From Naegleria gruberi (Eukaryota), in assembly GCA_000004985.1 (NCBI GenBank), contig GG738851.1: a DNA stretch of 64,000 nucleotides; one strand, given 5' to 3'. The notes beneath the pieces were generated by a model, which was given only the letters and a program-made list of their open reading frames with translations, ran no database searches and had not been told where the DNA came from. This document shows, piece after piece, positions 1 to 64,000 of this stretch; position 1 is the first letter of the stretch, and the number at the start of each line of letters is the position of its first letter. The position numbers were made by a program, and so were the translations under genes.

Positions 1-2
1 CC

Positions 3-257
3 GAAGATAGAATTCCAACAAAAACAGAATGGACAAGATCTAAACCAATTGATTTATCTAAAAGATTACCATTATTTGATATTGATACTTCAAATATTAT
101 AAGTGGAACAAGACATCGTAATAATATTGATTATCATCATGCAAATTTAAATGGTAAACAAATTTCAGTGAAAAGATCTTCGAAAAATTCAATTGAAAAG
201 AGAGCTAAACAATCAACCACCACAAATAAGAAGATTACCAAATCGAAAAAGATGTAA
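3..257 (+). CDS. 3' terminal fragment of an unidentified protein-coding gene (partial; enters the window in frame 3, ends ...KITKSKKM then TAA)
   Basis: Open frame from window edge to TAA at 255-257 (EDRIPTKTEWTRSKPIDLSKRLPLFDIDTSNIISGTRHRNNIDYHHANLNGKQISVKRSSKNSIEKRAKQSTTTNKKITKSKKM). It is absent from the ORF track because it has no start codon inside the window. Composition is protein-like but I recognise no domain. Confidence 0.35.
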   Translation, partial: EDRIPTKTEWTRSKPIDLSKRLPLFDIDTSNIISGTRHRNNIDYHHANLNGKQISVKRSSKNSIEKRAKQSTTTNKKITKSKKM

Positions 258-632
258 AATTGCAACTTGTAAATAATTCAGTAAATTGTAAATAATTGTA
301 AATAAAACAACTTTGAAATATAGATGAAGTTTCAATTTAGAATTGATCAGAATATGAGAAACCAAAATTTGTATCCTGCAATTCAACATGACAAATGTTC
401 AATAAATATGAGGTTAATCAACCTTTTCAATTTCTTCAAACAAAACCTGAACCAACAAGATTCTGTCTTCGTTGCCTTCACTGTTCATACAGTCAAAGAC
501 TGTAGCGGGATTGTCGTCATATTCCTGACAGGCTTCCCGTCTATTAAACTAAAAAGAATATTCACAAATTAATAATCGTTGTTTTTATTTTGTTGCCAAA
601 GGAATATTTAACAGATTGTTGAGAAAGTCAAA

Positions 633-1744
633 TTAATTTAATTTGAACATTCCTTGAATTTCCTTTGCAGAGTAAGCTCCTTCTAATATCTTCTTCTCCT
701 CTTCAGTCAATTTAATTTCCAATGCTTGAACATTGAGCTCAACATTAATGGCCTTTGTTGCACCAATTACTGGACTTACAACTCCAGGTTTGGAAAGTAA
801 CCAAGCAAGTGCAATTTGAGCTGGAGAAACGTTTCTCTTCTTGGCAATTTCAGAAACTTTTCTCAAAGTTTCCTTATCACCTTCAGTCAAATTGCCCTTA
901 AATATGGTTTGAACAATGTCAGTATTTTGTCTCTTGGAATTATTTTCATTAGTTTCAATTGCCTTCTCCTCAGCATTGACAAATTCATGAGCACGAGCTA
1001 ACATTCCATTAGAAAGAGGTCCCCAAGGTGTGAGTGAAACACCTTGATCAACACACAATGGATTCATTTCTCTCTCCTCTTCTCTATAGATGAGATTATA
1101 CAGATTTTGCATGGAAATAAATTTAGTCAATCCCTTCTTCTCAGCATAATGTTGAGCTTTGGCAAATTGCCAAGCAAACATAGTAGAGGCACCAATGTAT
1201 CTGACCTTTCCAGATTTAACCAAATCATGGAGAGCTTCCATGGTTTCTTCAATTGGTGTTTGTTCATCCCAACGATGGATAATGTACAAATCAATGTCTA
1301 TTTAAATTTTTCATTTCAAATCACAAGAAGAAAGTAAAACTTACAATCAAGACCTAATCTTTGTAATGAATCCTCAACTGCATGCATAATGTGCTTTCTG
1401 GAGAGACCCATAGTATTTGGTTTACCTTGATTACTATTCATAATGAGTTTTTGTTCACCAGAATGATCCAATGGTCCACAAACTTTGGTAGCAACCACAA
1501 TTTCCTCTCTTGAAATGTTGAATTCCTTAATGAACTTGCCTAAAATTCTTTCACTTTCTCCATTGCTGTAAATATTGGCAGTATCGAAAAAGTTAATACC
1601 CAAATCCCATGCCTTCTTCAATATTCTCAATGATTCCTCTTCTTCCAAAACCCAAGGAATCCACTTGGAAGATCCAAAACTCATGCAACCCAAGCAAAGT
1701 TGAGAAACCTTTAAACCACTTTCACCCAAATTGACGTATTTCAT
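633..1744 (-). CDS. Aldo-keto reductase (YakC / Kv-beta-like AKR), 2 exons: complement(join(633..1298,1345..1744)); 46-nt intron 1299..1344 (GTAAGT...AATAG)
   Basis: Exon 1 starts at ATG 1744 (MKYVNLGESGLKVSQLCLGCMSFG, a typical AKR N-terminus). The splice joins ...LQRLGLD + Y + IDLYIIHRWD, recreating the AKR signature LGLDYIDLYxIHWP. Exon 2 continues through ...NPLCVDQGVSLTPWGPL to the stop at 633. The ORF-track start at 1795 is a TTG artefact. Confidence 0.85.
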
Positions 1745-2448
1745 ATTGTATTGATTGCGATTGAAAACTGTTAGTGCAGATAGAATTAAATTCAAAAACT
1801 AGTTGTGAATTTGTTTTTTTGTGTTTGGAATTAGAGTTTTGTTTCAAAGCCATGAAATTTAAACCTAAAATTTATACTTTTAATTCTGCGCGCATGATTC
1901 AAGTTGATTTGTGCTCATATTTAAACGAGCAGAATTATGATCATTAGTGAAAGAGGAGGTGGAACAACAACCATTGATAGGATCCTAATCGCAATTTAGA
2001 TTGAAGAATGTTATGAGTTAAAGATAGAGGGAAAAAGACTCCTTATATTTACTGGATGGAATTGTTTCAAATTTTTCATTCCGTCCTTATATTCATATTG
2101 GTATCCATTGAGACTAATAGTAAACCTCATATAATTTAAACCTTCCTTTGAAATATTTGCATCGTGTATGTTCTTGTTGGCCAATAAAATTGTTTTTGTG
2201 TTCCTAATTTTTAGCTAGACCAATTCAAGCTACTTAGGAGTTTACTGTAATTTCAATACTTGAAGCATTATTAAAATATAATTTTTCAGAATAGATAGCA
2301 CCCAATATTTACCAACTATTGTAAAAGTATCATATCTTCTGACCTTAAAACATCGATGTATCTTTACACTCCATATTTACAAAGCTAATTCAAAAAACAA
2401 TTCAAATATTCACAATCGTTTCTTTATAGACTTACGGCAAATGCACAT

Positions 2449-2730
2449 TTACAAATAAGAATATAATATCATGAATTGATATTTGGTGTCATTCTTAATC
2501 ATGGCAATCTGAATTGGACTTCCTGCAAATTCCTCTCGTCCATGTTCACCTGAGAAGATAAGGAAAACATTGAATTCAGCACTATTCTTCAACATGTTGG
2601 CACGTTCTTCATGGAAGCATACAGACATGTACAATTTTTCACCTTGAAGAAGACCAAGAATGGAAGGAAGCTCATACTCTGAGTACTTGTAACCACCTGA
2701 TCTAGAGTTGACAGGGTGATTGAGGGTCAA
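2449..2730 (-). other. Short orphan ORF or gene fragment abutting the 5S rRNA gene (possible truncated gene or pseudogene)
   Basis: 93-codon open frame with a TTG pseudo-start. The in-frame stop lies immediately upstream; the first ATG leaves only about 59 aa (MSVCFHEERANMLKNSAEF...). No splice acceptor is evident and no room remains for upstream exons, because the 5S gene begins 34 nt away. A weak GGY-x-x-x-E resemblance to LOG-family proteins is not convincing. Confidence 0.25.
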
Positions 2731-2763
2731 ATCGTTTTATATTTCGCAAATTAAGGTATTGAA

Positions 2764-2882
2764 TGGCTACGGCCATATCACGATGAATGCACCTCATCCC
2801 GTCCGATTTGAGAAGTTAAGCACCGTAGAGCCACATCAGTACTGAGGTTGGAGACAACTTGGGAACCTGTGGTGCTGTAGTC
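2764..2882 (+). rRNA. 5S ribosomal RNA gene
   Basis: TGGCTACGGCCATATCACGATGAATGCACCTCATCCCGTCCGATTTGAGAAGTTAAGCACCGTAGAGCCACATCAGTACTGAGGTTGGAGACAACTTGGGAACCTGTGGTGCTGTAGTC matches the eukaryotic 5S consensus almost position by position (GTTAAGC loop C, AGTACT, GGGA, terminal helix GGCTAC/GTAGTC). A T5 terminator follows immediately. Confidence 0.85.
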
Positions 2883-2887
2883 TTTTT
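2883..2887 (+). terminator. RNA polymerase III terminator (T5 run) for the 5S gene
   Basis: TTTTT directly after the 5S 3' helix. Confidence 0.5.
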
Positions 2888-3052
2888 ATTTATCCTTAGC
2901 TGTTGAATTAAAAAGGATTCGTTGATTATTACTTTTTAATATTAAATATCAGTTTGATTATTACTCTGAAACAAGTAATCAAATTTCAATAATTCACTAT
3001 TCACAGTTTAATTTATTTACAATAATTGAGAGAGTTTACGATATTATGCTAT

Positions 3053-3511
3053 TTAGCCTCCTCTCAATCTCAATACTAAATGCACAGTTGAATCCTTTTG
3101 AAGATTGTAATCACCAATGGTTCTTCCATCTTCCAATTGCTTACCGGCATAAATCAATCGTTGTTGATCTGAAGGAATTCCTTCCTTATCAAATATCTTT
3201 TGTTTCATATTCTCAACAGTGTCGTTTGATTCCATTTCGATAGTAATTGTCTTTCCAGTTAAGGTTTTTACAAAGAGTTGCATTCCTCCTCTTAATCTCA
3301 ACACCAAATGAAGTGTTGAATCTTTTTGAATGTTGTAGTCATTAATAGTTCTGCCATCTTCCAATTGTTTACCTGCAAAGATGAGTCTTTGTTGATCTGG
3401 TGAAATTCCTTCCTTATCTTGTACCTTTCTTTTCACATTTTCAATTGAATCATTGGATTCAACCTCCAAAGTGATAGTTCTTCCAGTGAGTGTCTTGACA
3501 AATAATTGCAT
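3053..3511 (-). CDS. Tandem di-ubiquitin-like protein (two 76-aa ubiquitin-fold repeats, each ending LRLRGG; single exon, ATG at 3511)
   Basis: The ORF encodes [76 protein letters not shown] + [76 protein letters not shown] then stop. The ubiquitin fold is clear, but by my alignment repeat 1 differs from canonical ubiquitin at about 11 positions and repeat 2 at about 16. The two repeats also differ from each other. Confidence 0.85.
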
Positions 3512-3599
3512 TATGTTTGTTGTCTTTGTTTTTGCTTATTGTTTTTCTTGAATCCAAAGCTTCTTTGCTTTTTAAGCTTGTTTTGAGAAGTGTATTTTT

Positions 3600-3884
3600 A
3601 GAAAGTTGTTCTTGATTAAGAATATCTTGTATGAACTGATTTTTGTTTCTGGACACAAACTTGGTTCTCAGTGAGTTTCTTCAAGAGTTCATACGGCTCA
3701 TTGATATTAAAGCAGTGCATGAGAATTTGATTATCTGGATTGACTTTCATATAGTAAGGATACCACATAAGTTTCAACCAAGTGTTGTTCCTCAGGTTCC
3801 ACACATTTAACAAGAACTTCATCCAAATCCAAGACAAGAGTCTTTTTGGATGGATCCTTGGCTGGAGGTAACATTAACTTATTC
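3600..3884 (-). CDS. NIF/FCP1-like (CTD small phosphatase / Dullard-type HAD) N-terminal exon; downstream structure unresolved (frameshift or degenerate; possible pseudogene)
   Basis: From ATG at 3884: MLPPAKDPSKKTLVLDLDEVLVKCVEPEEQHLVETYVV. KTLVLDLDExLV is the catalytic DxDx(T/V) motif of CTD-like phosphatases, followed by the VE.E.Q.H.V.YV segment seen in SCP/Psr1-type enzymes. The frame then hits a stop (…SLLYESQSR*). Continuation needs a +1 shift or an unconventional intron. The expected KRP…FTAS core is not recovered. Confidence 0.35.
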
Positions 3885-4357
3885 TCTTTTGAGCTATTAA
3901 ACGCATAATTATAAGAATTTCTGTGTTGCCCAATTTGTGAGCAAATATTAAGTACAGCAATGGATGGTGACTTTCTTGTTGCTCAAGTTTATTCTTCAAG
4001 GTGTGAATGTTTCGTTCTCCTGTTGGTGAAAGTGTTACAATAGGAAGGATTGTGGTTGTTTTGAGAATAAGTGTGGAGGATTTGTATATTCTCTTGATGA
4101 TGGTATTTCTTATAAGCATTTTGAATATTTCAATATTTTAAGGAGCACTTGTTGGATTAATAAACTGAAGAGAAATTTAAGGGAAAAAATTGATTGAATT
4201 TATGTTCTTGATTGGAATAAGATTGAGTTTCAATCAAAATTTTATTTCTTTAAAACAAACATTAATAAATAGATCATAAAATGAGCTCTAAACTTTATTG
4301 ATTTCCTTCTCGTCGTAGAACACTATGAGAAGTTGAAATGAATGAAAGAAATTAGAG

Positions 4358-4363
4358 AAAAAA
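4358..4363 (-). terminator. Pol III terminator (T6) downstream of tRNA-Asp
   Basis: The plus-strand AAAAAA at 4358-4363 is TTTTTT on the tRNA strand, 5 nt past the tRNA 3' end. Confidence 0.5.
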
Positions 4364-4368
4364 TTTAA

Positions 4369-4439
4369 CTCGAACGCCGGGAATTGAACCCGGGTCGCCA
4401 GAGTGACAGTCTGGAATGCTACCACTATACCACGCCCGA
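4369..4439 (-). tRNA. tRNA-Asp (anticodon GTC)
   Basis: Minus-strand sequence TCGGGCGTGGTATAGTGGTAGCATTCCAGACTGTCACTCTGGCGACCCGGGTTCAATTCCCGGCGTTCGA folds as a cloverleaf. The acceptor stem has 7 bp with G-U pairs, a D-arm GTATAGTGGTAG, anticodon stem CCAGA/TCTGG with loop CTGTCAC (GTC), and T-arm CCGGGTTCAATTCCCGG. It closely resembles eukaryotic tRNA-Asp. Confidence 0.9.
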
Positions 4440-4766
4440 TTACATCAATGATCTCTTAATTAGCCTTAATATTTAACAGAGTTTAGTTTGTCCTTAACTG
4501 TTCCATTAGTTGACTGTGTTTTATAAATAGAAAACCATAATATTAAGCGTATTTCAACAAAACTGAAGCTAAGTCTGGTGTAAAGGAGGTTAATATTTGA
4601 GGCATGTAGTGTAATTCTAACATCACGATCAGCTCATTTATCTGAAGTGTTGGTGGCGTAACTCCACCCATGCCTTTTTACCTCAGCTTAAATAAAAATT
4701 TTTTCCTAGAAGAGAATTAAGAGAAAAAACAACTTGCTCCACTTCTCAATTAAAGTTTTATGTAAT

Positions 4767-7378
4767 TTATTTGTCAATCAAGTTAATATCAGTGTCTGTG
4801 GAGAGTAAATGTTTACAACGTTTGGTTCCAACAATTCTTTCCAATTTCAAAGCGTCAAAAGTACTAAAGAGTGATAAAATTCTGCAAGATGGATATTGAG
4901 TACGAATATTGATGGCCTTCTTGGCAAATATTTCATAAATAAAAGCATTTTCTGGAAGTGAATAGTAAACAATTTGATTAATCTTGAAATCTGACAATTT
5001 TGGAGCATGATAATAAAAGTGACGTTCAGTATAAACTAAAAAGTTGGCACAATCTTGTCTAAATTTGGTGAGGACATTCTTTGTCTTTTCAGTATATTCT
5101 GAAATACCGTGGAATGGAATATTACACATATCAAAGAAATTTCTCAAACGAACAAAATCCAAATATGAAGAAACTACAATTAAAAATCTTCCATCAACAC
5201 TATTCTTAAATCTTGGGAAAACTGTATTCACAAAGTGATTGTAACGATCCTCATCAACTTGAGCTGGATCTTGAGTTGAAATTCTCTCAAAGATTTGTGG
5301 GATTTGTCCGAAAATAGATCCAATCACGCCATCATAGAGTGATCTAACCTTAACAACTCCTCTGAAATTTTTACAATACTTTGAAACGAGACCATTAATG
5401 TCTGGACTCATTTGACTGCTGAAAATAAGTGTTTGTCTAAAGTATTTGGATCTATTTTTCAATATTTAGAAATCTAGAATTTGATTTTCAAATTACTTAC
5501 AATCCTTGAATGTGATATTCTTTCAAAATGTCAAAATCGAGATCAAAGGTAAACTTTTGCTGTTCTTCAACATTCACCAAATCCATTGTCTTGGTAACGT
5601 GTTCCCAATTTTGCATGAGGAGTTTGTCACATTGATCAATAATACAAACTTCAATGGAAGATAAAAATCTTTCACTAAATCTTGTTAAAAGAACATGATT
5701 ATTAATGGTACTACTTACTATCTGTCTGAAATATTTTCCTGTTGAATACCAATTGGTGTGGCAATGATAATGTCAGCCTCTGAAACTGGAGCCATAATTT
5801 CCAATTGACCATGATGATCCTTCAATTTAACACCCAAACTGAATTCTTCATTGGTGTTACCTTCGAAAATCTTTTGCCACCAAAGTGGTTTAGACTTTTT
5901 CAGTTCTTCATCCTCTTCATCAGCATCAAAAGTCAATTCGAAAGCTTCCTTTCTTCTTGTGGAGAGAAGTTTTGGAATGAGTTCTGAAATCAATTCAACA
6001 ATCAAGAAGGCAACAAAACGATTTGGAACGAGAACCAAAATCTTTGAAGTGTTATAAGAATCATCCTTCACTGTATACTGCTCCTTACTGTAGAATTCTC
6101 TCTTTGTATCATTGTACCATTCATATCTCTTTGTTCTTTAGAATTATTGAAATATATTGTTAATAATAAATATTGAAAAACCTACTTTAACAAGTGATTC
6201 ACAATATGAAGAGTATAAGTTTCAACACAAACTCTATGATTATCGAGGGTGCAATTAGGGAAGTACAAATCTCTATAATCATTCATGATGGTAAATAATC
6301 TACCTTGGAAATCATCTCTGAAATGAGTCAATGGAGTAGTACTTTTTGGATTCGAATAGGTAGAACCAGATTTAATCTTTGAACGAAGGGAAGTCTTTGG
6401 AGTATAGAAACGTGAAGCATCATCTTCACCTTGAACTTCTTGAAGGTAATCTTTCCATTTTCTAATCAAATCATCTTCAACCAAGAGCTCATTCAATGTA
6501 TAGGATTTGTCTCTCTTGAGTTTTTCCATTATTGAAGTGGATCCAAGAGAAAGTGGTGTATCTTCATCTTTGAATTGGAATTTGACAGTCTCAGTTTCCG
6601 TGAGGAGTATATCATCCAATTTATCATTTTCCTTAATGTCTGCTGTGGTGATTACCTTCTTGACATGTTCTTCCTTTGTGAAACTCTTGTAGAGTTGATT
6701 GAGTTCATCTTCTGTTTTTGTTCCAATAAATTGAATGACATCTCCCAAAACCAAAGCTTTGTCACCATTTGGTGTATCATCAATAATGGTCTCAACAACC
6801 TTTGTTTCCGTTGATGTTTCAATAAATTCCTTCAATTCTTTTGATTCCCAAGGTCTATAGAAATGATGATACCAAACATCCTTAACTTTCTTATCAAAAT
6901 CAATGCATACACAAAGTTTTTGATAGGAATTATCACTCAAATCATTGGTACGATATTCAATAAATACTGGATTGCTTGTTTTAAAGTGATATTTTGGTAA
7001 ATTCAATTTGTAATCGTCAATATTGAGTTGTTGTGTGACTTTTGATGAAATATCCACTTTTAATTGGGTAGCAAATGGATCCATAATGAATTTGTTTCCT
7101 TTTGGTGTTGTGTCAATGTTTGAAAGAATTTTGTTTCTCAACTTGTCCATAATAGAGATGGATTCATATTTTGGTTTTTTAGTTTCATCATCTTCACTTC
7201 CGATGAGTTTTCTCTTCTTTTTACTGGCAAGAGATTTTAAATTTAAACCTTTAGATCCTTGAGATGTTGTTGATAATGTAGAGGTTGTTGTTGACTTTTT
7301 AGCTGGTTCATCCTCTTTTGATGTTGTTGTTGCAAAGGACACTTGCTTTTTCATTTTTTTTATTGAATTGTTCTTCAT
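4767..7378 (-). CDS. UTP25: UTP25 / digestive-organ expansion factor (DEF) homologue, nucleolar SSU-processome protein; 4 exons: complement(join(4767..5451,5501..5674,5719..6135,6186..7378))
   Basis: ATG at 7378. Exon 1 (398 aa) is K/S/T-rich and ends ...HIVNHLLK. The splice (GTAGGT…AAAG, 50 nt) gives LLKTKRYEW (UTP25 LNHxLKTR motif). Exon 2 contains ...ADIIIATPIGIQ. The second splice (GTAAGT…TTTAG, 44 nt) yields YERFLSSIEVCIIDQCDKLLMQNWEHV, the UTP25 hallmark DFLSSIEVxIxDQAD. The third intron (GTAAGT…AAATAG, 49 nt) leads to the C-terminal ...FLVYTERHFYYHAPK...VYYSLPENAFIYEI, matching the UTP25 C-terminal domain. Confidence 0.85.
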
Positions 7379-7488
7379 GGTATTTGTTGTTGTTCAATTA
7401 TTATTCACCACCATGATTAAATACTGTGTTAAAGCGCCATGCATGAAAAGCTAATAAACTTGCAAGTTACAAGAGAAAATTGTACAAT

Positions 7489-8229
7489 TTATTGTTCTTC
7501 AACAACGATACCACTGTCAATAACCTTGACTTCTTCAGCTGGCTTATCACCATAACCAGTTCTAACATTTTCAATCTTTCTAACAACATCCAAACCAGAG
7601 ACGACTTGTCCGAAAACAACGTGCTTACCATCCAACCATGGAGTTGGTCCCAAAGTAACAAAGAATTGAGAACCATTAGTGTCTGGACCAGCATTAGCCA
7701 TGGAGAGACATCCAATGAAGTGCTTAACCTTGAAGTTTTCATCAACAAATCTATCACCATAAATTGACTTTCCACCCATACCATTACCCATAGTGAAGTC
7801 TATCATGATATTAATCCAAGTCAATATTCAACAATAATTGAAAAGCATATGATTAATTCGGATCAACAAAGATGTTAAAGATATTAAAAACATACCACCA
7901 CCTTGAATGACAAAGTTAGTAATAACTCTGTGGAAAGTAGATCCCTTGTAACCGAATCCTGGAGTACCAGCAGTCAATTGCTTGAAGTTTTCAGCGGTCT
8001 AATCAAAAGATGATGATTCATCATATTTGTATAAATGTAAAATGTTGAAAATACAAACCTTTGGGACGGTCTTACCATACAAACCGAAAACAATTCTACC
8101 AGCTGGAATACCACCAATGGTGATATCAAAGTAGACTTTATCAGTAATTTCCTTGTCGTCAGCCTTGACCAAAGCGACCATCATCAAGACGATGGCGACA
8201 GCGGCAAAAGTAATAAAACGCTTATTCAT
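7489..8229 (-). CDS. Cyclophilin B-type peptidyl-prolyl cis-trans isomerase with N-terminal signal peptide; 3 exons: complement(join(7489..7799,7896..7998,8059..8229))
   Basis: ATG 8229: [23 protein letters not shown] (signal peptide) ...[26 protein letters not shown] | [34 protein letters not shown] | [67 protein letters not shown]… These are canonical cyclophilin motifs. Introns: 7999..8058 (GTTTGT…ATTAG) and 7800..7895 (GTATGT…GATAG). Confidence 0.9.
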
Positions 8230-8330
8230 TTTTTTATGTTTTGATTAATTAATATTTGATCGTACTCTCTACAGTTATTTACTGTATTGTTTGGCTTGAA
8301 ATACGTGTTTTAATCTTTGTAAAATTAATG

Positions 8331-8396
8331 TCAATTTGTCAATTAATTATTTCTTTAATATATATATCTGATATTAAAGAAATAATTAATTGACAC
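8331..8396. repeat. Near-perfect 60-66 bp palindrome (inverted repeat with about 28-bp arms) in the intergenic spacer
   Basis: TGTCAATTAATTATTTCTTTAATATATATATCTGATATTAAAGAAATAATTAATTGACA. Left arm and right arm are exact reverse complements around an ATATATATCTG centre. It lies between the 5' end of the cyclophilin gene and the 3' end of the next minus-strand gene. Confidence 0.7.
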
Positions 8397-8508
8397 CAAT
8401 AGATATTCAATTAAATAATAATAAAAAGACAAATAAATCCAAACTGAAGAGATTTGAAAATTGATGTTTAAATAAATAATAATTTACAAAATATTACTAG
8501 ATCAAAAA

Positions 8509-9240
8509 TTAGTGAGATTTCGCCTTTTCCAAAAGTTGATTAACCTTGTTCAGAATACCATCTTCTGCGAGAGCCGAACGATTAGAAACTGGGTCAATAA
8601 TATAAAAATTAAAACAGTGAGTGGCAGTATGTTCATATAAAGTAGTGGAAACACAAGGTTGCAAAAGTGTGACCCAGTTAAAACAAGTGACGCAACGATT
8701 AACAACAGTACGTCCAGTCTCGGAATCCTTCTTGAAAGATACAGGAATTTTAACAAGATCTACTTGAGCAGAGTGATCTTCTTCTCCTGGCTTGTATCCT
8801 GGCAAATTGCAAGGAAGCTTGAAGGCAATTAAATCTGATTGATTCAACAAAACTTCAAGCTTTTCAGCAAAAGATTGTCCTTCAACCAAACCGATCAAGT
8901 AGGCCTTTCCTCCATTAATACCAGGGGCCGAGTTTGTTGTCAATAAACCATTTCCATTAATTGAAACAAGTGATCCAATAAGAGGAGATGTTTCTAATTG
9001 TAATCCGTTTGTGTATGGTGTTGTTTTTGTTTCTCCACGAATAAAATCAATATTCAGAGCAATCAAATCTTGAAAGCTGTTGCTCTTCTTGTATTGTTCG
9101 AGAGTTTGTTCAGAGAGTGTGAGAGACATTTTTTTTAAATATTTTGTGAGCGCCAATTCTCCTTGGTGTGAGTGATGAATTTTCAGTGCCTTATCGGGTC
9201 CATTTGTGGAAATAGAAAAAACAATAACAAATGGATTCAC
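8509..9240 (-). CDS. Hypothetical conserved-looking protein with C-terminal CxxC…C…H-C motif; 5' end unresolved (frame stays open to about 9357 without an ATG, so an upstream exon or start is likely missing)
   Basis: Long protein-like ORF (…IDFIRGETKTTPYTNGLQLE…LPGYKPGEEDHSAQVDLVKIPVSFKKDSETGRTVVNRCVTCFNWVTLLQPCVSTTLYEHTATHCFNFYIIDPVS…). The displayed start is GTG. The first in-frame ATG is MSLTLSEQ…; the frame extends about 115 nt further upstream. Confidence 0.5.
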   Translation of the reverse strand: MNPFVIVFSISTNGPDKALKIHHSHQGELALTKYLKKMSLTLSEQTLEQYKKSNSFQDLIALNIDFIRGETKTTPYTNGLQLETSPLIGSLVSINGNGLLTTNSAPGINGGKAYLIGLVEGQSFAEKLEVLLNQSDLIAFKLPCNLPGYKPGEEDHSAQVDLVKIPVSFKKDSETGRTVVNRCVTCFNWVTLLQPCVSTTLYEHTATHCFNFYIIDPVSNRSALAEDGILNKVNQLLEKAKSH

Positions 9241-9542
9241 ACAACTTGGACTCTGAGTTATTAAGTCCTCTCTAATGATTGAAGTAATTGGATGAAGCTT
9301 ATTAGGAGAATCGTTGAAAATAATTGAATGAAGTTTAAAACAATTGAAGAAAGGCGTTTACAAACAAATTGAAGTTTGAATTAGTAAATTGACCATTTTG
9401 AAAATTGTACAATTAAATATGTGCCCCATGAGAAGAATTGGTTCAAATTAAAAAAATGCAATAGTTTAAAATCTTAAAGATTGGTTTTTAAACTAAACCA
9501 AAAAAACTCAATCAAAACTCTTATAAACATCTCTTTTAAACC

Positions 9543-9680
9543 ATGCCTTGTCCTCATTGCTCCAAAGTTGCTCACAATCAACAATGTCCTTGTGAAGAGA
9601 AAGGAGTTTGTACATGCGAAAAGTGTGATTGTTCTCATTGCAAGAACATGCAAAGTAAGAATACAAAGAACATACAATAG
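9543..9680 (+). CDS. Candidate small cysteine-rich (metallothionein-like) protein, 45 aa
   Basis: ATG-initiated MPCPHCSKVAHNQQCPCEEKGVCTCEKCDCSHCKNMQSKNTKNIQ* has 10 Cys in CxC/CxxC/CPC arrays typical of metallothioneins. It is below the ORF-track length cutoff. A GTAAGA…CAATAG intron (9652..9677) near the 3' end is possible but not required. Confidence 0.3.
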   Translation: MPCPHCSKVAHNQQCPCEEKGVCTCEKCDCSHCKNMQSKNTKNIQ

Positions 9681-9888
9681 TTTCCTTTCTGTTTGTGACG
9701 CTCCACTAATAAAAAACACAATTCTTTAGTTGAATTGGCTAACTTTCATTAAATGTTATTCTTTGAATTGCAAAATGGAGGATATCTGGTAGTCATGATG
9801 AATTCCATCTTAATATTTAATTTTCAGTGAGCGCCAAAATCTTCCCGCCAATTTTTCATACATTTTTCAAAAAGAAAATCTCAAAACG

Positions 9889-12329
9889 ATGTCCTCATCA
9901 TCCTCCTCATCACCTCTGTCATCAGGAGGAGGTCATCAGCAACAAAATCAACAACAACAACAGCAACCCGAAGTAATGGGGTTTGATCATCATCATTATC
10001 ATATTAATGCATCTCCAGCCTTAACGTATGTGTTTACAAGTATAAATTTAATTAATAATTTGCTATCTTGTTTAATAGAAAGGAGGAAATTACTCAATTG
10101 ATGGATTTGATACATGATAAGGATTCTAGGATAAGAGATTTGGAGAAGGAATTGAATGAGAGCAATAAATTAGCTTCTGAAGTACAATATCGATTACTTG
10201 AAACAAAGCGAATAGTGGAAGATAGAGACCGAGGGCTGCTGAGTAGTTCCCTTCCCGAAGAATTCAAGCTGACACTTAAGAAACTAGAACTCGAAACACA
10301 ACATAAGGAGGCCCTGCTAAAGGAGAGAAAACAAATGAAATCCAGCCTCAAAAACTATAGGAACGAGAATAAGGAATTGAAGGAAAAGATTAACGAGTTT
10401 GAAAGAGCAAAGAACCAACCAGACCAAACTTCCCTTGAATTGTCACAACACAAACAAAAGGTTTCTGAATTGCAAACCCAAGTGGCCTACATTCAGGGTA
10501 AATTAGTGTTAGAGTTAAAGAGAAAGGAATGCGAAAATGAAGAAAAAGCATTGCTTCAAGCAGAAGTCAATAGATACAAAAAGATGGTAGAAGAAGGACA
10601 GAAAACCCTCGAAAATTTGAAACAGGAACAATTCAATACTCAGAGACTTTTAGCCCAAACTTCGGAGCAGAGCAAAAAATTGGAAGTACTAGGATTTGAA
10701 GCACGTAAGCTTCCATTAGTTGAGGAAAAACTAGGTTCATACAAATTACATTTGGAAAAGACAAAACAACAAAATACCGAGCTCACTCAACAATTACAAG
10801 AAGCTAGGAAATACATTGATGATCTTCAATCCGAAAGGGCTCAAAACAATTCCAATTTTCAAAAGGCAATTGGAACATTGGAGGAAGAGCTGGGTTATTA
10901 CAAATCTCAGCTTAAAAAGAAACAGGATGAGATTGAACACTATGGACTTCTCACAAAAGAGTTGGAAGCTGATATGGCAAAAAAGAAGGAAGAGCATAAT
11001 GAGATTGTAACCAAATATTACCTCGTCAAAGAGGAGCACGAAACTACAGTATCTCAAATTGGAGAATATCATCAAGAAGTTGCTGCTCTCAAGGTTCAAT
11101 TGACTCATTTTACAAAACTTCAATCTCAATACAATGCTCTCAGGGATGAATATGAAGTTTTGAAGAACCAAAATTTGAGTTTTGTTCAACGAGTTGCCGA
11201 AACTGAAACCGAATTGCTGGAAAAGAAGGAGCAAATAAGAACAACTTCTAGACAGCTCTCTGATAGAAAGAAAGAAAATAAGAAGGAAGCCATCTCCTAT
11301 CAACAAGACTTGAGGGAAGCCAACGATAAGATAAAAGAGCTCCTGCTAAAGCTATCCCATGCAGAGGATACTATTGATGATTTGAAGGATAAAATCAAAA
11401 ATGTGAACAAACAATTGGCCGAAACTCAAAAGTTAAATAAGATGGACAAGGATATGGTTAAAGATTATGTTGAAAAGATTGACCAACTCAATGAAGAGTC
11501 TAAGAAATTGTAAGTTTTAATGCATGAACTCAAATTGATTGTTTACTGTTTTTATAGGAACATTTCTGTTGCCAATTTGAAGAGAGCTCTCAAACAGAAA
11601 GAGGATGAAGTTGCAGGAAAAAACAACACTATTGATAGTTTAAAGAAAGAAAAGGAAAATGAACAAAAGAAAGCAACTGAATTGAGCTCCAAAGTGAAGG
11701 ACACTAATGAATATGAAGAAAAATTGAAAAAGTTCCAGAAATGCTCTTTGAGAAAAGATCAATTGATCAAGGAGCAGAAAGCATCTCTAACACTAACCCA
11801 AGACGAAAATAAGCGTCTAGTTGCATCTGTGTGTACATTGAAGAAAAAAACTGTGGAGATGGCTCAAGAATTCCAAAAGAGAGAAAAGGAGAAGGACAAG
11901 AAAATAGCAGAGTTGGAAGAGTTGCTCAAAGAGTTGAAAGACGAAAACGAAAGAAAGGATGAGGAAATTACTGAGATGAATTCTGATTTGAACGATATGG
12001 CCAAATCAATGGATTCTGATAAGAAACAAAGAGAATTAAGAATAAGAGAATTGGAAGATGAGATCAGAAACCTAAAAGAAACGAAGGATACTGAAATTAG
12101 ATTGTTAATTCAAAAGATTGAGCAACTGAAACGAGCCATTTCAGATTTCATTGACAAGGAAAAGAGGAAGGGTGAGGAAGAAATTATCAAAAAGCAAAAA
12201 GATATTGACACCTCATCAGATATGGACTTTTCAGTTCCATTAACGTTTGTCTCTGCCTCTGAATATGAAGAAATTATGAGCTCACTGAAGAAACCATCTC
12301 TTCACATTCTCAAACAACAACTCCTGTAA
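9889..12329 (+). CDS. Long coiled-coil protein (myosin-tail/golgin-like heptad-rich), 3 exons: join(9889..10025,10079..11509,11558..12329)
   Basis: Exon 1 is MSSSSSSSPLSSGGGHQQQNQQQQQQPEV…ASPALT. Intron 1 (10026..10078) is GTATGT…TTTAATAG. Exon 2 is a 477-aa E/K/Q/L-rich heptad sequence (…LEKELNESNKLASEVQYRLLETKR…). Intron 2 (11510..11557) is GTAAGT…TTTTATAG, fused in frame (…ESKKL|NISVANLKRALKQKEDE…) to a further 257 aa of coiled coil. Both introns were missed by the ORF track, which splits the gene into three ORFs. Confidence 0.75.
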
Positions 12330-12457
12330 ATATTTCCCTCTGTACCATCTAGACAACACCTCTAAGATTATTTAACATTCATTATTAACCAACTACCCAA
12401 CTATTTATTAACAATACATTTCAATTTAATAATATTATTAAATTAATATATTCTAAA

Positions 12458-14272
12458 ATGTTTAATTCATTACAATTCAAACCAAAGATTGAACACCATA
12501 AAAAAATGAGCAAGACACAATTTCGTGATTACTATGAAGTTCTCGGAGTGACGAAGGAAGCTACGAAGGAAGAAATTAGAAAAGCCTACAAGAAGCAAGC
12601 TTTAGTGTGGCATCCGGATCGTAACTTGGATAATCAAGAAGAAGCCACACATAAATTTAAAGAAATTCAAGATGCCTACGAAACACTCTTTGATGATAAC
12701 GAAAGAGCATGGTATGATGAGAATAAACACATCATCATGAAGGGAGGTATGGCAGCAGCTAAATCCGGAGCTTGTGATGATGATGTGGACAGAGAACCTG
12801 ATCAATTGAATTTGTGGAGTTATTTATCATCATCATGTTACACAACATTTAATAGCAATGATAAGGACAATTTCTTCAAGATTTATCAAACAGTTTTTGA
12901 TACCATTCTCAAGGAAGATGAAGAATATAAATCATCGAAAAAAGTTGGTGGAAGTTCAAGTAATAATGCTAATATTCAAAGTCCTTCATTTGGAGATGAA
13001 AATTCATCATTCGAACAGGTTAACAAATTCTATACCTATTGGTCAACTTATAGTACAAAGAGATCTTTTGCTTGGAAGGATAAGTATAGATTATCGGATG
13101 CAGAGAATAGATATATTAGAAGACAAATTGAGAAGGAAAATGAAATGGAAAGAAACAAAGCTAGAAAGGAATATAATGATTTGGTTAAGCATTTACTGAA
13201 GAAGGTTAAGGCAGACGATCCAAGAGTTAAAGCCGAAATGAAGAGAAGAAAAAAGATGCAAGATGAAATTGAAAAAAAGAAGGAAGAAGATAGACTTTTA
13301 CAAGAAAAGTTAAAGAAGGAATATTTGGCTGAAAAGGAAAGACTCAGACAACAATTGTTGAATGATGAATTTTCAGATGATGATGCTGATGTTCATGATG
13401 ATTTTTCAGATGAGGAAGAATATAATCGAGCTCAGGATGCTCTTGATGAGGTTGAGAATTTATATGATAATTTCTATGTTAGTGACACCAAGAAGAAGAA
13501 TAATAAGAATGGAAAGAAACAAGTTGTTGAAGAGGAGGATAACGAAGAGGAAGAACAACCAAGTGGAGAGCAGGAAAATGAAGAAAAACCTGCAGCAGCA
13601 ACTGCTGAAGAGGAAGAATTAGTTATTGAGGAAGAGGATAACAAGAAACCAACAAGTTCAGAACAAAAACCAGCAGAAAATGCAGAGGAAGCACAAAATG
13701 ATGACGATGACAACTTTTTCGGTGATAAGAAATCAAAGAAGGACAAAAAGAAGCAAAAGAAGCTCAAGAAGGGTATTGTCTATTTGGATCGTGAACAAAT
13801 TGAAATTCTCAAAGAATCTATCGAACAATCAAAACAACAGGAAAAGACTAAATCATCCTCAAAGAAAAAGTCAGGAAAGAAAAAGAAGGGAGACGATAGC
13901 GATGATGATTTTGTTCCAAAGTCAACCACTAAGAAGAATGCTGAACCAGCAAAGACAAACAAGGCAAACACTCCTTCCACTAAGCCAACTTCAAGCAAGT
14001 CAACGGAACCAAAAGCAAGCAGTAGCAATTCTGAAACAGTTCAACAAGAGGAGCAACAACCAACTGAAGAAACCACTGAACAAGATACAACAGAAAATGT
14101 TGCTGATGAAGTTGAAACGGGTGGAAAGAAGGATAAGAAGAAGCGTAGAGCCAAGGATAAAAAGGAAAAGAAGGACACTTCACTCAAGTGTAATGTTTGT
14201 GGTGAAGAATTTACCACCAGAAATTCTTTATTCCAACATATCAAAGATGAAGGCCATGCATTACATAAATAG
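12458..14272 (+). CDS. DnaJ (J-domain) protein with C-terminal C2H2 zinc finger, JJJ1/DNAJC21-like ribosome-biogenesis cochaperone; single exon (the second ATG at 12506, MSKTQFRDYYEVLGV, may be the real start)
   Basis: J domain: DYYEVLGVTKEATKEEIRKAYKKQALVWHPDRN…EATHKFKEIQDAYETL with the HPD motif. A long acidic/K-rich middle region follows. The C-terminal LKCNVCGEEFTTRNSLFQHIKDEGH is a C2H2 finger, as in JJJ1/DNAJC21. Confidence 0.85.
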   Translation: MFNSLQFKPKIEHHKKMSKTQFRDYYEVLGVTKEATKEEIRKAYKKQALVWHPDRNLDNQEEATHKFKEIQDAYETLFDDNERAWYDENKHIIMKGGMAAAKSGACDDDVDREPDQLNLWSYLSSSCYTTFNSNDKDNFFKIYQTVFDTILKEDEEYKSSKKVGGSSSNNANIQSPSFGDENSSFEQVNKFYTYWSTYSTKRSFAWKDKYRLSDAENRYIRRQIEKENEMERNKARKEYNDLVKHLLKKVKADDPRVKAEMKRRKKMQDEIEKKKEEDRLLQEKLKKEYLAEKERLRQQLLNDEFSDDDADVHDDFSDEEEYNRAQDALDEVENLYDNFYVSDTKKKNNKNGKKQVVEEEDNEEEEQPSGEQENEEKPAAATAEEEELVIEEEDNKKPTSSEQKPAENAEEAQNDDDDNFFGDKKSKKDKKKQKKLKKGIVYLDREQIEILKESIEQSKQQEKTKSSSKKKSGKKKKGDDSDDDFVPKSTTKKNAEPAKTNKANTPSTKPTSSKSTEPKASSSNSETVQQEEQQPTEETTEQDTTENVADEVETGGKKDKKKRRAKDKKEKKDTSLKCNVCGEEFTTRNSLFQHIKDEGHALHK

Positions 14273-14280
14273 TTCAAAAA

Positions 14281-15440
14281 TTACGATAATATGTCAATCC
14301 ATCCTTGAATTTTTGTCTCTGAAAAGAAGGTCTTATCCTTCCATAATTTCAGTACAATTCCAACCTTTTCTTTGATTTCCTTATTATTGATAGCTAAAGT
14401 TGCTTGCAAAATTCCAATCATTCGATCTTGAAGTAAATTTAAATAGTTGGCTGAATGTGAAGGATTGTGGAGTAAATCATTGAACACATAAATGCATGCA
14501 AGTTTCTGAATTGGATTACTGGTTTTTTTAGCTGCAGAGAATACTTGTTTTATGACCATGTCTATAATTGTCTCTGCATGATTTGAATAATCCAAACAAA
14601 ATCCCATCAAGTTCATTATTGAATTTCGTTTTGTATCAATATTTTGTAACAGTTTGATTAAATTATTGGACATTTCCTCGGTAAATTCTGTATTGACTGT
14701 ATTCATTTCGAGATAAAGTTACATATTTCTAACACTTTGAAAAACTTACAATTCTTTTCAATTTCACTATTTGTACACCATTGAATATTAATTGGTTCTC
14801 CTCCAAATCTTCTCTTTTGCATTGCATGCATGGCACACTCTGCATCATACCTTTTCATTTCCAAATAGAAAATATTTTCACTATCATGAGATCCAAAACA
14901 TTGATCAACACTTCCAAACCTCGAAAATTCATCCTCTATTTCCTCTAATGAAATTCTAACATTTGATATTTTCAAATAACCATTCTTTTTGGTCTTTTTA
15001 GGCATATTCTTATTGGAAATTTCATCAAGAAAATCATTCATTTTCCTCTTCTTTTCCATTGGTGTATTATTCCTTTCTGTAGAATTATTATTTACATTAT
15101 TATTTAAATTATTTAAATTATTAGTATTCAAATTGCCCATCATTAATTTTGGTTGATAAATCAATGATTGTTCCGAACTTGAATTCTTTTCATTCATCAG
15201 CGCCGATGATACTAGTACCTTCTCACCATCATTTGATGCTGCTGCTATTGTTATGCTTCCCATCTGTACACCACTCTTTTTAAACTTTGGTGCTGCACTC
15301 AAATATTTGGCAAGTGTTGAGGAGGATGAAGAGGTTCCGGTTTGTATTGCAACTTGTTCCGATTGTTCATTCAATTCATCAACATATTTTTTCAATACTG
15401 CCTCTGCATCTGCATGATCCGAGTTTGCTTTTGGAGGCAT
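14281..15440 (-). CDS. RNA-binding protein with RRM-like domain followed by a C-terminal CID/RPR (CTD-interacting) domain; 2 exons: complement(join(14281..14696,14750..15440))
   Basis: ATG 15440: MPPKANSDHADAEAVLKKYVDELNEQ…. The RRM-like segment is YLKISNVRISLEEIEDEFSRFGSVDQCF…IFYLEMKRYDAECAMHAMQKRRFGGEPINIQW. A 53-nt GTAAGT…ATACAG intron (14697..14749) fuses in frame (…EIEKN-F-NTEFTEEMSNNLIKLLQN…IYVFNDLLHNP…) to a CID/RPR domain. Alternative: without splicing, the two ORFs are separate genes whose stop and start overlap as ATGA (14703..14706). Confidence 0.7.
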
Positions 15441-15671
15441 TTTGTTTTTTAAATTGTATATTATTAAATAATTATTAAATATTGCTGATTTGGAAAAATT
15501 AGCTGATGATTCAATATCCATCACAGATGATGAAACAACATCAAATTGAAGTAAGAGCACAAGTAACAACTTCCAATTGTCAAATTTTCATTTCAAATAG
15601 AGTTGTGATATTTTCGGCAGCAACAAGTCTAGCTTTCACAAATGTTTCCTGTCAAACAATAATTAAAAAAA
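15441..15671. promoter_or_regulatory. Putative bidirectional promoter region between divergently oriented RRM-CID gene and Rho GTPase gene
   Basis: A 231-bp AT-rich spacer separates two head-to-head ATGs (15440 minus, 15672 plus). This is inferred from gene arrangement only; no motif is claimed. Confidence 0.35.
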
Positions 15672-16597
15672 ATGTCTAGTGATACTAAAGTAGTGATAGT
15701 TGGAGACGGTGCTATTGGAAAAACAAACTTTCTCTTGTCGTATGTATAACTTTAGACTAGTTTCTTATAGTTTCGAATAAAGTGGAGTAAACCATATCTT
15801 TCCTGAAGATTATAACCCAACAGTTGTTGATAACTTTGTAACGGAAACAACTTATAATGGTCGTACAGTCGGATTGACACTTTGGGATACAGGTTAGTAA
15901 TATTATTTATTGTAACAACTCAACATTTAAACTATTTAATTATTACAATAACAGCTGGTCAAGAAGACTTTGATGAACTCCGACATCTTTCATACTCAGG
16001 TTTGTACTCACGGAAATATTTTAATTTTTGACCTTTTTTCATCTAATTTTCGAAAATTTCCGTTTTTTTAATTAATATTTGTTGTTTTTCATTGTTGTTT
16101 CTGATTAGATACAAGTGTGTTTCTTATTGGTTTTGATGTTAGTAGTACGACAAGTTTGGAAAATATTCCTGTCAAGTGGATAAAAGAAGGTTAGTTTCTA
16201 TTAATAATTTCATCGAACCAACCAACAAAATATTCAAAAACATGAATCAAATTCGATTCAACAAACTCATTACATTATAATAGTTCGTCACTATTGTCCT
16301 GATACACCAATTGTACTTGTTGCACTCAAATGTGACTTGAGAGAGGATCCAGTCAAGGGTAAAGAATGTATTACATCCGAACAAGGAGAAGCTTTCAAGG
16401 AAAAGATTGGAGCTGTCTGTTATAGAGAATCATCTGCCAAACAACATAAGGGTATTGAGGAAATTTTCCAATTGTGTGCTCAAATTAAATTGGATCCTGA
16501 ATCTGTGGGCATTAAACCAAAGAATGCTTCATCGAATAATCAGAAATCCAATCAAAAGAAGGATGATGATAAGAAAGGTGGATGTTTAATGATGTAA
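15672..16597 (+). CDS. Rho/Rac-family small GTPase with C-terminal CaaX box (CLMM); 5 exons: join(15672..15739,15783..15892,15955..15999,16109..16189,16284..16597)
   Basis: MSSDTKVVIVGDGAIGKTNFLLS|GVNHIFPEDYNPTVVDNFVTETTYNGRTVGLTLWDT|AGQEDFDELRHLSYS|DTSVFLIGFDVSSTTSLENIPVKWIKE|VRHYCPDTPIVLVALKCDL…SAK…KKGGCLMM. The G1 (GDGAIGKT), G3 (WDTAGQE) and SAK motifs are present, with a polybasic-CaaX tail. Introns are GTATGT…AAAG, GTTAGT…AACAG, GTTTGT…GATTAG and GTTAGT…AATAG. The exon 1/2 junction is the least certain. Confidence 0.8.
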
Positions 16598-16701
16598 ATA
16601 TTTGAAACTTTACCATTTTGTAAAATAATAAATTCCAAATTCAATTTCATTGAATTTACCAACTTTTTTTATTGGTCTCTTAATAAACTGTTAAAAGATG
16701 T

Positions 16702-19700
16702 TTATTTGAAAACGATTTGTTCAAATTGTTCAACACTGGTGAATTTCAATAATTGGGTAGTGTAGAGAGTTGCAATGCCTTCAAGCTTGGATAATGCTTC
16801 CTGATCAATAGATTCCAATTTCTTGGACAATTTGACAATCCATTCTTCAGTGCTGGCATGTTTGATTGATTCCTTAATTGGCAAGCCTGATGGAGACTTT
16901 AAATGGTTTTGGAATGCATCAATTAGAGCAACAAATATCAGGGCAGGTCTTTGTGCATTGAACTTTTCTTCTTCAGAACCACTTGTGGTATTCTTAATGG
17001 TTGATACAACTCTTTCAATAACAATTTTCTTATAATGGTTCCATTCTTCTAGAGTCATCAAATAGAGAGATAATATGGCATTGTAGCTAATATTTTCCAA
17101 TTCAAGTGTTGTCTCCATGTCCGTGCTCAAAAAGCTTGTCAATAATGTTTCTTGTGTTTCTCTGTTCTTGTTGAGAGTATCCAAAATGTAGATACCCATT
17201 TGAATCATGAAAGGAATCAATTTAACTTGGTGAATAGCACTACCACCTCCAGAATCCTTTGAGAATGATTCTTCTTTAGCAAACTTGTTTAACAATAACA
17301 TCAAGTCGTGAGAGAGGAGATCAAAAGACTCTCTTCCAGTATTCTTTACGAGTGACAAATCTGATACGTACTTTTGAACAGCATTGGAATAATTGCTTGC
17401 TGAAGTCTTTGGACCCTTGAATGGGAAAAGGGCGTTACATTTGGTGAAAGAATTTCTGATTTGAGCACCTTCCCATTCTGTCTTTGGTGGATTTCTATTC
17501 TGGTCAGCGGTAACAGCAAGAGTGTGACAAGATGAGTGAATAGTATTAAATTGTGTAACTGAGGAGATGGCACTAGAGTTATCTGAAAGATAACAGTGCT
17601 TGCAGAACATGTAGGTTCCCAAAACTTCTTCTGGCTTGAAGCTATTACCATCACCACAAACAGAACACAAAATACCCTTGTCTTCCTCTTCTGCCTCATC
17701 AAAATTAAATGTAATCTTTGGTTGTTTCAATTGCTTGAGAGTCTTTTCACGTTTAGACATGGCTTTCTTCTTCTTTTCCTCTTTAGTACTCTTTCTAATG
17801 TTACTGATGATAGACTTGGATTGAGAGGATCCTTCTGCAATACTATTGAGAAGTGATTCAGCATATGTTGCAATCATCTTTTCCTCGGTATTTTCTTCAA
17901 TCTTGTGTAGAATTCTAAAGAGTGGTTCACTGTTGAGCAGATTATGAGTTGGAGAGTGGAACGTAACCAATCCTTGCAGCAAGTTAAGTGCATAAGGAAG
18001 TGCTGGTAAAGACAGTGATGATTTCCAATCTTGAGATTCTCCAAAGTGATTCAAAACAAAGTCCAGAGCTAACTTGGTGATACCCCTTTGAAGTATTTGA
18101 GTTTTAAGATTATTACCTGCAAAATCGTTTGGAATGCTGGTAACTACATTCACAAATGAGTCGAGATAGAACTTTTGCTTGGTAGTATTTTCAAATGTTT
18201 CAAACTTGAGATATGGCTCAAAATATTGAATTAGGTAATTCATTGGCTCCTCCAAACCATAGGTTAAGAAAGGTAATATGGATTGGACTGCTCCAACAAT
18301 CTTGGTGCTGCAAACTGGCAATCGTTCCAAGAACATTTTCAATTGTTCCAATATTTCCTCATTACTAATCTTGTACTTGTCTGATTTTCCAATAATATTT
18401 GGTGACATTGGTGATAAGTCTGATGAATCAACGTTGAAAATGTCAGCAGAGATAGGGCTAAGAGGACTACTCAAAGGACTTGCTGGTGTTTCATGACTCA
18501 TCTTGGTAGCCTCCTTGATGAGAGGTCTTATTACGAGGAGTAATAGTTCTGCAATTTCTGCCAAATCACCATGTTGGAAAACATATTTGCACTTGGAAAG
18601 TAGGCATTCAACAGAATCTATCATTAAAAATCTTCTTCTATTCAACTTGACATTAGTACAGTATTGCATGAATTGCAGAAGATTCTTGGCCAAGCTCTTA
18701 TCAGAGCTAAAATCTGTAATTGATCTTAAATAAGAAACCATAACTTCAATACCTCCATACTTGGAAATAATTCCTGTAATCTTACATCTTTGGGCAATAT
18801 TGATAGAATCATCTTCACTTGGGAGAGTATCCACATTATCTTCTGATGCTTCATCAATACCTTGGAATCTGTAAATAACTTCCATAGGAGCATTTGGAGT
18901 GCTACCTTCCATATTTCTTGTGAGCCAGACCTTTTCGTAAACTCTTGTAACTGGTAAGTTGAGAGCAATAATCTTGTTATTCACCAAAAGTTCGAATGGA
19001 ATATCTGAATGAATGGAGAGTTCCTCACAAATCTTATCCTTTACATCTGACATTAAAGCTGGTCCTCCAGAACTATTCTTAAAGTCTACAGAATTCCATG
19101 TTTGTCTTGACAGTCTTCCTTGGAAGTAGAATTCCTGGCTTGCTGCACGAACAAGTTTCAACTTGAAAACAGGTTCCTCCTTGATTGGTTGAATAATATT
19201 ATTCAATTTTTCAAAAACAAATAAGGCTGTTCTGTTATCACTGTAAAGTTTGAGAGTATCAACACAAGCAGCAATAAACAATTTCTTGTCATCTTCTGTA
19301 TCTTGAAGTTTTTCAGTGAGTGACTTGAGCATTTCATAACTGTCAGTTGTTGCCTTTGTTTTTTGAACAACAAGAGATTTGAGTGAGAGGAAACTTCCTA
19401 AAACTGTGCTAATATGTTGTTCGTTTGTCTTGAATTCTGTCAATATTTCTGGAATTATTAAGAATTCAGAGAGGAGAGAAACCAAAAAGTATAGACTGGA
19501 GCCAGTAGAAAGATCTTGACTTTGATTTGTGTTTGAATTTTCAAGTTTGTGTATGTAGCTCACTTCCTTCTTGAGCAACTTGCAAACAAAGCTCAAGAAG
19601 CCCTTACTTGAAAGTAATGTCTTTCTCTCTTCCTGTTTGACCAATTCATTGAAAAGTTTAAAGAAGCATGAAGATACCTCACCTCGTTTCATAGCTTCAG

Positions 19701-22700
19701 ATAATAGAGCAGTAAGAGCTTGGAGAATACCAATTTGTTTGTGTGAGTTGTCTAAACAAAGGGATTGTAATATTTGCAATGTCAATTCTCTCACAGTATT
19801 TGAGGAAAGGTTAAGGAGAGTATTGGAAAGGAATTCTCTACCTAGAATATCAAAGTCATTTCTTGGCAACTTCTTTGGAATTTGATTATTCTTGAACATT
19901 TCGAAAGTCATTTCTCCTTCCTTAACTTGATGATATCCAAAGTGTAATCCTCTCATTGGTACTACTGTTTGATCGGTAGTGCTGTGTTCTGAGGATGGTT
20001 TTGAATTTCCGTAAGAAATAAACTTTTGAAGAATAATCAAGCATGGTTTGATCATTTCTTCACAAATAATAACGGAAGAGCTGAACTTGGAGGTCTCTAA
20101 TAAAACCTCAAACAATAATTGGATTCTATTGTTAAAGAATGGATCTTTTTCATCAAAAGTTCTTTTCAAAAGTTCAGTAAGTGCTACCAATTGAGAGGTT
20201 ACATCGTAGCCCTTTAAAGTCTTTCGGCAGTACTTGACAATTTGTTCTTTGAGTTTGGAATTAACTTTTTCGCTGACTTGCTCATTTCCAAAGGATAGAC
20301 AAGTTAGCAATTTAAATGATTTTTCTTTCAATCCTCCTCTACTAATATTCTTGAATAGTTCTTCAACTAAATTGTCATTGAAATTTACGTCGTTATTGTC
20401 TTTAACTGTTAAGAAAAAGTCCATAACATTGGAAACAAAGTTATTTGCACAACCATAACACTTATTTTCGAACTGATTAGAAGATTGTGAACTTGTGCTT
20501 TCATGGTAATACTTCTTGTCTGATTGTCTGTTTGCAGAAATGTATTCTCTCAAATGCTTTCTTGTTGTGAGCATTAGCTTTTGGCAATGTGACAGCCCAC
20601 CATGGAGAGTCTTTGTTTCATTGTTATAAACATCTTGGAGAGAGGAAATAACTTCGGAGAGCTTTTGTTCCCCATAATCTCCTGTCTTTAACTTTACAAG
20701 CAGAGATTTAATCTCAGAACTCTTGGTCTTCAAAGCAGAAAGTTTAGCTTCACTTGAATTGAGTTGGTTGTCAATGATCTGTAAGGACTTTTTGCAATCA
20801 TCTTCATTTCTAATCTTGTCTCCAATGAATACTTGTTTGGCACTCAAAGAGAAGGCAAAAGTGGCAAACTTGCAAGTACCACAAGTGGAACAAATGAATG
20901 CGTCCAAGTTATCATAATTAATTCCCCTACAATTACTGCATGAAAATACATTTTCACCACATGAAAGACAAAGTCCATACTTGTCATAGACAGCAATTCC
21001 ACAAGAATCACAAAAGAGTGCATCCATAGAAGCCAAATCAAAGTAAAAGCTTGAAAATTCAACCAATAGGTTGCAACATGTAACTGGAACACTAAAAGTT
21101 AATGTGGCAGATTGCTCTCCTTTTGCAACATTCATTGTACCAGCCCTTTGCCAAACTGTTGAGTTTTTAGGTAAATCATTGGCGTCCAGTGCTTGGTTAT
21201 TGTTGAAATAAATTTCCACTGTTCTAATCATTTTGGATCTCTTAAAATCACTTATGTCAATTGACATTGATTCTATTGTGTAAGAATTAGAAAGCTTGTA
21301 GTAGTGAGATGAATGGGATTGTTTTTGACCTTGGATAATATCTTGTAAATTGAGTTCCTTGAAGTCAAGTTCAGGATCACTACAGACCAAACAAGGAGTT
21401 GTTTCCAAGTAATAACCAGAAGGTTCAACAGAAATATATTGTTGAATGGTATCATAAATGTAAGAATTAGGATGGTTACAAATCAATCCATTTTGTGATT
21501 GTAAACACTTGGCCAATTCATCAGCAATTAATTGCTTCTTTTCTGGATAGTGGTCATAGATTGGAATCAATAGGTTGTTCAAAAATTCTTTACCCTTCTT
21601 ACCGTAGTATGGCAAGGATTGAACTCTCTTTACGATGATGTTAAAAAGCATCTCCTTGTACTTGACACTGAATTGTACAAGTTTTGACATTAGGTGGGCA
21701 GCTTCTGCTCTGATTGTGTTTGTTTCTCCATTGAAAATAAAATCTACAAACTTATTTAACGTCTTTGCAGAGTGAGTAGTGATCAGAGAAGAAAGTTTTT
21801 GTAGAGTAGAGTCATTGTCTGATACAAAAGACATGTTCAGTAAAAGGAGAGGAATAGTAACGCTCTCATCCAATAAGAATGAAAACTCGAACAAGGCAGG
21901 CAAAACATTTTCATGTTCCATGCAGAAGTTGATCCAATTTTCTGGTCTTGCCTTGACACTATCCATAATATCGTTGACTTTAACTACTAATCTTCTTGCC
22001 TTTTCTGGTGACCAAACAGAGACAGGATCGGAACCATTGACAAAGTCTGACAGCTTGGACTTGAATAATTTTTCATCCATGAGTTTGTTGTAGAATTGCT
22101 CACTTCCACAAATCAAAAGAAGATTGTATTTTCCAATTGATCTGATGAATGGAGTTTCGTCTAGAGCAATGTTTGAGAAAAAGTTACTCCATTTTTGTTT
22201 GTCTGCTTCAATTACTGGTATTACATTAATAACATGTTTGAATAGTCTCAATACAACTTGTAAAACTATCTTGGGATAGGATGCAAATACATCAGACTTA
22301 TTTTCTTCCAGGTATGCCAATGAGAATATTGGAGAGAATAATCTGGTAGGAATTTCTTTTTGGCTTCTCAGTAAGCCTCCCATGATATCCTCAAAGTCAG
22401 CTTGATTTCCTGGAACAAACAATGCTAACATATCATCGCAAACAGACACCATGGATGTATGCAATTCAGGAATTGACTCTGTCAATAAATTACAAATTTC
22501 TTTTCTAAGTGAAGGAACAAACTTGGAATCAGAGGAGGTAGAAAGAAGAGAGGCAAGCATGGCCATGATGAGTGTTCTCTTCTCGCTTGCTGGGCTTTTC
22601 ATGGCGAGATTATTCAACAAGTCTGTAAAATTAAATGCTAATGAGCGAATAAATGTTGAAATACTTGTTTCATACTCATCTTCTTTCAAATTCGAACAGT

Positions 22701-25700
22701 ATTTAAGAATTGATACAGAAACAAGTTGAAGAATATTTAGCAATGAAAGAGAGTCGTGTGTCTTTTCTGTAAGGTCCACCAAATAGGTAGTGAAAATTTG
22801 TACTTTGTCATTTGGAACATTGCTGAAAGTCATCATGCTTGCCAAAGAGGTAGAGCAGCTTGTACGCACTGCCTCATCATCGTCCAATAGGAATTTAGAA
22901 ATTTGATCTAAAGATCCTGATTCCTTGTAAAATTCAATAAAGAGAATTGAGCTATACAGTTTGATTAAATTGTCATGATTCAAGTTTCCATCGAATTTGT
23001 TTTTTTCTATCAGTGAATAGAGTGTTTTCTTAAAGTCAACTTCGGACTTGATTTGGTCAAAAACTTGCTCATAATCAAATTCTATTGCCTCCAAATATTT
23101 AGAAATTACAATATCAATCTTGAAGGAGTCCATCTCTTGTAATTTCTTCTTTGAAATATATTTTAACTCAACTGCTGTTTTGGAAGTAACGAAAGATTTT
23201 GGTTCATCACAAAGAGAAATCATAGTAGAAATCAAATAGTCTTTAACCTCTTCAAACTTTGGTATCATTAGACATTCTGCCATAATGGAGAAAATATTAG
23301 TCTTGGATAATTTGGTTTCAATACCATTCTTTTGGAAGTAGTCAGAAATAGTTCTGTTCAAGAAGTATATCATAGATATTTCTTCTGAAGAGAAGGATAG
23401 CTTTTCTTCATGGTGCATGCTTGTTTCCTCCACAATCTTTGGCTCTAACTTCTTTTTGCTATAATTAAATCTAAATGTAGATGAAAAAGTACCAAATATT
23501 TTGATGGAATCTATTGCAGGTTCGTTTGACCCACCATGTACTGTTGAAAATTCAATCTCCAACTCTGACAAATCTAAAGCCTCTTGGTTTGTGAGAATAA
23601 TAGTGTACCACTTTTCAGTATCAACTTCAGTCTCTATTGTATGACTATTCATAAGGATGGAATATGGAATAGAGTTTTTGTTAGATTTTCCTACTAATAC
23701 TTGGATGTGAGTAAAGACATAATCATCTGGCTTTTTAACTTTGAATTTTAAATTGCTACCTTGCACGAAGAGAGTGTTATTTTCATCTAATGAATCTTTA
23801 AAAGAATCCAATCCAATATCATTGACCTTTTCCCCTTCAAAAGTGCATTTAGAGGTAATATCCTCACTTGTTTCTGTATCAATTGGTAAACTGTCCAAGT
23901 CTTTTGGTTTTTCAGTAACCACTGGCTTTGAAAGCTTTTGTTTAACCTTCTTTACAGACTTGGCACCGTGTCTCTTTCTCAATTCTTTGAATATTCTACT
24001 CTTTGGTGGTAGGGAAAGACAAGGAACGATCTCTTTGGTAACAGAATACTTAATCAACTCGCCACTGCTAAATAAGCCAATAATTGAGGAGTTTTTGCTG
24101 AATGGTGGTATACTCGTTATTCCTTGAATAGTGTGGGAATCTGGAGTATCTAAAATTTGGTATTCAACCTTATCCTTCAAAAAGTTAAATAGAACCAATT
24201 TGTAATTGCTGGTCATTACTGCAACAACACCACACATATCAATAGCTTCCACCACATGAGTAAAGAATCCAAGAGATTTAAAGCTAGAATCTTTGGAGAG
24301 TTCCAAGCAAGACAAAATTTTACCAGACAAATGATCAAGTTGCAAGGCGACAGATGTACCATCCGCATAACTTACAAATAACATATGAGCAAGTTCTGAA
24401 TAGAACACATATTTTCCTTCTGAGGAGCCATTGTGTGTTGTAATTGTGATACTATCAGTGAATGTAGCTTCACCACCACTATTGAAATAGCTTTGATAGT
24501 AAAGTTGACCTTTCTTTGTAAGAGCAAAACATGTCTTTAAATCCTTCATTCCATTTGGATCAGAGGCAAATACACTCGATGCAATCAAATCATCCTGAGC
24601 AGCAAAGTTAAATGTAGGACAGAAAGTGTCTGAAGACAGGTCATACACCTTAACAAATTGGTTTGTTGTAACAGAAAGTAAGCACTGTTCTCCGGGCAAC
24701 CATTGAATATCAATAATATAAGTCTCGGTAGGCATATCTTCACATGCCAAATAGAGAGGGATTTGTTGGATAACGTTGCATTCAGAGTCTAAAACTAGTA
24801 CGTGACATTCATAAATACCTGCAACTGCTAAAAAGTTGTCATTTTCTGGATTGAACTTGATGTGGACAACTTTGAAAGGAACTGAATGAGTATTCATAAT
24901 AACAGCATCACTTCTGGTATTGTCCTTTTTCATATTATCTGCAAAATTTGTCGTATTTTTCATGAAGGAAATGTCACTTTGTTCTGATAGGGCCATAGTG
25001 TTCGACAAATTTGAAGCAAGTAAATGTCTTGGCATTGGTTTACTTCTAAAAATGTTGACCTCTTGTCTTCTCTCGAACGTAACATTAGCAGTGAAGGAAG
25101 ATGCTGCAAAAGAGGCAACTCTTTCAGCCAAAACTTTTTGTGACTCGGAAACTGAAAAATCTTCTTGTAGACTCCAAGAAAAATTCTTGCTCTCTGATTC
25201 TGTGGTTTGCTTTTCATACTCTTGTTTCAATTCGGATAGAATGGAGATGAGTTTTTCAATTAGTGAGTCACTAACACAAAGAGTATTGCCATTGGATGAT
25301 TCAATAGGCGTAGCTTCTGAATCTGGTTTGTCTGATACATCCTCCAGGTCTACATTAAATCCAGAAGTTTTAATCAAACTATGACTTGCTTTGTAGGAAT
25401 TATTCTCCATATTTTCCTCAATCTCTGTATTTGATTGAATCACTGGACCCTCAAAGGTGAAAACCTTCTCACTATTGGTTCTTTCCTTGAGATACTTCAA
25501 AATTTGACGATTGGATTCACCACGTTTAGAATCTAAATCTCTTTCCAAGTACTTGCATAAAAATGTACAAATAGACTCAATGATATGAACGTCCTTCTTT
25601 GCAGTTGGTGAGTCCAAAATCTCCACAAAACTATCAAGCAACTTGTCACCTCTGCTGATAGAATTAAATAATGGGAATAAATCTTGGGAAAGCTCGTCAA

Positions 25701-28700
25701 AGTTCTTACTATTAGAATATGCACATTCCTGTAAAACTTTCATCAATGAAGAAACAATGGCATCTACAAGTTGTTTTGAATTTTCCTTTCCTGATAAGCA
25801 TTTTATCAATTGCTCTATTTGTTTCCTTGTATCTTTAACCAAAACCTTACTTTCTATAAAAGTATTAAATCCTTCTGTTTCAGATAATACTTTAGAAATT
25901 TCCTTGTTTTCGGGATCAACCTTAGTTAAAATTGATTCAATAAAAGAGAGCAATAGGTTAAATATTTCAGCCGAATTTTCTGTTTGCATTAGTAAGCTCA
26001 TCAAAATAGAAGAGTTAAACTTTAGGTTCTCACAATATTTTGGACTTGTTGACTGACCGACAAGTAATACTTGAATGCTTTGTAATTTCTTTTCATCAGT
26101 AGAAAATATTTGATCTTCCAAATGTTCGAAAACTTCAGCTAAAACCTTCTTTGCAACTTCAACTTTCTTTTCTACCAACAAGGTTTTCTTGACTGATTCA
26201 ACAATTCTAAGAAGAGTAAAATTCTTGAAAATATGTAACTCCTGAACAAAACCATCTTTGAAAATATTGAAAAGAATTGATTCTACCAATAAGGCTGATC
26301 TAAATGTATAGTGTTCTCTAATATTGAATAAACTTTCGACTTTTTCTGAATTAAATTGAGACAAGTCGAGCATGTTTTGTTCAGTTGCCTTATTGATTGT
26401 GAAAGAAATTAATTCAATAACTGATTTGATAGAATGATACAAAGCAAATGCTGTAGAGTTCTCCCTTGAAAGATGTACACTCTTTACATTATGTATCAGA
26501 ATAGAATTGAAACTTTCTGCCAAGGACAACTCGGAGACAATTTTCTTGAGAGATTGTAATTTTCCATCATACCACTCACCAACGTTTAGAGTTGAAATCT
26601 TGGCCAGATTAGGTGAAGTGAAAGAGCTGATCAATGATACAATATCCTCCTTTGCAAGAGATGATTGGCAAATATCCAAGCATACATCTACTTCTTCAGT
26701 AGAAAGTTGATTGATTTGAAGTTCCTTGGAGAAAACCAAATACAAATCATTCAACAAATTCTTGAGCAATGAAAAGGAGAAATCTAAGGCTGTTTCGAAA
26801 AGCTTTTTTGATGGACTTTTCTCTATTTGCTTTTTAAGAAGCATACATGTTTTGTCAGAATAGAGAGACAAAAATATTGGCTTGACATTTTCAAAGCTTT
26901 TCTCTTTTAACACTCTTTCAACAACAGAATCATTAGATGCAGTCTTATCGTGGTAGAAAATCTCTGCTAAAATGTTGCTAAAGTTGTTCTTGTTAAATTT
27001 CAAATTTTCAATCTTCATCAAGGTTTTAATTAACCTGAGTGAGACATCTGTAAAGTAATCACATTCGTGGTTAGTATTTTTGTCTTGATAACTTGTAAAG
27101 GCTTCAAAAAGGACACATATCAACTTTTCAGCCATGTTATCCTTTGACAATATTTGCGTAACATGTGAAGAAAGCTGATTACTAGAGTAGTTCAACTCAA
27201 AAATACCATTACCCACATCCTTAGAGTCTAATTGTTGGAGTAATAAATTTTTAGATACTGTAATGTTCTCTCCCTTGATAAAACATGTGAGTTGTTGCAG
27301 TGCCGAAGATGGAATCTTTTCAAAGTTAAAGCACAAGTATTCAAACAATACCAAGATATTAGAAAGAAGTGTTTTCCTACTATCTTTCAAAAAGTCTTCC
27401 TTCAACACTTGTGTCAATAGTGAAGAAAATATTATCTTTCTTGTTTCAATAGAGAAGGTCTCAAAACTAAAAGCTAAGAATAGGCAAACCTCAACACCAG
27501 TTTGTGAAATTGAAACAGTTTCCAAAGATTTGATAAATGTTGTCCATATTGATTCATAAATTTTTCTATCAGATGAGTTGTGCAATACTAATTTCATAAA
27601 AATTCTTAACACTTGTGGCTTCATCTCAATAATACTCATGTTTAAAGATGCGATATCACAATTTGATGATGCCAAAATATCTAAAATCTTGTTAAACACC
27701 CTTTGAGTATCGTGATCACCAATATTTTCTCCAATTTTGAAAAGTTTGCTCAAGTTCTCAATGGAGCTGGAAACAAAACTATCCTTAAACTCCTTATTGT
27801 TTTCTTGGAGGCCATTTTTGAGTAAAACAAGGAAATTAGTGATTAAATCATTAGTGGATGGAGTTCCCAACTCGAGATCGACAGCCTTCTCCACAATGGT
27901 AATCACCTTGTTAATATTGGCGTGAGAGAACAATTCAGCATAAACTATAATTTCCTGCAATAATGATTTCTTAAACGTAAAAGCCTCCTCAACTTCTTTA
28001 ATCTTATTAAGAGGGAAATATTTTTCTATCATTGGGCTAACTATTAGTGGAAGATTGTAAGAATCTGGTTTGATTTCATTAAAAGTGGAGTGTGACGAAT
28101 AGATATTAGCCATTAGGTACAAGTAATTGGAGTAGATTGCCATGGACTTTTGAACGCCATCCTCCTCATTAAAAATGCAGAAAATACCGTTTAAAAAGTG
28201 GGCAAGTGCAAGTTTGGAATCTTTTGTGTTGGTTTTTTTAAGAATGAGAGTGGCAATAGATCTCAATATATCTGGACTATAGTTTCCAACAGATTGTTTT
28301 GTAATGATTTCTTTTACCTTTTCAATCAAAAATTCAGTTTCTATTTTACAGACATTCACATTTGGCTTTGAAAGAAGATTGATAATTTCGAATGTGACTC
28401 CACTCACTTCACCCTTTTGTTCATAATTAGAGCTCAAAATCTTGTTCAGTATGTAGCATAAATTTTCTCCAACAAGTAAATTATTGATGAGGTATGACCT
28501 AGATTGTTTAACAATCTTATCAAAAGAAAGAGTAGAATTTGAGAATTTTCCAATTACTGGTGTGATTGTAAAATTAGAATCCACTGATTGCTCGTTGGAG
28601 ATGATTAATAATTGTTGAATAATATCAGTATTTGGTATAGTTTCAGAATTTTCCTCTTTAGGTTTGTTGTCATTAAGATTAAAAGGAAAGGCAACCAACT

Positions 28701-29524
28701 TTTCTGGAATTACTTTCTCCAATCTATTCTCTGCATCAGTTGTCTTTCTTCCAGTCAATATTACATTCAAAATTTTACAAGCGTATTGAATTGTGTGAAT
28801 TACATTTTCCGATAATGGTTTGTCAGCATATTCGTTTAAAACATATGTACAATATCTTGCCAATACAAGAAGTGTGTATTTAGTGCTGAAAAAGCAAGCA
28901 CTATTTTTTTGAATAACTGGAATAACATGTTTAGTTTCGAAAAAAGCTCACAAACTTACCCTTTTCAATAAACTTTTTGGAATAGAGTTGTCTTACGAAT
29001 GTGTTCAAAACTTGGACCATTACAAAATGTTGGGTTGAAGAAAAACATTTCATTCTCTGTAAAAACTTGCACAATAGTTTCATGATTGATGGAAAATCAT
29101 TGGCATTACTTTCAGAAAGGTACCTTTCCGATGAAACCACTTGCAAAACGAAAGTTTTCAAAAACTTTGTTGTTTCGTACAATTTATCTCATATTTAAAA
29201 CATACCTCTGTTCCTGTTTCTGATTGTAGGACAGTCTTGTCTACAACTACAGATTCTTCAGCCTTTTTAATAGTTAGAAAATTATAGACCAATGAATAAA
29301 ATTGAACTTACAAATAATAGACCCATTCCAAATACATCTGTCTCTTCATCTGTAGCATCAACAACATTTCCCAATTGAATATATTGATCGCTTGTGTCTT
29401 GATTTGAGAGTTGATCAAGTATTTTACTCCTCTCAAAGGATGAATCAATAAAATTATTAAAGAATTCATCCTCCTCTTCAATGTTAGTTTCTTCCGAAGA
29501 GTGATGATTTATTTTCACACTCAT
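16702..29524 (-). CDS. UBR4: UBR4 / p600 / BIG / Pushover-type giant E3 ubiquitin ligase orthologue (about 4229 aa); 4 exons: complement(join(16702..28916,28960..29164,29206..29262,29312..29524))
   Basis: The 12.2-kb main exon aligns with human UBR4 at the beta-propeller-like region (…NDNFLAVAGIYECHVLVLD…IIDIQWLPGEQCLLSVTTNQFVKVYDL vs …DCHVLTFSS…[24 protein letters not shown]). It aligns at the Cys-rich C-terminal E3 module too (CLVCSDPELDF…CDSCGIAVYDKYGLCLSCGENVFSCSNCRGINYDNLDAFICSTCGTCKFA vs CLVCNNPEVPF…CPRCSASV…[36 protein letters not shown]). The same holds for CYGCANNFV and CSVCGDGNSFKPEEVLGTYMFCK…HSSCH…KCNALFPFKGP vs [23 protein letters not shown]…DCHL…KCNGLLPVWGP. The 5' exons start at ATG 29524 (MSVKINHHSSEE…GMGLLF|AEESVVVDKTVLQSETGTE|FLKTF…KKFIEK|…). 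Introns: 29263..29311 (GTAAGT), 29165..29205 (GTATGT). The third is 28917..28959 under GTAAGT…CCAG, or 28901..28948 under GTTTGT…AAATAG. Internal antisense ORFs in the track are spurious. Confidence 0.85.
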
Positions 29525-29801
29525 ATCAGTGATCTGATGATGATTTAATGATGGTGATATTGGTGATGAAACTTTTCGAAGGCTTGTTATTAAACAAATC
29601 CAAATTGAATAAATACAATCAAATAGACGTGCTAAGAAAGGAATAATTGGTAACACTTCTAATGTTTTTCCGTCTTGAAATTTTCTATTGATTGTGTAAA
29701 TAAATTGTGTGTAGTATTTCCAAACTCTATTGCAATTTTGAGTTTGATCAAAGTTCCAATAGAAAAGACAAAAAGGCTTTGAATCTTTTTTTAGCTTGAT
29801 T

Positions 29802-30131
29802 TTATTTTTGTTCTTGTTCTTCCTCCAAGCATGATGAAGCAGAAGGAATGATGATTAAATTTTTCATTTGGAGGAACAATGAATTTGATGCCGTGCGATT
29901 GCTTTGGACCATTACAAAATGTTGTCTTGTGTGGGATGGAGGTAAAATAATTTCGCCTCTATTGACCAACAATAAATTATATTTAATTGATATGAACTTA
30001 TTAAAATTTAAAATACAAAAAAAAAACGTTTCTTCAATATAACAATAATTATAATGGTTCTCTGATTGATAATTGGTGGAGTTGAATTTTTGATAGATTG
30101 GATTAGAGGAGTTGATAATAGTCAAAAACAA
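29802..30131 (-). other. Upstream ORF carrying an exact 21-bp copy of a UBR4 5'-exon segment (possible duplicated/alternative 5' exon or decaying duplicate)
   Basis: caacattttgtaatggtccaa occurs at 28993..29013 (UBR4 exon 3, …TQHFVMVQVLN…) and again at 29904..29924 (this ORF, …TRQHFVMVQSNR…). The ORF has a TTG pseudo-start, no obvious donor and ends in a stop. Confidence 0.3.
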
Positions 30132-30801
30132 GGATGTGCTCTCACTCGTTCCTCATCATCAAAAGGATCATCTTCATCTTCTTATAAATATGATTGTAGT
30201 TCTGGCGTTTGTAAAATTGTAAGATCGCCAAGTACTGCTGAAAAAAGGCAAGCCATAGAGTCTGATGATGAATCCAATTAGAGGAATGTTTAATTGGAAT
30301 ATTGATTGGAATTAATCATTACTATGAGTGTTGTTATTTTGGTGTGGATGACGTTCAAGGGAGCTGAAATTTACATTCCTTACCAAATTGTTTCTGATTC
30401 GCTTGTAAGCAACAGTAAATGATTATTGAGTGAGGCAGTAAACTTGAACTGAAAGTATCAATATCAACATGGATAGTGAGATAATTCTCTTTCAATAAAA
30501 TACCCTTGAAAATGAATGTATTTATTTAGTTGAGATTTAAGTCTAGTTTGTTGCCTTGCATGATAAAACAACCAGTTATGGAAGCACCTACACCTTGTTA
30601 AAATCAATGAAAGATCCAAATATTACACATTTGATGGATTAAATTCGAGGAACCATTACCAAGGATAACATATTTGCAATTATAGATAATAATTACACTT
30701 TAAAGGTTTTTCTGACAAGAATTTATCGAAAAATGTAAAAGAGAAAGATTTAGTATGCAAGGGTGGTTAGTAATTTTATTCCACGAAAGATATTGAATTT
30801 G

Positions 30802-33123
30802 TTAAATCTGTTCTGTATCCAAATTTTCAACTAATTCTTCAATCTTTCTCAAATTATCCCACAACTCCAATGAGGAAATTCTTTCTTTTGGATTCCATTT
30901 AAGACAGGAAAGAATTGCATTCTTGATTGGCTCAATAAGTGCATACTCTTCCTCATTATCAGCTACAGAAATCATTTTGCTAATTTCAAATTCCAATTCA
31001 TCTACAAAATCATTGAATTTCTCCTTTTGTTTCTTCTTGTTAGATAACTTGCCTCCAAAATTGACACCTCCAGGCATGATTCTCTGGTAGAATGTGTGGT
31101 CAATCTTTGTATCAAAAGTTAACAGCTGGTAGGCAATTACACCTAATGAAAAGACATCGGTTTTTCGTAACAATTCCATCTCACTAATTTTCTCACTATC
31201 ACTTCTATCCTCACTTGGAGAAATAGGGTCCACACTATCGCTGTTCATTTGGAGATAGAGCTCTGGAGCCATGTGAGGAATAGAACCACACAATTTGGTA
31301 TTCTTCATGCCATCTATTGCATTACTCATACCCTTCTCAGAATTGATACGTATCAGGAAGGAAAAATCAGCCAATTTCAATGTTTGATAATCATCTGCAA
31401 TGAAAATATTTTGAGGTTTAATGTCACGATGACAGTAAACGAAGGAATTTTCTTCTTTCGATGGTTCTTTTTGTTCATTTTCGATAGGTTCAGAGGAGAG
31501 TGATTTTCTATTGTGTCTCGATCTGAATTCTGGGTGATGCAAGAGTGCCAACGTCTCTGCCAACTGTTTCATGTACAATACAAATGTTGAAATTTGAATC
31601 TTCTTGCCCTTTCTTGCTTTGGATTCCAAAAATTTTTGTAAATCACCTTGTGAAAAGAGTGGCATCTCTAAACAAATGGTCATTTCATCATTTTCATTCT
31701 CCTTACTCGATCTATTTACACTTTCAAGGAAAATGCTATTGTGGTGTACAATGTATGGCCACTCTGATAATTCACCCTCGTCCAAATATTGAACAAGTTC
31801 AATTTCATAGAGAATTTCTTGAGCACTTTGTAAATTATCAATTTTAACTTTTTTGAGTGCAACCATTTCATTCCTATTCTGTTCTGGTCCAAGATTTTTG
31901 AGTGCAGAAAATACAATTCCATATGATCCCTCTCCCAGTGGTTGAATCAATTCATAGTCCTTATTTGGATTCTGTTCCAATTCTTGGAATAATTCTTGTA
32001 ATAATTTACTATTCGTCATGAATTGATCGAATTTAAATCCATTCCACTCGCCTATTTTAACATCTGTTGCACAAACTTCCACATTGGTTCCATCAACAAC
32101 AGCCTGATTAAATCGAATACTCTTACCACTACTTAGAGTGGTAGAATTTGAAGTTGGAGCTCCACTTGCAAAAAATTCATCACCCAAATCCAAACCACAG
32201 TTTTGTGCTGTAATTTCCAAAAAGATGAATCCATGAGGAACACCCTCCAATTTCAAATAGAATTTCTGTGTTTGATTTTTTAACAATTGAGAGAGTGGCA
32301 CCGAGACACTTCCCATAAAATCATTCGATTGAAACAAGTCAAAATCCCAAACATTTACAATCAGCTCATCCTTAATGGCTCCCACAAATAGCTCATCACT
32401 TCCGTTCTGTTCAACATTCCTCACACTGAAAAAGAAACTCTCATCCCACATTGGATTGAGTGTTTTTTTGAGACATTTCGATTTCTTTGTTTCCTCCAAA
32501 TATCCCTTGAGGGCTGCTTGATGATCATGATCTTCCTGTTCCAAATATCGGTGGTGAAATACACAAAATGGATCGGATCTGCCATTCCTATCACAGGGAA
32601 TTAAATCTTCACAAGATTTTAACGTAACAATTATATATGGATGAACATTTGCATTATTGGACAATAATGTTGATAGTGAAGAAGATTTTCCTTCCAAATT
32701 TTGATTACTATAAACATCTCTACTCGATAAACGGCCAGATGGTGGTGCCTTTTTAAATCTGCCACCTGTCAAATAACTTGTACTTCCAGTGATGGTCTTT
32801 CTATTATTTATAAGAATGACAGCATTTCTTCTGGGAGAAATTGGCGAGTTACTGCCAGAATTTGCTGACCCAACAGAAGAATTGTTATTTGCTGACGAAG
32901 GGGATGGAGAATTATTGGATGATGGTGATAAATTATTGGCAGCTGGTGAATAATTCGAAAGTCTTCTCTTTTCGAAATGGTGATGAGTATTAGAAAGAGA
33001 TGGAGGTGAATGATTTGAATCCAGATAGGAATCTGTAGGTGGTGGAGAACCAAATACTGGTCCAGCTGAACCTGATCGGGATCGACTTTTGGGAGCAAAA
33101 ATTGATTTGACCTGTTGAAACAT
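30802..33123 (-). CDS. C2-domain-containing serine/threonine protein kinase (single exon, 773 aa)
   Basis: ATG 33123. The N-terminus is Ser/Asn-rich. The C2-like domain is …IIVTLKSCEDLIPCDRNGRSDPFCVF…DELIVNVWDFDLFQSNDFMGSVSVPLSQL. The kinase domain has LGEGSYGIVFSA (Gly loop), VALKKV (VAIK), YCHRDIKPQNIFI (HRD), LKLADFSF (DFG variant), GSIPHMAPE (APE) and DVFSLGV. Confidence 0.8.
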   Translation of the reverse strand: MFQQVKSIFAPKSRSRSGSAGPVFGSPPPTDSYLDSNHSPPSLSNTHHHFEKRRLSNYSPAANNLSPSSNNSPSPSSANNNSSVGSANSGSNSPISPRRNAVILINNRKTITGSTSYLTGGRFKKAPPSGRLSSRDVYSNQNLEGKSSSLSTLLSNNANVHPYIIVTLKSCEDLIPCDRNGRSDPFCVFHHRYLEQEDHDHQAALKGYLEETKKSKCLKKTLNPMWDESFFFSVRNVEQNGSDELFVGAIKDELIVNVWDFDLFQSNDFMGSVSVPLSQLLKNQTQKFYLKLEGVPHGFIFLEITAQNCGLDLGDEFFASGAPTSNSTTLSSGKSIRFNQAVVDGTNVEVCATDVKIGEWNGFKFDQFMTNSKLLQELFQELEQNPNKDYELIQPLGEGSYGIVFSALKNLGPEQNRNEMVALKKVKIDNLQSAQEILYEIELVQYLDEGELSEWPYIVHHNSIFLESVNRSSKENENDEMTICLEMPLFSQGDLQKFLESKARKGKKIQISTFVLYMKQLAETLALLHHPEFRSRHNRKSLSSEPIENEQKEPSKEENSFVYCHRDIKPQNIFIADDYQTLKLADFSFLIRINSEKGMSNAIDGMKNTKLCGSIPHMAPELYLQMNSDSVDPISPSEDRSDSEKISEMELLRKTDVFSLGVIAYQLLTFDTKIDHTFYQRIMPGGVNFGGKLSNKKKQKEKFNDFVDELEFEISKMISVADNEEEYALIEPIKNAILSCLKWNPKERISSLELWDNLRKIEELVENLDTEQI

Positions 33124-33805
33124 TTTTTTTTAATGGTTGAGTGTTATTAATATGTTTTCCTATTTGTTGAGTTCCTTATTATTGTTGGATAGTCAATGCT
33201 AAAATAGTGCAGAGATTTGGGAGCACTTGTCAGAAGTGACTCACCACCAAAGAAAACAATTGTTGCCTTACCTTTGTTATTGAGCAAACGTTTTAATCAA
33301 AAAATATCATTAAATTAAATGCACAGATGTAAAATAATATTTGGAGCTGGAAAAAAAAAGGTTCATTATTTTGCAACCACAAGAAGTGTTGGCGAGAGAA
33401 GCGAAGAAGCAAACGTGGTTGAGCGTTAGGCAGTATGGAAGACAATGTTCTTGCATTATCTATTAACACTTGTTTTTCATGATGACGAAAATAGCTCTCA
33501 ACCTTCAATCATCTGATCTTAAATGAGGACCGAGATCTATCCCATGCTAAAACTGATCACTCAAGTGTAATGGCAACAAACTTTTGCTCTTTAACATTTC
33601 CGTAATGTTTGATAACCCAAGTTGTGAAGAATAAATATTGTTAAATTGTGTAATTAAATTCAATACATTTTTATGTACGTTTATTTACACAGAAATCTCG
33701 GACAGCAATTCAATGCTGTTACTGCGTGAGCAGCTTGTGTTGCATTATTCCAAAGTTCTTATTCACATTAAAAAGATGGTTTCAAAAAGTTTTCTAATTT
33801 CTCTA

Positions 33806-34131
33806 TTAATCCATAATACCACAAGAAGTGACCATCTTGCCTGGGAGCATTACCAATCCAATTCTTCGTTCATCATATTCACCTTCATCGGTTTCTGGTC
33901 TTTTCCTATATTCTGTTGTCTGAATTATTAATTGTTAATTTTCTTTCCGAATAACAAACCACTACTTACATCTCTCAATATTAAATTCGAAGAAAAGTCA
34001 ACACAAATAAATCTTCCAACAAAATATCTTCCATCATTGAGTCCAACCTTGAGAATACAATTTGACCATCCGGCAATTGTTGCCTTGTTAGTGGTCATGT
34101 TGGTGCTGTTATTCTTGGTGAGTGAGAGCAT
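33806..34131 (-). CDS. NAA38/LSMD1 (Mak31-like) Sm-fold protein, NatC auxiliary-subunit-like; 2 exons: complement(join(33806..33919,33970..34131)), 91 aa
   Basis: Exon 1 is MLSLTKNNSTNMTTNKATIAGWSNCILKVGLNDGRYFVGRFICVDFSSNLILRD (Sm1 motif; compare human NAA38 [25 protein letters not shown]). The 50-nt GTAAGT…TTCAG intron (33920..33969) leads to exon 2 TTEYRKRPETDEGEYDERRIGLVMLPGKMVTSCGIMD* (Sm2 motif; compare RVLGLAMVPGHHIVSIEV). The ORF track shows only exon 1 with a spurious tail. Confidence 0.8.
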
Positions 34132-34515
34132 GATGACGCTTTTGTATTTTTTAAAAAATCATCAACACGATGGCTAGGTTAATTATCTCTTAATTAGAGA
34201 CAAATGACCAACTTTAAGGTGTTATACTGGTCCATCGATGAATCATTGTTATGTCAATTTTACAATAAGGTTTTATTTTGAACAATTTCTTAATGTTGAA
34301 AATTGAAGTACAGAGAGTACATTAACATGCATTGTATGGTCATTTGAAAGATGCTGTCTCAGATTCGTTTTTAATAGATCGTTCTCATCCGGTCGAGTTT
34401 TAAATAATCGTTGAAATAAAACATTCGTTGCTGATTCTTAGTGTCATTAAGGATAAAGTAATACGTCAACTTCCGGCCTTAACGGTAATAAACTTAATAA
34501 AACAAAAAAAACGAA

Positions 34516-36686
34516 TGAAATTGTTGAGTGGGATCCTATCAAAAAATAACTCTTCTCACAATAGCAGATCAAATAATACATCGGTTACAGGTAGCCTTAA
34601 CTCAAATACACAATCAAGCTCATCGAGTGGAAGTAATTATAGTTGCATTTCGGGATCTATTTCCTCCAATACATCATCGAGTTGCAGTGTGCTCTCTTCA
34701 GTTGCCTCACTTTCATCATCAAGCATTTCAAAGACTAGGAAGGAACAACAATTATCATCATCGGCTGAATATTGCAATACGAGTATTTTAATCCAATCAC
34801 CTCCACTCTCTGCCAGAAAGACAAGCAATAAGTCCCAACCACAAAGCAACAACATTACAGCTACCACTCTTTCACCAACTCCTTCACAATCTTGCTCTTT
34901 CAGCTCTCCTAAAAAACAATCCAACAATTCTAGCAACAAGGAACCAAAGGATAATCATCCACCTACTGTGAACCAATCAACCTCCATAAATACGCCAGAG
35001 AGAAGTGACCCTCATCACCAACGTCAAGCAAGTGAGGATTTTCTGAATAGTCTTTCGTTTGCCCTACCTCAAATAGAATACGAAGAAGTCATGAAACAAG
35101 TTCAACAAAGGACAGTCATGATGTCAAACCAAAATGATAACATTACTGCAGAGAATATAGATGTAATGTCATCGGATGGTTACGACTTTGAATATTATAA
35201 TAAGGAAGAAGAAGAGAAGAAATTGAAAAAGAAACAATTGGCTGCCTCATCTTCAAAAAAGAAAGCCGAATCTAAACCACAACCATCAAGCACACCATCA
35301 ACTCCTGCATCAAACTCATTCAAATCACCAATTAAGAGTTCAACTCAACCAACAATTTCTCAGACTCCAACAAAGTCAAGTTCTTCTTCTGTAAAATCGA
35401 AACCAATTACACCTGCTGTAAATCAATCAACAGAGGCTCTTACAACTCTTTCTACGAGTAAGAGTAGACTTTCCCTTAAACCATCCACCATCAGAAACAA
35501 GATTAAACAGAAAGATTCCCCAAAACAGCAAAAAACCAGCCAAAGTAAATCTAAACCAATCATTTCTGAACCCCCAAAAGTGAATCCCAATAGGAAAGAA
35601 AGGAAAAACTCTGAGAAGAGTACAACTTCCTCAAAAAGTGGAAATAGTTCAATTGTAAATAATGCACCAAAAGTAAAGGATGAAGATGTCATTGCTGTAA
35701 TTGTGGATGATGATGACGAGGATATGAATGATTTGGAGCATGATTTGAGCAGTGCTCATGAACTCCATTCAACTGAAATGGTGGATGAAGATGAAGAGGA
35801 AGATGATGTAGACGAAGAGTCTTGCAATACCATGACCTCTCCTCGTACTCCTTGCTCTAAGAAGAGGAAGGCATTTGAAGAATTTGAAGATTCCCTAGCC
35901 TCTTCAAAAAAGAAGAAGGAAGACTCAATCATCTTGGATAGTGTCATTAAAAAAGTAATGGATATTTCAATACCAGATACACCAGCAATGGAAGAAGACA
36001 GTCCATCATGTGATAGCTCACTTTCCATTTCTCCTTCACTATCTTATAATTCTCAGTCAACTTGTGGAGAGCACTCAGAGTATTGCATTTCTCCACTTGA
36101 CTCAATAGCATTTGATGCCAAATTGTACAGCTCTCAATCCAATGTAGATATCAAAGAAGTCAATCAAAAAATAACCACTTTAACAAAAGTCATTGAGCAA
36201 AGAAATGCACAAATTTTACAACGAGATGAATATATTGCCAATCTCTCCAAGGAGAATAAGGAAATGAAAAAGTTCAAATCAATGATTCATAAACTAGATG
36301 ATGTTGGATTTGTGTTCTACATGAAGGCATCTGAATTGGTTTGTGAGGGATTGATGGCACGAGATCTCGACACAAAGGAATCACAAGAAATTATTCATGA
36401 TTCTCTCCAAAAGGGAATAAGGTACATGAGAGCCTCGGCCGAATTTGGAAATGTCGATGCCATGTTCGAATATGCAGAACTAATTCTAAGATATTCAAAA
36501 TCAAAGAAACATGAAGCAAAAGAATTCTTGCAAAAAGCAAGTGAAAAAGGACACAAGAAAGCAGGAGTGTTTTTGAAGAGTTTGGAAATGAAAGAAGAAA
36601 CCCAAAGATATGAAAAAAGTGTTGAACATGATCATTTGCTTCTCTATGGGCAAGAAACAACAAAAACCAAGTCAAAGAGAAAATAA
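34516..36686 (+). CDS. Ser/Thr-rich protein with C-terminal Sel1-like/TPR-like repeats (hypothetical; single exon; ATG at 34516)
   Basis: MKLLSGILSKNNSSHNSRSNNTS…, then a long S/T/P/K-rich low-complexity region and an acidic stretch (DDDDEDMNDLEHD…DEDEEEDDVDEE). The C-terminus (…ASAEFGNVDAMFEYAELILRYSKSKKHEAKEFLQKASEKGHKKAGVFLKSL) resembles Sel1 repeats. The track start at 34428 is TTG. Confidence 0.65.
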
Positions 36687-37365
36687 AACTGACTGTTCGA
36701 AATAATTATCAATCTTTGCAAGTAGCACAAATCAATTTCATAGTTGACAACAGGTGATGGTTGTATGAGAAGAAATGAGAACTTGATCCTTTAAGTAACT
36801 CAGGCCTTATCCTTTTATGTAGGAGACAAGTATGCCATCTAGAGCTCTCAATTTCAACCTTTCAAAATGTATTGGATAGCTTTGTGACAATGAAAAAAAT
36901 CAGTTTCATCATTCAGAAATTGTGATAAATGTAAATAAAATGTTTGAATTAAAGTGTTGTTGTGAGGAATATTTTTTGAAAATTGAAGATAACAAGCGTT
37001 AGATGCAAGTTTTGGCCATATTCAATCATTTGGGCGCCAAAATAATTCTCGTGAGGGTTCTTGCAGGTTGTCGTCAGCAGAATTTATTTTTGTCACCATC
37101 AAAAAAAAATTTATCGCTCTCACTTTTGTTGTCTGCGCGTTTGGAAAGTTGTTTTTTCTCAGCAGACTTCTTGGTATTCTTTGTAGTAATTTTTATCTAA
37201 CCAAGCATTCTATACAAGAGTATATTATTGTGGTTATTATTACTGGTAGTTCAGAAGTATTTTGTTCATCTTTAAATTGAAGCAAAATATTGAAAAAAAA
37301 CTTCCGGAAACTTTCGACAACAATAACTGGATAAATTATTGAATAGTAGTAGTATTACTAGTATC

Positions 37366-40300
37366 ATGATGTCAAATAACAAGCAAGGAGGAGTTTTAAA
37401 TATCATCTTTTCAATTATTGTATTGTTTGTATTGTGTGGAGTTTTGGCAATTTCTGCTTGCTATGCTATTACACCAGCTGTAGCAGAGCAAATAGTGAAA
37501 AACCAACAACAACAACAACTAAACAACAATAATGAAGATAAGTCTCCCCAAGAATTTACATATATAAAGAACCTGATACATTCGCAAGGTATGTAAAGCA
37601 TTACGAAGAATTCATCTAACCGTACCATTAAAATGTATACACACAATATAATGTTAACAAATCACGTTCTCTAACAAACAACATTTATTTGGAAATTTAA
37701 AGTAGCCGATAGAAATGAATTTTCTAATATTTTAATTGTAAGTATGAGAAATACTAAAGAGTAAATTTTGTTCTAACACACTTGCTTTTTAATAGAATGA
37801 TCAGGACTTTATTGGAAATCAAAGAAGGACGTACCTTCAACAATTTAGAGACAAACTTGTAAATACGCACAAAGGAAAGCTCCATTTTGATATAAAACTT
37901 GATGATGAGGAAGAAGATGACGAAGAGGAAGAAGAAAGTGGAGCTAGTCAGTCTTCCAATCGTCTAAACTATCAACTCTATAATGTTGATGAGGCAGATA
38001 TAATTGACCTCGAACAACAAAAACATGCCCATACTGATGAAGATAATGGAGATGATACAACACAGCTTGATTCCGTATCACTGGTAAGGAGAAATAATAT
38101 TGATGGAACTTCTGGAAGTTCCAGTGGTGATGGCTCAAGCACAACATCAAACCAATCATCAAAGGGCAATGCTGGGATGCCAACTTCAAATACTAATAAC
38201 GCTGAGATTACAAATACAAGAGTCAAGTTACTATTTGATCCACCATCATTAGACTTTGAAGAAAGGTATGTGTTATTATTGAAAAATTTATTTCAACTTT
38301 ATTTATAGACCACTTTGCAATCCTATTGCAAAAACATTTACAATCACTAAAGAGGATGGAGAAGAAGAAGAAGCTCTTCAAATAACATCAGTATCTACAG
38401 AGTCTCTTTTATTCCATCCATCTATTAGTAAGAAAGAAAATAACAAGATAACAATTAATGTTATTTTTCTCCCTAGAATTTTGAAAAGATCTGAAGGAAT
38501 TATTACTATTAATACGAACTTTGGAGTTTTTTCTTTTAAGGCATTTGGTGGAGGTATTGAAAATGCCTATAACATCAAACCAATTCTTGGACACAAATTA
38601 CCTGTTGGTGCTGATTATAGAAAACCTATTTTTATGCATAATCCACATCAAAATGAATCATTATTAATCAAGGAAATTTACACTAGTGAAGACTTTTTAT
38701 TATTGAGTTTACCAGATCAAAATTCAAATGACAAAACTTATAATAAGAAGAATCCACTTTTATCATTATGGAAAATTGAACCTCACCAAACAAAGTCTAT
38801 TATTTTATTGAATTTCCATGCTAATCAACCTAAAAAACATACAGGATTTGTTCATGTTAATACTAATCGTGGACAATTTATTATTCCTGTTGAATTTATT
38901 GTTTCAAAGAGTGGAGTACATCGTATTGTTGATGAAATTGATTTTGGAACTTTCATCTCTGCCAATGAGAAGAGAACTCGTGACATTGTACTCCTTAACT
39001 CATCTCCAAATCCAGTTTTAGTATCTGAAGCATCTATTGCACAAACTGATGCTCAATTAAAGTTAGAATTTACAAAGAATACCCTTCTTCAAGAAGGATC
39101 AATTTCAAGTGTTGCAAAGGTTACTTATACATCTCAGATACAAGGAGAATTTACTGGAAAAATTATTTTCAAGACCAATGATACTACATCAAAGGAAAAT
39201 GCTGGTATTATTGAAGTTCCATACCGTTCTCGTATTATTCATGGAACTTTAGATTATAGAATGAATAGTACAGCTTTTTATTGTGGTGATGGTAAAGAAA
39301 AGGTTAATGAAATGGTATTAATGAATGGATTTGATGTTCCAATCAAGTTCACTTCTGCTGATGTGTTTGATAAGAGATTTACTATTGAAGATTTTACTAC
39401 TGGTTCTATTTTAGAAAAGAATAGCAAGAAGAGAGTACTTTCTATTCGGTTTAATCCAAGTGACAGTTTTTTGATTCACAAGACTAATCTTATCCTCCAT
39501 ACAAATATTACCAGATTGTACATTCCACTTTATAGCTATCATGGCAATTTAGATCATATTCCAATTAATGCTGAGAAGAATATTCTCAACATTGAAGCTG
39601 CCAATGATGGTATTAATATGGGTATTCTTGGTTTGAGCAGTAGAAAGATTCACTACTTTACTGTTTCCAATATGAATCCTGTACCAATCAAAATATTTGA
39701 CTGGAAGGTAACTGGTATGACAAACAAAAAATCAAGCATTTCCATTTCATATGTCAAGATTTACCAACCTGAGGATGATTTGGGCTCTTTAACTCTTATC
39801 AAACCAACAAAATTAAGTGAAAGTATTAATAGCAAGCATGCTGATGGAAACAAGGATTCTTTCATTTTTGCCATTCTTCCAAACCAAAAGATAATTATGA
39901 GATTGGATATTTACACTCCAACTTCAGATGAAGAACAAAATGGTTTTATTGAGTTTGTGACTCAATACAAATCCTTGACCATTCCTCTCAAGTTTATTTG
40001 TATGGAAGGTAGTTTATCCATTACTAATCAATTACCTTTTGATGTTACTTTCCCTGGTAAAATTCAAAAGAAAAATATCTATGCAACTAATACTTTTGGA
40101 AGAACTATTACCATCTCTGAAATCAAGTCATCTGATGAAAGATTCATTCCAGTCATTACTCATAAAACAATTGAGGCAAACCAAAAGATGAACATTGGTT
40201 ATGTAACCTTGGATGCTTCCAAAGTTCCAAAAGAGAAGAATTACATGATGGATGATGGAAAATCTGCAACTAGTACCTCTAGTTACAATAAGAAGTCCTC

Positions 40301-43109
40301 TACCATTTCATCTGAAGAGTTTACCAAGTATAGATGGAGAAATTCTCTATTTGAAGATATTAAGAACGCTGGGGATACTAACATTCTTGGAACAGTTTCA
40401 TTACAAACAGATATTGGAATTAATTATAATATTAATATTTCTACTTCATTGGAATATCCAAAACTTTCCCCAGTACGCCAAATCAACTTTAAACTTACTC
40501 ATATTGGTACAAGTGCGTCACAATACTTGACTGTTGAGAATCCATCTGATCATTTCATTTCTCTTCAATTAATTTTAGGAAATGGATCTCTTGCCAAGTT
40601 TCTTCAAAGAAATGCAAAAGGAAATGTACCAAAAATTGATGGTCAAGGTGACAAATCATATACAGAATTTAGACTTCCAAAAGATGGTATGAATTCTGCC
40701 AATATTCCACCTCATAGACATGCCAATTTAGGTCCAATTATTTTTACTCCAAAATCTGATGCTGCTCCTTCAGTCGCTTATTTATACATTAGAAATAACT
40801 TGACCATTTTTGATATTGTCAAACTTACAGGCAATGGTGGTTCTTCTAAACTCATTTTCAGTGAAAATGGAAACGATCTTGCCTCTCTCAAATTTGAAAT
40901 TAAGGAGTCACAATTGGGAACATGGGACAATTATACAAATAGATTTGTTCAAAATAATTATAGTAGCAATAATGGAAGTGAGGATACCCAAAAGACTGAA
41001 CTAATTTTCCACAAAAAGTTCATATTGCAAAACAAGGGTAATATGCCGGTCACTATTTTAGGTAGTAGTATTGACAATATGGGTTGTAATGCTTATGGTG
41101 TCAAATTACACAAATGTGGCAAATTTGAGTTACAACCTGGACAAACAACTGGTTACAAGATTTCATACAAACCAGATTTTACTACTGCTGTGGTTGATCT
41201 TTTCATAAGAATTGACACAGATCAAGGAAAGTTGTCCTATCCAATTAGATTGACACTTCCTTATAATGTATTGCCATACTTTTATGAAACTCAACCTATC
41301 AGTACTGGCCATAGATTGTTCAGAGTTGCTGCTACATTTATTGTTCTTACATTGGCTCTTTATATTATTTTCAGAGCATGTCGTGAACTCAAGACACTCG
41401 ATTCTGCAGATAATGAATTACCAACTTCAATTACTGATTTCCTCAAACCAAACTTTAGCATTAGCTCATTCCCATTTATTACCTTCCCTTCAATGGATGC
41501 AGAGAAGCATAATCAAAATAAGAATGATGAAGAAAAAGTTTTAAATGCTGAAGAGGAAAACAAGAAGAAGAAGGCCTCCGAAAAGGCTGAAAAGAAGAAG
41601 AAGCCAAAGACTAATCAATCTCCAAGTATTCCAAAATCTGACAAGTCAAAGACCAAGCCAAAACAAACAAAGGCTGCATCCAATCTACAGAATAATACAA
41701 ATGAAGAGGAAGAAAATGCTGACAAGACCATTGTTGAGATTGAATCTACAGGTGACAAGACAAGTGTTGCAGAATCAATAGTGGTAGATCATCCTTCTAC
41801 TCCAAAACAAGGCAGTGCCATTTCAGCACCAACCAGTGTTTTAAAAGAGGAGAAGGAAGAAAAACCTGCTCATAACAATACTATCGTCAGCACAAATAAT
41901 GTTACATTTGAAAATGATGCCAATTCTTCCAATTCACTACTAGAAAAGAATGAAAAGAAGTCAATTTACAAAAAGATTGGCTCAGAGAAAAAGCCACATT
42001 TTGAAAAGAAGACTAATTCCTCATCTAATAAGAAAAAGTTCAATGAAACAGAGGCTAATATCGTTATTAAACCAAAGGCATTTTCAGCAATTCCTACCAA
42101 TATAACCAATAGTAATGAAAAGCCAAAGTTTTATGCTGTCAAGGCTGGTAATGGTGGTGCTGTTGCTGATGCAAACAATACGACTGCCAATGTAACTAAT
42201 AATGGTATTATTGATTTATCTGTCCTCAGCCCTAGCTCTAGAAGTAGAACTCCAAACTCGAACGAAATGGCTAGATTTGGCGGAAGAGAAAATCATCAAA
42301 CACTTTCTACCACTGAACTCTTGAACAATGTTATTGAAACTCCATCCATGAACGATAATGTCAAGACTCGTGAACGTTCCTCATCCGATTCAGCAACCTA
42401 TAAGAATTTATTGGATAATACTACTCCAAATAGTTCTCAATTGTTATTGGACGAAAAGAGTTCCTGTTCAACAGATTTGGGAAGTACTGGAAACTTGAGT
42501 GGACTTTTAAGTGATAGTATGGCACCATCCCCTTCATCAAATTCTCTTATTGAAAATGATGTTTTATCCTTGTTGAGAAGTGCCTCAGTTTCTCCTCCTC
42601 CAATCGGTCAAACAGCAACATCTTCTTCACCAGTTAACAATACAAATCAACATAAGGAACAAGTAGGTGTTATTGGAGGTAATAATAATACTAGAAGAGA
42701 TTTTGGTTTTGGACAAGCAAGTCAACCTTATTGGTACTTTGGGGCAACTCCAGCAGCTAGTAGTAATTCATTCTTTGGACAAGGAAATAACTTTTCTTCT
42801 AATAGTTTGCCTTTTGCTCCAAATCCACAATTCAATGCATTTAATGCTCCACCTGTTGTCAATAGATTGGCTGCTACGTTCCAACATCGTCCAACTAATT
42901 ACTTTTCATTGTTTGATTCTAGACCTAACAGTCTATTCTCTACTGACACTAACAGTTCATTCTTTAGCAATTTGAACCAAAGATCTAACAATAGTAGTCC
43001 ATCAAACAGTGATAGTACAACTGGTACACCAGATGTTACCTCTTCACTATTTTCATATGTGTTACCTGCCGAAGACGCAGGAGATGAACAACAACAACAT
43101 CTCAAATAA
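37366..43109 (+). CDS. TMEM131-like giant type-I membrane protein (signal-anchor, PapD-like/Ig-like beta-rich ectodomain, TM, long Ser/Asn-rich cytoplasmic tail); 4 exons: join(37366..37588,37703..37737,37796..38265,38309..43109)
   Basis: Exon 1 is MMSNNKQGGVLNIIFSIIVLFVLCGVLAISACYA… (signal/anchor). A 35-nt mini-exon (VADRNEFSNILI) is needed to keep frame between the GTATGT donor at 37589 and the exon starting NDQDFIGNQRR at 37796. Exon 3 is acidic and Ser-rich. The GTATGT…TTTATAG intron (38266..38308) joins the 4.8-kb main exon. The ectodomain GIITINTNFGVFSFKAFGGG…FHANQPKKHTGFVHVNTNRGQFIIPVEFIVSKSGVH… matches the TMEM131 N-terminal beta-sandwich region. A TM helix (FRVAATFIVLTLALYIIF) precedes a low-complexity tail. 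Confidence 0.75.
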
Positions 43110-44542
43110 AATTCATTCTTCTATTCATTCTTCAACAACTATTGGTTATATCACTGGTCAATTAAACATACTGTACATCAGGGAGATTAAAACCAAGAAA
43201 AAAGATAATCCCATTAGTACTCGATTCGTTTGTAGCGGTGCGGAATTTCGGCTTTTGTTTCGAAAATAATAGAATCCATTCTAAGTATGTTCCAAGATAT
43301 GGTATCTTGTAAAAGACAACCGATAACAAAGTTTGTTTGGAAGTAAAATACTTCTCCCTCCACTAGTATTACTTCAAGAGAGCTAAATGATTTTTTCAAG
43401 GTCACAAAGTTTGTTGCATTGAGATGTCTCTTAGAGACTATTTGAGTTACCTCTTAAGCTTTACTAATGAGTCGCTTTATTTGGTTTGATTCTGAAATGT
43501 TGTAAACAGAGAGATTAAGAAATTATTCAGTAATTCTCTTTCCATAATTAGAACTCATAGCAACCACTAAAATCTTTTGTGTTCAGTAGAGAGACTTTCA
43601 AGAATGTCCAACCTTAATATTGGTGTCCAGTCTGAAAATAATAAGGGAGATTACAACCATAATGAATGTTGCAAGAGATAATTTTAATCTTGTATGTAAA
43701 CGGGTATAAGGCACACAAAAAAGGATTGACCTAGGATGCAAACGATTTTTACAGCTTTTGGTTGGTCATCTAAAGTTGGTTCTAAAAAGCGTCTCTTCTT
43801 AATTGGCACCATTTTGACCATTATTCCCCCATTATCAATTTCCACATCTATGGCAGGCTGTTACAATAAGGACAAGGATGTATGATATGTTCGAACCGCT
43901 TGGTTATGAACTGTTCGTTGTATGAAGTCAAGAAATGCAATATTCTCCCAAACTTACTAGTATTTTACAAATTTTGGTCTTACAGTTGTTTTTCTTACCA
44001 ATCTTTAGACTTCTCCAAATAGAAGCTCAACCCAAGGTCAGACCATGAAAAGAGAGTTATTGAAAACGCTTGGTAACATGAACAAGCGAGTAGAACAATT
44101 AGAAAAGTGGAGGCTTCCAAATTAATTTGTAGTTTGCCCTCCCCTCCGCCACAAAGATTCACTTGCATCGCTGAAATTGGCACCAGTCCAAGCCAAGCTT
44201 GTATGGTCTCGAAAAATTGTCGTTTTAATTCATTTCAAAAAAACAAAAGCAAAGACAATTTGCCCATTAATCCAACTACCTAAAATCCTTTTTTTCCAAA
44301 GCAGAAACAACAAGAAAAAGGGTGCCAACAAACAAAGCGAATTGGTGAGAGAGAATCTGAAATTTTGCACCAGTCATCCACTAGATAAGTAAGTATAATT
44401 ATCATAACAAACGACGAATCCATAACTTGTGCATTTATATTGGCATTCAACTGTGGTCAACTAGTATCTTGTTAATACACAAATTAATCAAAAAATCTGA
44501 ACAATTGATTCGAAAAACATACTCAAAAAACATCACACTATT

Positions 44543-45936
44543 ATGAACACAAACAAGGTGGTTCAAAAAACAAAACAAGCAGCCACACATTCCCCTCCTA
44601 TTATTACTCAACACAACCAACAAGAAATGATCAAGACTTCTTTTCACAATCATCTGCCCTCTGTAACTCCTCACAGTTATGATATTTCTCAATCACCTCC
44701 ACCTCCATCATCAGCATCAATACATGCTTCAGGGATGCACCTTGCTTCTCTTTCTCGCTATGATACATCTTCCGTGCCAGCATCATCATCATTCGACAGA
44801 ACCACTCAACAATACAATTATCATCATGCTGCACAACAACAACAGTCATATGACATGACCATGCAACAACAATATCAGAGGGAACATGTAAATTTGCATC
44901 AGCACAGATATCATCCTTATCAGCAGCGAAACCCCATTAGTCCACCTTCTCCACCACGTAATGCACACAGAGGCGGATTGGAACTCCATAATTGTAATAC
45001 TGATGCTAGTGGCAGTAGTAATGGTGGTACTAGTAGTGGTACAGCACCAATGCATGTGTATTCGAATCCTCCTTCACATTATCATCACCATGTAAATAAT
45101 CAGAATTTTCGAGCATCTCCAACAAGTAATAAGAAAAGTCCAATTTCGAGTGAACAGTATGATACATGTTATGGTCAATCACATGATGTACACTCAACAG
45201 CTCAACAACCACTTGTATCAAACAATAGAAAGAAAATTCCAAACCGATCTTCATATGAAACACATGTATTTATGAATGCTCCTTCCATAATAGCAACTTC
45301 AAATTCAACAACACAACCAACACCTCAAAAGAGAAAGAATGTCATTTCCAAACAAGAAATGATTAAAGTGTTACATCTTCCTCAAACACAGGCTAGTTCA
45401 ATACTTGGATGTAGTTTGTCAACACTTAAAAGAAGATTTTATGAACTGAAAGAAGAATTAGGTAAGTTTTGATTGAATGAAAGTAATCTTATACGATTTG
45501 TTGTATTATGATGAATGCATGCATGACATGGACATCTTGATCAATTTACTTAATTATCAACACATCTATTTGATATTCTTGCTTATTGCTATATGTGATC
45601 AACACATCTATTTGATATTCTTGATTCCTTAATAATTATATGGAATACTTAATGTTCATGCATCAATTATACAACAACATTTAAATTCAATGCGCACGCA
45701 TACATACACATTTAGAAATGGAAAAATGGCCCCAATTCTATCATGAAATAAGACACTTGGCAATATTTTCCAAAGTCTACCCAATGTCCCTCTACTTTAT
45801 GCTCAATCATGAAGGATGTGACGACATGCATAAACCACTCACTAGAAAACACTTGATAAATTCACATGAAACGTATGAACAGTCTTACCAGGAGAATACC
45901 AACCACTTTTTGCAATATTGTAAGACCCACATATAA
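44543..45936 (+). CDS. RWP-RK-domain transcription-factor-like protein; exon 1 44543..45461 is confident; proposed exon 2 45716..45936 is joined by an unusually long 254-nt intron (45462..45715)
   Basis: The N-terminus is Q/H/S/P-rich. The C-terminus of exon 1 (ISKQEMIKVLHLPQTQASSILGCSLSTLKRRFYELKEELG) matches the first half of the RWP-RK domain (…LPI..AA..LGV..T.LKR.CR…). A GTAAGT donor follows at 45462. In-frame splicing to …tttag|AA ATG GAA AAA TGG CCC… gives …LKEEL-E-MEKWPQFYHEIRHL…, supplying a KWP core where RWP-RK is expected. The intron contains a tandem 26-bp repeat. Alternative: 45718..45936 is an independent 72-aa ORF. Confidence 0.55.
45548..45623. repeat. Tandem direct repeat (2 copies of about 26 bp, ATCAACACATCTATTTGATATTCTTG, separated by about 24 bp) inside the putative RWP-RK intron
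   Basis: Copies lie at about 45548..45573 and 45598..45623, exact over about 26 bp. Confidence 0.7.
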
Positions 45937-46133
45937 GTGAAGCCAGATTAGGGCCTTCCTTTAAGAACTGACCAATAAGGCAATGAATTCCATAGACCAA
46001 ACTCACAAATTGGGCCGAGAACAATATGAATCTTTGATTTCCATTCTAACTTCAAGTAGGACCATCAATAGATTCTTTGTGAGGTCATGCACCAATCAGT
46101 AAGCAATACACCCTTAAATGGAACAAATTGATT

Positions 46134-49100
46134 TTATTTAAGCATGTAATAAAATCTAGAACCAACTTGATGAATATATCTCAATTGAGGAATTACTACC
46201 ATTAAGAAAATTCCAACCACTGGAATGATAATGGTCAAGTAGCACATCACCTCAAGAGAAGTAGTGGCCAACAATGTAATGAAAATCTGAGAGGCAGCAC
46301 ATGCAACGCACAAAATACTCGTTCTCATGAGCCAATTCTTGTAATAACTACTTCGCATTATGAGCGCAAACAAGTAGAGAAACAATGTTAATACTTCTCC
46401 AATATAGAGTGGTCCAAAAGTGTAGCCAATACCCTCGAATGAAAATCTAGTGTCTGGATGGTTATTCTCCTTTCCAACATTTTCTTCATTCGCAGTATCT
46501 TGATGATCCAAAAAGGCGGAGAATGCAACCAAAAACCAAACAAGCAAGAAACTCATTGCAGCTCCGTATGCAAGCAAGAAGGGAAAGTTTCGTATAGAGA
46601 TGACCCTTAATTGTCTCTTCATGGCTTCAGTTAAATCGTATGAAATGTATTTTCTGAACAAGTAGACAATACTATCCCAAATTGCAATGACGAATAATAA
46701 TCCTGAAATTATTGCTGCAACAAAATAAATAAAACATGGAATTGCAAAAACTCCAAACCATCCACTCACTTCAAATTGAATCATTAAAAAATCTAAAAGT
46801 GTCAAAATCATGACTGGCACGATGAACATTATTCCAATCAAATGGTAAAAGAATGAATGTGAGGTCAATTTCATTTGCAAACGTTTCATGTAAAAGAGTG
46901 TCTTGTCAGCTCCCGTGAGGCCGATTGAATTTTCCTCATAGAATTCTCTTGCAGGAGAGGGAGGATTGATCCAACTCTTAATCCATGCGAGGCAAAGTTG
47001 GAATTCATCCTCATTTTGTCGGGAGGGGAGTAGAGCTTCTGTATCTGTATTTCTTGGTGAGGTCATGTTATCAGGGTTGGAATGAGATGAACTCAACAAC
47101 TTGTTAATTCTCCTGTACAGAACAAAACTGGTAATCCAAACAGCAGTCCAAGTTGGTAAATAAATTACTAGAGACCAGACCCAAAATATCAAAGATGGTG
47201 TATAGTACATTGTTGAGGAAGAAGCAATAACTGGAATGGTAGTAAATATGTACATGAATAAGAAGGTGGTGGCTACAATGGTGCTAAGCATTTCTGGAAA
47301 GGTATTTCTTAGGAGGAATTTAATATTTTCCTTCTTTTCTGGTTTGTCATTCTCAACTATTTTCAGATTCACCAGTCTTTCGTATTCAAATTGTTGAATC
47401 TTTTTCATTTCAATGAATGTATCCTTGAAGAAGCGATACTTTTTAGAGTGAATGTTCAAATCTTTCAATTCTGGATCTTGTAATGATTTTCCATTTCTCT
47501 TCTTTTTACGTGTATTGGTAATTCTATTAGAAGAGAGGAGGTTGGATGGATCCTCTTCTTCCTCCAAACCATCATCATCGAAAATGTTTCTAATATCAAC
47601 CTTGGTTGACATTCTCTTTTGTTTCTTTCTTCTCTTCTTGGCACTATCAATAATATCTTGATTGATAGTGTGAGGAGATGGAATAACCTCAAATTCATCC
47701 TCTACATCTTGATTTTCAGCCAAAGGAGTGGTGGGTACAGCCTCACCAGGTGGTGTAACGGTATTTTGAGGTGCTTCCAATAATTGATTCTCTCCCTCTT
47801 CAGCAATATTGAAATCATCAGGTGGAGAATCTGTACTTTCCTTAATATCGTGACCGAGGAGAGTGTTCGATATTTTGTTTTGTGAAATGTGATGTTCCAA
47901 TTTTTCTGTCAGCGTGTCTGTGGTAGCAGTAATTTTTCTATCGATGGAATTCATAGTGGCCTTTACTGTATTTCTTACAGCACCAGCCCTCTTAGAAATA
48001 GCAGAGGTAAGTTTGGAGCTGAATTGATTGAGATGCTCCAGAGAAAATTGCTTATTGTTAGCCTGAACGACAGCGTCCATAAAAGTATCCTTATCTGGAA
48101 GTAAATAGTCACATAATACTTGAAGCTTCTTACGAATTTCCTCACGTCTTTGTGGTGAAGTGTAGTATGAGGATATCAACTTGTTCAGATCATTCTTATC
48201 AAAAGCTCTAAAGCTCACTGAAAATCTACTCAGATGGAGAAAGAGCATAATAGTTGCCAAGCTCCACATGTCATTATTACAAGAGGCAATGTGCCACTTT
48301 TTACATACTAGACTGATGTTTGCATTTCCTTGGTGAATCCAAATGTGTCTTCTCTTGGCATGATTTACCATAAACCTCTCACATCTATTCTTTAACTTGA
48401 TTTGCTCTTTAATCTTTTGCTTTTCCTTCTTTTTCTGTTCCTTTGAATAGTTGAGAACTTTTTTGGCTCCTTGTTTCACTGTATTGGCAGTAGAATCCTC
48501 CAATAAAATAGAAGAGTCATCCTTAGATTGACCAGAATCTGAGAAATTTTTAGAGAGAAGCAAGGAAATTGAGGGAACTGAAATACTTCTCTTTAGATTT
48601 TTAATTCTCTCAGTTGCACTCCCTACAATCCTATCAGTGTCCACAAACTTTTTATGTCCTAATCCAGCACTCAACCAATCAGAGGTTAATCCGTCATCCT
48701 CTTCAATTTCAAATTCTGAATAATACTTTTTACTATTCCTATTTTCACTTGAATTTTTTCTTTTAGGTATTGTCGGAGTTGTCAAGCTGCCACTCTTAGA
48801 CCCTTCCATCACTAAATCCTCCAATGAATGTGGAGCATTTCGTAACTTATTCCTAGCAGTATTGAGTGCAACCTCTGGATCCTCATCAAACTCCTCATCA
48901 TCCGATTCGGAATCCTCTTGTTCCTCCTTTTCATTTAATTGGTCACACAAGAATGAAAATATATGTGTCAATAATTTAACACTAAGATTATTGATATGTG
49001 GCATGTGTTCTGACAGATCCTTACTACTATCTTGTCTAATTTTGTTCAATTTTTTAACTCCAATCATTGGTATTTGAATGTGTGAAGATTCATAAACAGA

Positions 49101-49514
49101 GGAGGTTCCTATTGATGATGGGTGCTCCTCAATAATAATTTCCTCCGAGTGCATTTGTTGTTGCTGATGATTAATCCTTCCATTCGTTTGATTAGGATAA
49201 ATGAGTGTTGGTCTTGATCGAGCAGTAATTGGTGAAGAGAAAGGAATAGCATACGGATTATAATTACCAACCAATTCCTTCTCATCCATTGGTGTATCAA
49301 CCCAACCAATCTCCACTTGTTCATTCACTCCTCTAGAAGCACCACTAGAATTATTCAAACTGTTCGTACTACTTCCATTCCCTGTAAAGTTATTGTTAGA
49401 TAATTGAAGATGAGGAGGATATTTCTTTTTAATATTGAGAGTAAGTATTTGATCCTCTCCAACACCACTACCACCACTATTATTACTAGTTGTTGTATGA
49501 TGATTTTGTTCCAT
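46134..49514 (-). CDS. Large polytopic membrane protein (1126 aa; Asn/Ser/Glu-rich N-terminal half; C-terminal about 450 aa with about 10 predicted TM helices); function unknown
   Basis: Single exon from ATG 49514 (MEQNHHTTTSNNSGGSGVG…). The middle has acidic clusters, a leucine-rich segment (LSVKLLTHIFSFLCDQL) and K/R-rich stretches. Hydrophobic helices include IVATTFLFMYIFTTIPVIASS, LIFWVWSLVIYLPTWTAVWITSFVLY, FYHLIGIMFIVPVMILTLLDFLMI, GWFGVFAIPCFIYFVAAIISGLLFVIAIW, FPFLLAYGAAMSFLLVWFLVAFSAF, VLTLFLYLFALIM, ILCVACAASQIFITLLATT and LTIIIPVVGIFLMVVIP. Confidence 0.7.
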   Translation of the reverse strand: MEQNHHTTTSNNSGGSGVGEDQILTLNIKKKYPPHLQLSNNNFTGNGSSTNSLNNSSGASRGVNEQVEIGWVDTPMDEKELVGNYNPYAIPFSSPITARSRPTLIYPNQTNGRINHQQQQMHSEEIIIEEHPSSIGTSSVYESSHIQIPMIGVKKLNKIRQDSSKDLSEHMPHINNLSVKLLTHIFSFLCDQLNEKEEQEDSESDDEEFDEDPEVALNTARNKLRNAPHSLEDLVMEGSKSGSLTTPTIPKRKNSSENRNSKKYYSEFEIEEDDGLTSDWLSAGLGHKKFVDTDRIVGSATERIKNLKRSISVPSISLLLSKNFSDSGQSKDDSSILLEDSTANTVKQGAKKVLNYSKEQKKKEKQKIKEQIKLKNRCERFMVNHAKRRHIWIHQGNANISLVCKKWHIASCNNDMWSLATIMLFLHLSRFSVSFRAFDKNDLNKLISSYYTSPQRREEIRKKLQVLCDYLLPDKDTFMDAVVQANNKQFSLEHLNQFSSKLTSAISKRAGAVRNTVKATMNSIDRKITATTDTLTEKLEHHISQNKISNTLLGHDIKESTDSPPDDFNIAEEGENQLLEAPQNTVTPPGEAVPTTPLAENQDVEDEFEVIPSPHTINQDIIDSAKKRRKKQKRMSTKVDIRNIFDDDGLEEEEDPSNLLSSNRITNTRKKKRNGKSLQDPELKDLNIHSKKYRFFKDTFIEMKKIQQFEYERLVNLKIVENDKPEKKENIKFLLRNTFPEMLSTIVATTFLFMYIFTTIPVIASSSTMYYTPSLIFWVWSLVIYLPTWTAVWITSFVLYRRINKLLSSSHSNPDNMTSPRNTDTEALLPSRQNEDEFQLCLAWIKSWINPPSPAREFYEENSIGLTGADKTLFYMKRLQMKLTSHSFFYHLIGIMFIVPVMILTLLDFLMIQFEVSGWFGVFAIPCFIYFVAAIISGLLFVIAIWDSIVYLFRKYISYDLTEAMKRQLRVISIRNFPFLLAYGAAMSFLLVWFLVAFSAFLDHQDTANEENVGKENNHPDTRFSFEGIGYTFGPLYIGEVLTLFLYLFALIMRSSYYKNWLMRTSILCVACAASQIFITLLATTSLEVMCYLTIIIPVVGIFLMVVIPQLRYIHQVGSRFYYMLK

Positions 49515-49941
49515 TTCAAAAGATCATCAAAACACTCTGATCCGAAACTTGTACAAATATCGAATTTCCTGTTCGCTTTGTTTTAATAATTATATTAATT
49601 TAAAAACAATTTTACAATCAAGTCTTTGTGGGTAATGATGAATGGGATAATTTTTTAAGTGATAAATCCAGTTAAAGGGTGATGAAGATTTTCTTAACGG
49701 TAACAATTGTTGTGAAATTTGAATCATTTTCGAAGGTTCTGGAAGAGAATATTCATTGAGAACAGATATCTAATGGGTGTTTGGGAAATATTCTCGAGTT
49801 GTACAAGATGAATTTGCTCAATGAATATCAATTTATTCTGGTTGGAAAGTTCTTGCTTGATTGAGTGTTACATTATTTCAGTTGAATATTGTTCATTTTC
49901 AAAATTTACTACTAAAAGTCCTAATAATACCATTCAAAAAA

Positions 49942-50778
49942 ATGAGTTCATTTGATTTACTGCTTTTAGATGAATCTGAAATTGAAACGAAAGTTCTATC
50001 AAAGAAGGCTTTGAAAAAACTGCAACGGAAAGGAAATCAATTAAATCATTCATCAAACTCGGAAAATGAATTGAAGAAATTGCACGAAAATGATGGAGTT
50101 TGGTTCACCATTATTGAGTTTTTGAGTATGAATGAAATCATGCTCACTATTGTGGTACTTTCAAGAAGAGATTCGAATATTGTAGATTCGCAATGGTGCC
50201 AATCTACTCTCCTCACGAGAGGTATGGAACTATTTCACACACTCTCATCAAAGGATTGGAATTCTACTTTAAACTCCCTTGATCACAAACAATACTTTGG
50301 TAACTTGAGAAAATATGAAAAAAAAGCCAAACGAAAGAAACAACCCATTGAAGATAATGATGAAACTAATTTGGAAAGGAAGAAAATATTCAAACGATTG
50401 TATCTGAAATTGAGAGAGGAACATAATAATCGAATGTTGACACTTCACAATTCCAATCAAGCCATCAGATCTGAAATCCAAGCTGAATTTCAAAATTTGA
50501 GAAGTGTGTGGTCCTCTTTGATAACAAATCGATTCGAATGTTTTCATGATGAATTCAAAATTGAAGATTCAATAAGTGATGAGGAGAAACAAAAAATTAC
50601 ATATGATTTAGGATCTTACTATCGATTCACATGCAAAAAGTGTGGAATAGTTGCCATTTCTAACTATATGCCCGTATTTGGTGGGACCAGATTCATTACT
50701 CCTAGAGGCTTCGGTTTTAGAAGACAATGGAGGCCTGATAATCAAGAATTCAAATTATTGAACATTTTCAATGTTTGA
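49942..50778 (+). CDS. F-box-like domain protein (hypothetical), ATG at 49942
   Basis: MSSFDLLLLDESEIE…, with an F-box-like hydrophobic signature (WFTIIEFLSMNEIMLTIVVLSRRD). The C-terminus has CxxC (CKKCGIVAISNYMPVFGG). The track start at 49861 is upstream and non-ATG. Confidence 0.55.
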   Translation: MSSFDLLLLDESEIETKVLSKKALKKLQRKGNQLNHSSNSENELKKLHENDGVWFTIIEFLSMNEIMLTIVVLSRRDSNIVDSQWCQSTLLTRGMELFHTLSSKDWNSTLNSLDHKQYFGNLRKYEKKAKRKKQPIEDNDETNLERKKIFKRLYLKLREEHNNRMLTLHNSNQAIRSEIQAEFQNLRSVWSSLITNRFECFHDEFKIEDSISDEEKQKITYDLGSYYRFTCKKCGIVAISNYMPVFGGTRFITPRGFGFRRQWRPDNQEFKLLNIFNV

Positions 50779-50867
50779 TGTTGATGATGATGTAGTTGAT
50801 GATGGTGCCATTTTTTTTATCAGCTCTCGCATTACATTGTCTGACAACATTTTTTCTTTCAATAAAA

Positions 50868-51314
50868 ATGTGTAATAATAGTATTTGTATTTGTAATATT
50901 AAACAAAGCATAAATATTCATAAACAAATCTTACAAGAAAAAATAAATAAAATCATTAAACAAAATAACAAAACTAATAAGCGGAAGAAATATAATAAAA
51001 TTAAATTAGAAAAGGATATTAATTTTAAAATTGGTAGTCTTAATAATTTTAATGATGAAATTATAATGGGAAAGAATGATGATGAAGAGAATAATGAAGA
51101 GAATAATAATGAAGAATCGGATGAATTGGATGATTTTGAAGAATTAAATAAATTAGATGAAAAAGAAGACTCTAAATTAAATATTAATATTAATGATAAT
51201 AATTATTTTAATTGTATTAAAAATAATATTCCAAATTGTAAATATGAAGATAATAAGGTGTCCAAAGAAAATGTGACAAAAAGCCAAGAAAAAGAAAATA
51301 ACCTTTTGAATTGA
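50868..51314 (+). CDS. Asn/Lys/Glu-rich low-complexity ORF in an extremely AT-rich island (doubtful gene)
   Basis: MCNNSICICNIKQSINIHKQILQEKINKIIKQNNKTNKRKKYNKIKLEKDINFKIGSLNNFNDEIIMGKNDDEENNEENNNEESDELDD…. Region 50860..51300 is dominated by AAT/ATA runs. It could be translated low-complexity protein or an AT-rich spacer that happens to be open. Confidence 0.25.
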   Translation: MCNNSICICNIKQSINIHKQILQEKINKIIKQNNKTNKRKKYNKIKLEKDINFKIGSLNNFNDEIIMGKNDDEENNEENNNEESDELDDFEELNKLDEKEDSKLNININDNNYFNCIKNNIPNCKYEDNKVSKENVTKSQEKENNLLN

Positions 51315-51343
51315 AATTAGTTACCGTTACAAATAATAAAAAA

Positions 51344-51916
51344 ATGTTTGTTTTGAAATCAGCCATAAAACCTCATCATTCGTTACTGTTAAATAATTGT
51401 GCCATTTTGCTTGGGATCGTTCTTGTATTGATAATAATGACAAGTGTTTCAGTGATCTGTTCTTCTAACAATCCGAACCATATCCCGAATCAGCAAGAAA
51501 ATACTTCATCAAATCAACAAGAAGAACCAACAACCAAAGACAATTTTTGGAGCCTTTCATTGAAGAACAAACTATTAAAGTATGCCAACACTGTCCAATC
51601 TGGCTTTCAAAAAGTACTCTCATCATCACTAGTAGAAAAGATCAAGGGAAAATCAAAAAAGCTTTCCGAACATTCGAAGAATTTACTCAAGACATTGAAA
51701 AACAAATCAAAACAAGCCCTTCATAGGAGCAAAGACATTGTCAAGGAACAATTTACCAAGTTGAAACAATCTACACCTGCCCAAAAGATTAAGAAACTTT
51801 CAAAGAAGGCTCTGAGAAAGCTTTTAGATCATTTAGATTTAATTCCACCTTCCGAAAAGAATTCCCATCCAAACGATGAAGAAGAGGAAGATAGAGTAAT
51901 TACAGTTCTCAAGTAG
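51344..51916 (+). CDS. Small single-pass membrane protein with Lys-rich tail (hypothetical), ATG at 51344
   Basis: MFVLKSAIKPHHSLLLNNCAILLGIVLVLIIMTSVSVICSSNN (one TM helix), followed by a K/S-rich helical-looking tail (…KIKGKSKKLSEHSKNLLKTLKNKSKQALHRSKDIVKEQFTKLKQ…). Confidence 0.45.
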   Translation: MFVLKSAIKPHHSLLLNNCAILLGIVLVLIIMTSVSVICSSNNPNHIPNQQENTSSNQQEEPTTKDNFWSLSLKNKLLKYANTVQSGFQKVLSSSLVEKIKGKSKKLSEHSKNLLKTLKNKSKQALHRSKDIVKEQFTKLKQSTPAQKIKKLSKKALRKLLDHLDLIPPSEKNSHPNDEEEEDRVITVLK

Positions 51917-52239
51917 TTGTGTCGATGACTCGAATCTATGAATTTCAATACTCGAACAGAAAACATTCAATTTATTGCAACAGTCAAAGCATTTTAAAAT
52001 TAAGGCAAGATTTGAGAAGTTTCAATCAACACTGTGATACCGTACGTGAACAGCTACAATGACCCAGTAAATAGGAAGCTCTAAAGTTATTTAATTCCTA
52101 CCAACAAAAGGGCGAAAAACTTTCCAAGTCAATTCTCAACCTTCCACAAGAAGATTCTCTGTTTCCAAACTCAATAAAACAGAACAACAACAATAATAAT
52201 TCAGGCAGGTGGAACGTGACTAATATTATCATTATTACC

Positions 52240-54413
52240 ATGTCCCATTATCATCATCATCACGGAAGACATGATGGATCTATGTATCATAGTCAGTATC
52301 ATCAAATTCCTAATCAAGAAAACATTGCACCACAAAGTAATAATAATAACCAACAACAACTTCATCCAATTCTAGAACAACAACAACCAGTAGTAGTGGT
52401 CGATAATTATCACAGCCATCCACCTCATAGTCATTCCCACATTCCTCTCGTTTCCGTCCCAACCTATTGCTCTCATAATGGTCATTCAATGAATAATGAG
52501 GCAATCTATCACTATCATCCACATCATCAGACTCACGATTTAATTAATCATCACAATACAAATAATAGTAACAACACAACAAACAATTTAAATTTGAATT
52601 TGAATAATAATACAAATAATTTAAATAATAATATACTAATAGATGAATCATCTCCTCACATTGTTAATAATAATATTCCTTCCTTTAATTGTTCATCATG
52701 TCCAACAACGACAAGCTCAAACTTGGCGTTTCATCATCACTCTCATATGAATAATAATAATTCAACTAGCAATAATAATACAGTTAGTAGTAATAGTAAT
52801 AATAAGAAACGTAAATTATCAATGACTGATATTGAATCAGCCAATTCTTCATGTACGACAACGAGTAACACAACTTCAATGATTACAACTTCATCCTCCT
52901 ATGAATTGGAAAGTATTCCTACGAGATTATTTATGGGAGAATGCATTCGAGTAAAGATAAGGGAAATTCCTGGTATTATGGATCAGTTCAGACAAATGTT
53001 TGAACAACATGAAGTGAGTTTACAGAATTTGACAGTTTGCTTTCAGAAAGAGGGACTTTTTAATTTTCAGTTACCTTGCTTTTTGGAGGGAAATGATTGC
53101 ATTGTGTTTTCTGTACCTAAGAGAGAGGTCTTTCTTCCATATTTTCAAAATTGGGAAGGCTCAATGACTTTACATCATTGTGCTGTAACAATTTCAGCTA
53201 GGAGTCCAGTTCCAAATGGTGGAGATTGTATCATGATATTAATGCACCAGAGTTGTTGCTCAATTGTGTGTTTGGAGACTAGTGACATGTTAAATTTTGT
53301 TTCGAAATGTTTTAGTGAACCTAAGAGATTGAAACACTTGTTATTGACTGTGAAGGAGAGGTATACAGATGAATTTGGAGCCATGTTACACACTGAGGAT
53401 GAGTGTCCACTAACAGAACCAATGAGGAGTAATTTGAAAATAGTTAAAGAGCTCGGAAAGGGATCAAATGGATTTGTCTATCTTGTGGAAAAGAGAAAAT
53501 CTGCTACAACAGATTTATGGAAAAATTCAAAGAAACTTGCATTGAAACAATCCTTCTCGTCGAATCCGACTCGAGTTCAGGATTATATTGCAGTGGTATG
53601 TTGAAGTATTGAATCAACGACATGTTGATTTTCTTTTTTACTATAATTGAAAAACAGCACAAAGCAATGAAGGATCTATCGAGAGGTGAAACAGAATCCA
53701 ATGTGATTCAAATTTATGAAATTCAAAGTGTTACAGTTGAAGAGTCCAATACTCATATTTCTGAAATTCTAATGGAAAAATGTGAATATGATTTGGGAAG
53801 ATATTGCAGAAGATATTTCAAGTCTTGCCTTACAGTGGAAACTCTGAAATCTCTAATTCACATTTTGAATCAAACAGTGAATGGAATACGCATGATTCAC
53901 AATTCTGGATATTGTCATTTAGATATCAAAGAGGGAAATATCATGTTGAATAGGGAAAAAATTGTCAAGATTATTGATTTTGATTTTTCTATTGCCAAGA
54001 ATGTGCCAATTTCATCAAAGAGAGGCACCCCACTCTATCTGTCACCAGAGATGGTCCATATTAAGGAAGTCTCTAAACCTATTGACAAGTCTGATATTTG
54101 GAGTTTGGGTGTTGTACTTTTAAATGTTATGAGAGTAATTCAAGGTTTGAAAAAATTTGAGGTTGCATCTATTGCTTCAAAGGATTTACTTGTAGAAGAT
54201 GATGATTCTATACTCATTTTGGGAAATGCCAAAGATCAACAATCAATAGATACGATAATCACAAAAGTTTTTGATACTTCTAAACAATCTATAGATTCAC
54301 AAGTATCAATATTGATGAAAGTATTGGAAAATTTAGCAAGAGGAATGCTGCAAGTTGATTATGATAAGCGTTATTCTATTGAGGACTTGTGGAGTGCTCT
54401 TCTAAAAAATTAA
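52240..54413 (+). CDS. Protein kinase with His-, Asn-, Gln-rich N-terminal low-complexity region; 2 exons: join(52240..53595,53658..54413)
   Basis: ATG 52240 (MSHYHHHHGRHDG…; the track start is GTG). Asn-rich tracts (NNSNNTTNNLNLNLNNNTNNLNNN) are present. The kinase subdomains are LGKGSNGFVYLVEK (Gly loop), LALKQ (VAIK-like), then a 62-nt GTATGT…AACAG intron (53596..53657), then HLDIKEGNIML (catalytic loop, HxD), KIIDFDFS (DFG variant), GTPLYLSPEM (APE) and DIWSLGVV. Confidence 0.8.
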
Positions 54414-54468
54414 TTGGACTCTAGGCCATTAAAAACATGCAGCAAAATGCGGGTTGTCTAACCATCAT

Positions 54469-56181
54469 TTATTCTCGAGGTGTGACTGGTGTTTGGAATA
54501 TTGAACAGGAAATCGACTTTTTCATTTCTTCGCATCTGTTGAAATGATCCTTGACCGCTTTGCTTATTCTTTTCAAGTGGCCAAGTTTGGAAATACCAAT
54601 CTTTTTGTAATCTTCGGTAGTAAAGTCTTGAATTTGTCCTAGAGTTTCAAGTTTCTTCTTTTTAAACTTCTTCCAACATTCTTTCATGTCAATCTTGGAA
54701 AGCAGTGATTCTATTGAGGAATTTTCTGGGCAGAATGCTTCCGCATCATGCTTTTCAATCACTTTCTGTAGGAGCAAGTCTCTGTAATCATCTGTGCGTT
54801 TGAATTGAGGGAAAATTTCGTTTTTAAATTGGAGAGAAATGGTAATGTAGAGTTGATCAAGACACTCTGAAAATTTTTCATACATTGATTGCGCTGTCTT
54901 TTCATTAAATTCTTGTGAAATGAGCTCCTTGTAGAGCTGGGAAAATTTATCCCTTATTGTGTGATCAACATTGATGCAATGAGTGCTGTCTATGGAGATG
55001 AACTGAATGTGAACGAGTTGGAATTCTTTCATTTTCAAAAATTCACAAGATAGACTTGTTGCATTGGTAGCAGAGATAAGATTAGTAACTCTAGGTGATT
55101 CAACAGGTGTTCCATCAGTGTTGCTCTCTGTTGGATTGGAACTCTGTTTGCATTGTGCTGCGTTAATTTTCTTAAAGGTCCTAACTACTTCCAGATAGAG
55201 AAGCAATTCTTCATTACATCTCTTCTTCATGAATTCTCTGACCAATTTTCTACCATCCATATCATCAATGAGGGTTTCGATATTGTTAAAGTTATTGATT
55301 ATTTTAGTGGTTTCATCAAAGTCTGAGGTTGAACTCTTTGTCGGCTCCTCAATCAACTCGTCGAATGCTTGGCTTTCAAGTTCTGGAGCAGAATGACTCT
55401 TTGATTTGAGAGAACTGACCGATTTTGATCTTGTGTACTTGCTACCAAGGTAGAAATCATCATCAGCAAACGTTGATCCTTTCGAAACAAACAAATCCAG
55501 TTTGTTTTTCAAAAGTCCAGTGGCTCCATTACTCAATCGTTTCAAACTCTTTGGCGTTGAGAATACACTCGAGAATGTACCATCATTCGTTTCAGTTGGT
55601 GATGGAGCAGATCTAATACTTATTCCAGACACGTTAGTCATAAATTCTGACTCATTGTCTTGCTCTTTCTTAGGGGAAGATTTTACAAAAATATAATTGA
55701 CCTCGCTTGTGTCAGTATTCTTCTTTACATTGGTTGTGATAGCTGGTGATGCTGGAGAGCCACAAGGAGTGCTTCCTTTCGATGAGGGATTTGATCTTAA
55801 TGCATCTCCAACAATGAGAGCTGCCTGATCTAAATAATTTTCCCAAGCATCCAAGTTTATAGAAGCTCTTGCAGATAATGATTGGGAATATCGTTTGGAA
55901 AATCGTCTTGATCTATCTTGTTCCCTTGTTTGAGTTGACTCTTGAGGAAGAAAGGTATTATCATTAGTGGAATCTTGACCTGGAGTTGCATTGTCGAAAT
56001 TCAATGAATTGACACTGTACTGATTATTTACAATATTACTAGTATTGCTTTTGTTTTTGATGAATGTTCCAATGGATGAAGCGACAGACTGGTCTGCTTC
56101 TGAAAAATTGCTTCTCAGAGGCATGTTAAGAGGTCTTTCGAATAGGTTGTATGATGACGATTCAGAATAGAACAATGGCAT
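54469..56181 (-). CDS. RGS-domain protein with C-terminal SAM domain (regulator of G-protein signalling-like), single exon
   Basis: ATG 56181. The N-terminus is Ser/Asn-rich. The RGS-like region is …DGRKLVREFMKKRCNEELLLYLEVVRTFKK…EFLKMKEFQLVHIQ…DKFSQLYKELISQEF…MYEKFSECLDQLYITISLQFKNEIFPQFKRTDDYRDLLL. The C-terminal SAM-like helix bundle is LETLGQIQDFTTEDYKKIGISKLGHLKRISKAVKDHF. Confidence 0.7.
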   Translation of the reverse strand: MPLFYSESSSYNLFERPLNMPLRSNFSEADQSVASSIGTFIKNKSNTSNIVNNQYSVNSLNFDNATPGQDSTNDNTFLPQESTQTREQDRSRRFSKRYSQSLSARASINLDAWENYLDQAALIVGDALRSNPSSKGSTPCGSPASPAITTNVKKNTDTSEVNYIFVKSSPKKEQDNESEFMTNVSGISIRSAPSPTETNDGTFSSVFSTPKSLKRLSNGATGLLKNKLDLFVSKGSTFADDDFYLGSKYTRSKSVSSLKSKSHSAPELESQAFDELIEEPTKSSTSDFDETTKIINNFNNIETLIDDMDGRKLVREFMKKRCNEELLLYLEVVRTFKKINAAQCKQSSNPTESNTDGTPVESPRVTNLISATNATSLSCEFLKMKEFQLVHIQFISIDSTHCINVDHTIRDKFSQLYKELISQEFNEKTAQSMYEKFSECLDQLYITISLQFKNEIFPQFKRTDDYRDLLLQKVIEKHDAEAFCPENSSIESLLSKIDMKECWKKFKKKKLETLGQIQDFTTEDYKKIGISKLGHLKRISKAVKDHFNRCEEMKKSISCSIFQTPVTPRE

Positions 56182-56910
56182 ACCTTTTTTTTCAGTATGT
56201 TATATTGGTTGAGGATGATTCGAACAAATTTCAACACAATATTGACAGTTCAAAGAATCCTCAAGTTGTATGCAGTCAATTCAATCCACAAAAGTTTTTA
56301 TATTCCCAATACGGAAATTCAATTGCTTCAAAAAACTTGTTATAATCTTCACTAATAGACACTCTATTACCAAACAATGAATTCGATATCGTGACTTGAC
56401 AACCAGTTTAAAACTCTTCAATATACTGACTGTCGTAATTGGGAATAAAAGCACGATCGCGATGAACGTAGCAGCAGACAATGCCTCAATACAACGTTGC
56501 GCCTTTTTTTTTGATTTGAAAATACTGTAGATGGAAGTATTTTGGCGGAGATTGGCAATGTAAATACTGAAGATATCAGTGGAAATCAAAATTTTGTTAT
56601 ATGGAAAGAGGAAAGGTTGACTTGGATTGGGAATGGCATATCCGAAAGGTTGTTGAAAGAGAAATGCATTATTGAGATTTATGGTTGTATACATTCGTTT
56701 GTCAATACATTACAATTCGCAAAGATGAACTCTGTCTTGGCTATTATTTAATTATGAAAAGCAAGAAGGCAATACTATTTGCATTTCATTGTATTGATTG
56801 AATTCAGTTGGTCGGTTATTTAATATAGAGAACTGTTCTACCCTTAAATCTTTATCTCTTTCATCAAATATGAGTTTATCATCCAATCTTTGCAATTAGA
56901 TAAATAAAAA

Positions 56911-57984
56911 ATGAGTTGTAATAAGCATAATATTGAGGACAACACAAATTCTCCTTCAAATTTAGTTTGGCAATCTATTACAAATACCTGCTCCGATACA
57001 GAGAATTTACCATCGGGAGGGGGTATTGCTCATTGTTGTGTCGATCATGAGAGAGTGGCTTTTTTCGGAGGGTTGGGATTGAGGCGATATAATGAATTAT
57101 ATATTTTCAATGTCAATACAAATGAATGGAAAAAAGCCTCTCTTGAAAATGCACCATCAAAGAGGTGTAAAAGTTCAATGTGTTGCTACATAACTGGAAA
57201 CAAGCATAAATTGATAATATTTGGAGGATGGACGAGTGAGGGAAAGACAAATGATATGCATGAGTATTGTATTGAGGATGACAAGTGGAAAGAAGTAAAA
57301 TATGCAAATAATTCAGTTCCTCCTGCAAGAAGTGCTCATCACTGTGCAATCATTGGAAAACATATGATTATTTATGCAGGAATTGGAGCTAAAAAGTTCG
57401 GTGACATGTACAGATTTCATTTGGAAAAGGTATGATTAATTAATATTCGATAATCATAACATGTTTGAATTGTGGTTTTAACCAGAGAGAATGGGAAGAA
57501 GTAATTCAAGTGAATGCTCCACTGCCAAGAAGTTCCTATGGAGGTTTAATAGTATTTAACAAGAATCAAAATCTATTGACCTCATGTGGTTTAGGATGTG
57601 GAAGATACAATGACACTCTATTATTTGATATTCCATCAAGAACTTGGAAGCCCTTAACTTATAAAGGAACTATTCCAACAAAGAGAGGTAGACACTCATG
57701 TGTTCTTGATGATTCCAACAATTGTGTCTATTTGTGGGGAGGATTTAGTAAGTTGTTATTATTGCAAAATTATAGTATTAAACTTGGCAGCTGGAACTGA
57801 GAGATCCAATGAATGTTTTCGTTTCAATCTCCCAACGTATGAATGGTCAATGATAAAGCAAACTAACCCTCCAAACAAACGAGAGAACCAATGCCTTTTC
57901 ATCCTAAACCAAAAACTCTATCTTTATGGTGGCTGGAATGGCTCTGATTTTTATCATGATATGTTCTGTGCAAATCTAGTATAA
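56911..57984 (+). CDS. Kelch-repeat (beta-propeller) protein, 3 exons: join(56911..57429,57486..57747,57791..57984)
   Basis: Repeated kelch signatures: (F)FGG…W, IIFGGW, IIYAGIG, LWGGF and LYLYGGWNG, each followed by W/Y-containing strands. Intron 1 (57430..57485) is GTATGA…AACCAG. Intron 2 has donor GTAAGT at 57748. The acceptor is either CAG at 57788-57790 (43-nt intron, preferred) or TATAG at 57771-57775 (28-nt intron). Both keep frame. Confidence 0.75.
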
Positions 57985-58409
57985 AGATCAAGTCTACAGT
58001 TTATTGAATGGATTGTGAAAGTTTGGACTTTTTTTCAAATTTTATACCAAAAGGTTCACAAGACCTTAAAAAACCACAACAAGTACCAATAAGGCTACAT
58101 AACAGAGTTTCTCTCGAACGTTTTTGGCGCGGTTTTTTTCTTACGCTTGTTGGTTTTTCTTCTTCAAAAAAGTAACTCGACAGGTGGTGTTCCTTCATCA
58201 ACGAAAGCCTTAAAGCAAAGTTTCAACTTTTATCACACAACACGGATAGGAAGTTCAACATCAAGAATATTGGAAAACCACCATTTTGTTTTCAAAGCTT
58301 AGGTGCCTTCCATTGTGAATATTACAAAATAGACTTGTTGTTTTTATAGTAATTTTAAACAATTATTATTACCACTTATTTCAACATCATCCGAGCCTAG
58401 TAGAACACA

Positions 58410-61400
58410 ATGAACAACTCAGAGAGAAGGAGCATTGAAATGATGAATTATAATCTTGGCCCTCGTACTGGACCAACGATGCCTCCACCCTCTCCCAATT
58501 CTGTCAGAGCATTAAGGAGAGGTTCTCTGGATCCATCTCTAGCAGGACGACTTCCAAAATCTGCCTCAAGAAACAGTATTCAAGACCCAGAAGCATCACT
58601 CTTCGATAAGGATGACAATCAATCCTCCTTGTCGAAAAGCACCAAGTCAAACCCTTCCGATCCAGTAACAAATTCATCAGTAATGCAAAAATTTGAACAT
58701 GCCATCTTTACTTTTATTTACTCACTAAGGCCCGAAGTTCCAATGCATGGAGCCTTATCATTTTTCATTCATATTTTGATTATATTTCAATCTCTTAGTA
58801 TAGGATCACCGATAGATTTAAATTGGGGATTGTATGGTACTTGGATTGTTAGTATAATAGCCATTTGTCGGAGTTATGGATTTCAGTTTATGAATTATGA
58901 AGCATTTATTGCCTTAGCAATTATTGTCTTCCTCACGCAAATAGCAGTATGCATTGTCATTTATATGACATTTAAGGCCCAACAAGTCGGAAGTAGATAC
59001 TGGGATAAGATCAAAACAGCTGCAAGGGTAATGTTTGCAATAATCTTTTTCATGGCCATACCAACAACCTATGGTTTAATGTTGGGGTTTTGGGAGTGTG
59101 ACTATTCCGCAACTGTGCCCTTAAATGAAACTCCCACCTATGTTCTTGTCAACTTTCCAACAGTAGGATGTTGGTCTGGATTGAATGGCGCATTTGCAGT
59201 CTTGTCAGTAATCTTTCTCATTATTCAAACTGTCTTGGTTGCCTGTTCGATAGCAATCTTTATTAACATTAACATCAAGACAAGGGATTTATTTGTGTTA
59301 GACAACCCTTACATTATAATAATCATTATGGCATCTAATCAAATTTATCTAATTGTTTCCCAAGTCATTCCTGCTTCAATAATTTTCGTTAGACCTATTA
59401 TTTATTTGGCCTTTGCAGTATTGTTTCTTGCCGTGCTATTTTGGATGCAACCTTTCATTCGAAGAGGAACTAATGTTGTTTATGGTGGAGTGGGATTTGC
59501 AAGATTAGCTATTGGAGGTGTATCAATCGCCACAGCTCTGGTAAATCAAACAAATGAATGGGGACTCGGTCTTGGACTAGTTGGTGCTCTTGTGGGAGGA
59601 AGTGCTGTTCTTTTTTCTATTGGTTTAGTGGTGACCGACATTTACACAAGGTACATGCAGCATAAAGGAAGAAAAATTCTTCAAGAATGTGTCCAAAAGA
59701 GATCATTTAATACCTTGACAGATTCCGACCATTATTTTGTCAATATATTTGTCAGATATGCAATGAAAGGAAAAGAAGCTGATATAGACCTTGCAGATTC
59801 ATTTACCAAGTTAGCCATGTCACAAAGATTAGAAATTAATGCCACAAGTATGATAACTTGCGCATTATTCATCAAGTTTATTCTCACTACTAGTTCAGTA
59901 ACTCTTGCCTTAACATTGGTACAAAAATCTCAAAAGAAAGGTGATAACTTTTTTTTGAGATTCATAATCTTTCTCAGAGTGAGAGAAGTCGAAAAGGCTT
60001 CATCAATGGGGAGAAACAATTTTCAATTGGATCACATTATGTCGAGTGTAAAAAAAAAGTTGGAACTTTCAAGGGAGCTACAAGTTCTCTTTTGGAAAAA
60101 TGTCACCATGGAACAAACAAATGACGAAAAGCTTTATAACATTGTCAAAGAAATACAAGAATTGAGTGAAGAATGTTCCATTATTTTCAGCAATTTGCTA
60201 TCAAATTATGCTACTGATGTGGTATGTTGTTATTTTGTGTGATTTTTATAAGTGTCTTCAGACTGTACTGCGAGCATATGCTGCCTTCCTTGAAGATTTC
60301 CTTTTTGATAACATGGCAGCTGCTGAACTTTTGGAGGAGGCTAGTATTATAGAAGAGGAAAACTTTAAAAAGGCTTCTCGAAATTTGGCTAGTAAAAGAC
60401 CTAGTATCACTGGAAGTATTGGTCCTAAGAGGTCAATTTATGAATCTGATCTGAAAATTTCCCTTAGTAGAGGAGGATCACAAGAAGATCTGAATGCTAT
60501 GAATTTTGAATCTGTTAGTAATGAAGATAGAGAAGGTGCACAACAAAATGTTTTTAGGAGCGCTGTCAATAAGAAGGAGGAGCACCAATTTCTTTATATT
60601 TTCATTGCATCTCTTGGATTTGTTGGAATCACCTTTATAATAGTGGTGTTAGTATTGGGTTTAGTCATTTCTCAAACCAGCAGCAAGAATATTACTCTCG
60701 TTGAGAAATCTTGCTCAATATCTTCGTGTAAGTTTGTGTTTTTATTGTAAATTCTAATGATATTAGTACCTTATCTTGTGTTGTCCGATATTAGAAGAAT
60801 TCAGTCAATGATGAGAACATCATCCAACAAAACATATGATTCCTTCATGACCAACCATAAAGAAAGATTAACTGAAGCACTTGATAAGCTTGAGGTTGTA
60901 GAAACATTCCTTAAGGATTCCATTTTCACTGAAACAATGATGGAACACTTTGTCAAGCTCAGCTCAAATATTTTAGTACCAATCATGCAAATTAACTATT
61001 CCGAGCCCCTTCTGTACTCTTCCAAGAATGCTTCTGTTGCTGATTTAGTATCAGTATTTCAGTCAACATCTCAAAAGTACTTCGACCATGGAATAGATCA
61101 TTACAATGTTACCCGTGACAGTTTTGATTTCCTTCTAATTTGTAAGTTTTACTGAACTATTGTTTATAACAAACTCAAGGGAATAACCGACTTGATTTTA
61201 CTCAATCGTTTGAGAAATTTTGCTCTAAATTGATAGCAGATTCTGAGAGTCAAATTTATTCCTTCAGAATTGTCTTCATTGTTGTTATATCTTCATTGGC
61301 TTTTGTTTTTGCGTTATATGTAGTTGTGTATATTATTGTAATTGTTAGGCATTCAACTATTCTTGACAAGACATTGAATATTTTCAAAAAGATTCCAAAA

Positions 61401-63927
61401 GAAGAGAGTTTGAAAGCAATCCATAAACTTGAAACCAACAGCAATAAGATTATAACCCCTAAAGAACATTTTGTCACTCCAAAGAAGGTCATGTTAGTAA
61501 TGGTAGTTTTGAGTTTATTTTTAACCTGTTTAGGAGCTGCTTTGATTGTGTATGAAAGTGTATCCTTTATTGAGGATGGTATGTTTGTTATGCAGAAAGT
61601 CAAGACAGGAAATACCTTCCTGCAAACCCTACAAAGAACAAAGTTCAAGATCTTGGAATTACTGATGACTGATTACGCAGAACTTGGAGTCTCTAGGGAT
61701 CAATTTCATGGTGAAATTAAGCAACATATATCTGATTTGTTTGTTTCATGGAATTCCTTCAGATATGGTGATGAATCTAATGGGTTTCATCCAATTACTG
61801 GTCTTTTAACAGAAGTGGATAAATCAGTTTCAGAACAAAAGAATTGTACAGCAAACGATTTTGCTTGTTATTCGCTTGATGATTTGGTTTTAATATTCCA
61901 AAATGCAGAAAAAGTTAACGACAACATTTATCAACAGATTTACTCCATACAATCTCTTTTGGATCAGTATTCTGTTATTTTCAATGCAGCAATAGCTACA
62001 GATTCAAAGACAGACGGTGTTATTGCGAGCTATGTCAGCTATTTCACAACCAAAACGAATATTTTAACTTCTGTTTTCGCTCCCGTATCCTCCATTCTGC
62101 TACTATTCTTTGTTTACATCATTTACAGTGCGATGAACGGATTTTCAAACGAAGTGCATCAAATCAGAACAATGCTCAATCACTTACCCTGGGAAATTCT
62201 CGATTCCAACTCTGTTTTACATGCCTATGTCATTAATTATTCACTCTCCGTTGGAAACGATAGAGACTCAAAGAAATCTAATGATAATGCCTCAAAAGAA
62301 AAAGCTATTCTTGAGGCAGCTGTAGAGGGAGCAGTCATTTGTTCAACTTATGGTAATATTAATATTTTCAACGAGTCTGCACAAAGAATGTTTGGCTACA
62401 GAGCAGATGAGGTCATTGGTACTCAGCTCTCTGATCTTTTCTCATCAGAAACTAGATCAAAGGTTGACTCTGTAGTTTCTAATGCAATTTCATCAACCTC
62501 TTCCAAGGGTGAGACCATTCCTCTTATTGGACTTAGAAAAAACAAGACACAATTCGCAGCAGTGATTAATATTTCAGTAGCCATTCTTGGTGATGACAAG
62601 AAGGTCATCACTTGTTTTATTAAGGATCAAACAAATGAAAAAAAGAGAGATATTGAACTCGCTGAAGAAAAGAAAAAGTCTGAAGCTCTTTTACTAAATA
62701 TTTTACCAGAAAGTGTCGCTCATCGTTTACAGTCGGGTGAAACGTTCATTGCAGACAAGATTGAGGATTGCACTTGCTTGTTTAGTGACATTGTTGATTT
62801 CAATCTCGTAGCTGCTCAAATGAGTGCCACCGATGTGGTTCAAATGTTGAACATGATTATCAATGGTTATGATTCCCTTATTCCAAGATATAATTTGGAA
62901 AAGATTAAAACTATTGGTGAAAAATATTTTTGTGTTGGTGGCCTTCCAACCCATGGTCAACCATCAACTGACCATGTTGAAGAGGTACTTGGCTTTGCCA
63001 TGGACATTTTCAGCATTATGCACCACTACAATATGGAATTTGGAAGAAAGTTGAATGTAAAAGTTGGTATTCATTCTGGAGGTTTAGTTGCAGGTGTAAT
63101 TGGCACACTCAAATTCGCGTATGATGTAAGTTGTTATTGTGTCTGTAATTGTTCTTAATGAAATTAAGGTTTGGGGAGATGTTATCAATGTTGCAAGTAG
63201 AATGGAGTCCACTTGCCATCCAGGAAGAATTCAAGTAACCAAGGAGACATTTTCAAGACTCAATCATAAATATGAATTCGAGGAAAGGCGAGATGTTTTT
63301 GCTAAAGGTAAAGGATTGATGACAACATATCTTCTCAACAAGATTTATCACCAAGATCCGCTTTCTCTTGAAGTTACTATTGATAGATCAGATATTGAAA
63401 TGGCTGTAAATCAAGCAAATCAAGGAGGTCCTAAGTTCACTGATTTGATTTCGAACGCAAGTCAAGATATTCATTCAGAGACTGACTCTCACCCTCAACA
63501 GGAAATGGCAATAGAAGATGGGCGTTTAGCTGTTGCACCAATTGCAGGCTCAAGAAGAGTAAGATCCCAAAGTGTTAACAGCAATTACAGTAATTTTAGT
63601 TATAACAGTGTTAGTGAACAAAACAATGACAGTCTCAGACCACCAACTTTGCTTACTGGTTCACCAAACCAAGCTTCTCCTCAATCTACGTTAATGTCCT
63701 CACCAAGAATAGATGTTTTACGTTTCAAAAACAATCCTAATAGATACAGTGTCAGTGCTTCGATCACTAGTTTCTTCAGTAACCAGGCAGCTCTCGATCC
63801 AGCGGTGCAACATCACGACCAGTTGGAAACTGCAAGTCATCACTCAATCCACTCACATCACTCTCACTTCTCTCCTCGAAGGAAACTGTTACCAGTCCCT
63901 GAACATGATGAAATATGTGAGCATTAA
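58410..63927 (+). CDS. Polytopic membrane sensor nucleotidyl cyclase: multi-TM N-terminal region + PAS domain + single class III adenylate/guanylate cyclase catalytic domain; 5 exons: join(58410..60221,60262..60731,60795..61141,61237..63125,63169..63927), about 1760 aa
   Basis: Exon 1 has a cytosolic N-terminus followed by about 8–10 hydrophobic helices. Introns are GTATGT (40 nt), GTTTGT (63 nt), GTAAGT (95 nt) and GTAAGT (43 nt), all in frame. Exon 4 adds three more TM helices. Its PAS-like module is ILEAAVEGAVICSTYGNINIFNESAQRMFGYRADEVIGTQLSDLF…GETIPLIGLRKNKTQFAAVINISVAI…ITCFIKDQT. The cyclase homology domain begins LLNILPESVAHRLQSGETFIADKIEDCTCLFSDIVDFNLVAAQMSATDVVQMLNMIINGYDSLIPRYNLEKIKTIGEKYFCVGGLP…KVGIHSGGLVAGVIGTLKFAYDV, and continues across the last intron as WGDVINVASRMESTCHPGRIQVTKETFSRL. 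The tail is Ser/His-rich. Confidence 0.85.
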
Positions 63928-64000
63928 GATATAAAATCTCCGATTTTTCAGCATTGCTCTATAATTTATTGTCTGAAACTCTCCACTATTCTCTCAGAAT

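Follow-up and report, generated by a model that had tools for sequence, protein, structure and literature searches.

Is a UBR box indispensable to a member of the UBR4/BIG family? UBR4, a giant ubiquitin ligase of protein quality control, owes both its name and its place among the N-recognins to this box, a domain of ~70 residues that binds three zinc ions and that in the human protein occupies residues 1660-1729, with 9 cysteines and 2 histidines in 70 residues. The question is raised by a locus of the heterolobosean amoeba Naegleria gruberi, lying in a 64 kb stretch of genomic DNA that was analysed as a whole (hereafter the window), where an earlier note had recognized a UBR4/BIG gene that appeared to lack the box. 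Literature searches for UBR4, KCMF1 or N-degrons in combination with Naegleria or Heterolobosea were without match.

The gene, NAEGRDRAFT_57108 (XP_002681263.1), lies at 16702..29524 on the minus strand. Its bulk is a single uninterrupted ORF of 4053 codons and 12.2 kb (16702..28863), which three short 5' exons extend to an ATG at 29524. Homology-guided re-modelling yields 4 exons, 3 introns of 41-49 nt and a CDS of 12690 nt that encodes 4229 residues, and corrects the NCBI model, which is incorrect at its 5' end (Table 1). In tblastn, residues 1-175 of the Willaertia magna orthologue (KAL9643652.1) map to 29524..28961, and the N-terminus of that protein starts aligning exactly at the ATG; exon 3 lies between two GT..AG introns, one of 41 nt (29165-29205) and one of 43 nt (28917-28959), and the remaining intron occupies 29263-29311. 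The 5' exons contribute 176 residues to the full model, in keeping with the small addition that the earlier note had expected of them. The upstream neighbour is a C2-kinase gene that ends at 30802. Judged from its sequence, the UBR4 gene is intact, conserved and single-copy-looking; a second, box-bearing paralogue elsewhere in the genome is formally possible.

Table 1. Exons and protein modules of the N. gruberi UBR4/BIG orthologue (window coordinates)
Feature	Coordinates	Strand	Details
Exon 1	29312..29524	-	71 codons from ATG 29524, starts MSVKINHHSSEE; GTAAGT donor; homology-guided
Exon 2	29206..29262	-	19 codons, AEESVVVDKTVLQSETGTE; AG / GTATGT borders; matches W. magna '...KAETGTE'
Exon 3	28960..29164	-	205 nt, FLKTFVLQVV...KKFIEK; matches W. 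magna 'FLKLFTADVL...NKFNEK'
Exon 4	16702..28916	-	Holds the 4053-codon ORF and stop codon 16702-16704
Expected UBR-box interval	25384..26196	-	ORF aa ~890-1160, full-model aa 1066-1336; 5 Cys and 2 His only
Ser/Glu/Asp-rich linker, predicted disordered	25270..25479	-	ORF aa 1129-1198; AF2 pLDDT 27-45, no regular secondary structure
Beta-propeller (WD40-like)	24034..25155	-	ORF aa ~1237-1610; phmmer; AF2 pLDDT 80-93
DOC1/BS1 beta-sandwich	23485..23844	-	ORF aa ~1674-1793; AF2 beta-sandwich, pLDDT 80-90
DOC2/BS2 beta-sandwich with two zinc fingers	20752..21525	-	ORF aa 2447-2704
C-terminal UBR4 module (PF13764)	16717..19062	-	ORF aa 3268-4049; UBL region, hemiRING, UZI subdomain
HemiRING C2HC zinc site	17524..17667	-	CSVC at ORF aa 3733-3736 and HSSC at ORF aa 3776-3779

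Despite the missing box, sequence comparison makes the descent of the protein as a true UBR4/BIG orthologue unambiguous from its other features, just as the earlier note had held. The Pfam profile of the UBR4 C-terminal module (PF13764) matches the ORF with E=1.3e-176 and 589.6 bits, over profile positions 14-806 of 809. Among solved structures, phmmer gives 6.9e-232 for Arabidopsis BIG (AtUBR4, PDB 9qt9), which is the best overall sequence match, and 6.9e-228 for human UBR4 (p600; PDB 9nwd, 9hxw, 9d9z, 8b5w), which as part of the UBR4-KCMF1-calmodulin complex SIFI provides a close comparison system. Past the missing box the order of modules is that of the human protein: propeller, DOC1/BS1, armadillo scaffold, DOC2/BS2 with two zinc fingers, UBL and hemiRING-UZI. 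The propeller/DOC1 region is matched by phmmer to BIG (5.8e-35) and human UBR4 (9e-21), and the best Foldseek match of its AF2 model is human UBR4 (9hxw_A, E=3e-46), the top matches being human and worm UBR4. DOC1/BS1 aligns to residues ~2330-2430 of the human protein and ~2205-2297 of BIG; DOC2/BS2 aligns by phmmer to human residues 3490-3746 (E=4e-57) and to BIG (E=3.6e-60), and contains the sole cysteine cluster outside the C-terminus (ORF residues 2586-2690). The C-terminal module aligns to human residues 4653-5109. The match of the DOC2 region to PF24079 is weak, its 23.7 bits falling short of the cut-off of 27. The N-terminal region is long, predicted by AF2 to be helical, and colinear among the heteroloboseans; Pfam detects the N-terminal scaffold profile PF19423 (E3_UBR4_N) in Soliformovum but not in Naegleria or W. 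magna. The Naegleria protein is 954 residues shorter than human UBR4 (4229 versus 5183), close to the ~950 estimated earlier relative to metazoan UBR4, with the N-terminal scaffold and acidic insertions accounting for most of the deficit.

The UBR box is absent from NAEGRDRAFT_57108, and labelling it a UBR-box protein or an N-recognin is unwarranted. Pfam yields no match of zf-UBR (PF02207) in the ORF at E<=1, and no family whatsoever at E<=10 when 28780-30830 is translated in its three minus-strand frames. An HMM specific for the UBR4 box, trained on 50 boxes of the UBR4 type and run unfiltered (--max), finds no domain above 0.6 bits in the six frames of the whole window. As controls of sensitivity, the same Pfam search detects zf-UBR in the UBR4 proteins of Soliformovum (30.8 bits) and Tritrichomonas (27.6 bits), and the box HMM detects decayed diplonemid boxes outside its training set with E-values of 1e-11 to 1e-13. 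Cysteine counts are equally negative: ahead of the propeller, residues 1-1499 of the full model hold at most 4 cysteines per 75 residues.

The expected site of the box can be placed with ORF residue 1323, the counterpart of human residue 1945, as an anchor; where homologues have a box, it starts 232-431 residues upstream of this anchor. The absence claimed in the earlier note survives, though the place at which the box had been sought does not: it had been put about 100 residues upstream of the quoted segment, where the actual distance is ~215-285 residues, so that the expected site came to lie ~150 residues too close to the propeller. Likewise, there is indeed no cysteine between ORF residues 1196 and 1353, but the Cys-free stretch quoted as diagnostic (ORF 1229-1303) overlaps the start of the propeller (ORF 1237), a place where none of the homologues has a box. 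In a MAFFT alignment the box columns of the homologues fall opposite ORF residues ~1086-1141. According to AF2, the expected interval comprises helical scaffold followed by the start of the disordered acidic linker, and hhalign of the segment at the expected site against the UBR box profile returns a probability of 0.15%. A vestigial box, in which MAFFT pairs 'ICTFLCKYL' with 'CSVCAKVCH', was considered and rejected as an alignment attractor; it is contradicted by the hhalign result, by the disappearance of one of those cysteines in W. magna, and by the helix that AF2 predicts there.

The same architecture recurs in the other heteroloboseans of our sample, which comprises three species. The orthologues of W. 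magna and N. lovaniensis (XP_044549134.1) are 41-45% identical to and colinear with the N. gruberi protein, have the same Pfam content (PF13764 and PF24079 only), and give no match to zf-UBR, the ZZ finger or the box HMM. The W. magna protein has 4342 residues, 113 more than that of N. gruberi, and a single BLASTP HSP joins its residues 53-4332 to N. gruberi residues 42-4223, with 44% identity over 4180 residues. Through an annotation problem, the N. lovaniensis model is short of ~1100 residues at its N-terminus; it still covers 358 residues upstream of the anchor. The lack of the box from both these proteins implies that its absence in N. gruberi is not an artefact of assembly or annotation.

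Homologues were collected by an exhaustive search of representative proteins, which gave 207 matches; a word-index homology search is seemingly blind to giant low-complexity proteins, the C-terminal 786 residues retrieving one Logan fragment and the propeller region no match, the query protein itself included. Of 51 long homologues, 46 have a box at the corresponding position; 42 of these boxes are canonical and 4 decayed. Named taxa with a canonical box include animals, plants, the glaucophyte Cyanophora, a diatom, Amoebozoa, Ichthyosporea and the metamonad Tritrichomonas. Decayed boxes occur in the diplonemids Diplonema and Rhynchopus, and have 3-5 of the 12 conserved Cys/His columns substituted; in Diplonema ambulator (EP01059_P026762) and Rhynchopus humris (EP00754_P032210) the box is invisible to Pfam, no ZZ finger is present, and the family HMM still recognizes the box (E ~1e-12), whereas in Naegleria no trace is left. 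The box-less proteins Colocasia P0022 and Ephemera P0051 were rejected as real losses: both gene models are partial, and their lineages otherwise bear the box. Given the canonical box at the same site in 42 of 51 homologues and its decayed form in diplonemids, the heterolobosean absence is, on this distribution, a secondary loss in the Naegleria-Willaertia lineage rather than an ancestral condition.

We hence regard it as very probable that NAEGRDRAFT_57108 is an intact UBR4/BIG orthologue which lost its box in the Naegleria-Willaertia lineage and kept the other defining modules. The ~70-residue box would have been replaced by poorly conserved helical scaffold and a disordered acidic linker, and the internal ZZ finger of plant and amoebozoan UBR4 likewise has no counterpart. 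Pfam detects no ZZ finger (PF00569) in the proteins of N. gruberi, N. lovaniensis or W. magna; Soliformovum UBR4, unlike that of Naegleria, has one at residues 2516-2547. The Naegleria protein lacks two domains of Arabidopsis BIG, the UBR box and an internal ZZ finger, the latter a binder of Arg N-degrons (PMC7618180). Of the other modules, the propeller, DOC1/BS1, DOC2/BS2 and its zinc fingers, the UBL and hemiRING-UZI are kept, and an armadillo-type scaffold (predicted helical) probably is. Assembly into a ring-shaped dimer, together with calmodulin and a KCMF1/DI19 pin-helix cofactor, is characteristic of the family. By analogy with the solved human, worm and plant complexes, the Naegleria protein may still form a ring-shaped E4/E3 arena, in which a Rad6-type E2 would dock on the hemiRING and K48 chains would be extended; clients might be chosen via DOC2 and, if one is present in Naegleria, a KCMF1/DI19-type cofactor, and the protein would do no N-degron reading of its own. 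Loss of the box may have altered the docking of cofactors, because the box of human UBR4 contributes structurally to the KCMF1-N/DOC1/UBR subcomplex of SIFI and helps to hold the KCMF1 N-terminal module on DOC1 (PMC12286842).

It is possible, if rather doubtful, that the reading of N-degrons has been moved rather than given up, being performed in trans by a KCMF1-type ZZ cofactor seated on DOC1 or by a stand-alone UBR-box protein that gene fission produced. In that case the complex, taken together, would still be an N-recognin, a situation that is compatible with loss of the box and not opposed to it. The main N-degron receptor of the animal complex is already supplied in trans (the ZZ-DZB of KCMF1), that of the plant complex being the internal ZZ finger, and DOC1, the human docking partner of KCMF1-N, is kept in Naegleria. 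Against this, nothing in the 64 kb window encodes a UBR or ZZ finger, and KCMF1 and Naegleria occur together in no paper of the searched literature.

An unlikely extension of box loss is that Discoba underwent a stepwise dismantling of N-degron reading, in which the diplonemid box would probably be without some of its zinc sites and the Naegleria-Willaertia box would be deleted, with no ZZ finger in cis. If Naegleria were also without a KCMF1-type ZZ cofactor, its UBR4 would be a 'reader-less' arena that chooses clients solely via DOC2 and pre-attached ubiquitin. Were this true, the ancestral and indispensable job of the family would lie not in recognizing N-degrons but in extending chains on orphan or mislocalised proteins.

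The converse of secondary loss, that the heterolobosean protein is a primitive scaffold older than the insertion of the box elsewhere, is highly improbable. Some rooting hypotheses do put Discoba near the root of eukaryotes, and three heterolobosean proteins are without any vestige of a box. Diplonemids and Naegleria both belong to Discoba, however, and the decayed diplonemid box at the homologous position effectively refutes this alternative; Tritrichomonas and every other identified lineage that was sampled have the canonical form. It would require a root inside Discoba, between Heterolobosea and the rest, or else that the box was inserted several times independently at one site. The suggestion in the earlier note that the scaffold might predate N-degron recognition falls with it, while the other half of that suggestion, that scaffold and E3 functions are separable from the box, is in line with the retention of the catalytic and substrate modules and with published human data. 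Such separability is already known from the latter and is no new inference.

Equally hard to credit is a decaying gene, with box loss as the symptom of a pseudogene or a ligase-dead scaffold. The N-terminal 1400 residues are poorly conserved, with 23-38% identity to W. magna (23-32% in the expected-box interval), as such decay might have it; yet identity reaches 80% in the first propeller blades and 60-74% across most of the C-terminal third, and an open frame of 4053 codons in DNA of 33% G+C could not persist without selection. CSVC and HSSC align column for column with human C4838, C4841, H4887 and C4890, so that all four hemiRING ligands are kept, the zinc-ligand roles of the human residues having been described previously (PMC10873205). 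Human N4884 is also kept, E4843 is replaced by D, and conservation extends to the UBL motif and the zinc fingers of DOC2. With propeller, DOC1, DOC2 and its zinc fingers, UBL and hemiRING ligands all kept, the Naegleria enzyme is probably an active ligase.

Least probable of all is that the box was missed through a wrong gene model, an unrecognized exon or an assembly error: the 5' end of the NCBI model and the truncated N. lovaniensis model give such a fear some ground, but the box would sit mid-way in the uninterrupted ORF, the six-frame searches of the window were negative, the same architecture is seen in two further genomes that were sequenced independently, and colinearity with W. magna over residues 42-4223, with the N-terminus fixed at 29524 and the C2-kinase gene adjacent, rules out the missed exon or more distant 5' end that the earlier note had allowed for.

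Loss of the box in Naegleria fits experiments in which it was dispensable for several tested functions of human UBR4. To our knowledge, the structural and cell-biological work of 2024-2025 found no client that requires the UBR4 box. Deletion of the UBR domain from the human protein left captured substrates unchanged, and the box is unneeded for the degradation of HRI and DELE1 (PMC7618180, PMC12286842). A box-less enzyme of ~4200 residues that is kept under selection in free-living amoebae would add independent evolutionary support for this dispensability. Naegleria UBR4, in effect a deletion mutant made by nature, offers a way to ask about the purpose of the box, and could reveal how, or whether, the KCMF1 N-terminal module docks without it. 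The overall import is modest, this being a variant of a known ligase and no new kind of biology; a smaller, practical gain is the corrected gene model, together with a caution against annotating NAEGRDRAFT_57108 as an N-recognin.

Lineage-specific remodelling of UBR4 has been described in C. elegans (PDB 9qx1), which has a different N-terminal scaffold and no calmodulin, the site being filled by KCMF1 insertions; unlike the Naegleria protein, that of the worm keeps its UBR box, as the PDB molecule name 'UBR-type domain-containing protein' indicates. Loss of the calmodulin-binding helix from the Naegleria protein was considered and is not claimed here, the evidence consisting of a shorter interval for the lid and calmodulin helix, which spans ~57 residues against ~100 in human UBR4 and is also shorter than in the plant protein.

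The Naegleria protein is a UBR4/BIG orthologue by descent, in keeping with the homology proposed in the earlier note, and it lacks the UBR box, the Cys/His-rich N-degron-binding domain of these ligases (zf-UBR, PF02207). Pfam detected the UBR4 C-terminal module (PF13764) in the ORF with E=1.3e-176 and, weakly, the 'UBR4' domain PF24079, while phmmer searches of all solved structures recovered Arabidopsis BIG (6.9e-232), human UBR4 (6.9e-228) and C. elegans UBR4 (1e-78). The middle of the protein aligns with the β-propeller and first β-sandwich of BIG (5.8e-35) and human UBR4 (9e-21), and the DOC2/BS2 sandwich and two zinc fingers align with human UBR4 residues 3490-3746 (4e-57). The hemiRING signature CSVC...HSSC is aligned to human C4838, C4841, H4887 and C4890, the four hemiRING ligands, mutation of which abolishes activity. 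Apart from the box, four of the five UBR4 features were found on testing; for the fifth, the N-terminal scaffold, Pfam (PF19423) gave no match, and the region is long, predicted to be helical and colinear among heteroloboseans. The gene is already public (NAEGRDRAFT_57108) as an 'E3 ubiquitin ligase UBR4 C-terminal domain-containing protein'; no paper in the searched library connects either UBR4 or KCMF1 with Naegleria or Heterolobosea.

The NCBI model XP_002681263.1 (4029 aa) corresponds to the ORF from residue 45 onward; its start is an internal Met near 29030, so that the first 44 ORF residues are left out. For the 5' end of the gene (28916-29524), a different model is supported by GT..AG sites taken from the sequence and by homology to Willaertia magna, with four exons, introns of 49, 41 and 43 nt and a product of 4229 aa starting at 29524. 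In tblastn the W. magna N-terminus maps to 29524..28961, its alignment beginning at exactly the ATG 29524 that the earlier note had chosen. The 4229-aa product and the 4342-aa W. magna protein align as a single HSP (aa 42-4223 versus 53-4332, 44% identity). The adjacent upstream gene, also on the minus strand, ends at 30802, leaving no space for further coding 5' sequence.

Features of the UBR4 gene and its neighbours (positions in the window unless marked as ORF residues)
Feature	Position	Strand	Remarks
UBR4 ORF	16702..28863	-	4053 codons, no interruption
UBR4 exon 1	29524..29312	-	W. magna homology, GT..AG sites
UBR4 exon 2	29262..29206	-	W. magna homology, GT..AG sites
UBR4 exon 3	29164..28960	-	W. 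magna homology, GT..AG sites
UBR4 exon 4	28916..16702	-	W. magna homology, GT..AG sites
Disordered acidic linker, ~70 residues	ORF 1129-1198	-	AlphaFold2 prediction
β-propeller	ORF 1237-1610	-	AlphaFold2 prediction, pLDDT 80-93
β-sandwich	ORF 1674-1793	-	AlphaFold2 prediction
C2-domain protein kinase	30802-33123	-	Ordinary neighbour, unrelated to ubiquitin
TMEM131-like Ig-repeat protein	38481-43109	+	Ordinary neighbour, unrelated to ubiquitin
RGS-SAM protein	54469-56181	-	Ordinary neighbour, unrelated to ubiquitin
PAS-adenylate/guanylate cyclase	61230-63158	+	Ordinary neighbour, unrelated to ubiquitin

The human UBR box spans residues 1660-1729 and binds three zinc ions through nine Cys and two His (PMC10687169). 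Since human residue 1945 aligns with ORF residue 1323, our landmark, the box should lie 215-285 residues upstream of it, rather than the ~100 residues previously supposed. ORF residues 1001-2200, searched against 1.84 billion representative proteins, yielded 207 homologues; 46 of the 51 long ones have a box rich in Cys and His, with the pattern CT(F/Y)T..G..F..QHWY.C.TC......G.C..CA..CH.GH...Y......F.CDCG, starting 232-431 residues upstream of the landmark, which places the expected Naegleria interval at ORF ~890-1160 (window 25384..26196). The segment on which the earlier note relied (ORF 1229-1303) is indeed free of Cys, but it runs into the propeller, which begins at ORF 1237, and boxes are absent from this part of all homologues.

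The absence of the box is real and robust. The zf-UBR search that had been proposed for the protein and its upstream frames was negative: with E<=1 as the limit Pfam reported no zf-UBR in the ORF, and across 28780-30830, read in all three frames of the minus strand, it reported no family of any kind at E<=10. From 50 UBR4-type boxes we built an HMM of 77 positions; with every filter off, no domain in any of the six frames of the 64-kb window scored above 0.6 bits, and the annotated Naegleria protein gave no match. In residues 1-1499 of the full model, Cys number at most 4 per 75 residues, and Cys and His together at most 5. When the box alignment was compared profile to profile with the three heterolobosean segments, the probability was 0.15%, with one aligned column. 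As positive controls, Pfam finds zf-UBR in the UBR4 of Soliformovum (30.8 bits) and Tritrichomonas (27.6 bits), and our HMM detects degenerate diplonemid boxes from outside its training set (E 1e-11 to 1e-13).

For ORF residues 961-1960, AlphaFold2 (13 aligned homologues, mean pLDDT 68.7) predicts low-confidence helices at the expected box site, followed by the linker, one long helix, the propeller and the sandwich. Among PDB entries, Foldseek matched this model best to two human UBR4 complexes, 9hxw_A (3e-46) and 9d9z, to the propeller-focused map 9qwz and to worm UBR4 9qx5. Over most of the C-terminal third, identity to W. magna is 60-74%; the first propeller blades reach 80%, and the expected box site 23-32%.

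Nor is the absence an artefact, as Naegleria lovaniensis (XP_044549134.1) and W. magna (KAL9643652.1) have the same Pfam content as N. gruberi, and neither has a zf-UBR, ZZ or box-HMM match in its UBR4. The public N. lovaniensis model (3127 aa) is ~1100 N-terminal residues shorter than those of the other two, probably through truncated annotation, yet it still includes the 358 residues that precede the landmark. The sole other box-less long matches, from taro and mayfly, are partial gene models.

The earlier note suggested that the scaffold might predate N-degron recognition; the distribution of the box argues against this. Homologues with a box that could be named come from Amoebozoa (Soliformovum, Luapelamoeba, Pelomyxa, Mastigamoeba), the glaucophyte Cyanophora, the Ichthyosporea Chromosphaera and Creolimax, the diatom Nitzschia and the metamonad Tritrichomonas foetus, besides plant-type and animal-type boxes. 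Diplonema ambulator, Rhynchopus humris and two further ENA contigs carry a diplonemid box at the homologous position, with 3-5 of 12 conserved Cys/His columns replaced (HWYLCYSTY, GYD, YCDTKG), which Pfam zf-UBR no longer detects. Diplonemids and Heterolobosea both belong to Discoba, in whose ancestor the box was therefore present. For any root outside Heterolobosea, its absence from Naegleria and Willaertia is a secondary loss, a lineage-specific one that does not reveal how the family arose. The decayed diplonemid boxes suggest that constraint on this domain has relaxed across Discoba.

Together with KCMF1 and calmodulin, human UBR4 assembles into a ring-shaped dimer that extends K48 chains on pre-ubiquitinated clients; the N-degron receptor of this complex is the ZZ-DZB domains of KCMF1, and deletion of the UBR or BS2 domain leaves co-purified substrates unchanged (PMC7618180). 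The UBR box packs with DOC1 and the KCMF1 N-terminus but is dispensable for HRI/DELE1 degradation, and HRI and presequences are recognised by DOC2 (PMC12286842). The main implication of our results, that the box is separable from scaffold and ligase, was raised in the earlier note and agrees with these human data, but is not new, having been established experimentally in human cells.

The ZZ finger lies within UBR4 in plants, algae and SAR, in KCMF1 in animals and in both in some amoebozoans. In contrast to plant and amoebozoan UBR4 (Soliformovum aa 2516-2547), none of the three heterolobosean proteins has an internal ZZ; with neither UBR box nor ZZ, they contain no known N-degron reader in cis. 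As the defining feature of the wider UBR-box N-recognin family is missing, Naegleria UBR4 should not be called an N-recognin. All modules for catalysis and known non-N-degron client recognition are present and conserved, and the protein would act as an active E4/E3, without an N-degron reader of its own, choosing clients via DOC2 and possibly a cofactor. The interval of the lid and calmodulin-interacting helix (window ~19840-20010, minus strand; ORF aa 2952-3008) is ~57 aa, as against ~100 aa in human UBR4 (aa 4026-4124) and ~124 aa in BIG, and is short in all three heteroloboseans; calmodulin binding is doubtful.

G+C is ~33% throughout the window, and two neighbouring ORFs exactly match XP_002681264.1 (the C2-domain protein kinase) and XP_002681265.1 of N. 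gruberi NEG-M. A 604-aa ORF at 12458-14272 (+), with DnaJ, zuotin-homology and C-terminal C2H2 finger domains, has the architecture of the Jjj1/DNAJC21 ribosome-biogenesis co-chaperones; the surrounding 10-14 kb region shows strong plus-strand purine skew (GC skew 0.17, AT skew 0.28-0.30). At 14281-15569 (-), the ORFs 14703..15569 (288 aa, no clear domain) and 14281..14706 (141 aa, CID domain, E=1.8e-17) abut in differing frames with a 4-nt overlap, and may be one gene divided by a short intron or frameshift.

What the first reader, a model, noticed from the sequence alone, without database searches (positions are those of the whole stretch)
44543..45936. RWP-RK transcription-factor-like gene split by an atypically long, repeat-containing intron
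The ORF ends with the first half of an RWP-RK domain (VLHLPQTQASSILGCSLSTLKRRFYELKEELG), immediately followed by a GTAAGT donor. The only in-frame way to complete the domain is a 254-nt intron, 3–5 times the local norm. The intron holds a tandem 26-bp direct repeat and joins to an exon beginning MEKWPQFYHEIRHL (KWP in place of RWP). RWP-RK factors control gamete and nitrogen programmes in plants and algae and are expanded in some amoebae. Finding one here helps place the organism and flags a regulator with an unusual, possibly insertion-expanded intron.
Basis: partly seen in the sequence, partly recalled or inferred. Interest (0 to 1): 0.5.

Follow-up and report, generated by a model that had tools for sequence, protein, structure and literature searches.

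The report
Two-exon Naegleria RWP-RK gene, mis-annotated
This is an ordinary member of the large RWP-RK transcription-factor family of the amoeboflagellate Naegleria gruberi.

Summary
The window is Naegleria gruberi. The ORF 44543..45472 is the public 309-aa 'predicted protein' XP_002681131.1. That model reads into an intron and stops three codons past the donor (…GKF*).

It joins the helix-turn-helix half of an RWP-RK domain to 45716..45936.

Exon 2 is the only place in the window that matches the C-terminal half of the domain in six Naegleria homologues (E 1e-8 to 4e-12). The spliced sequence aligns without gaps across the junction. Against a syntenic orthologue, exon 2 shows dN/dS of about 0.17.

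The Pfam RWP-RK score rises from 20.7 to 25.4 bits on splicing (28.9 for the domain alone; cut-off 29.3). The motif is KWPQFY, not RWPxRK.

The intron is about 5 times the local median (47 nt, 13 candidate introns), but the published genome mean is 203 nt. The repeat is two 26-nt exact copies 42 nt apart, not strictly tandem. No other copy was found.

No other homologue examined has an intron at this site, including the syntenic orthologue, so it may be lineage-specific.

RWP-RK is already known as the third-largest transcription-factor family in Naegleria (39 genes counted). The result is a small annotation correction of low interest.

The parts
44543..45461 (+). Exon 1 (919 nt, 306 codons plus 1 nt). 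It encodes a Q/H/S/N-rich low-complexity N-terminal region, a basic PQKRKN stretch, and the three-helix HTH half of the RWP-RK domain (coded from about 45344).
   Evidence: 100% identical to the N. gruberi protein XP_002681131.1 / NAEGRDRAFT_46635. Pfam PF02042 matches residues 268-300. The AlphaFold model places helices at model residues 11-17, 22-29 and 33-47 with pLDDT 96-97.
45462..45715 (+). Spliceosomal intron, 254 nt, phase 1, GTAAGTTT...ATTTAG, GC 27.6% against 36-38% in the exons.
   Evidence: It is the unique in-frame GT-AG join. Its donor is identical to the commonest local donor, GTAAGTTT. The spliced CDS aligns without gaps to homologues across the junction. No Rfam match and no excess RNA structure, z = +0.33. 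No other copy in the window.
45556..45584 (+). Direct repeat, copy 1 (ATCAACACATCTATTTGATATTCTTGCTT).
   Evidence: the repeat finder family D1. The exact 26-mer occurs twice in the window and nowhere else; two matches arose in 0 of 100 shuffles.
45598..45626 (+). Direct repeat, copy 2 (ATCAACACATCTATTTGATATTCTTGATT), starting 42 nt after copy 1.
   Evidence: The sequences following the two copies do not align, so this is a 29-nt duplication rather than a 42-nt tandem unit.
45716..45936 (+). Exon 2 (221 nt including the stop codon at 45934-45936). It encodes the WP loop (KWPQFY), the conserved IRHLxIFxKVYPMSLYFMLN segment and a C-terminal helix (...HFLQYCKTHI*).
   Evidence: It is the only tblastn hit in the window for the C-terminal halves of six homologues. 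phmmer against 1.8 billion representatives gives a best hit to orthologue P0014 at E 1.4e-23. Against L005, pN is 0.23, pS 0.66 and dN/dS about 0.17. pLDDT is 87-92 for the first 20 residues and 81-93 for the terminal helix.
46134..49514 (-). Convergent neighbouring gene (1126-aa membrane protein). It is not part of the feature, but it bounds it, with 197 nt between the two stop codons.
   Evidence: Its C-terminus ...IPQLRYIHQVGSRFYYMLK* and its stop position are conserved in the syntenic contig L005 (...IPQLHYIHQVGSRFYYLLK*). It therefore does not extend into 45712-46133.

Best explanation
This is a two-exon nuclear gene of Naegleria gruberi. It encodes a 379-aa transcription factor of the heterolobosean branch of the RWP-RK family.

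Exon 1 (44543-45461) encodes a low-complexity, probably regulatory N-terminal region and a three-helix helix-turn-helix. Its third helix (STLKRRFYELKEEL) ends exactly at the exon boundary. A canonical GT-AG intron of 254 nt must be removed to add exon 2 (45716-45936). Exon 2 supplies the invariant Trp-Pro loop, a conserved hydrophobic segment (YPMSLYFMLN) predicted to pack on the HTH, and a C-terminal helix.

The protein most likely binds DNA through the HTH, as plant and algal RWP-RK factors do. Unspliced mRNA would give the truncated 309-aa product that the public annotation records. That product is most likely an annotation artefact rather than a real isoform.

Shown here: the sequence features, the homology of both halves, the unique in-frame join, and purifying selection on exon 2.

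Inferred: actual splicing, DNA binding and any biological role.
For: - Identity of organism and gene: 100% to the N. gruberi 'predicted protein'; accessions.
- Homologues continue through the junction with the sequence of exon 2: (gapless 8-sequence alignment; W50 and P51 invariant).
- Only one matching place in the window.
- Pfam RWP-RK: 20.7 bits unspliced, 25.4 spliced, 28.9 for the domain alone, against a cut-off of 29.3. All 8 aligned relatives hit PF02042 at E <= 0.01.
- Most of the 79 profile hits carry precomputed PF02042.
- Syntenic orthologue L005 has the same convergent neighbour at 77% nucleotide identity. Its coding sequence is continuous where N. gruberi has the intron, and it aligns gaplessly to the spliced sequence.
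- Exon 2 has dN/dS of about 0.17, with the same pN as the exon-1 part of the domain.
- The donor GTAAGTTT equals the commonest local donor.
- AlphaFold model of the spliced domain: mean pLDDT 85.9, with an HTH followed by ordered exon-2 elements.
- A profile of the family hits Fis/NtrC-type HTH structures in the PDB, E 0.006.
Against: - No transcript evidence could be examined.
- PF02042 stays 0.4-4 bits below Pfam's gathering score.
- The name-giving RWPxRK motif reads KWPQFY.
- The junction residue is Glu, where most relatives have Gly (one has Gln).
- The intron is about 5 times the median of the other candidate introns in the window.
Confidence: 0.9

Rival explanations
1. The public model is right. 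The 254-nt segment is an insertion that disrupted the gene. The gene now ends at 45472 (…GKF*), giving an HTH-only protein or a pseudogene, and 45718-45936 is a decaying relic.
For: The annotated protein is exactly this ORF. No other homologue examined has an intron at this site. The segment contains a young-looking exact 26-nt duplication.
Against: The boundaries are a perfect GTAAGT...TTTAG pair placed so that removal restores the frame and a gapless alignment. Exon 2 stays open for 72 codons in 36% GC DNA. It shows pN 0.23 against pS 0.66 relative to the orthologue, the same constraint as exon 1.
Confidence: 0.06
2. The stretch 45712-46133 belongs to the convergent minus-strand gene, as extra 3' exons reached through small introns. 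The antisense ORFs are 45842..46024 and 45712..45852, with GTAAGA and TTCTAG-like sites. On this view the apparent plus-strand exon 2 is only antisense to real coding sequence.
For: Open antisense frames and plausible splice-like sites are visible. This was my own first suspicion.
Against: The minus-strand protein ends at the same residue, with the same last 19 residues apart from two changes, in the syntenic contig L005, and a non-conserved spacer follows. The plus-strand reading of 45718-45822 matches six homologues.
Confidence: 0.01
3. On the origin of the intron: it is a footprint of a mobile or 'introner'-like element that inserted recently. This differs from an old intron that was lost elsewhere or lengthened by slippage.
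For: The intron appears to be lineage-restricted. It is unusually long for the neighbourhood. TTAG occurs both before the donor and at the intron's 3' end.
Against: There is no second copy of the intron or of the 26-mer in the 64-kb window, and none in JGI metagenome contigs. No terminal inverted repeats were found. Two of the four TTAG bases are forced by the AG requirement. There is no similarity to the flanking exons beyond shuffled controls.
Confidence: 0.1

Closest known systems
Naegleria RWP-RK transcription-factor family (Pfam PF02042). The Naegleria fowleri genome paper counts 39 in N. gruberi and 26-27 in N. fowleri (PMC8296547, Additional file 5, Table S3).
   Same: The same organism and the same domain. 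The signature is the same as in the paralogues P0015, P0017 and P0020 (N. gruberi) and in the N. fowleri and N. lovaniensis proteins: VLHLxQxQAxxxLxCSLSTLKRRFYELKxxxG-x-x-[KR]WPQ...YPMSLxFILN.
   Different: This member is longer (379 aa, against 120-150 aa for most paralogues). It has a 250-aa low-complexity N-terminus. It carries an intron at a site not seen in the others, and its public model is truncated and has no Pfam hit. The locus has no counterpart at the syntenic place in N. lovaniensis.
Plant and algal RWP-RK factors (NIN/NLP and RKD proteins; Chlamydomonas MID and NIT2). Named from general knowledge of the family.
   Same: The HTH core and the invariant Trp-Pro match the Pfam profile built largely on these proteins, at E 1e-6 for the domain alone.
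   Different: The motif is KWPQFY instead of RWPxRK. Four residues (KEEL) are inserted between the third helix and the WP motif relative to other heterolobosean members such as those of Acrasis. There is no PB1 or GAF-like domain. A role in nitrogen or gamete programmes is not implied by anything tested here.
Fis/NtrC-type helix-turn-helix (Pfam HTH_8; PDB 4l5e and 4l4u)
   Same: The family profile aligns to the C-terminal DNA-binding HTH of an NtrC-family regulator, E 0.006. One family member also hits HTH_8. Foldseek's best PDB matches are all small HTH DNA-binding domains.
   Different: All these matches are weak (Foldseek E > 0.2). The WP loop and the YPMSLxFILN extension have no counterpart in them.

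Membership tests
RWP-RK domain family (Pfam PF02042) | Score at or above Pfam's gathering threshold (29.3 bits) | tested here: inconclusive
   Scores are 20.7 bits unspliced, 25.4 bits for the spliced full-length protein and 28.9 bits (E 1e-6) for the 87-aa domain alone. The match is significant but 0.4-4 bits under the cut-off. All 8 aligned relatives hit at E <= 0.01, with a best E of 1e-10.
RWP-RK domain family (Pfam PF02042) | The RWPxRK motif | tested here: not met
   The sequence reads KWPQFY. Across the Naegleria subfamily only W and P are invariant. The preceding residue is K, R, T, S or C, and the 'RK' is absent.
RWP-RK domain family (Pfam PF02042) | Unbroken chain of sequence homology to proteins that do pass PF02042 | tested here: met
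   A profile of the subfamily retrieves 79 proteins, most with precomputed PF02042. They include Acrasis kona proteins with a canonical-looking GRWPSKK.
RWP-RK domain family (Pfam PF02042) | Helix-turn-helix fold followed by the WP segment | tested here: met
   The AlphaFold2 model has mean pLDDT 85.9, with helices at 11-17, 22-29 and 33-47 and WP at 52-53 with pLDDT above 90. This is a prediction only. No solved RWP-RK structure was found.
RWP-RK domain family (Pfam PF02042) | Sequence-specific DNA binding or transcriptional regulation | not testable with these tools
   Needs EMSA, DAP-seq or genetics.
Spliceosomal (U2-type GT-AG) intron | GT...AG boundaries with the local donor consensus, frame restored on removal, stop codons inside | tested here: met
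   The boundaries are GTAAGTTT...TTTAG. Read-through stops after three codons. The join is the unique in-frame one and gives a gapless alignment to homologues.
Spliceosomal (U2-type GT-AG) intron | Observed removal from the mRNA | not testable with these tools
   No transcript data are available here. RNA-seq for N. gruberi exists as PRJEB23822 (PMC6142364).
Introner or mobile-element-derived intron | Multiple near-identical copies in the genome; terminal repeats or a target-site duplication | tested here: not met
   There is no other copy in the 64-kb window or in JGI metagenome contigs, and no inverted terminal repeats. The rest of the N. gruberi genome was not available, so the test is incomplete.

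The most novel reading that the evidence does not exclude
The 254-nt intron is a recent gain, specific to the N. gruberi lineage, in a young and locally restricted member of an expanding transcription-factor family. It is absent from the syntenic orthologue and from every paralogue examined. Other members carry introns at two different nearby sites, which points to repeated independent intron gain within one 50-codon domain. The exact 26-nt internal duplication shows that the intron is still growing. This would be a datable example of intron birth in Heterolobosea.
Probability: 0.35. Interest if true: 0.4.

Novelty: new member of a known kind. Interest (0 to 1): 0.22.

Why it matters
The practical value is small. 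The public model for NAEGRDRAFT_46635 (XP_002681131.1, UniProt D2V4I0) is truncated in the middle of its DNA-binding domain and carries no domain annotation. The corrected 379-aa product therefore adds one member to the catalogue of Naegleria RWP-RK factors. A gene of that family was reported as up-regulated in mouse-passaged, highly pathogenic N. fowleri and was suggested as a drug-target class absent from humans (PMC8296547).

The case also shows how gene callers lose second exons behind unusually long introns in a short-intron genome.

The possible lineage-specific intron gain is a minor evolutionary curiosity. Nothing here changes the current understanding of RWP-RK proteins or of splicing.

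Tried and rejected
1. Extra 3' exons of the minus-strand neighbour through 45712-46133. This was suggested by antisense ORFs and splice-like sites. It is rejected because the neighbour's stop and C-terminus are conserved in L005.
2. An intron-hosted small RNA. Rfam found no match at E <= 1 and there is no excess folding, z = +0.33. A UGAUGA C-box-like motif is present, but there is no CUGA D box by eye.
3. An intron born by duplication of the flanking exon. Local alignment scores against 400 nt on either side are no better than shuffles.
4. Other copies of the 26-mer. There are none in the window and none in JGI metagenome contigs.
5. More orthologue loci from metagenomes with an exon-2 profile. 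None were confirmed.
6. P0101 (loci L008-L010), a 94-aa ORF resembling the exon-2 tail at E 5.8e-4. The contig has no RWP-RK half upstream and no DNA similarity to the window, so I treated it as a chance match.
7. P0089, a 1959-aa repeat translation hitting exon 2. This is a spurious match to repetitive sequence.
8. Using N. lovaniensis as a certainly genomic outgroup at the syntenic place. The orthologue of the neighbour gene exists (P0102, 51% identity), but the gene convergent to it is unrelated and no RWP-RK sequence lies within 8 kb.
9. Whether this gene is among the 39 N. gruberi RWP-RK genes counted in PMC8296547. The per-protein table as held does not contain N. gruberi sequences, and known paralogues are absent from it too, so this could not be decided.
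10. Fold comparison with AFDB. That library was unavailable. The PDB Foldseek search gave only weak generic HTH matches.

Full report
**What is in the sequence.** The window is AT-rich (about 33% GC) and comes from Naegleria gruberi. The ORF 44543..45472 is 100% identical to the 309-aa 'predicted protein' XP_002681131.1 / EFC48387.1 / D2V4I0 / NAEGRDRAFT_46635. The ORF ends ...VLHLPQTQASSILGCSLSTLKRRFYELKEELGKF*. GTAAGT begins at 45462, inside the Gly codon.

Exon 1 up to 45461 is 919 nt, which gives phase 1. The downstream frame is open from 45685, and the only AG ahead of its conserved part is at 45714-45715. The junction codon becomes G|AA, which is Glu. The product is 379 aa and reads ...KEELEMEKWPQFYHEIRHLAIFSKVYPMSLYFMLNHEGCDD...HFLQYCKTHI*.

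**Is exon 2 real?** Homologues answer this.
- A search with the spliced product found proteins from N. fowleri, N. lovaniensis, Willaertia magna and metagenomes. After ...LKRRFYELKxxxG they continue with [ILM]x[KR]WP, and the six Naegleria-type proteins then read ...WPQFYxxI[KR]HLxxFPxxYPMSLxF[IV][LM]N. An 8-sequence alignment runs across the junction without a gap, and Trp-Pro is invariant.
- tblastn of the post-junction halves of six homologues against the entire window hits only 45718-45822 on the + strand, at E 1e-8 to 4e-12.
- phmmer of exon 2 alone against 1.8 billion representatives finds 21 relatives. The best is P0014 at E 1.4e-23.

**A syntenic orthologue.** P0014 lies on a 1443-nt ENA contig (L005) that also carries the convergent neighbour. 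The last 271 residues of the neighbour match the window's 1126-aa minus-strand protein at 77% nucleotide identity over 817 nt with no gaps. The C-terminus and stop are the same...IPQLHYIHQVGSRFYYLLK* in L005 against ...IPQLRYIHQVGSRFYYMLK* here.

This has three consequences.
- It disposes of my own early suspicion that 45712-46133 holds extra 3' exons of the minus-strand gene.
- It lets exon 2 be tested for constraint. Over 69 codons, pN is 0.23 and pS is 0.66, so dN/dS is about 0.17. That is the same non-synonymous divergence as the exon-1 part of the domain. Exon 2 is a protein-coding exon on the + strand.
- L005 reads straight through the junction (gaa ttt gga tta gaa agg tgg cca), and the spliced N. 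gruberi sequence aligns to it without a gap.

**Family membership.**
- Pfam PF02042 (RWP-RK) gives 20.7 bits for the annotated ORF (profile positions 2-34 of 49), 25.4 bits for the spliced protein (positions 2-43) and 28.9 bits (E 1e-6) for the 87-aa domain alone. The gathering score is 29.3.
- All eight aligned relatives hit PF02042.
- A profile of the subfamily retrieves 79 proteins. Most carry precomputed PF02042, and they include many from the heterolobosean Acrasis kona.
- The eponymous motif is not kept. This protein has KWPQFY, and across the subfamily only W and P are invariant.
- Relative to the Acrasis-type members, the Naegleria group has a four-residue insertion between helix 3 and the WP motif. 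This explains the sub-threshold score.
- An AlphaFold2 model of the spliced domain plus tail (44-sequence alignment, mean pLDDT 85.9) gives a three-helix HTH. Its third helix ends exactly at the exon junction. An ordered WP loop follows, then two short helices over YPMSLYFMLN, a low-confidence linker, and a long C-terminal helix.
- The PDB holds no close structure. A family profile touches the Fis/NtrC-type HTH (E 0.006), and Foldseek gives only weak generic HTH matches.

I therefore file this gene as a divergent member of the RWP-RK family by homology, noting that the motif test fails.

**The intron.**
- Its donor, GTAAGTTT, is the commonest donor among 13 other candidate introns that join long ORFs in this window. 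Those are 39-95 nt with a median of 47.
- The published mean for N. gruberi is 203 bp (PMC8296547 Table 2), so it is not remarkable genome-wide.
- The repeat consists of two copies, 26 nt exact and 29 nt with one mismatch, at 45556 and 45598. They start 42 nt apart. What follows the two copies does not align, so this is a 29-nt duplication and not a tandem array.
- Several tests were negative. The intron has no other copy in the window and no match in JGI metagenome contigs. It has no Rfam match and no excess RNA structure. It has no inverted termini and no similarity to the flanking exons beyond shuffles.

**Intron distribution in the family.**
- Genomic N. lovaniensis loci show a 67-nt intron 34 codons upstream (LK|CS) in P0004. 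P0003 has a 99-nt intron inside the Arg codon of RWP, 10 nt downstream of the site used here.
- P0005, P0006, P0017 (a paralogue identical to the N. gruberi protein, on a 5-kb multi-gene contig), P0014 and L011 are all continuous across this site.
- The intron at this exact position is therefore unique so far. That fits a lineage-specific gain.
- Two caveats apply. I could not establish whether L005 is DNA- or RNA-derived. Prokaryote-style gene callers on metagenomes also under-report intron-split homologues.
- N. lovaniensis has no RWP-RK gene at the syntenic place, so the locus itself is young or mobile.

**Context and verdict.** RWP-RK is already documented as the third-largest transcription-factor family in Naegleria, with 39 genes in N. 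gruberi and 26-27 in N. fowleri. One member was noted as up-regulated in mouse-passaged N. fowleri (PMC8296547).

The finding is a correct piece of manual gene-structure inference. It repairs one truncated public model and adds a member to a known family.

The most novel reading left open is a recent intron gain, at a probability of about 0.35. It needs the full genome, a close relative's genomic sequence and RNA-seq junctions to settle.

Noticed in passing
window 44543..45472 (public model XP_002681131.1 / NAEGRDRAFT_46635): The public N. gruberi gene model stops inside the intron (…GKF*) and has no Pfam annotation. The corrected product is 379 aa. Other long-intron genes in this short-intron genome may be truncated in the same way.
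   Followed up: yes
window 29311..29057 (minus strand): This is a second candidate long intron (255 nt, GTAAGTTC...TTTTTACAG). It would join the open frames 29854-29285 and 29188-28934 upstream of the giant ORF 28947-16705. It has no sequence similarity to the 254-nt intron, and smaller alternative splice paths were not excluded.
   Followed up: partly
P0069 (Legionella maioricensis, 145 aa): A bacterial protein annotated as RWP-RK domain-containing carries the same ...LGVSISTLKRRFYECKLGRW core as the heterolobosean proteins. This looks like acquisition of a eukaryotic (amoeba-host) transcription-factor domain by a Legionella species.
   Followed up: no
one search hit list (JGI metagenome proteins P0039, P0045, P0063, P0079, P0086): Many small (75-150 aa) PF02042-positive metagenome proteins are labelled by the source as 'NtrC family response regulator', 'Fis', 'YiaG' or 'UPF0251'. 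Some sit on contigs of 180-365 kb. Their organisms of origin are unknown.
   Followed up: no
L005 1..35: The ENA metagenome contig carrying the orthologue begins with an untrimmed Illumina TruSeq adapter (TGTGACTGGAGTTCAGACGTGTGCTCTTCCGATCT). Its 5' end is therefore artificial and the upstream part of the orthologous gene is missing.
   Followed up: partly
L002 3388-5058 and 6001-6942 (N. lovaniensis PYSW02000034.1): Two RWP-RK genes (P0007, 556 aa; P0003, 280 aa) lie in tandem on the same strand about 1 kb apart. This is evidence of local duplication in the family. P0022 begins exactly after the LK|CS intron site of P0004, so that intron appears conserved in another species.
   Followed up: partly
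L012 8001-10367 (N. lovaniensis PYSW02000020.1) against window 45716-49514: The N. lovaniensis orthologue of the convergent membrane-protein gene is annotated as only 419 aa, against 1126 aa here, with a separate 755-aa gene immediately upstream. This is a possible split model. Its convergent partner is an unrelated 338-aa gene, so the RWP-RK gene is not at this locus in N. lovaniensis.
   Followed up: partly
window 46134..49514 (minus strand): The 1126-aa neighbour has weak F-box-like matches (residues 399-418, E about 0.3) ahead of a multi-pass membrane C-terminal half. The only homologue found in 5.8 billion proteins at E <= 1e-5 was the N. lovaniensis protein, so it appears to be a Naegleria-restricted protein of unknown function.
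   Followed up: no

What the first reader, a model, noticed from the sequence alone, without database searches (positions are those of the whole stretch)
58410..63927. Polytopic PAS-domain sensor cyclase with a single catalytic domain and Asp-to-Glu substitution at a metal-binding position
Five in-frame exons assemble a large protein of roughly 1760 aa. It has (i) a cluster of about 8–10 TM helices, (ii) a second set of three TM helices, (iii) a PAS-like fold, and (iv) one class III cyclase homology domain. The domain has FSDIVDF (first metal Asp) and the HSGGLVAGVIG / WGDVINVASRMES motifs (Asn and Arg present). The second metal-binding motif reads KIKTIGEKYFCVGG where KTIGDAYM is expected, that is Glu in place of the conserved Asp. 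A single catalytic domain implies a homodimeric enzyme, as in protist and bacterial-type sensor cyclases. The TM+PAS input modules suggest direct ligand, redox or light sensing. The D-to-E change could alter metal preference or indicate a regulatory pseudo-cyclase. Base-specifying residues were not resolvable by eye, so AC versus GC is open.
Basis: partly seen in the sequence, partly recalled or inferred. Interest (0 to 1): 0.65.

Follow-up and report, generated by a model that had tools for sequence, protein, structure and literature searches.

The report
Half-degenerate amoeba sensor adenylate cyclase subunit
This is an intact gene from a Naegleria-like amoeba (Heterolobosea) for a large membrane sensor with one adenylate cyclase domain; its metal-binding half is degenerate and its substrate-binding half is intact, so it most likely works only when paired with a complementary sister protein, as the two halves of a mammalian adenylate cyclase do.

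Summary
Window 58410-63927 (+) is one five-exon gene. I move one intron boundary: intron 3 is 38 nt, not 95, which gives 1785 aa. The order is about 10 TM helices, a TmcB-type helical repeat, 4 TM helices with two ecto-loops, PAS, a transducer helix and one class III cyclase domain.

Glu1465 aligns without gaps to the second metal Asp (Rv1625c D300, AC5 C1 'GDCYY'). No Asp lies next to it. Lys1461 and Asp1533 make it an adenylate-type domain. Asn1540, Arg1544 and KGKG are intact.

The gene belongs to a Heterolobosea family. Its closest named orthologue is Naegleria fowleri FDP41_009812 (48% identity over 1627 aa). It sits in an eight-member clade (99% bootstrap) where this position is Glu (5) or Ser (3) and never Asp; 242 of 250 homologue motifs have Gly-Asp. 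The clade also lost the Thr of 'GFT' but kept every C2-type residue.

A second clade of three members has the opposite defect: Asn to Thr/Ile and Arg to Lys, with both metal Asp intact. It co-occurs with the Glu type in Willaertia magna and in one metagenome.

Best reading (confidence 0.5): a C2-like subunit of a two-gene heterodimeric cyclase, not a homodimer. The partner was not found in this window or in Naegleria. Nothing here was tested biochemically.

The parts
58410..63927 (+). Whole gene: 5 exons, 1785 codons plus TAA. Exons 58410-60221, 60262-60727, 60767-61141, 61180-63125, 63169-63927.
   Evidence: frame, GT..AG introns of 40/39/38/43 nt. (48% identity, 2% gaps over 1627 aa with N. 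fowleri FDP41_009812).
61142..61179 (+). Intron 3, revised to 38 nt (GTAAGT...CAAG). The 95-nt alternative deletes 19 conserved residues.
   Evidence: Family consensus FLFLWxNRxxxxxxFExFC.
58410..58667 (+). N-terminal Ser/Pro-rich tail, aa 1-86, predicted disordered.
   Evidence: pLDDT below 50 for residues 1-86.
58668..59699 (+). Polytopic membrane domain, aa 87-430: 9-10 TM helices and an ecto beta-hairpin (230-246) flanked by near-invariant Cys230 and Cys254 and carrying an NET sequon.
   Evidence: Hydropathy scan. AF2 model with pLDDT 84.5 and pTM 0.79. Conserved columns. No solved structural relative.
59721..60363 (+). Cytosolic helical-repeat region, aa 438-638, spanning intron 1. Pfam TPR_TmcB covers aa 541-638.
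   Evidence: PF25474, E 2e-10, 41.1 bits against a cut-off of 27. (paired helices 438-599).
60613..60669 (+). TM11, aa 722-740.
   Evidence: hydropathy 3.05.
60670..61268 (+). Ecto-loop 1, aa 741-914, spanning introns 2 and 3. It has five N-x-S/T sequons.
61269..61325 (+). TM12, aa 915-933.
61494..61550 (+). TM13, aa 990-1008.
61551..62066 (+). Ecto-loop 2, aa 1009-1180: predicted helical-bundle sensor-like domain with an NCT sequon and family-invariant Cys1114.
   Evidence: long helices continuous with TM13 and TM14, pLDDT about 80-90. (invariant Cys)..
62067..62123 (+). TM14, aa 1181-1199.
62304..62633 (+). PAS domain, aa 1260-1369. The FixL-type heme His is absent and no LOV-type Cys motif is visible.
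   Evidence: PAS_9 E 1.6e-12, PAS E 2.2e-11. (FixL E 1e-6, His aligns with Val). (PAS fold in the model).
62634..62753 (+). Linker or cyclase-transducer helix, aa 1370-1409 (ELAEEKKKSEALLLNILPESVAHRL).
   Evidence: helix, model residues 485-507. It aligns to the helical segment before the CHD of AC5, AC9 and Rv1625c.
62754..63339 (+). Class III cyclase homology domain, aa 1410-1590, spanning intron 4.
   Evidence: PF00211, E 1e-52. (tmAC and Rv1625c structures, E 1e-48 to 1e-60).
62787..62804 (+). Beta1/P-loop motif FSDIVDFN. Asp1421 is the first metal Asp and is kept. Asn1426 replaces the Thr of 'GFT'.
   Evidence: The Thr is lost in all 8 clade members and kept in nearly all other homologues.
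62907..62921 (+). K-T-I-G-E. Lys1461 is the adenine-specifying Lys (equivalent to Rv1625c K296). Glu1465 (GAA) stands in place of the second metal Asp (equivalent to D300).
63123..63125 (+). Asp1533, the adenine-specifying Asp of YDxWG. It is the last codon of exon 4.
63187..63201 (+). N-V-A-S-R. Asn1540 and Arg1544 are the transition-state residues and are intact.
63340..63927 (+). C-terminal low-complexity Ser/Asn/His-rich tail (aa 1591-1785) and the stop codon.

Best explanation
The gene encodes a membrane sensor adenylate cyclase subunit of a Heterolobosea-specific family. Its cyclase domain plays the role of the C2 half of a mammalian adenylate cyclase. It supplies the adenine-binding Lys1461 and Asp1533, the transition-state Asn1540 and Arg1544, and the KGKG lysine to an active site at a dimer interface. 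The two metal-binding aspartates and the P-loop Thr of that site come from a different partner cyclase domain. The likely partner is the sister 'K-type' paralogue (metal Asp pair intact, Asn to Thr/Ile, Arg to Lys) where one exists, or otherwise a canonical paralogue. The second, pseudo-symmetric site is built from this protein's Asp1421 and Glu1465 plus the partner's Lys/Asp. It would bind ATP and metal poorly or without turnover and may act allosterically. Signals from the two ecto-loops and/or the 10-TM domain would pass through the PAS domain and the transducer helix to set the geometry of the dimer. Shown here: the domain architecture, the residue identities, clade-wide conservation of the pattern, and co-occurrence of complementary paralogues in two other organisms. 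Inferred: heterodimerisation, which site is catalytic, the allosteric role, and the signal path.
For: (1) Glu1465 sits exactly at the second metal Asp. Gly-Asp is present in 242 of 250 homologue motif instances.
(2) The gene falls in an 8-member clade with 99% bootstrap: ours, two metagenome sequences, W. magna P0128, N. fowleri P0333 and P0220, N. gruberi P0136 and P0341. The position there is Glu in 5 and Ser in 3, never Asp. The preceding Gly drifts to Gln or Ser, and the Thr of GFT is lost in all 8. One member (P0008) also has Gly at the first metal Asp.
(3) Wherever the gene model allows reading, all clade members keep Lys, Asp (YDxW), Asn, Arg and KGKG.
(4) The CHD evolves about as slowly as a canonical one. 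Willaertia-Naegleria identity is 62% for this type and 68% for a canonical pair.
(5) A separate 3-member clade with 100% bootstrap has FSDxxxFT and KTIGDAYF intact, but WGETVIVGSKMES, WGDTVTLANKMES or WGENVTLASKMES. Asn becomes Ile/Thr and Arg becomes Lys in 3 of 3, and KGKG is degenerate in 2 of 3. Asn..Arg is present in 243 of 250 motifs overall.
(6) Both types occur in W. magna on one contig about 89 kb apart. Both also occur in ENA sample ERZ27315067, which holds the closest relative of our gene.
(7) Similarity to solved structures is reciprocal. Our CHD scores C2 above C1 for AC5 and AC9 (about 110 against 95 bits). The K-type scores C1 above C2 (111 against 97 bits). The mammalian C1 motif WSNDVTLANHME resembles the K-type motif.
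(8) There is an experimental precedent. Rv1625c D300A and R376A are each inactive and complement each other in a heterodimer (PMC4821796). The chytrid RGC1/NeoR single-CHD proteins form heterodimers with one catalytic site (PMC12264004).
Against: No K-type partner lies in the 58 kb upstream of the gene, and the window ends 73 nt after it, so the partner is unproven for this organism. No K-type was found in Naegleria, although three Glu/Ser-type lineages exist there. The pairing therefore cannot be universal. Asp1421 and a carboxylate at position 1465 persist in most clade members, which would not be needed for a pure C2 role. Arg to Lys in the K-type is conservative. The CHD tree does not resolve the two clades as sisters. 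Co-occurrence in a metagenome is not proof of one organism.
Confidence: 0.5

Rival explanations
1. It is a homodimeric adenylate cyclase in which Glu1465 still coordinates metal B. It would be an active enzyme with altered metal preference (for example Mn over Mg) or low basal activity suited to tight sensor control.
For: There is a single CHD, and all residues other than the second metal position are canonical in this particular protein, including Asp1421. Glu is the commonest residue in the clade (5 of 8), which suggests some selection for a carboxylate. The CHD is under purifying selection. Most family members look like ordinary homodimers. From general knowledge, the related GGDEF fold tolerates Asp or Glu at its metal position.
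Against: The closest named orthologue (N. fowleri P0333) and two N. gruberi members have Ser, which cannot replace a metal carboxylate. The adjacent Gly and the P-loop Thr are lost across the clade, and the closest relative P0008 has Gly at the first metal Asp. So the whole half-site, not one residue, is relaxed. Asp is otherwise nearly invariant (242 of 250). Rv1625c D300A is inactive. I found no published Asp-to-Glu test.
Confidence: 0.28
2. It is a catalytically dead pseudo-cyclase. The CHD would serve only as a dimerisation, scaffold or nucleotide-binding module, and the protein would signal by other means or titrate active paralogues.
For: The metal half-site is degenerate across the clade. 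The family is large and recently expanded in Heterolobosea: at least 81 cyclases in Naegleria (PMC9928731). That leaves room for non-catalytic members.
Against: Lys, Asp, Asn, Arg and KGKG are retained in all readable clade members over the Naegleria-Willaertia divergence, and the CHD is nearly as conserved as canonical ones. A dead domain would be expected to lose these residues too, as the K-type lost Asn and Arg.
Confidence: 0.12
3. It is an artefact: a sequencing error at codon 1465, a mis-spliced model, or two adjacent genes fused by the reader.
For: One intron boundary in the simplest model was indeed wrong. Some public models of relatives are truncated or fused by intron read-through.
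Against: Glu is encoded at the same position in independent contigs from other organisms. The revised model is collinear with a 1799-aa N. fowleri protein. TM12-14, PAS and most of the CHD share one uninterrupted exon.
Confidence: 0.02

Closest known systems
Mammalian membrane adenylate cyclases (AC5 C1 with AC2 C2; AC9), the class IIIa pseudo-heterodimer
   Same: The division of labour is the same. One CHD keeps the two metal Asp and the GFT Thr but has Thr/His in place of Asn/Arg (C1, 'WSNDVTLANHME'). The other keeps Lys, Asp, Asn, Arg and KGKG but has Ser/Ala in place of the metal Asp (C2, 'FASIxNFS', 'KTIGSTYMA'). Our CHD scores higher to C2, and the K-type paralogue scores higher to C1. 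The transducer helix lies before the CHD.
   Different: Here the two CHD types are on separate polypeptides. Each carries about 14 TM helices, a TmcB-type repeat and a PAS domain, instead of 2 x 6 TM in one chain. Our protein still has Asp at the first metal position and Glu (not Ser) at the second. In the tree both clades group with the other heterolobosean family members, so the split may be independent of the metazoan one; the deep nodes are poorly supported.
Mycobacterium tuberculosis Rv1625c/Cya (homodimeric class IIIa AC) and its D300A + R376A complementing mutants
   Same: It has a single CHD per chain, is membrane anchored and is of the Lys/Asp ATP type. The E-value is 1e-47 to 1e-48. 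The natural Glu/Ser-type and K-type variants hit exactly the D300 and R376 (plus N372) positions, whose alanine mutants complement in trans.
   Different: Rv1625c is a canonical 6-TM homodimer without a PAS domain. The complementing pair there is engineered, not natural.
Heterodimeric single-CHD cyclases: soluble guanylate cyclase alpha/beta and the chytrid rhodopsin-guanylyl cyclases RGC1/RGC2 with NeoR
   Same: Two separately encoded sensor-cyclase subunits form one catalytic and one non-catalytic, modulatory site (PMC12264004).
   Different: Those are GTP-specific (Glu/Cys) and sense through heme or rhodopsin. In RGC1/NeoR both subunits keep the metal Asp pair. Here the specificity is for ATP and the sensors are TM/ecto/PAS modules with unknown ligands.
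Uncharacterised heterolobosean orthologues: N. fowleri FDP41_009812 and FDP41_000410, N. gruberi NAEGRDRAFT_73533 and _60042, W. magna ABK040_006184
   Same: They share the full-length architecture and the clade. FDP41_009812 is 48% identical over 1627 aa.
   Different: They are annotated only as hypothetical or 'guanylate cyclase domain-containing' proteins. The second metal residue varies (Glu or Ser). None has been studied.
Cyanobacterial PAS-CHD adenylate cyclases
   Same: The PAS + transducer helix + CHD module is 35-53% identical to ours in BLASTP local alignments; against one of them, P0036, our CHD alone is about 45% identical.
   Different: They are soluble or have a simple anchor, keep all six catalytic residues and are presumed homodimers.

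Membership tests
Class III nucleotidyl cyclase (cyclase homology domain, PF00211) | Sequence match to the CHD profile above the curated threshold | tested here: met
   178.9 bits against a cut-off of 21.9, covering 179 of 183 profile positions. E 1e-60 to solved tmACs.
Class III nucleotidyl cyclase (cyclase homology domain, PF00211) | First metal-binding Asp (beta1; Rv1625c D256, AC5 C1 'FADIEGFT') | tested here: met
   Asp1421 in FSDIVDFN.
Class III nucleotidyl cyclase (cyclase homology domain, PF00211) | Second metal-binding Asp (beta2-beta3; Rv1625c D300, AC5 C1 'LGDCYY') | tested here: not met
   Glu1465 in a gapless alignment. The clade has Glu or Ser, never Asp.
Class III nucleotidyl cyclase (cyclase homology domain, PF00211) | Transition-state Asn and Arg (Rv1625c N372/R376; AC2 C2 N1025/R1029) | tested here: met
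   Asn1540 and Arg1544 in WGDVINVASRMES.
Class III nucleotidyl cyclase (cyclase homology domain, PF00211) | Dimerisation and cyclisation of a nucleoside triphosphate | not testable with these tools
   This needs expression and a cAMP/cGMP assay.
Adenylate (not guanylate) cyclase specificity | Lys and Asp at the two base-specifying positions (Glu and Cys/Ser in guanylate cyclases) | tested here: met
   Lys1461 of KTIGE aligns to the Lys of C2 'IKTIG'. Asp1533 of YDVWG aligns to the Asp of C2 'YDIWG'.
C2-like (trans-acting) subunit of a C1/C2-type heterodimeric cyclase | Metal/phosphate half-site degenerate while Lys, Asp, Asn, Arg and the KGKG Lys are conserved | tested here: met
   The pattern holds across the 8-member clade. 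In our protein the degeneracy is partial (Asp1421 kept, Glu1465, Thr to Asn1426).
C2-like (trans-acting) subunit of a C1/C2-type heterodimeric cyclase | A complementary C1-like partner (Asp pair intact, Asn/Arg lost) encoded in the same genome | tested here: inconclusive
   Present in W. magna and in sample ERZ27315067. Not found in this window, and the rest of this genome is not available. Not found in Naegleria.
C2-like (trans-acting) subunit of a C1/C2-type heterodimeric cyclase | Physical heterodimer with one catalytic site | not testable with these tools
   No multimer prediction or biochemistry was available.
Mammalian-type tmAC (2 x 6TM, C1 and C2 in one chain) | Two CHDs and two 6-TM bundles in one polypeptide | tested here: not met
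   There is one CHD and about 14 TM helices arranged 10 + 4.
Heterolobosean TmcB-repeat / PAS / CHD cyclase family | Collinear full-length similarity and the same domain order as named members | tested here: met
   (48% over 1627 aa). (the same Pfam set in relatives). (only 92 relatives of exon 1 among 1.84 billion representatives); all but one of those that carry a name (18 of the 92 were looked up) are Heterolobosea; the exception is a weak hit (E 2e-7) from Cyanophora paradoxa.
FixL-type heme PAS sensor | Proximal heme-ligating His in the F-alpha helix (BjFixL His200) | tested here: not met
   FixL is the best solved relative (E 1e-6), but 'RSRHDSY' aligns with 'RSKVDSV', so Val replaces His. 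That this His is His200 rests on my knowledge of BjFixL.
LOV (flavin) PAS photosensor | Conserved Cys motif (GxNCRFLQ) | tested here: not met
   Direct reading of the PAS sequence. No LOV structure appears among the PDB hits.

The most novel reading that the evidence does not exclude
Some Heterolobosea have evolved, possibly independently of animals, a two-gene C1/C2-type adenylate cyclase. A Glu/Ser-type subunit (this gene) and a K-type subunit each carry their own 14-TM, ecto-domain and PAS sensor, and together form a single catalytic site plus a degenerate ATP-binding regulatory site. cAMP would then be made only when two different receptors pair, which amounts to a built-in coincidence detector.
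Probability: 0.35. Interest if true: 0.65.

Novelty: new variant of a known kind. Interest (0 to 1): 0.5.

Why it matters
Class III cyclases form their active sites across a dimer interface. Animals fused two diverged halves (C1 and C2) into one chain, and how that asymmetry arises is usually inferred from engineered mutants of a bacterial homodimer.

The heterolobosean family offers natural intermediates in one gene family: canonical single-domain members, a clade with a decaying metal half-site (this gene, still at the Asp/Glu stage), and a clade with a decaying transition-state half-site. If the two pair, this would be a possibly independent origin of the C1/C2 design. It would also give a receptor-receptor heterodimer whose output needs two sensors.

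The idea can be tested directly by co-expression. It also bears on Naegleria and Willaertia signalling, where dozens of such cyclases remain uncharacterised. The practical lesson for annotation is that a single cyclase domain does not imply a homodimer.

Tried and rejected
- Exact look-ups of the spliced protein and of the neighbouring RGS ORF found nothing. This genome's proteins are not in the collection, so the organism could only be placed by homology.
- The restricted tools refuse the spliced protein, so single exons were used instead.
- The first whole-protein homology search was swamped by TM low-complexity words and gave only 7 hits. Domain-wise searches worked.
- A literature search for TmcB returned only unrelated acronyms.
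- Searches for a published Asp-to-Glu test at this position found nothing usable.
- Nothing was found on Naegleria cyclase heterodimers.
- A search with the K-type PAS+CHD found no K-type orthologue in Naegleria. A metagenome scan gave two weak PAS-only loci.
- The first bootstrap tree timed out and was redone with a faster distance routine.
- Gly to Asp in 'GFT' (FSDIVDF) was considered as a further defect and rejected, because Asp or Asn there is common in canonical cyanobacterial homologues.
- The hydrophobic stretch 486-504 was rejected as a TM helix because it lies inside the helical repeat of the AF2 model.
- No second cyclase domain exists in the window.

Full report
**What is there**

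The window is AT-rich eukaryotic DNA (about 34% G+C). From ATG 58410 to TAA 63925-63927 on the + strand, four short GT..AG introns join five exons into one open frame.

The simplest model gives 1766 aa and uses a 95-nt third intron. Relatives carry about 20 more residues at that junction. A 38-nt intron (61142-61179, GTAAGT..CAAG) restores WNNRLDFTQSFEKFCSKLIA and makes all four introns 38-43 nt.

The revised 1785-aa protein aligns end to end with Naegleria fowleri FDP41_009812. Identity is 48% over 1627 residues with 2% gaps, and the alignment runs across every exon junction. TM12-14, the PAS domain and most of the cyclase domain lie in one 648-codon exon. The sensor and cyclase parts therefore cannot belong to different genes.

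**Architecture**

- Pfam finds Guanylate_cyc (E 1e-52), PAS/PAS_9 (E about 1e-12) and TPR_TmcB (E 2e-10).
- An AlphaFold2 model of exon 1, built on 37 family sequences, has pLDDT 84.5 and pTM 0.79. It shows a disordered N-terminus (1-86), then 9-10 membrane helices, an ecto beta-hairpin flanked by two near-invariant cysteines, and cytosolic paired helices from 438 to 599.
- Four further TM helices follow: 722-740, 915-933, 990-1008 and 1181-1199. They bound two ecto-loops. The first carries five N-glycosylation sequons. The second is modelled as a helical bundle continuous with TM13 and TM14 and holds the family-invariant Cys1114.
- Next come the PAS domain (1260-1369), a transducer helix (ELAEEKKKSEALLLNILPESVAHRL) and the cyclase homology domain (1410-1590).
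Four are needed for both flanking cytosolic modules to lie on the same side of the membrane.
- The PAS domain is closest to FixL heme-PAS structures (E 1e-6), but the heme-ligating His aligns with Val, and I saw no LOV-type Cys motif. No cofactor can be inferred, so the claim of redox or light sensing is unsupported.

**The catalytic residues**

Against solved tmACs and Rv1625c, the domain aligns without gaps through all catalytic motifs.

| Role | Residue in this protein | State |
|---|---|---|
| First metal Asp | Asp1421 | kept |
| Second metal Asp ('LGDCYY' of AC5/AC9 C1; Ser/Ala in C2) | Glu1465 (GAA, 62919-62921) | replaced |
| Adenine-specifying pair | Lys1461, Asp1533 | kept |
| Transition-state pair | Asn1540, Arg1544 | kept |
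| KGKG lysine | present | kept |
| Thr of the 'GFT' phosphate loop | Asn1426 | replaced |

Asp at the Gly position of 'GFT' is common in canonical cyanobacterial homologues and is not a defect.

Asn..Arg is present in 243 of 250.

**Who else has it**

An exhaustive search with exon 1 found only 92 relatives among 1.84 billion cluster representatives. Eighteen of them were looked up by name. The named ones are from Heterolobosea: Willaertia magna, Naegleria gruberi, N. fowleri, N. lovaniensis, Acrasis kona and Pharyngomonas kirbyi. The one exception is a weak hit (E 2e-7) from Cyanophora paradoxa. The window therefore comes from an unannotated heterolobosean.

Most family members carry all six canonical residues. 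In a neighbour-joining tree of the PAS+CHD region, our gene falls in an eight-member clade with 99% bootstrap support:

| Member | Second metal motif |
|---|---|
| Our gene | KTIGEKYF |
| Metagenome P0008 | KTIGEKYF |
| Metagenome P0009 | KTVGEKYF |
| W. magna P0128 | KTIQEKYF |
| N. fowleri P0220 | KTISEKYF |
| N. fowleri P0333 | KTIQSHYF |
| N. gruberi P0136 | KTIQSKYF |
| N. gruberi P0341 | KTIGSKYF |

. The position is Glu in five members, Ser in three and Asp in none. The preceding Gly drifts, and the P-loop Thr is lost in all eight. P0008, the closest relative of our gene, also has Gly in place of the first metal Asp.

Wherever the public gene model allows it to be read, Lys, Asp, Asn, Arg and KGKG are kept. 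The domain is not decaying as a whole. Willaertia-Naegleria CHD identity is 62% in this clade and 68% for a canonical orthologue pair.

**The complementary clade**

W. magna P0131 is about as close to our protein outside the CHD as the Glu-type P0128 (33-36% identity). It keeps FSDIVQFT and KTIGDAYF but reads FDLWGETVIVGSKMES.

I reconstructed two orthologues from metagenome contigs. L006 reads YDLWGDTVTLANKMES and L007 reads YDLWGENVTLASKMES. In all three, Asn becomes Thr or Ile and Arg becomes Lys. KGKG is degenerate in two of them. They form a clade with 100% bootstrap support.

This is the mirror image of our clade, and it resembles the mammalian C1 motif WSNDVTLANHME. The similarity scores are reciprocal:

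| Query | AC9 C1 (bits) | AC9 C2 (bits) |
|---|---|---|
| Our CHD | 95.4 | 109.5 |
| K-type P0131 CHD | 111.1 | 97.0 |

AC5 gives the same direction for our CHD (94.2 for C1 against 110.7 for C2).

Both types occur in W. magna on one contig about 89 kb apart. Both also occur in ENA sample ERZ27315067, whose contigs have similar G+C content. The two clades share a 'TLKF' motif where canonical members have 'KKF'.

**Interpretation**

In class III cyclases the metal Asp pair comes from one subunit, and Lys, Asp, Asn and Arg come from the other. Rv1625c D300A and R376A are each inactive but complement each other in a heterodimer (PMC4821796, citing Guo et al. 2001). Chytrid RGC1/NeoR shows that separately encoded single-CHD sensors can form a heterodimer with one catalytic and one modulatory site (PMC12264004).

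The comparative pattern therefore favours reading this protein as a C2-like subunit. Its working partner would supply the Asp pair. That partner would be the K-type paralogue where it exists, or otherwise a canonical family member. Its own Asp1421/Glu1465 site would be a non-catalytic, possibly ATP-binding, pseudo-site. I put this at 0.5.

The main weaknesses are these:
- The partner is not in the window, and the rest of the genome is unavailable.
- No K-type was found in Naegleria, despite three Glu/Ser-type lineages there.
- Retention of Asp1421 and of a carboxylate at 1465 in most members hints at residual metal binding.

The rivals are as follows:
- A homodimer with a Glu-coordinated metal (0.28). 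The Ser variants and the clade-wide loss of the neighbouring Gly and Thr weaken it.
- A dead pseudo-cyclase (0.12). Conservation of all trans-acting residues weakens it.
- An artefact (0.02). Independent contigs and the collinear orthologue refute it.

**Novelty**

The gene itself is a new member of a family already present in public Naegleria and Willaertia annotations as hypothetical or 'cyclase domain-containing' proteins. The large cyclase repertoire of Naegleria is known (PMC9928731). I found no description of the two complementary degenerate clades or of heterodimeric cyclases in Heterolobosea. I rate it a new variant of a known kind. Interest is moderate, and it would rise if co-expression shows obligate pairing.

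Noticed in passing
L004 (W. magna JBEGDK010000002.1), L006 (ERZ27315067 k141_1555021) 4881-6035, L007 (ERZ929261 k127_461200) 2475-3660: This is a three-member 'K-type' clade of the same cyclase family. The metal Asp pair is intact, but Asn becomes Thr/Ile and Arg becomes Lys (WGDTVTLANKMES and similar), which resembles mammalian C1. It is complementary to the Glu/Ser clade of the finding.
   Followed up: yes
P0136 (N. gruberi NAEGRDRAFT_60042, 2426 aa); P0001, P0008, P0009, P0138: Public gene models of several relatives are truncated or fused where short introns were read through. For example, N. gruberi P0136 runs from the CHD into about 900 unrelated residues. Catalytic motifs at such junctions cannot be read from the deposited proteins alone.
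   Followed up: partly
P0183 (Pharyngomonas kirbyi transcript GECH01000871): A deep-branching heterolobosean family member outside the Glu/Ser clade has Thr at the first metal Asp (FATIEKFS) and Glu at the second (KTIGETYF), with Asn and Arg intact. This may be an independent C2-like degeneration.
   Followed up: partly
P0202 (Cyanophora paradoxa, 874 aa): A glaucophyte protein is the one named hit to the exon-1 region (TM domain and helical repeat) from outside Heterolobosea (E 2e-7). By eye it continues into PAS-like sequence and shows no cyclase motif; no domain scan was run on it. The membrane module may therefore not be restricted to Heterolobosea or to cyclases.
   Followed up: no
[not shown]
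   Followed up: partly
window 54469-56181 (-): A single-exon 570-aa ORF holds an RGS domain and a C-terminal SAM domain. It lies directly upstream of the kelch and cyclase genes and may be a G-protein signalling regulator.
   Followed up: no
window 56911-57984 (+): A multi-exon kelch-repeat (KLHDC2/KLHL20-like beta-propeller) gene lies between the RGS gene and the cyclase.
   Followed up: no
window 16702-28863 (-): A 4053-aa uninterrupted ORF has a C-terminal UBR4-type E3 ubiquitin ligase domain (E 1e-176). That is unusually long for a single exon.
   Followed up: no
window 38481-43109 (+), 12458-14272 (+), 30802-33123 (-): Other neighbours are a TMEM131-like Ig-domain protein, a zuotin-type DnaJ protein with a C2H2 finger, and a C2-domain protein kinase. 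Several long ORFs have no Pfam match: 46134-49514 (-), 34428-36686 (+), 6182-7378 (-) and 10068-11513 (+).
   Followed up: no
window 62304-62633 (PAS): The PAS domain's nearest solved relatives are FixL oxygen-sensing heme domains, yet the heme-binding His is replaced by Val. The ligand, if there is one, is unknown.
   Followed up: partly
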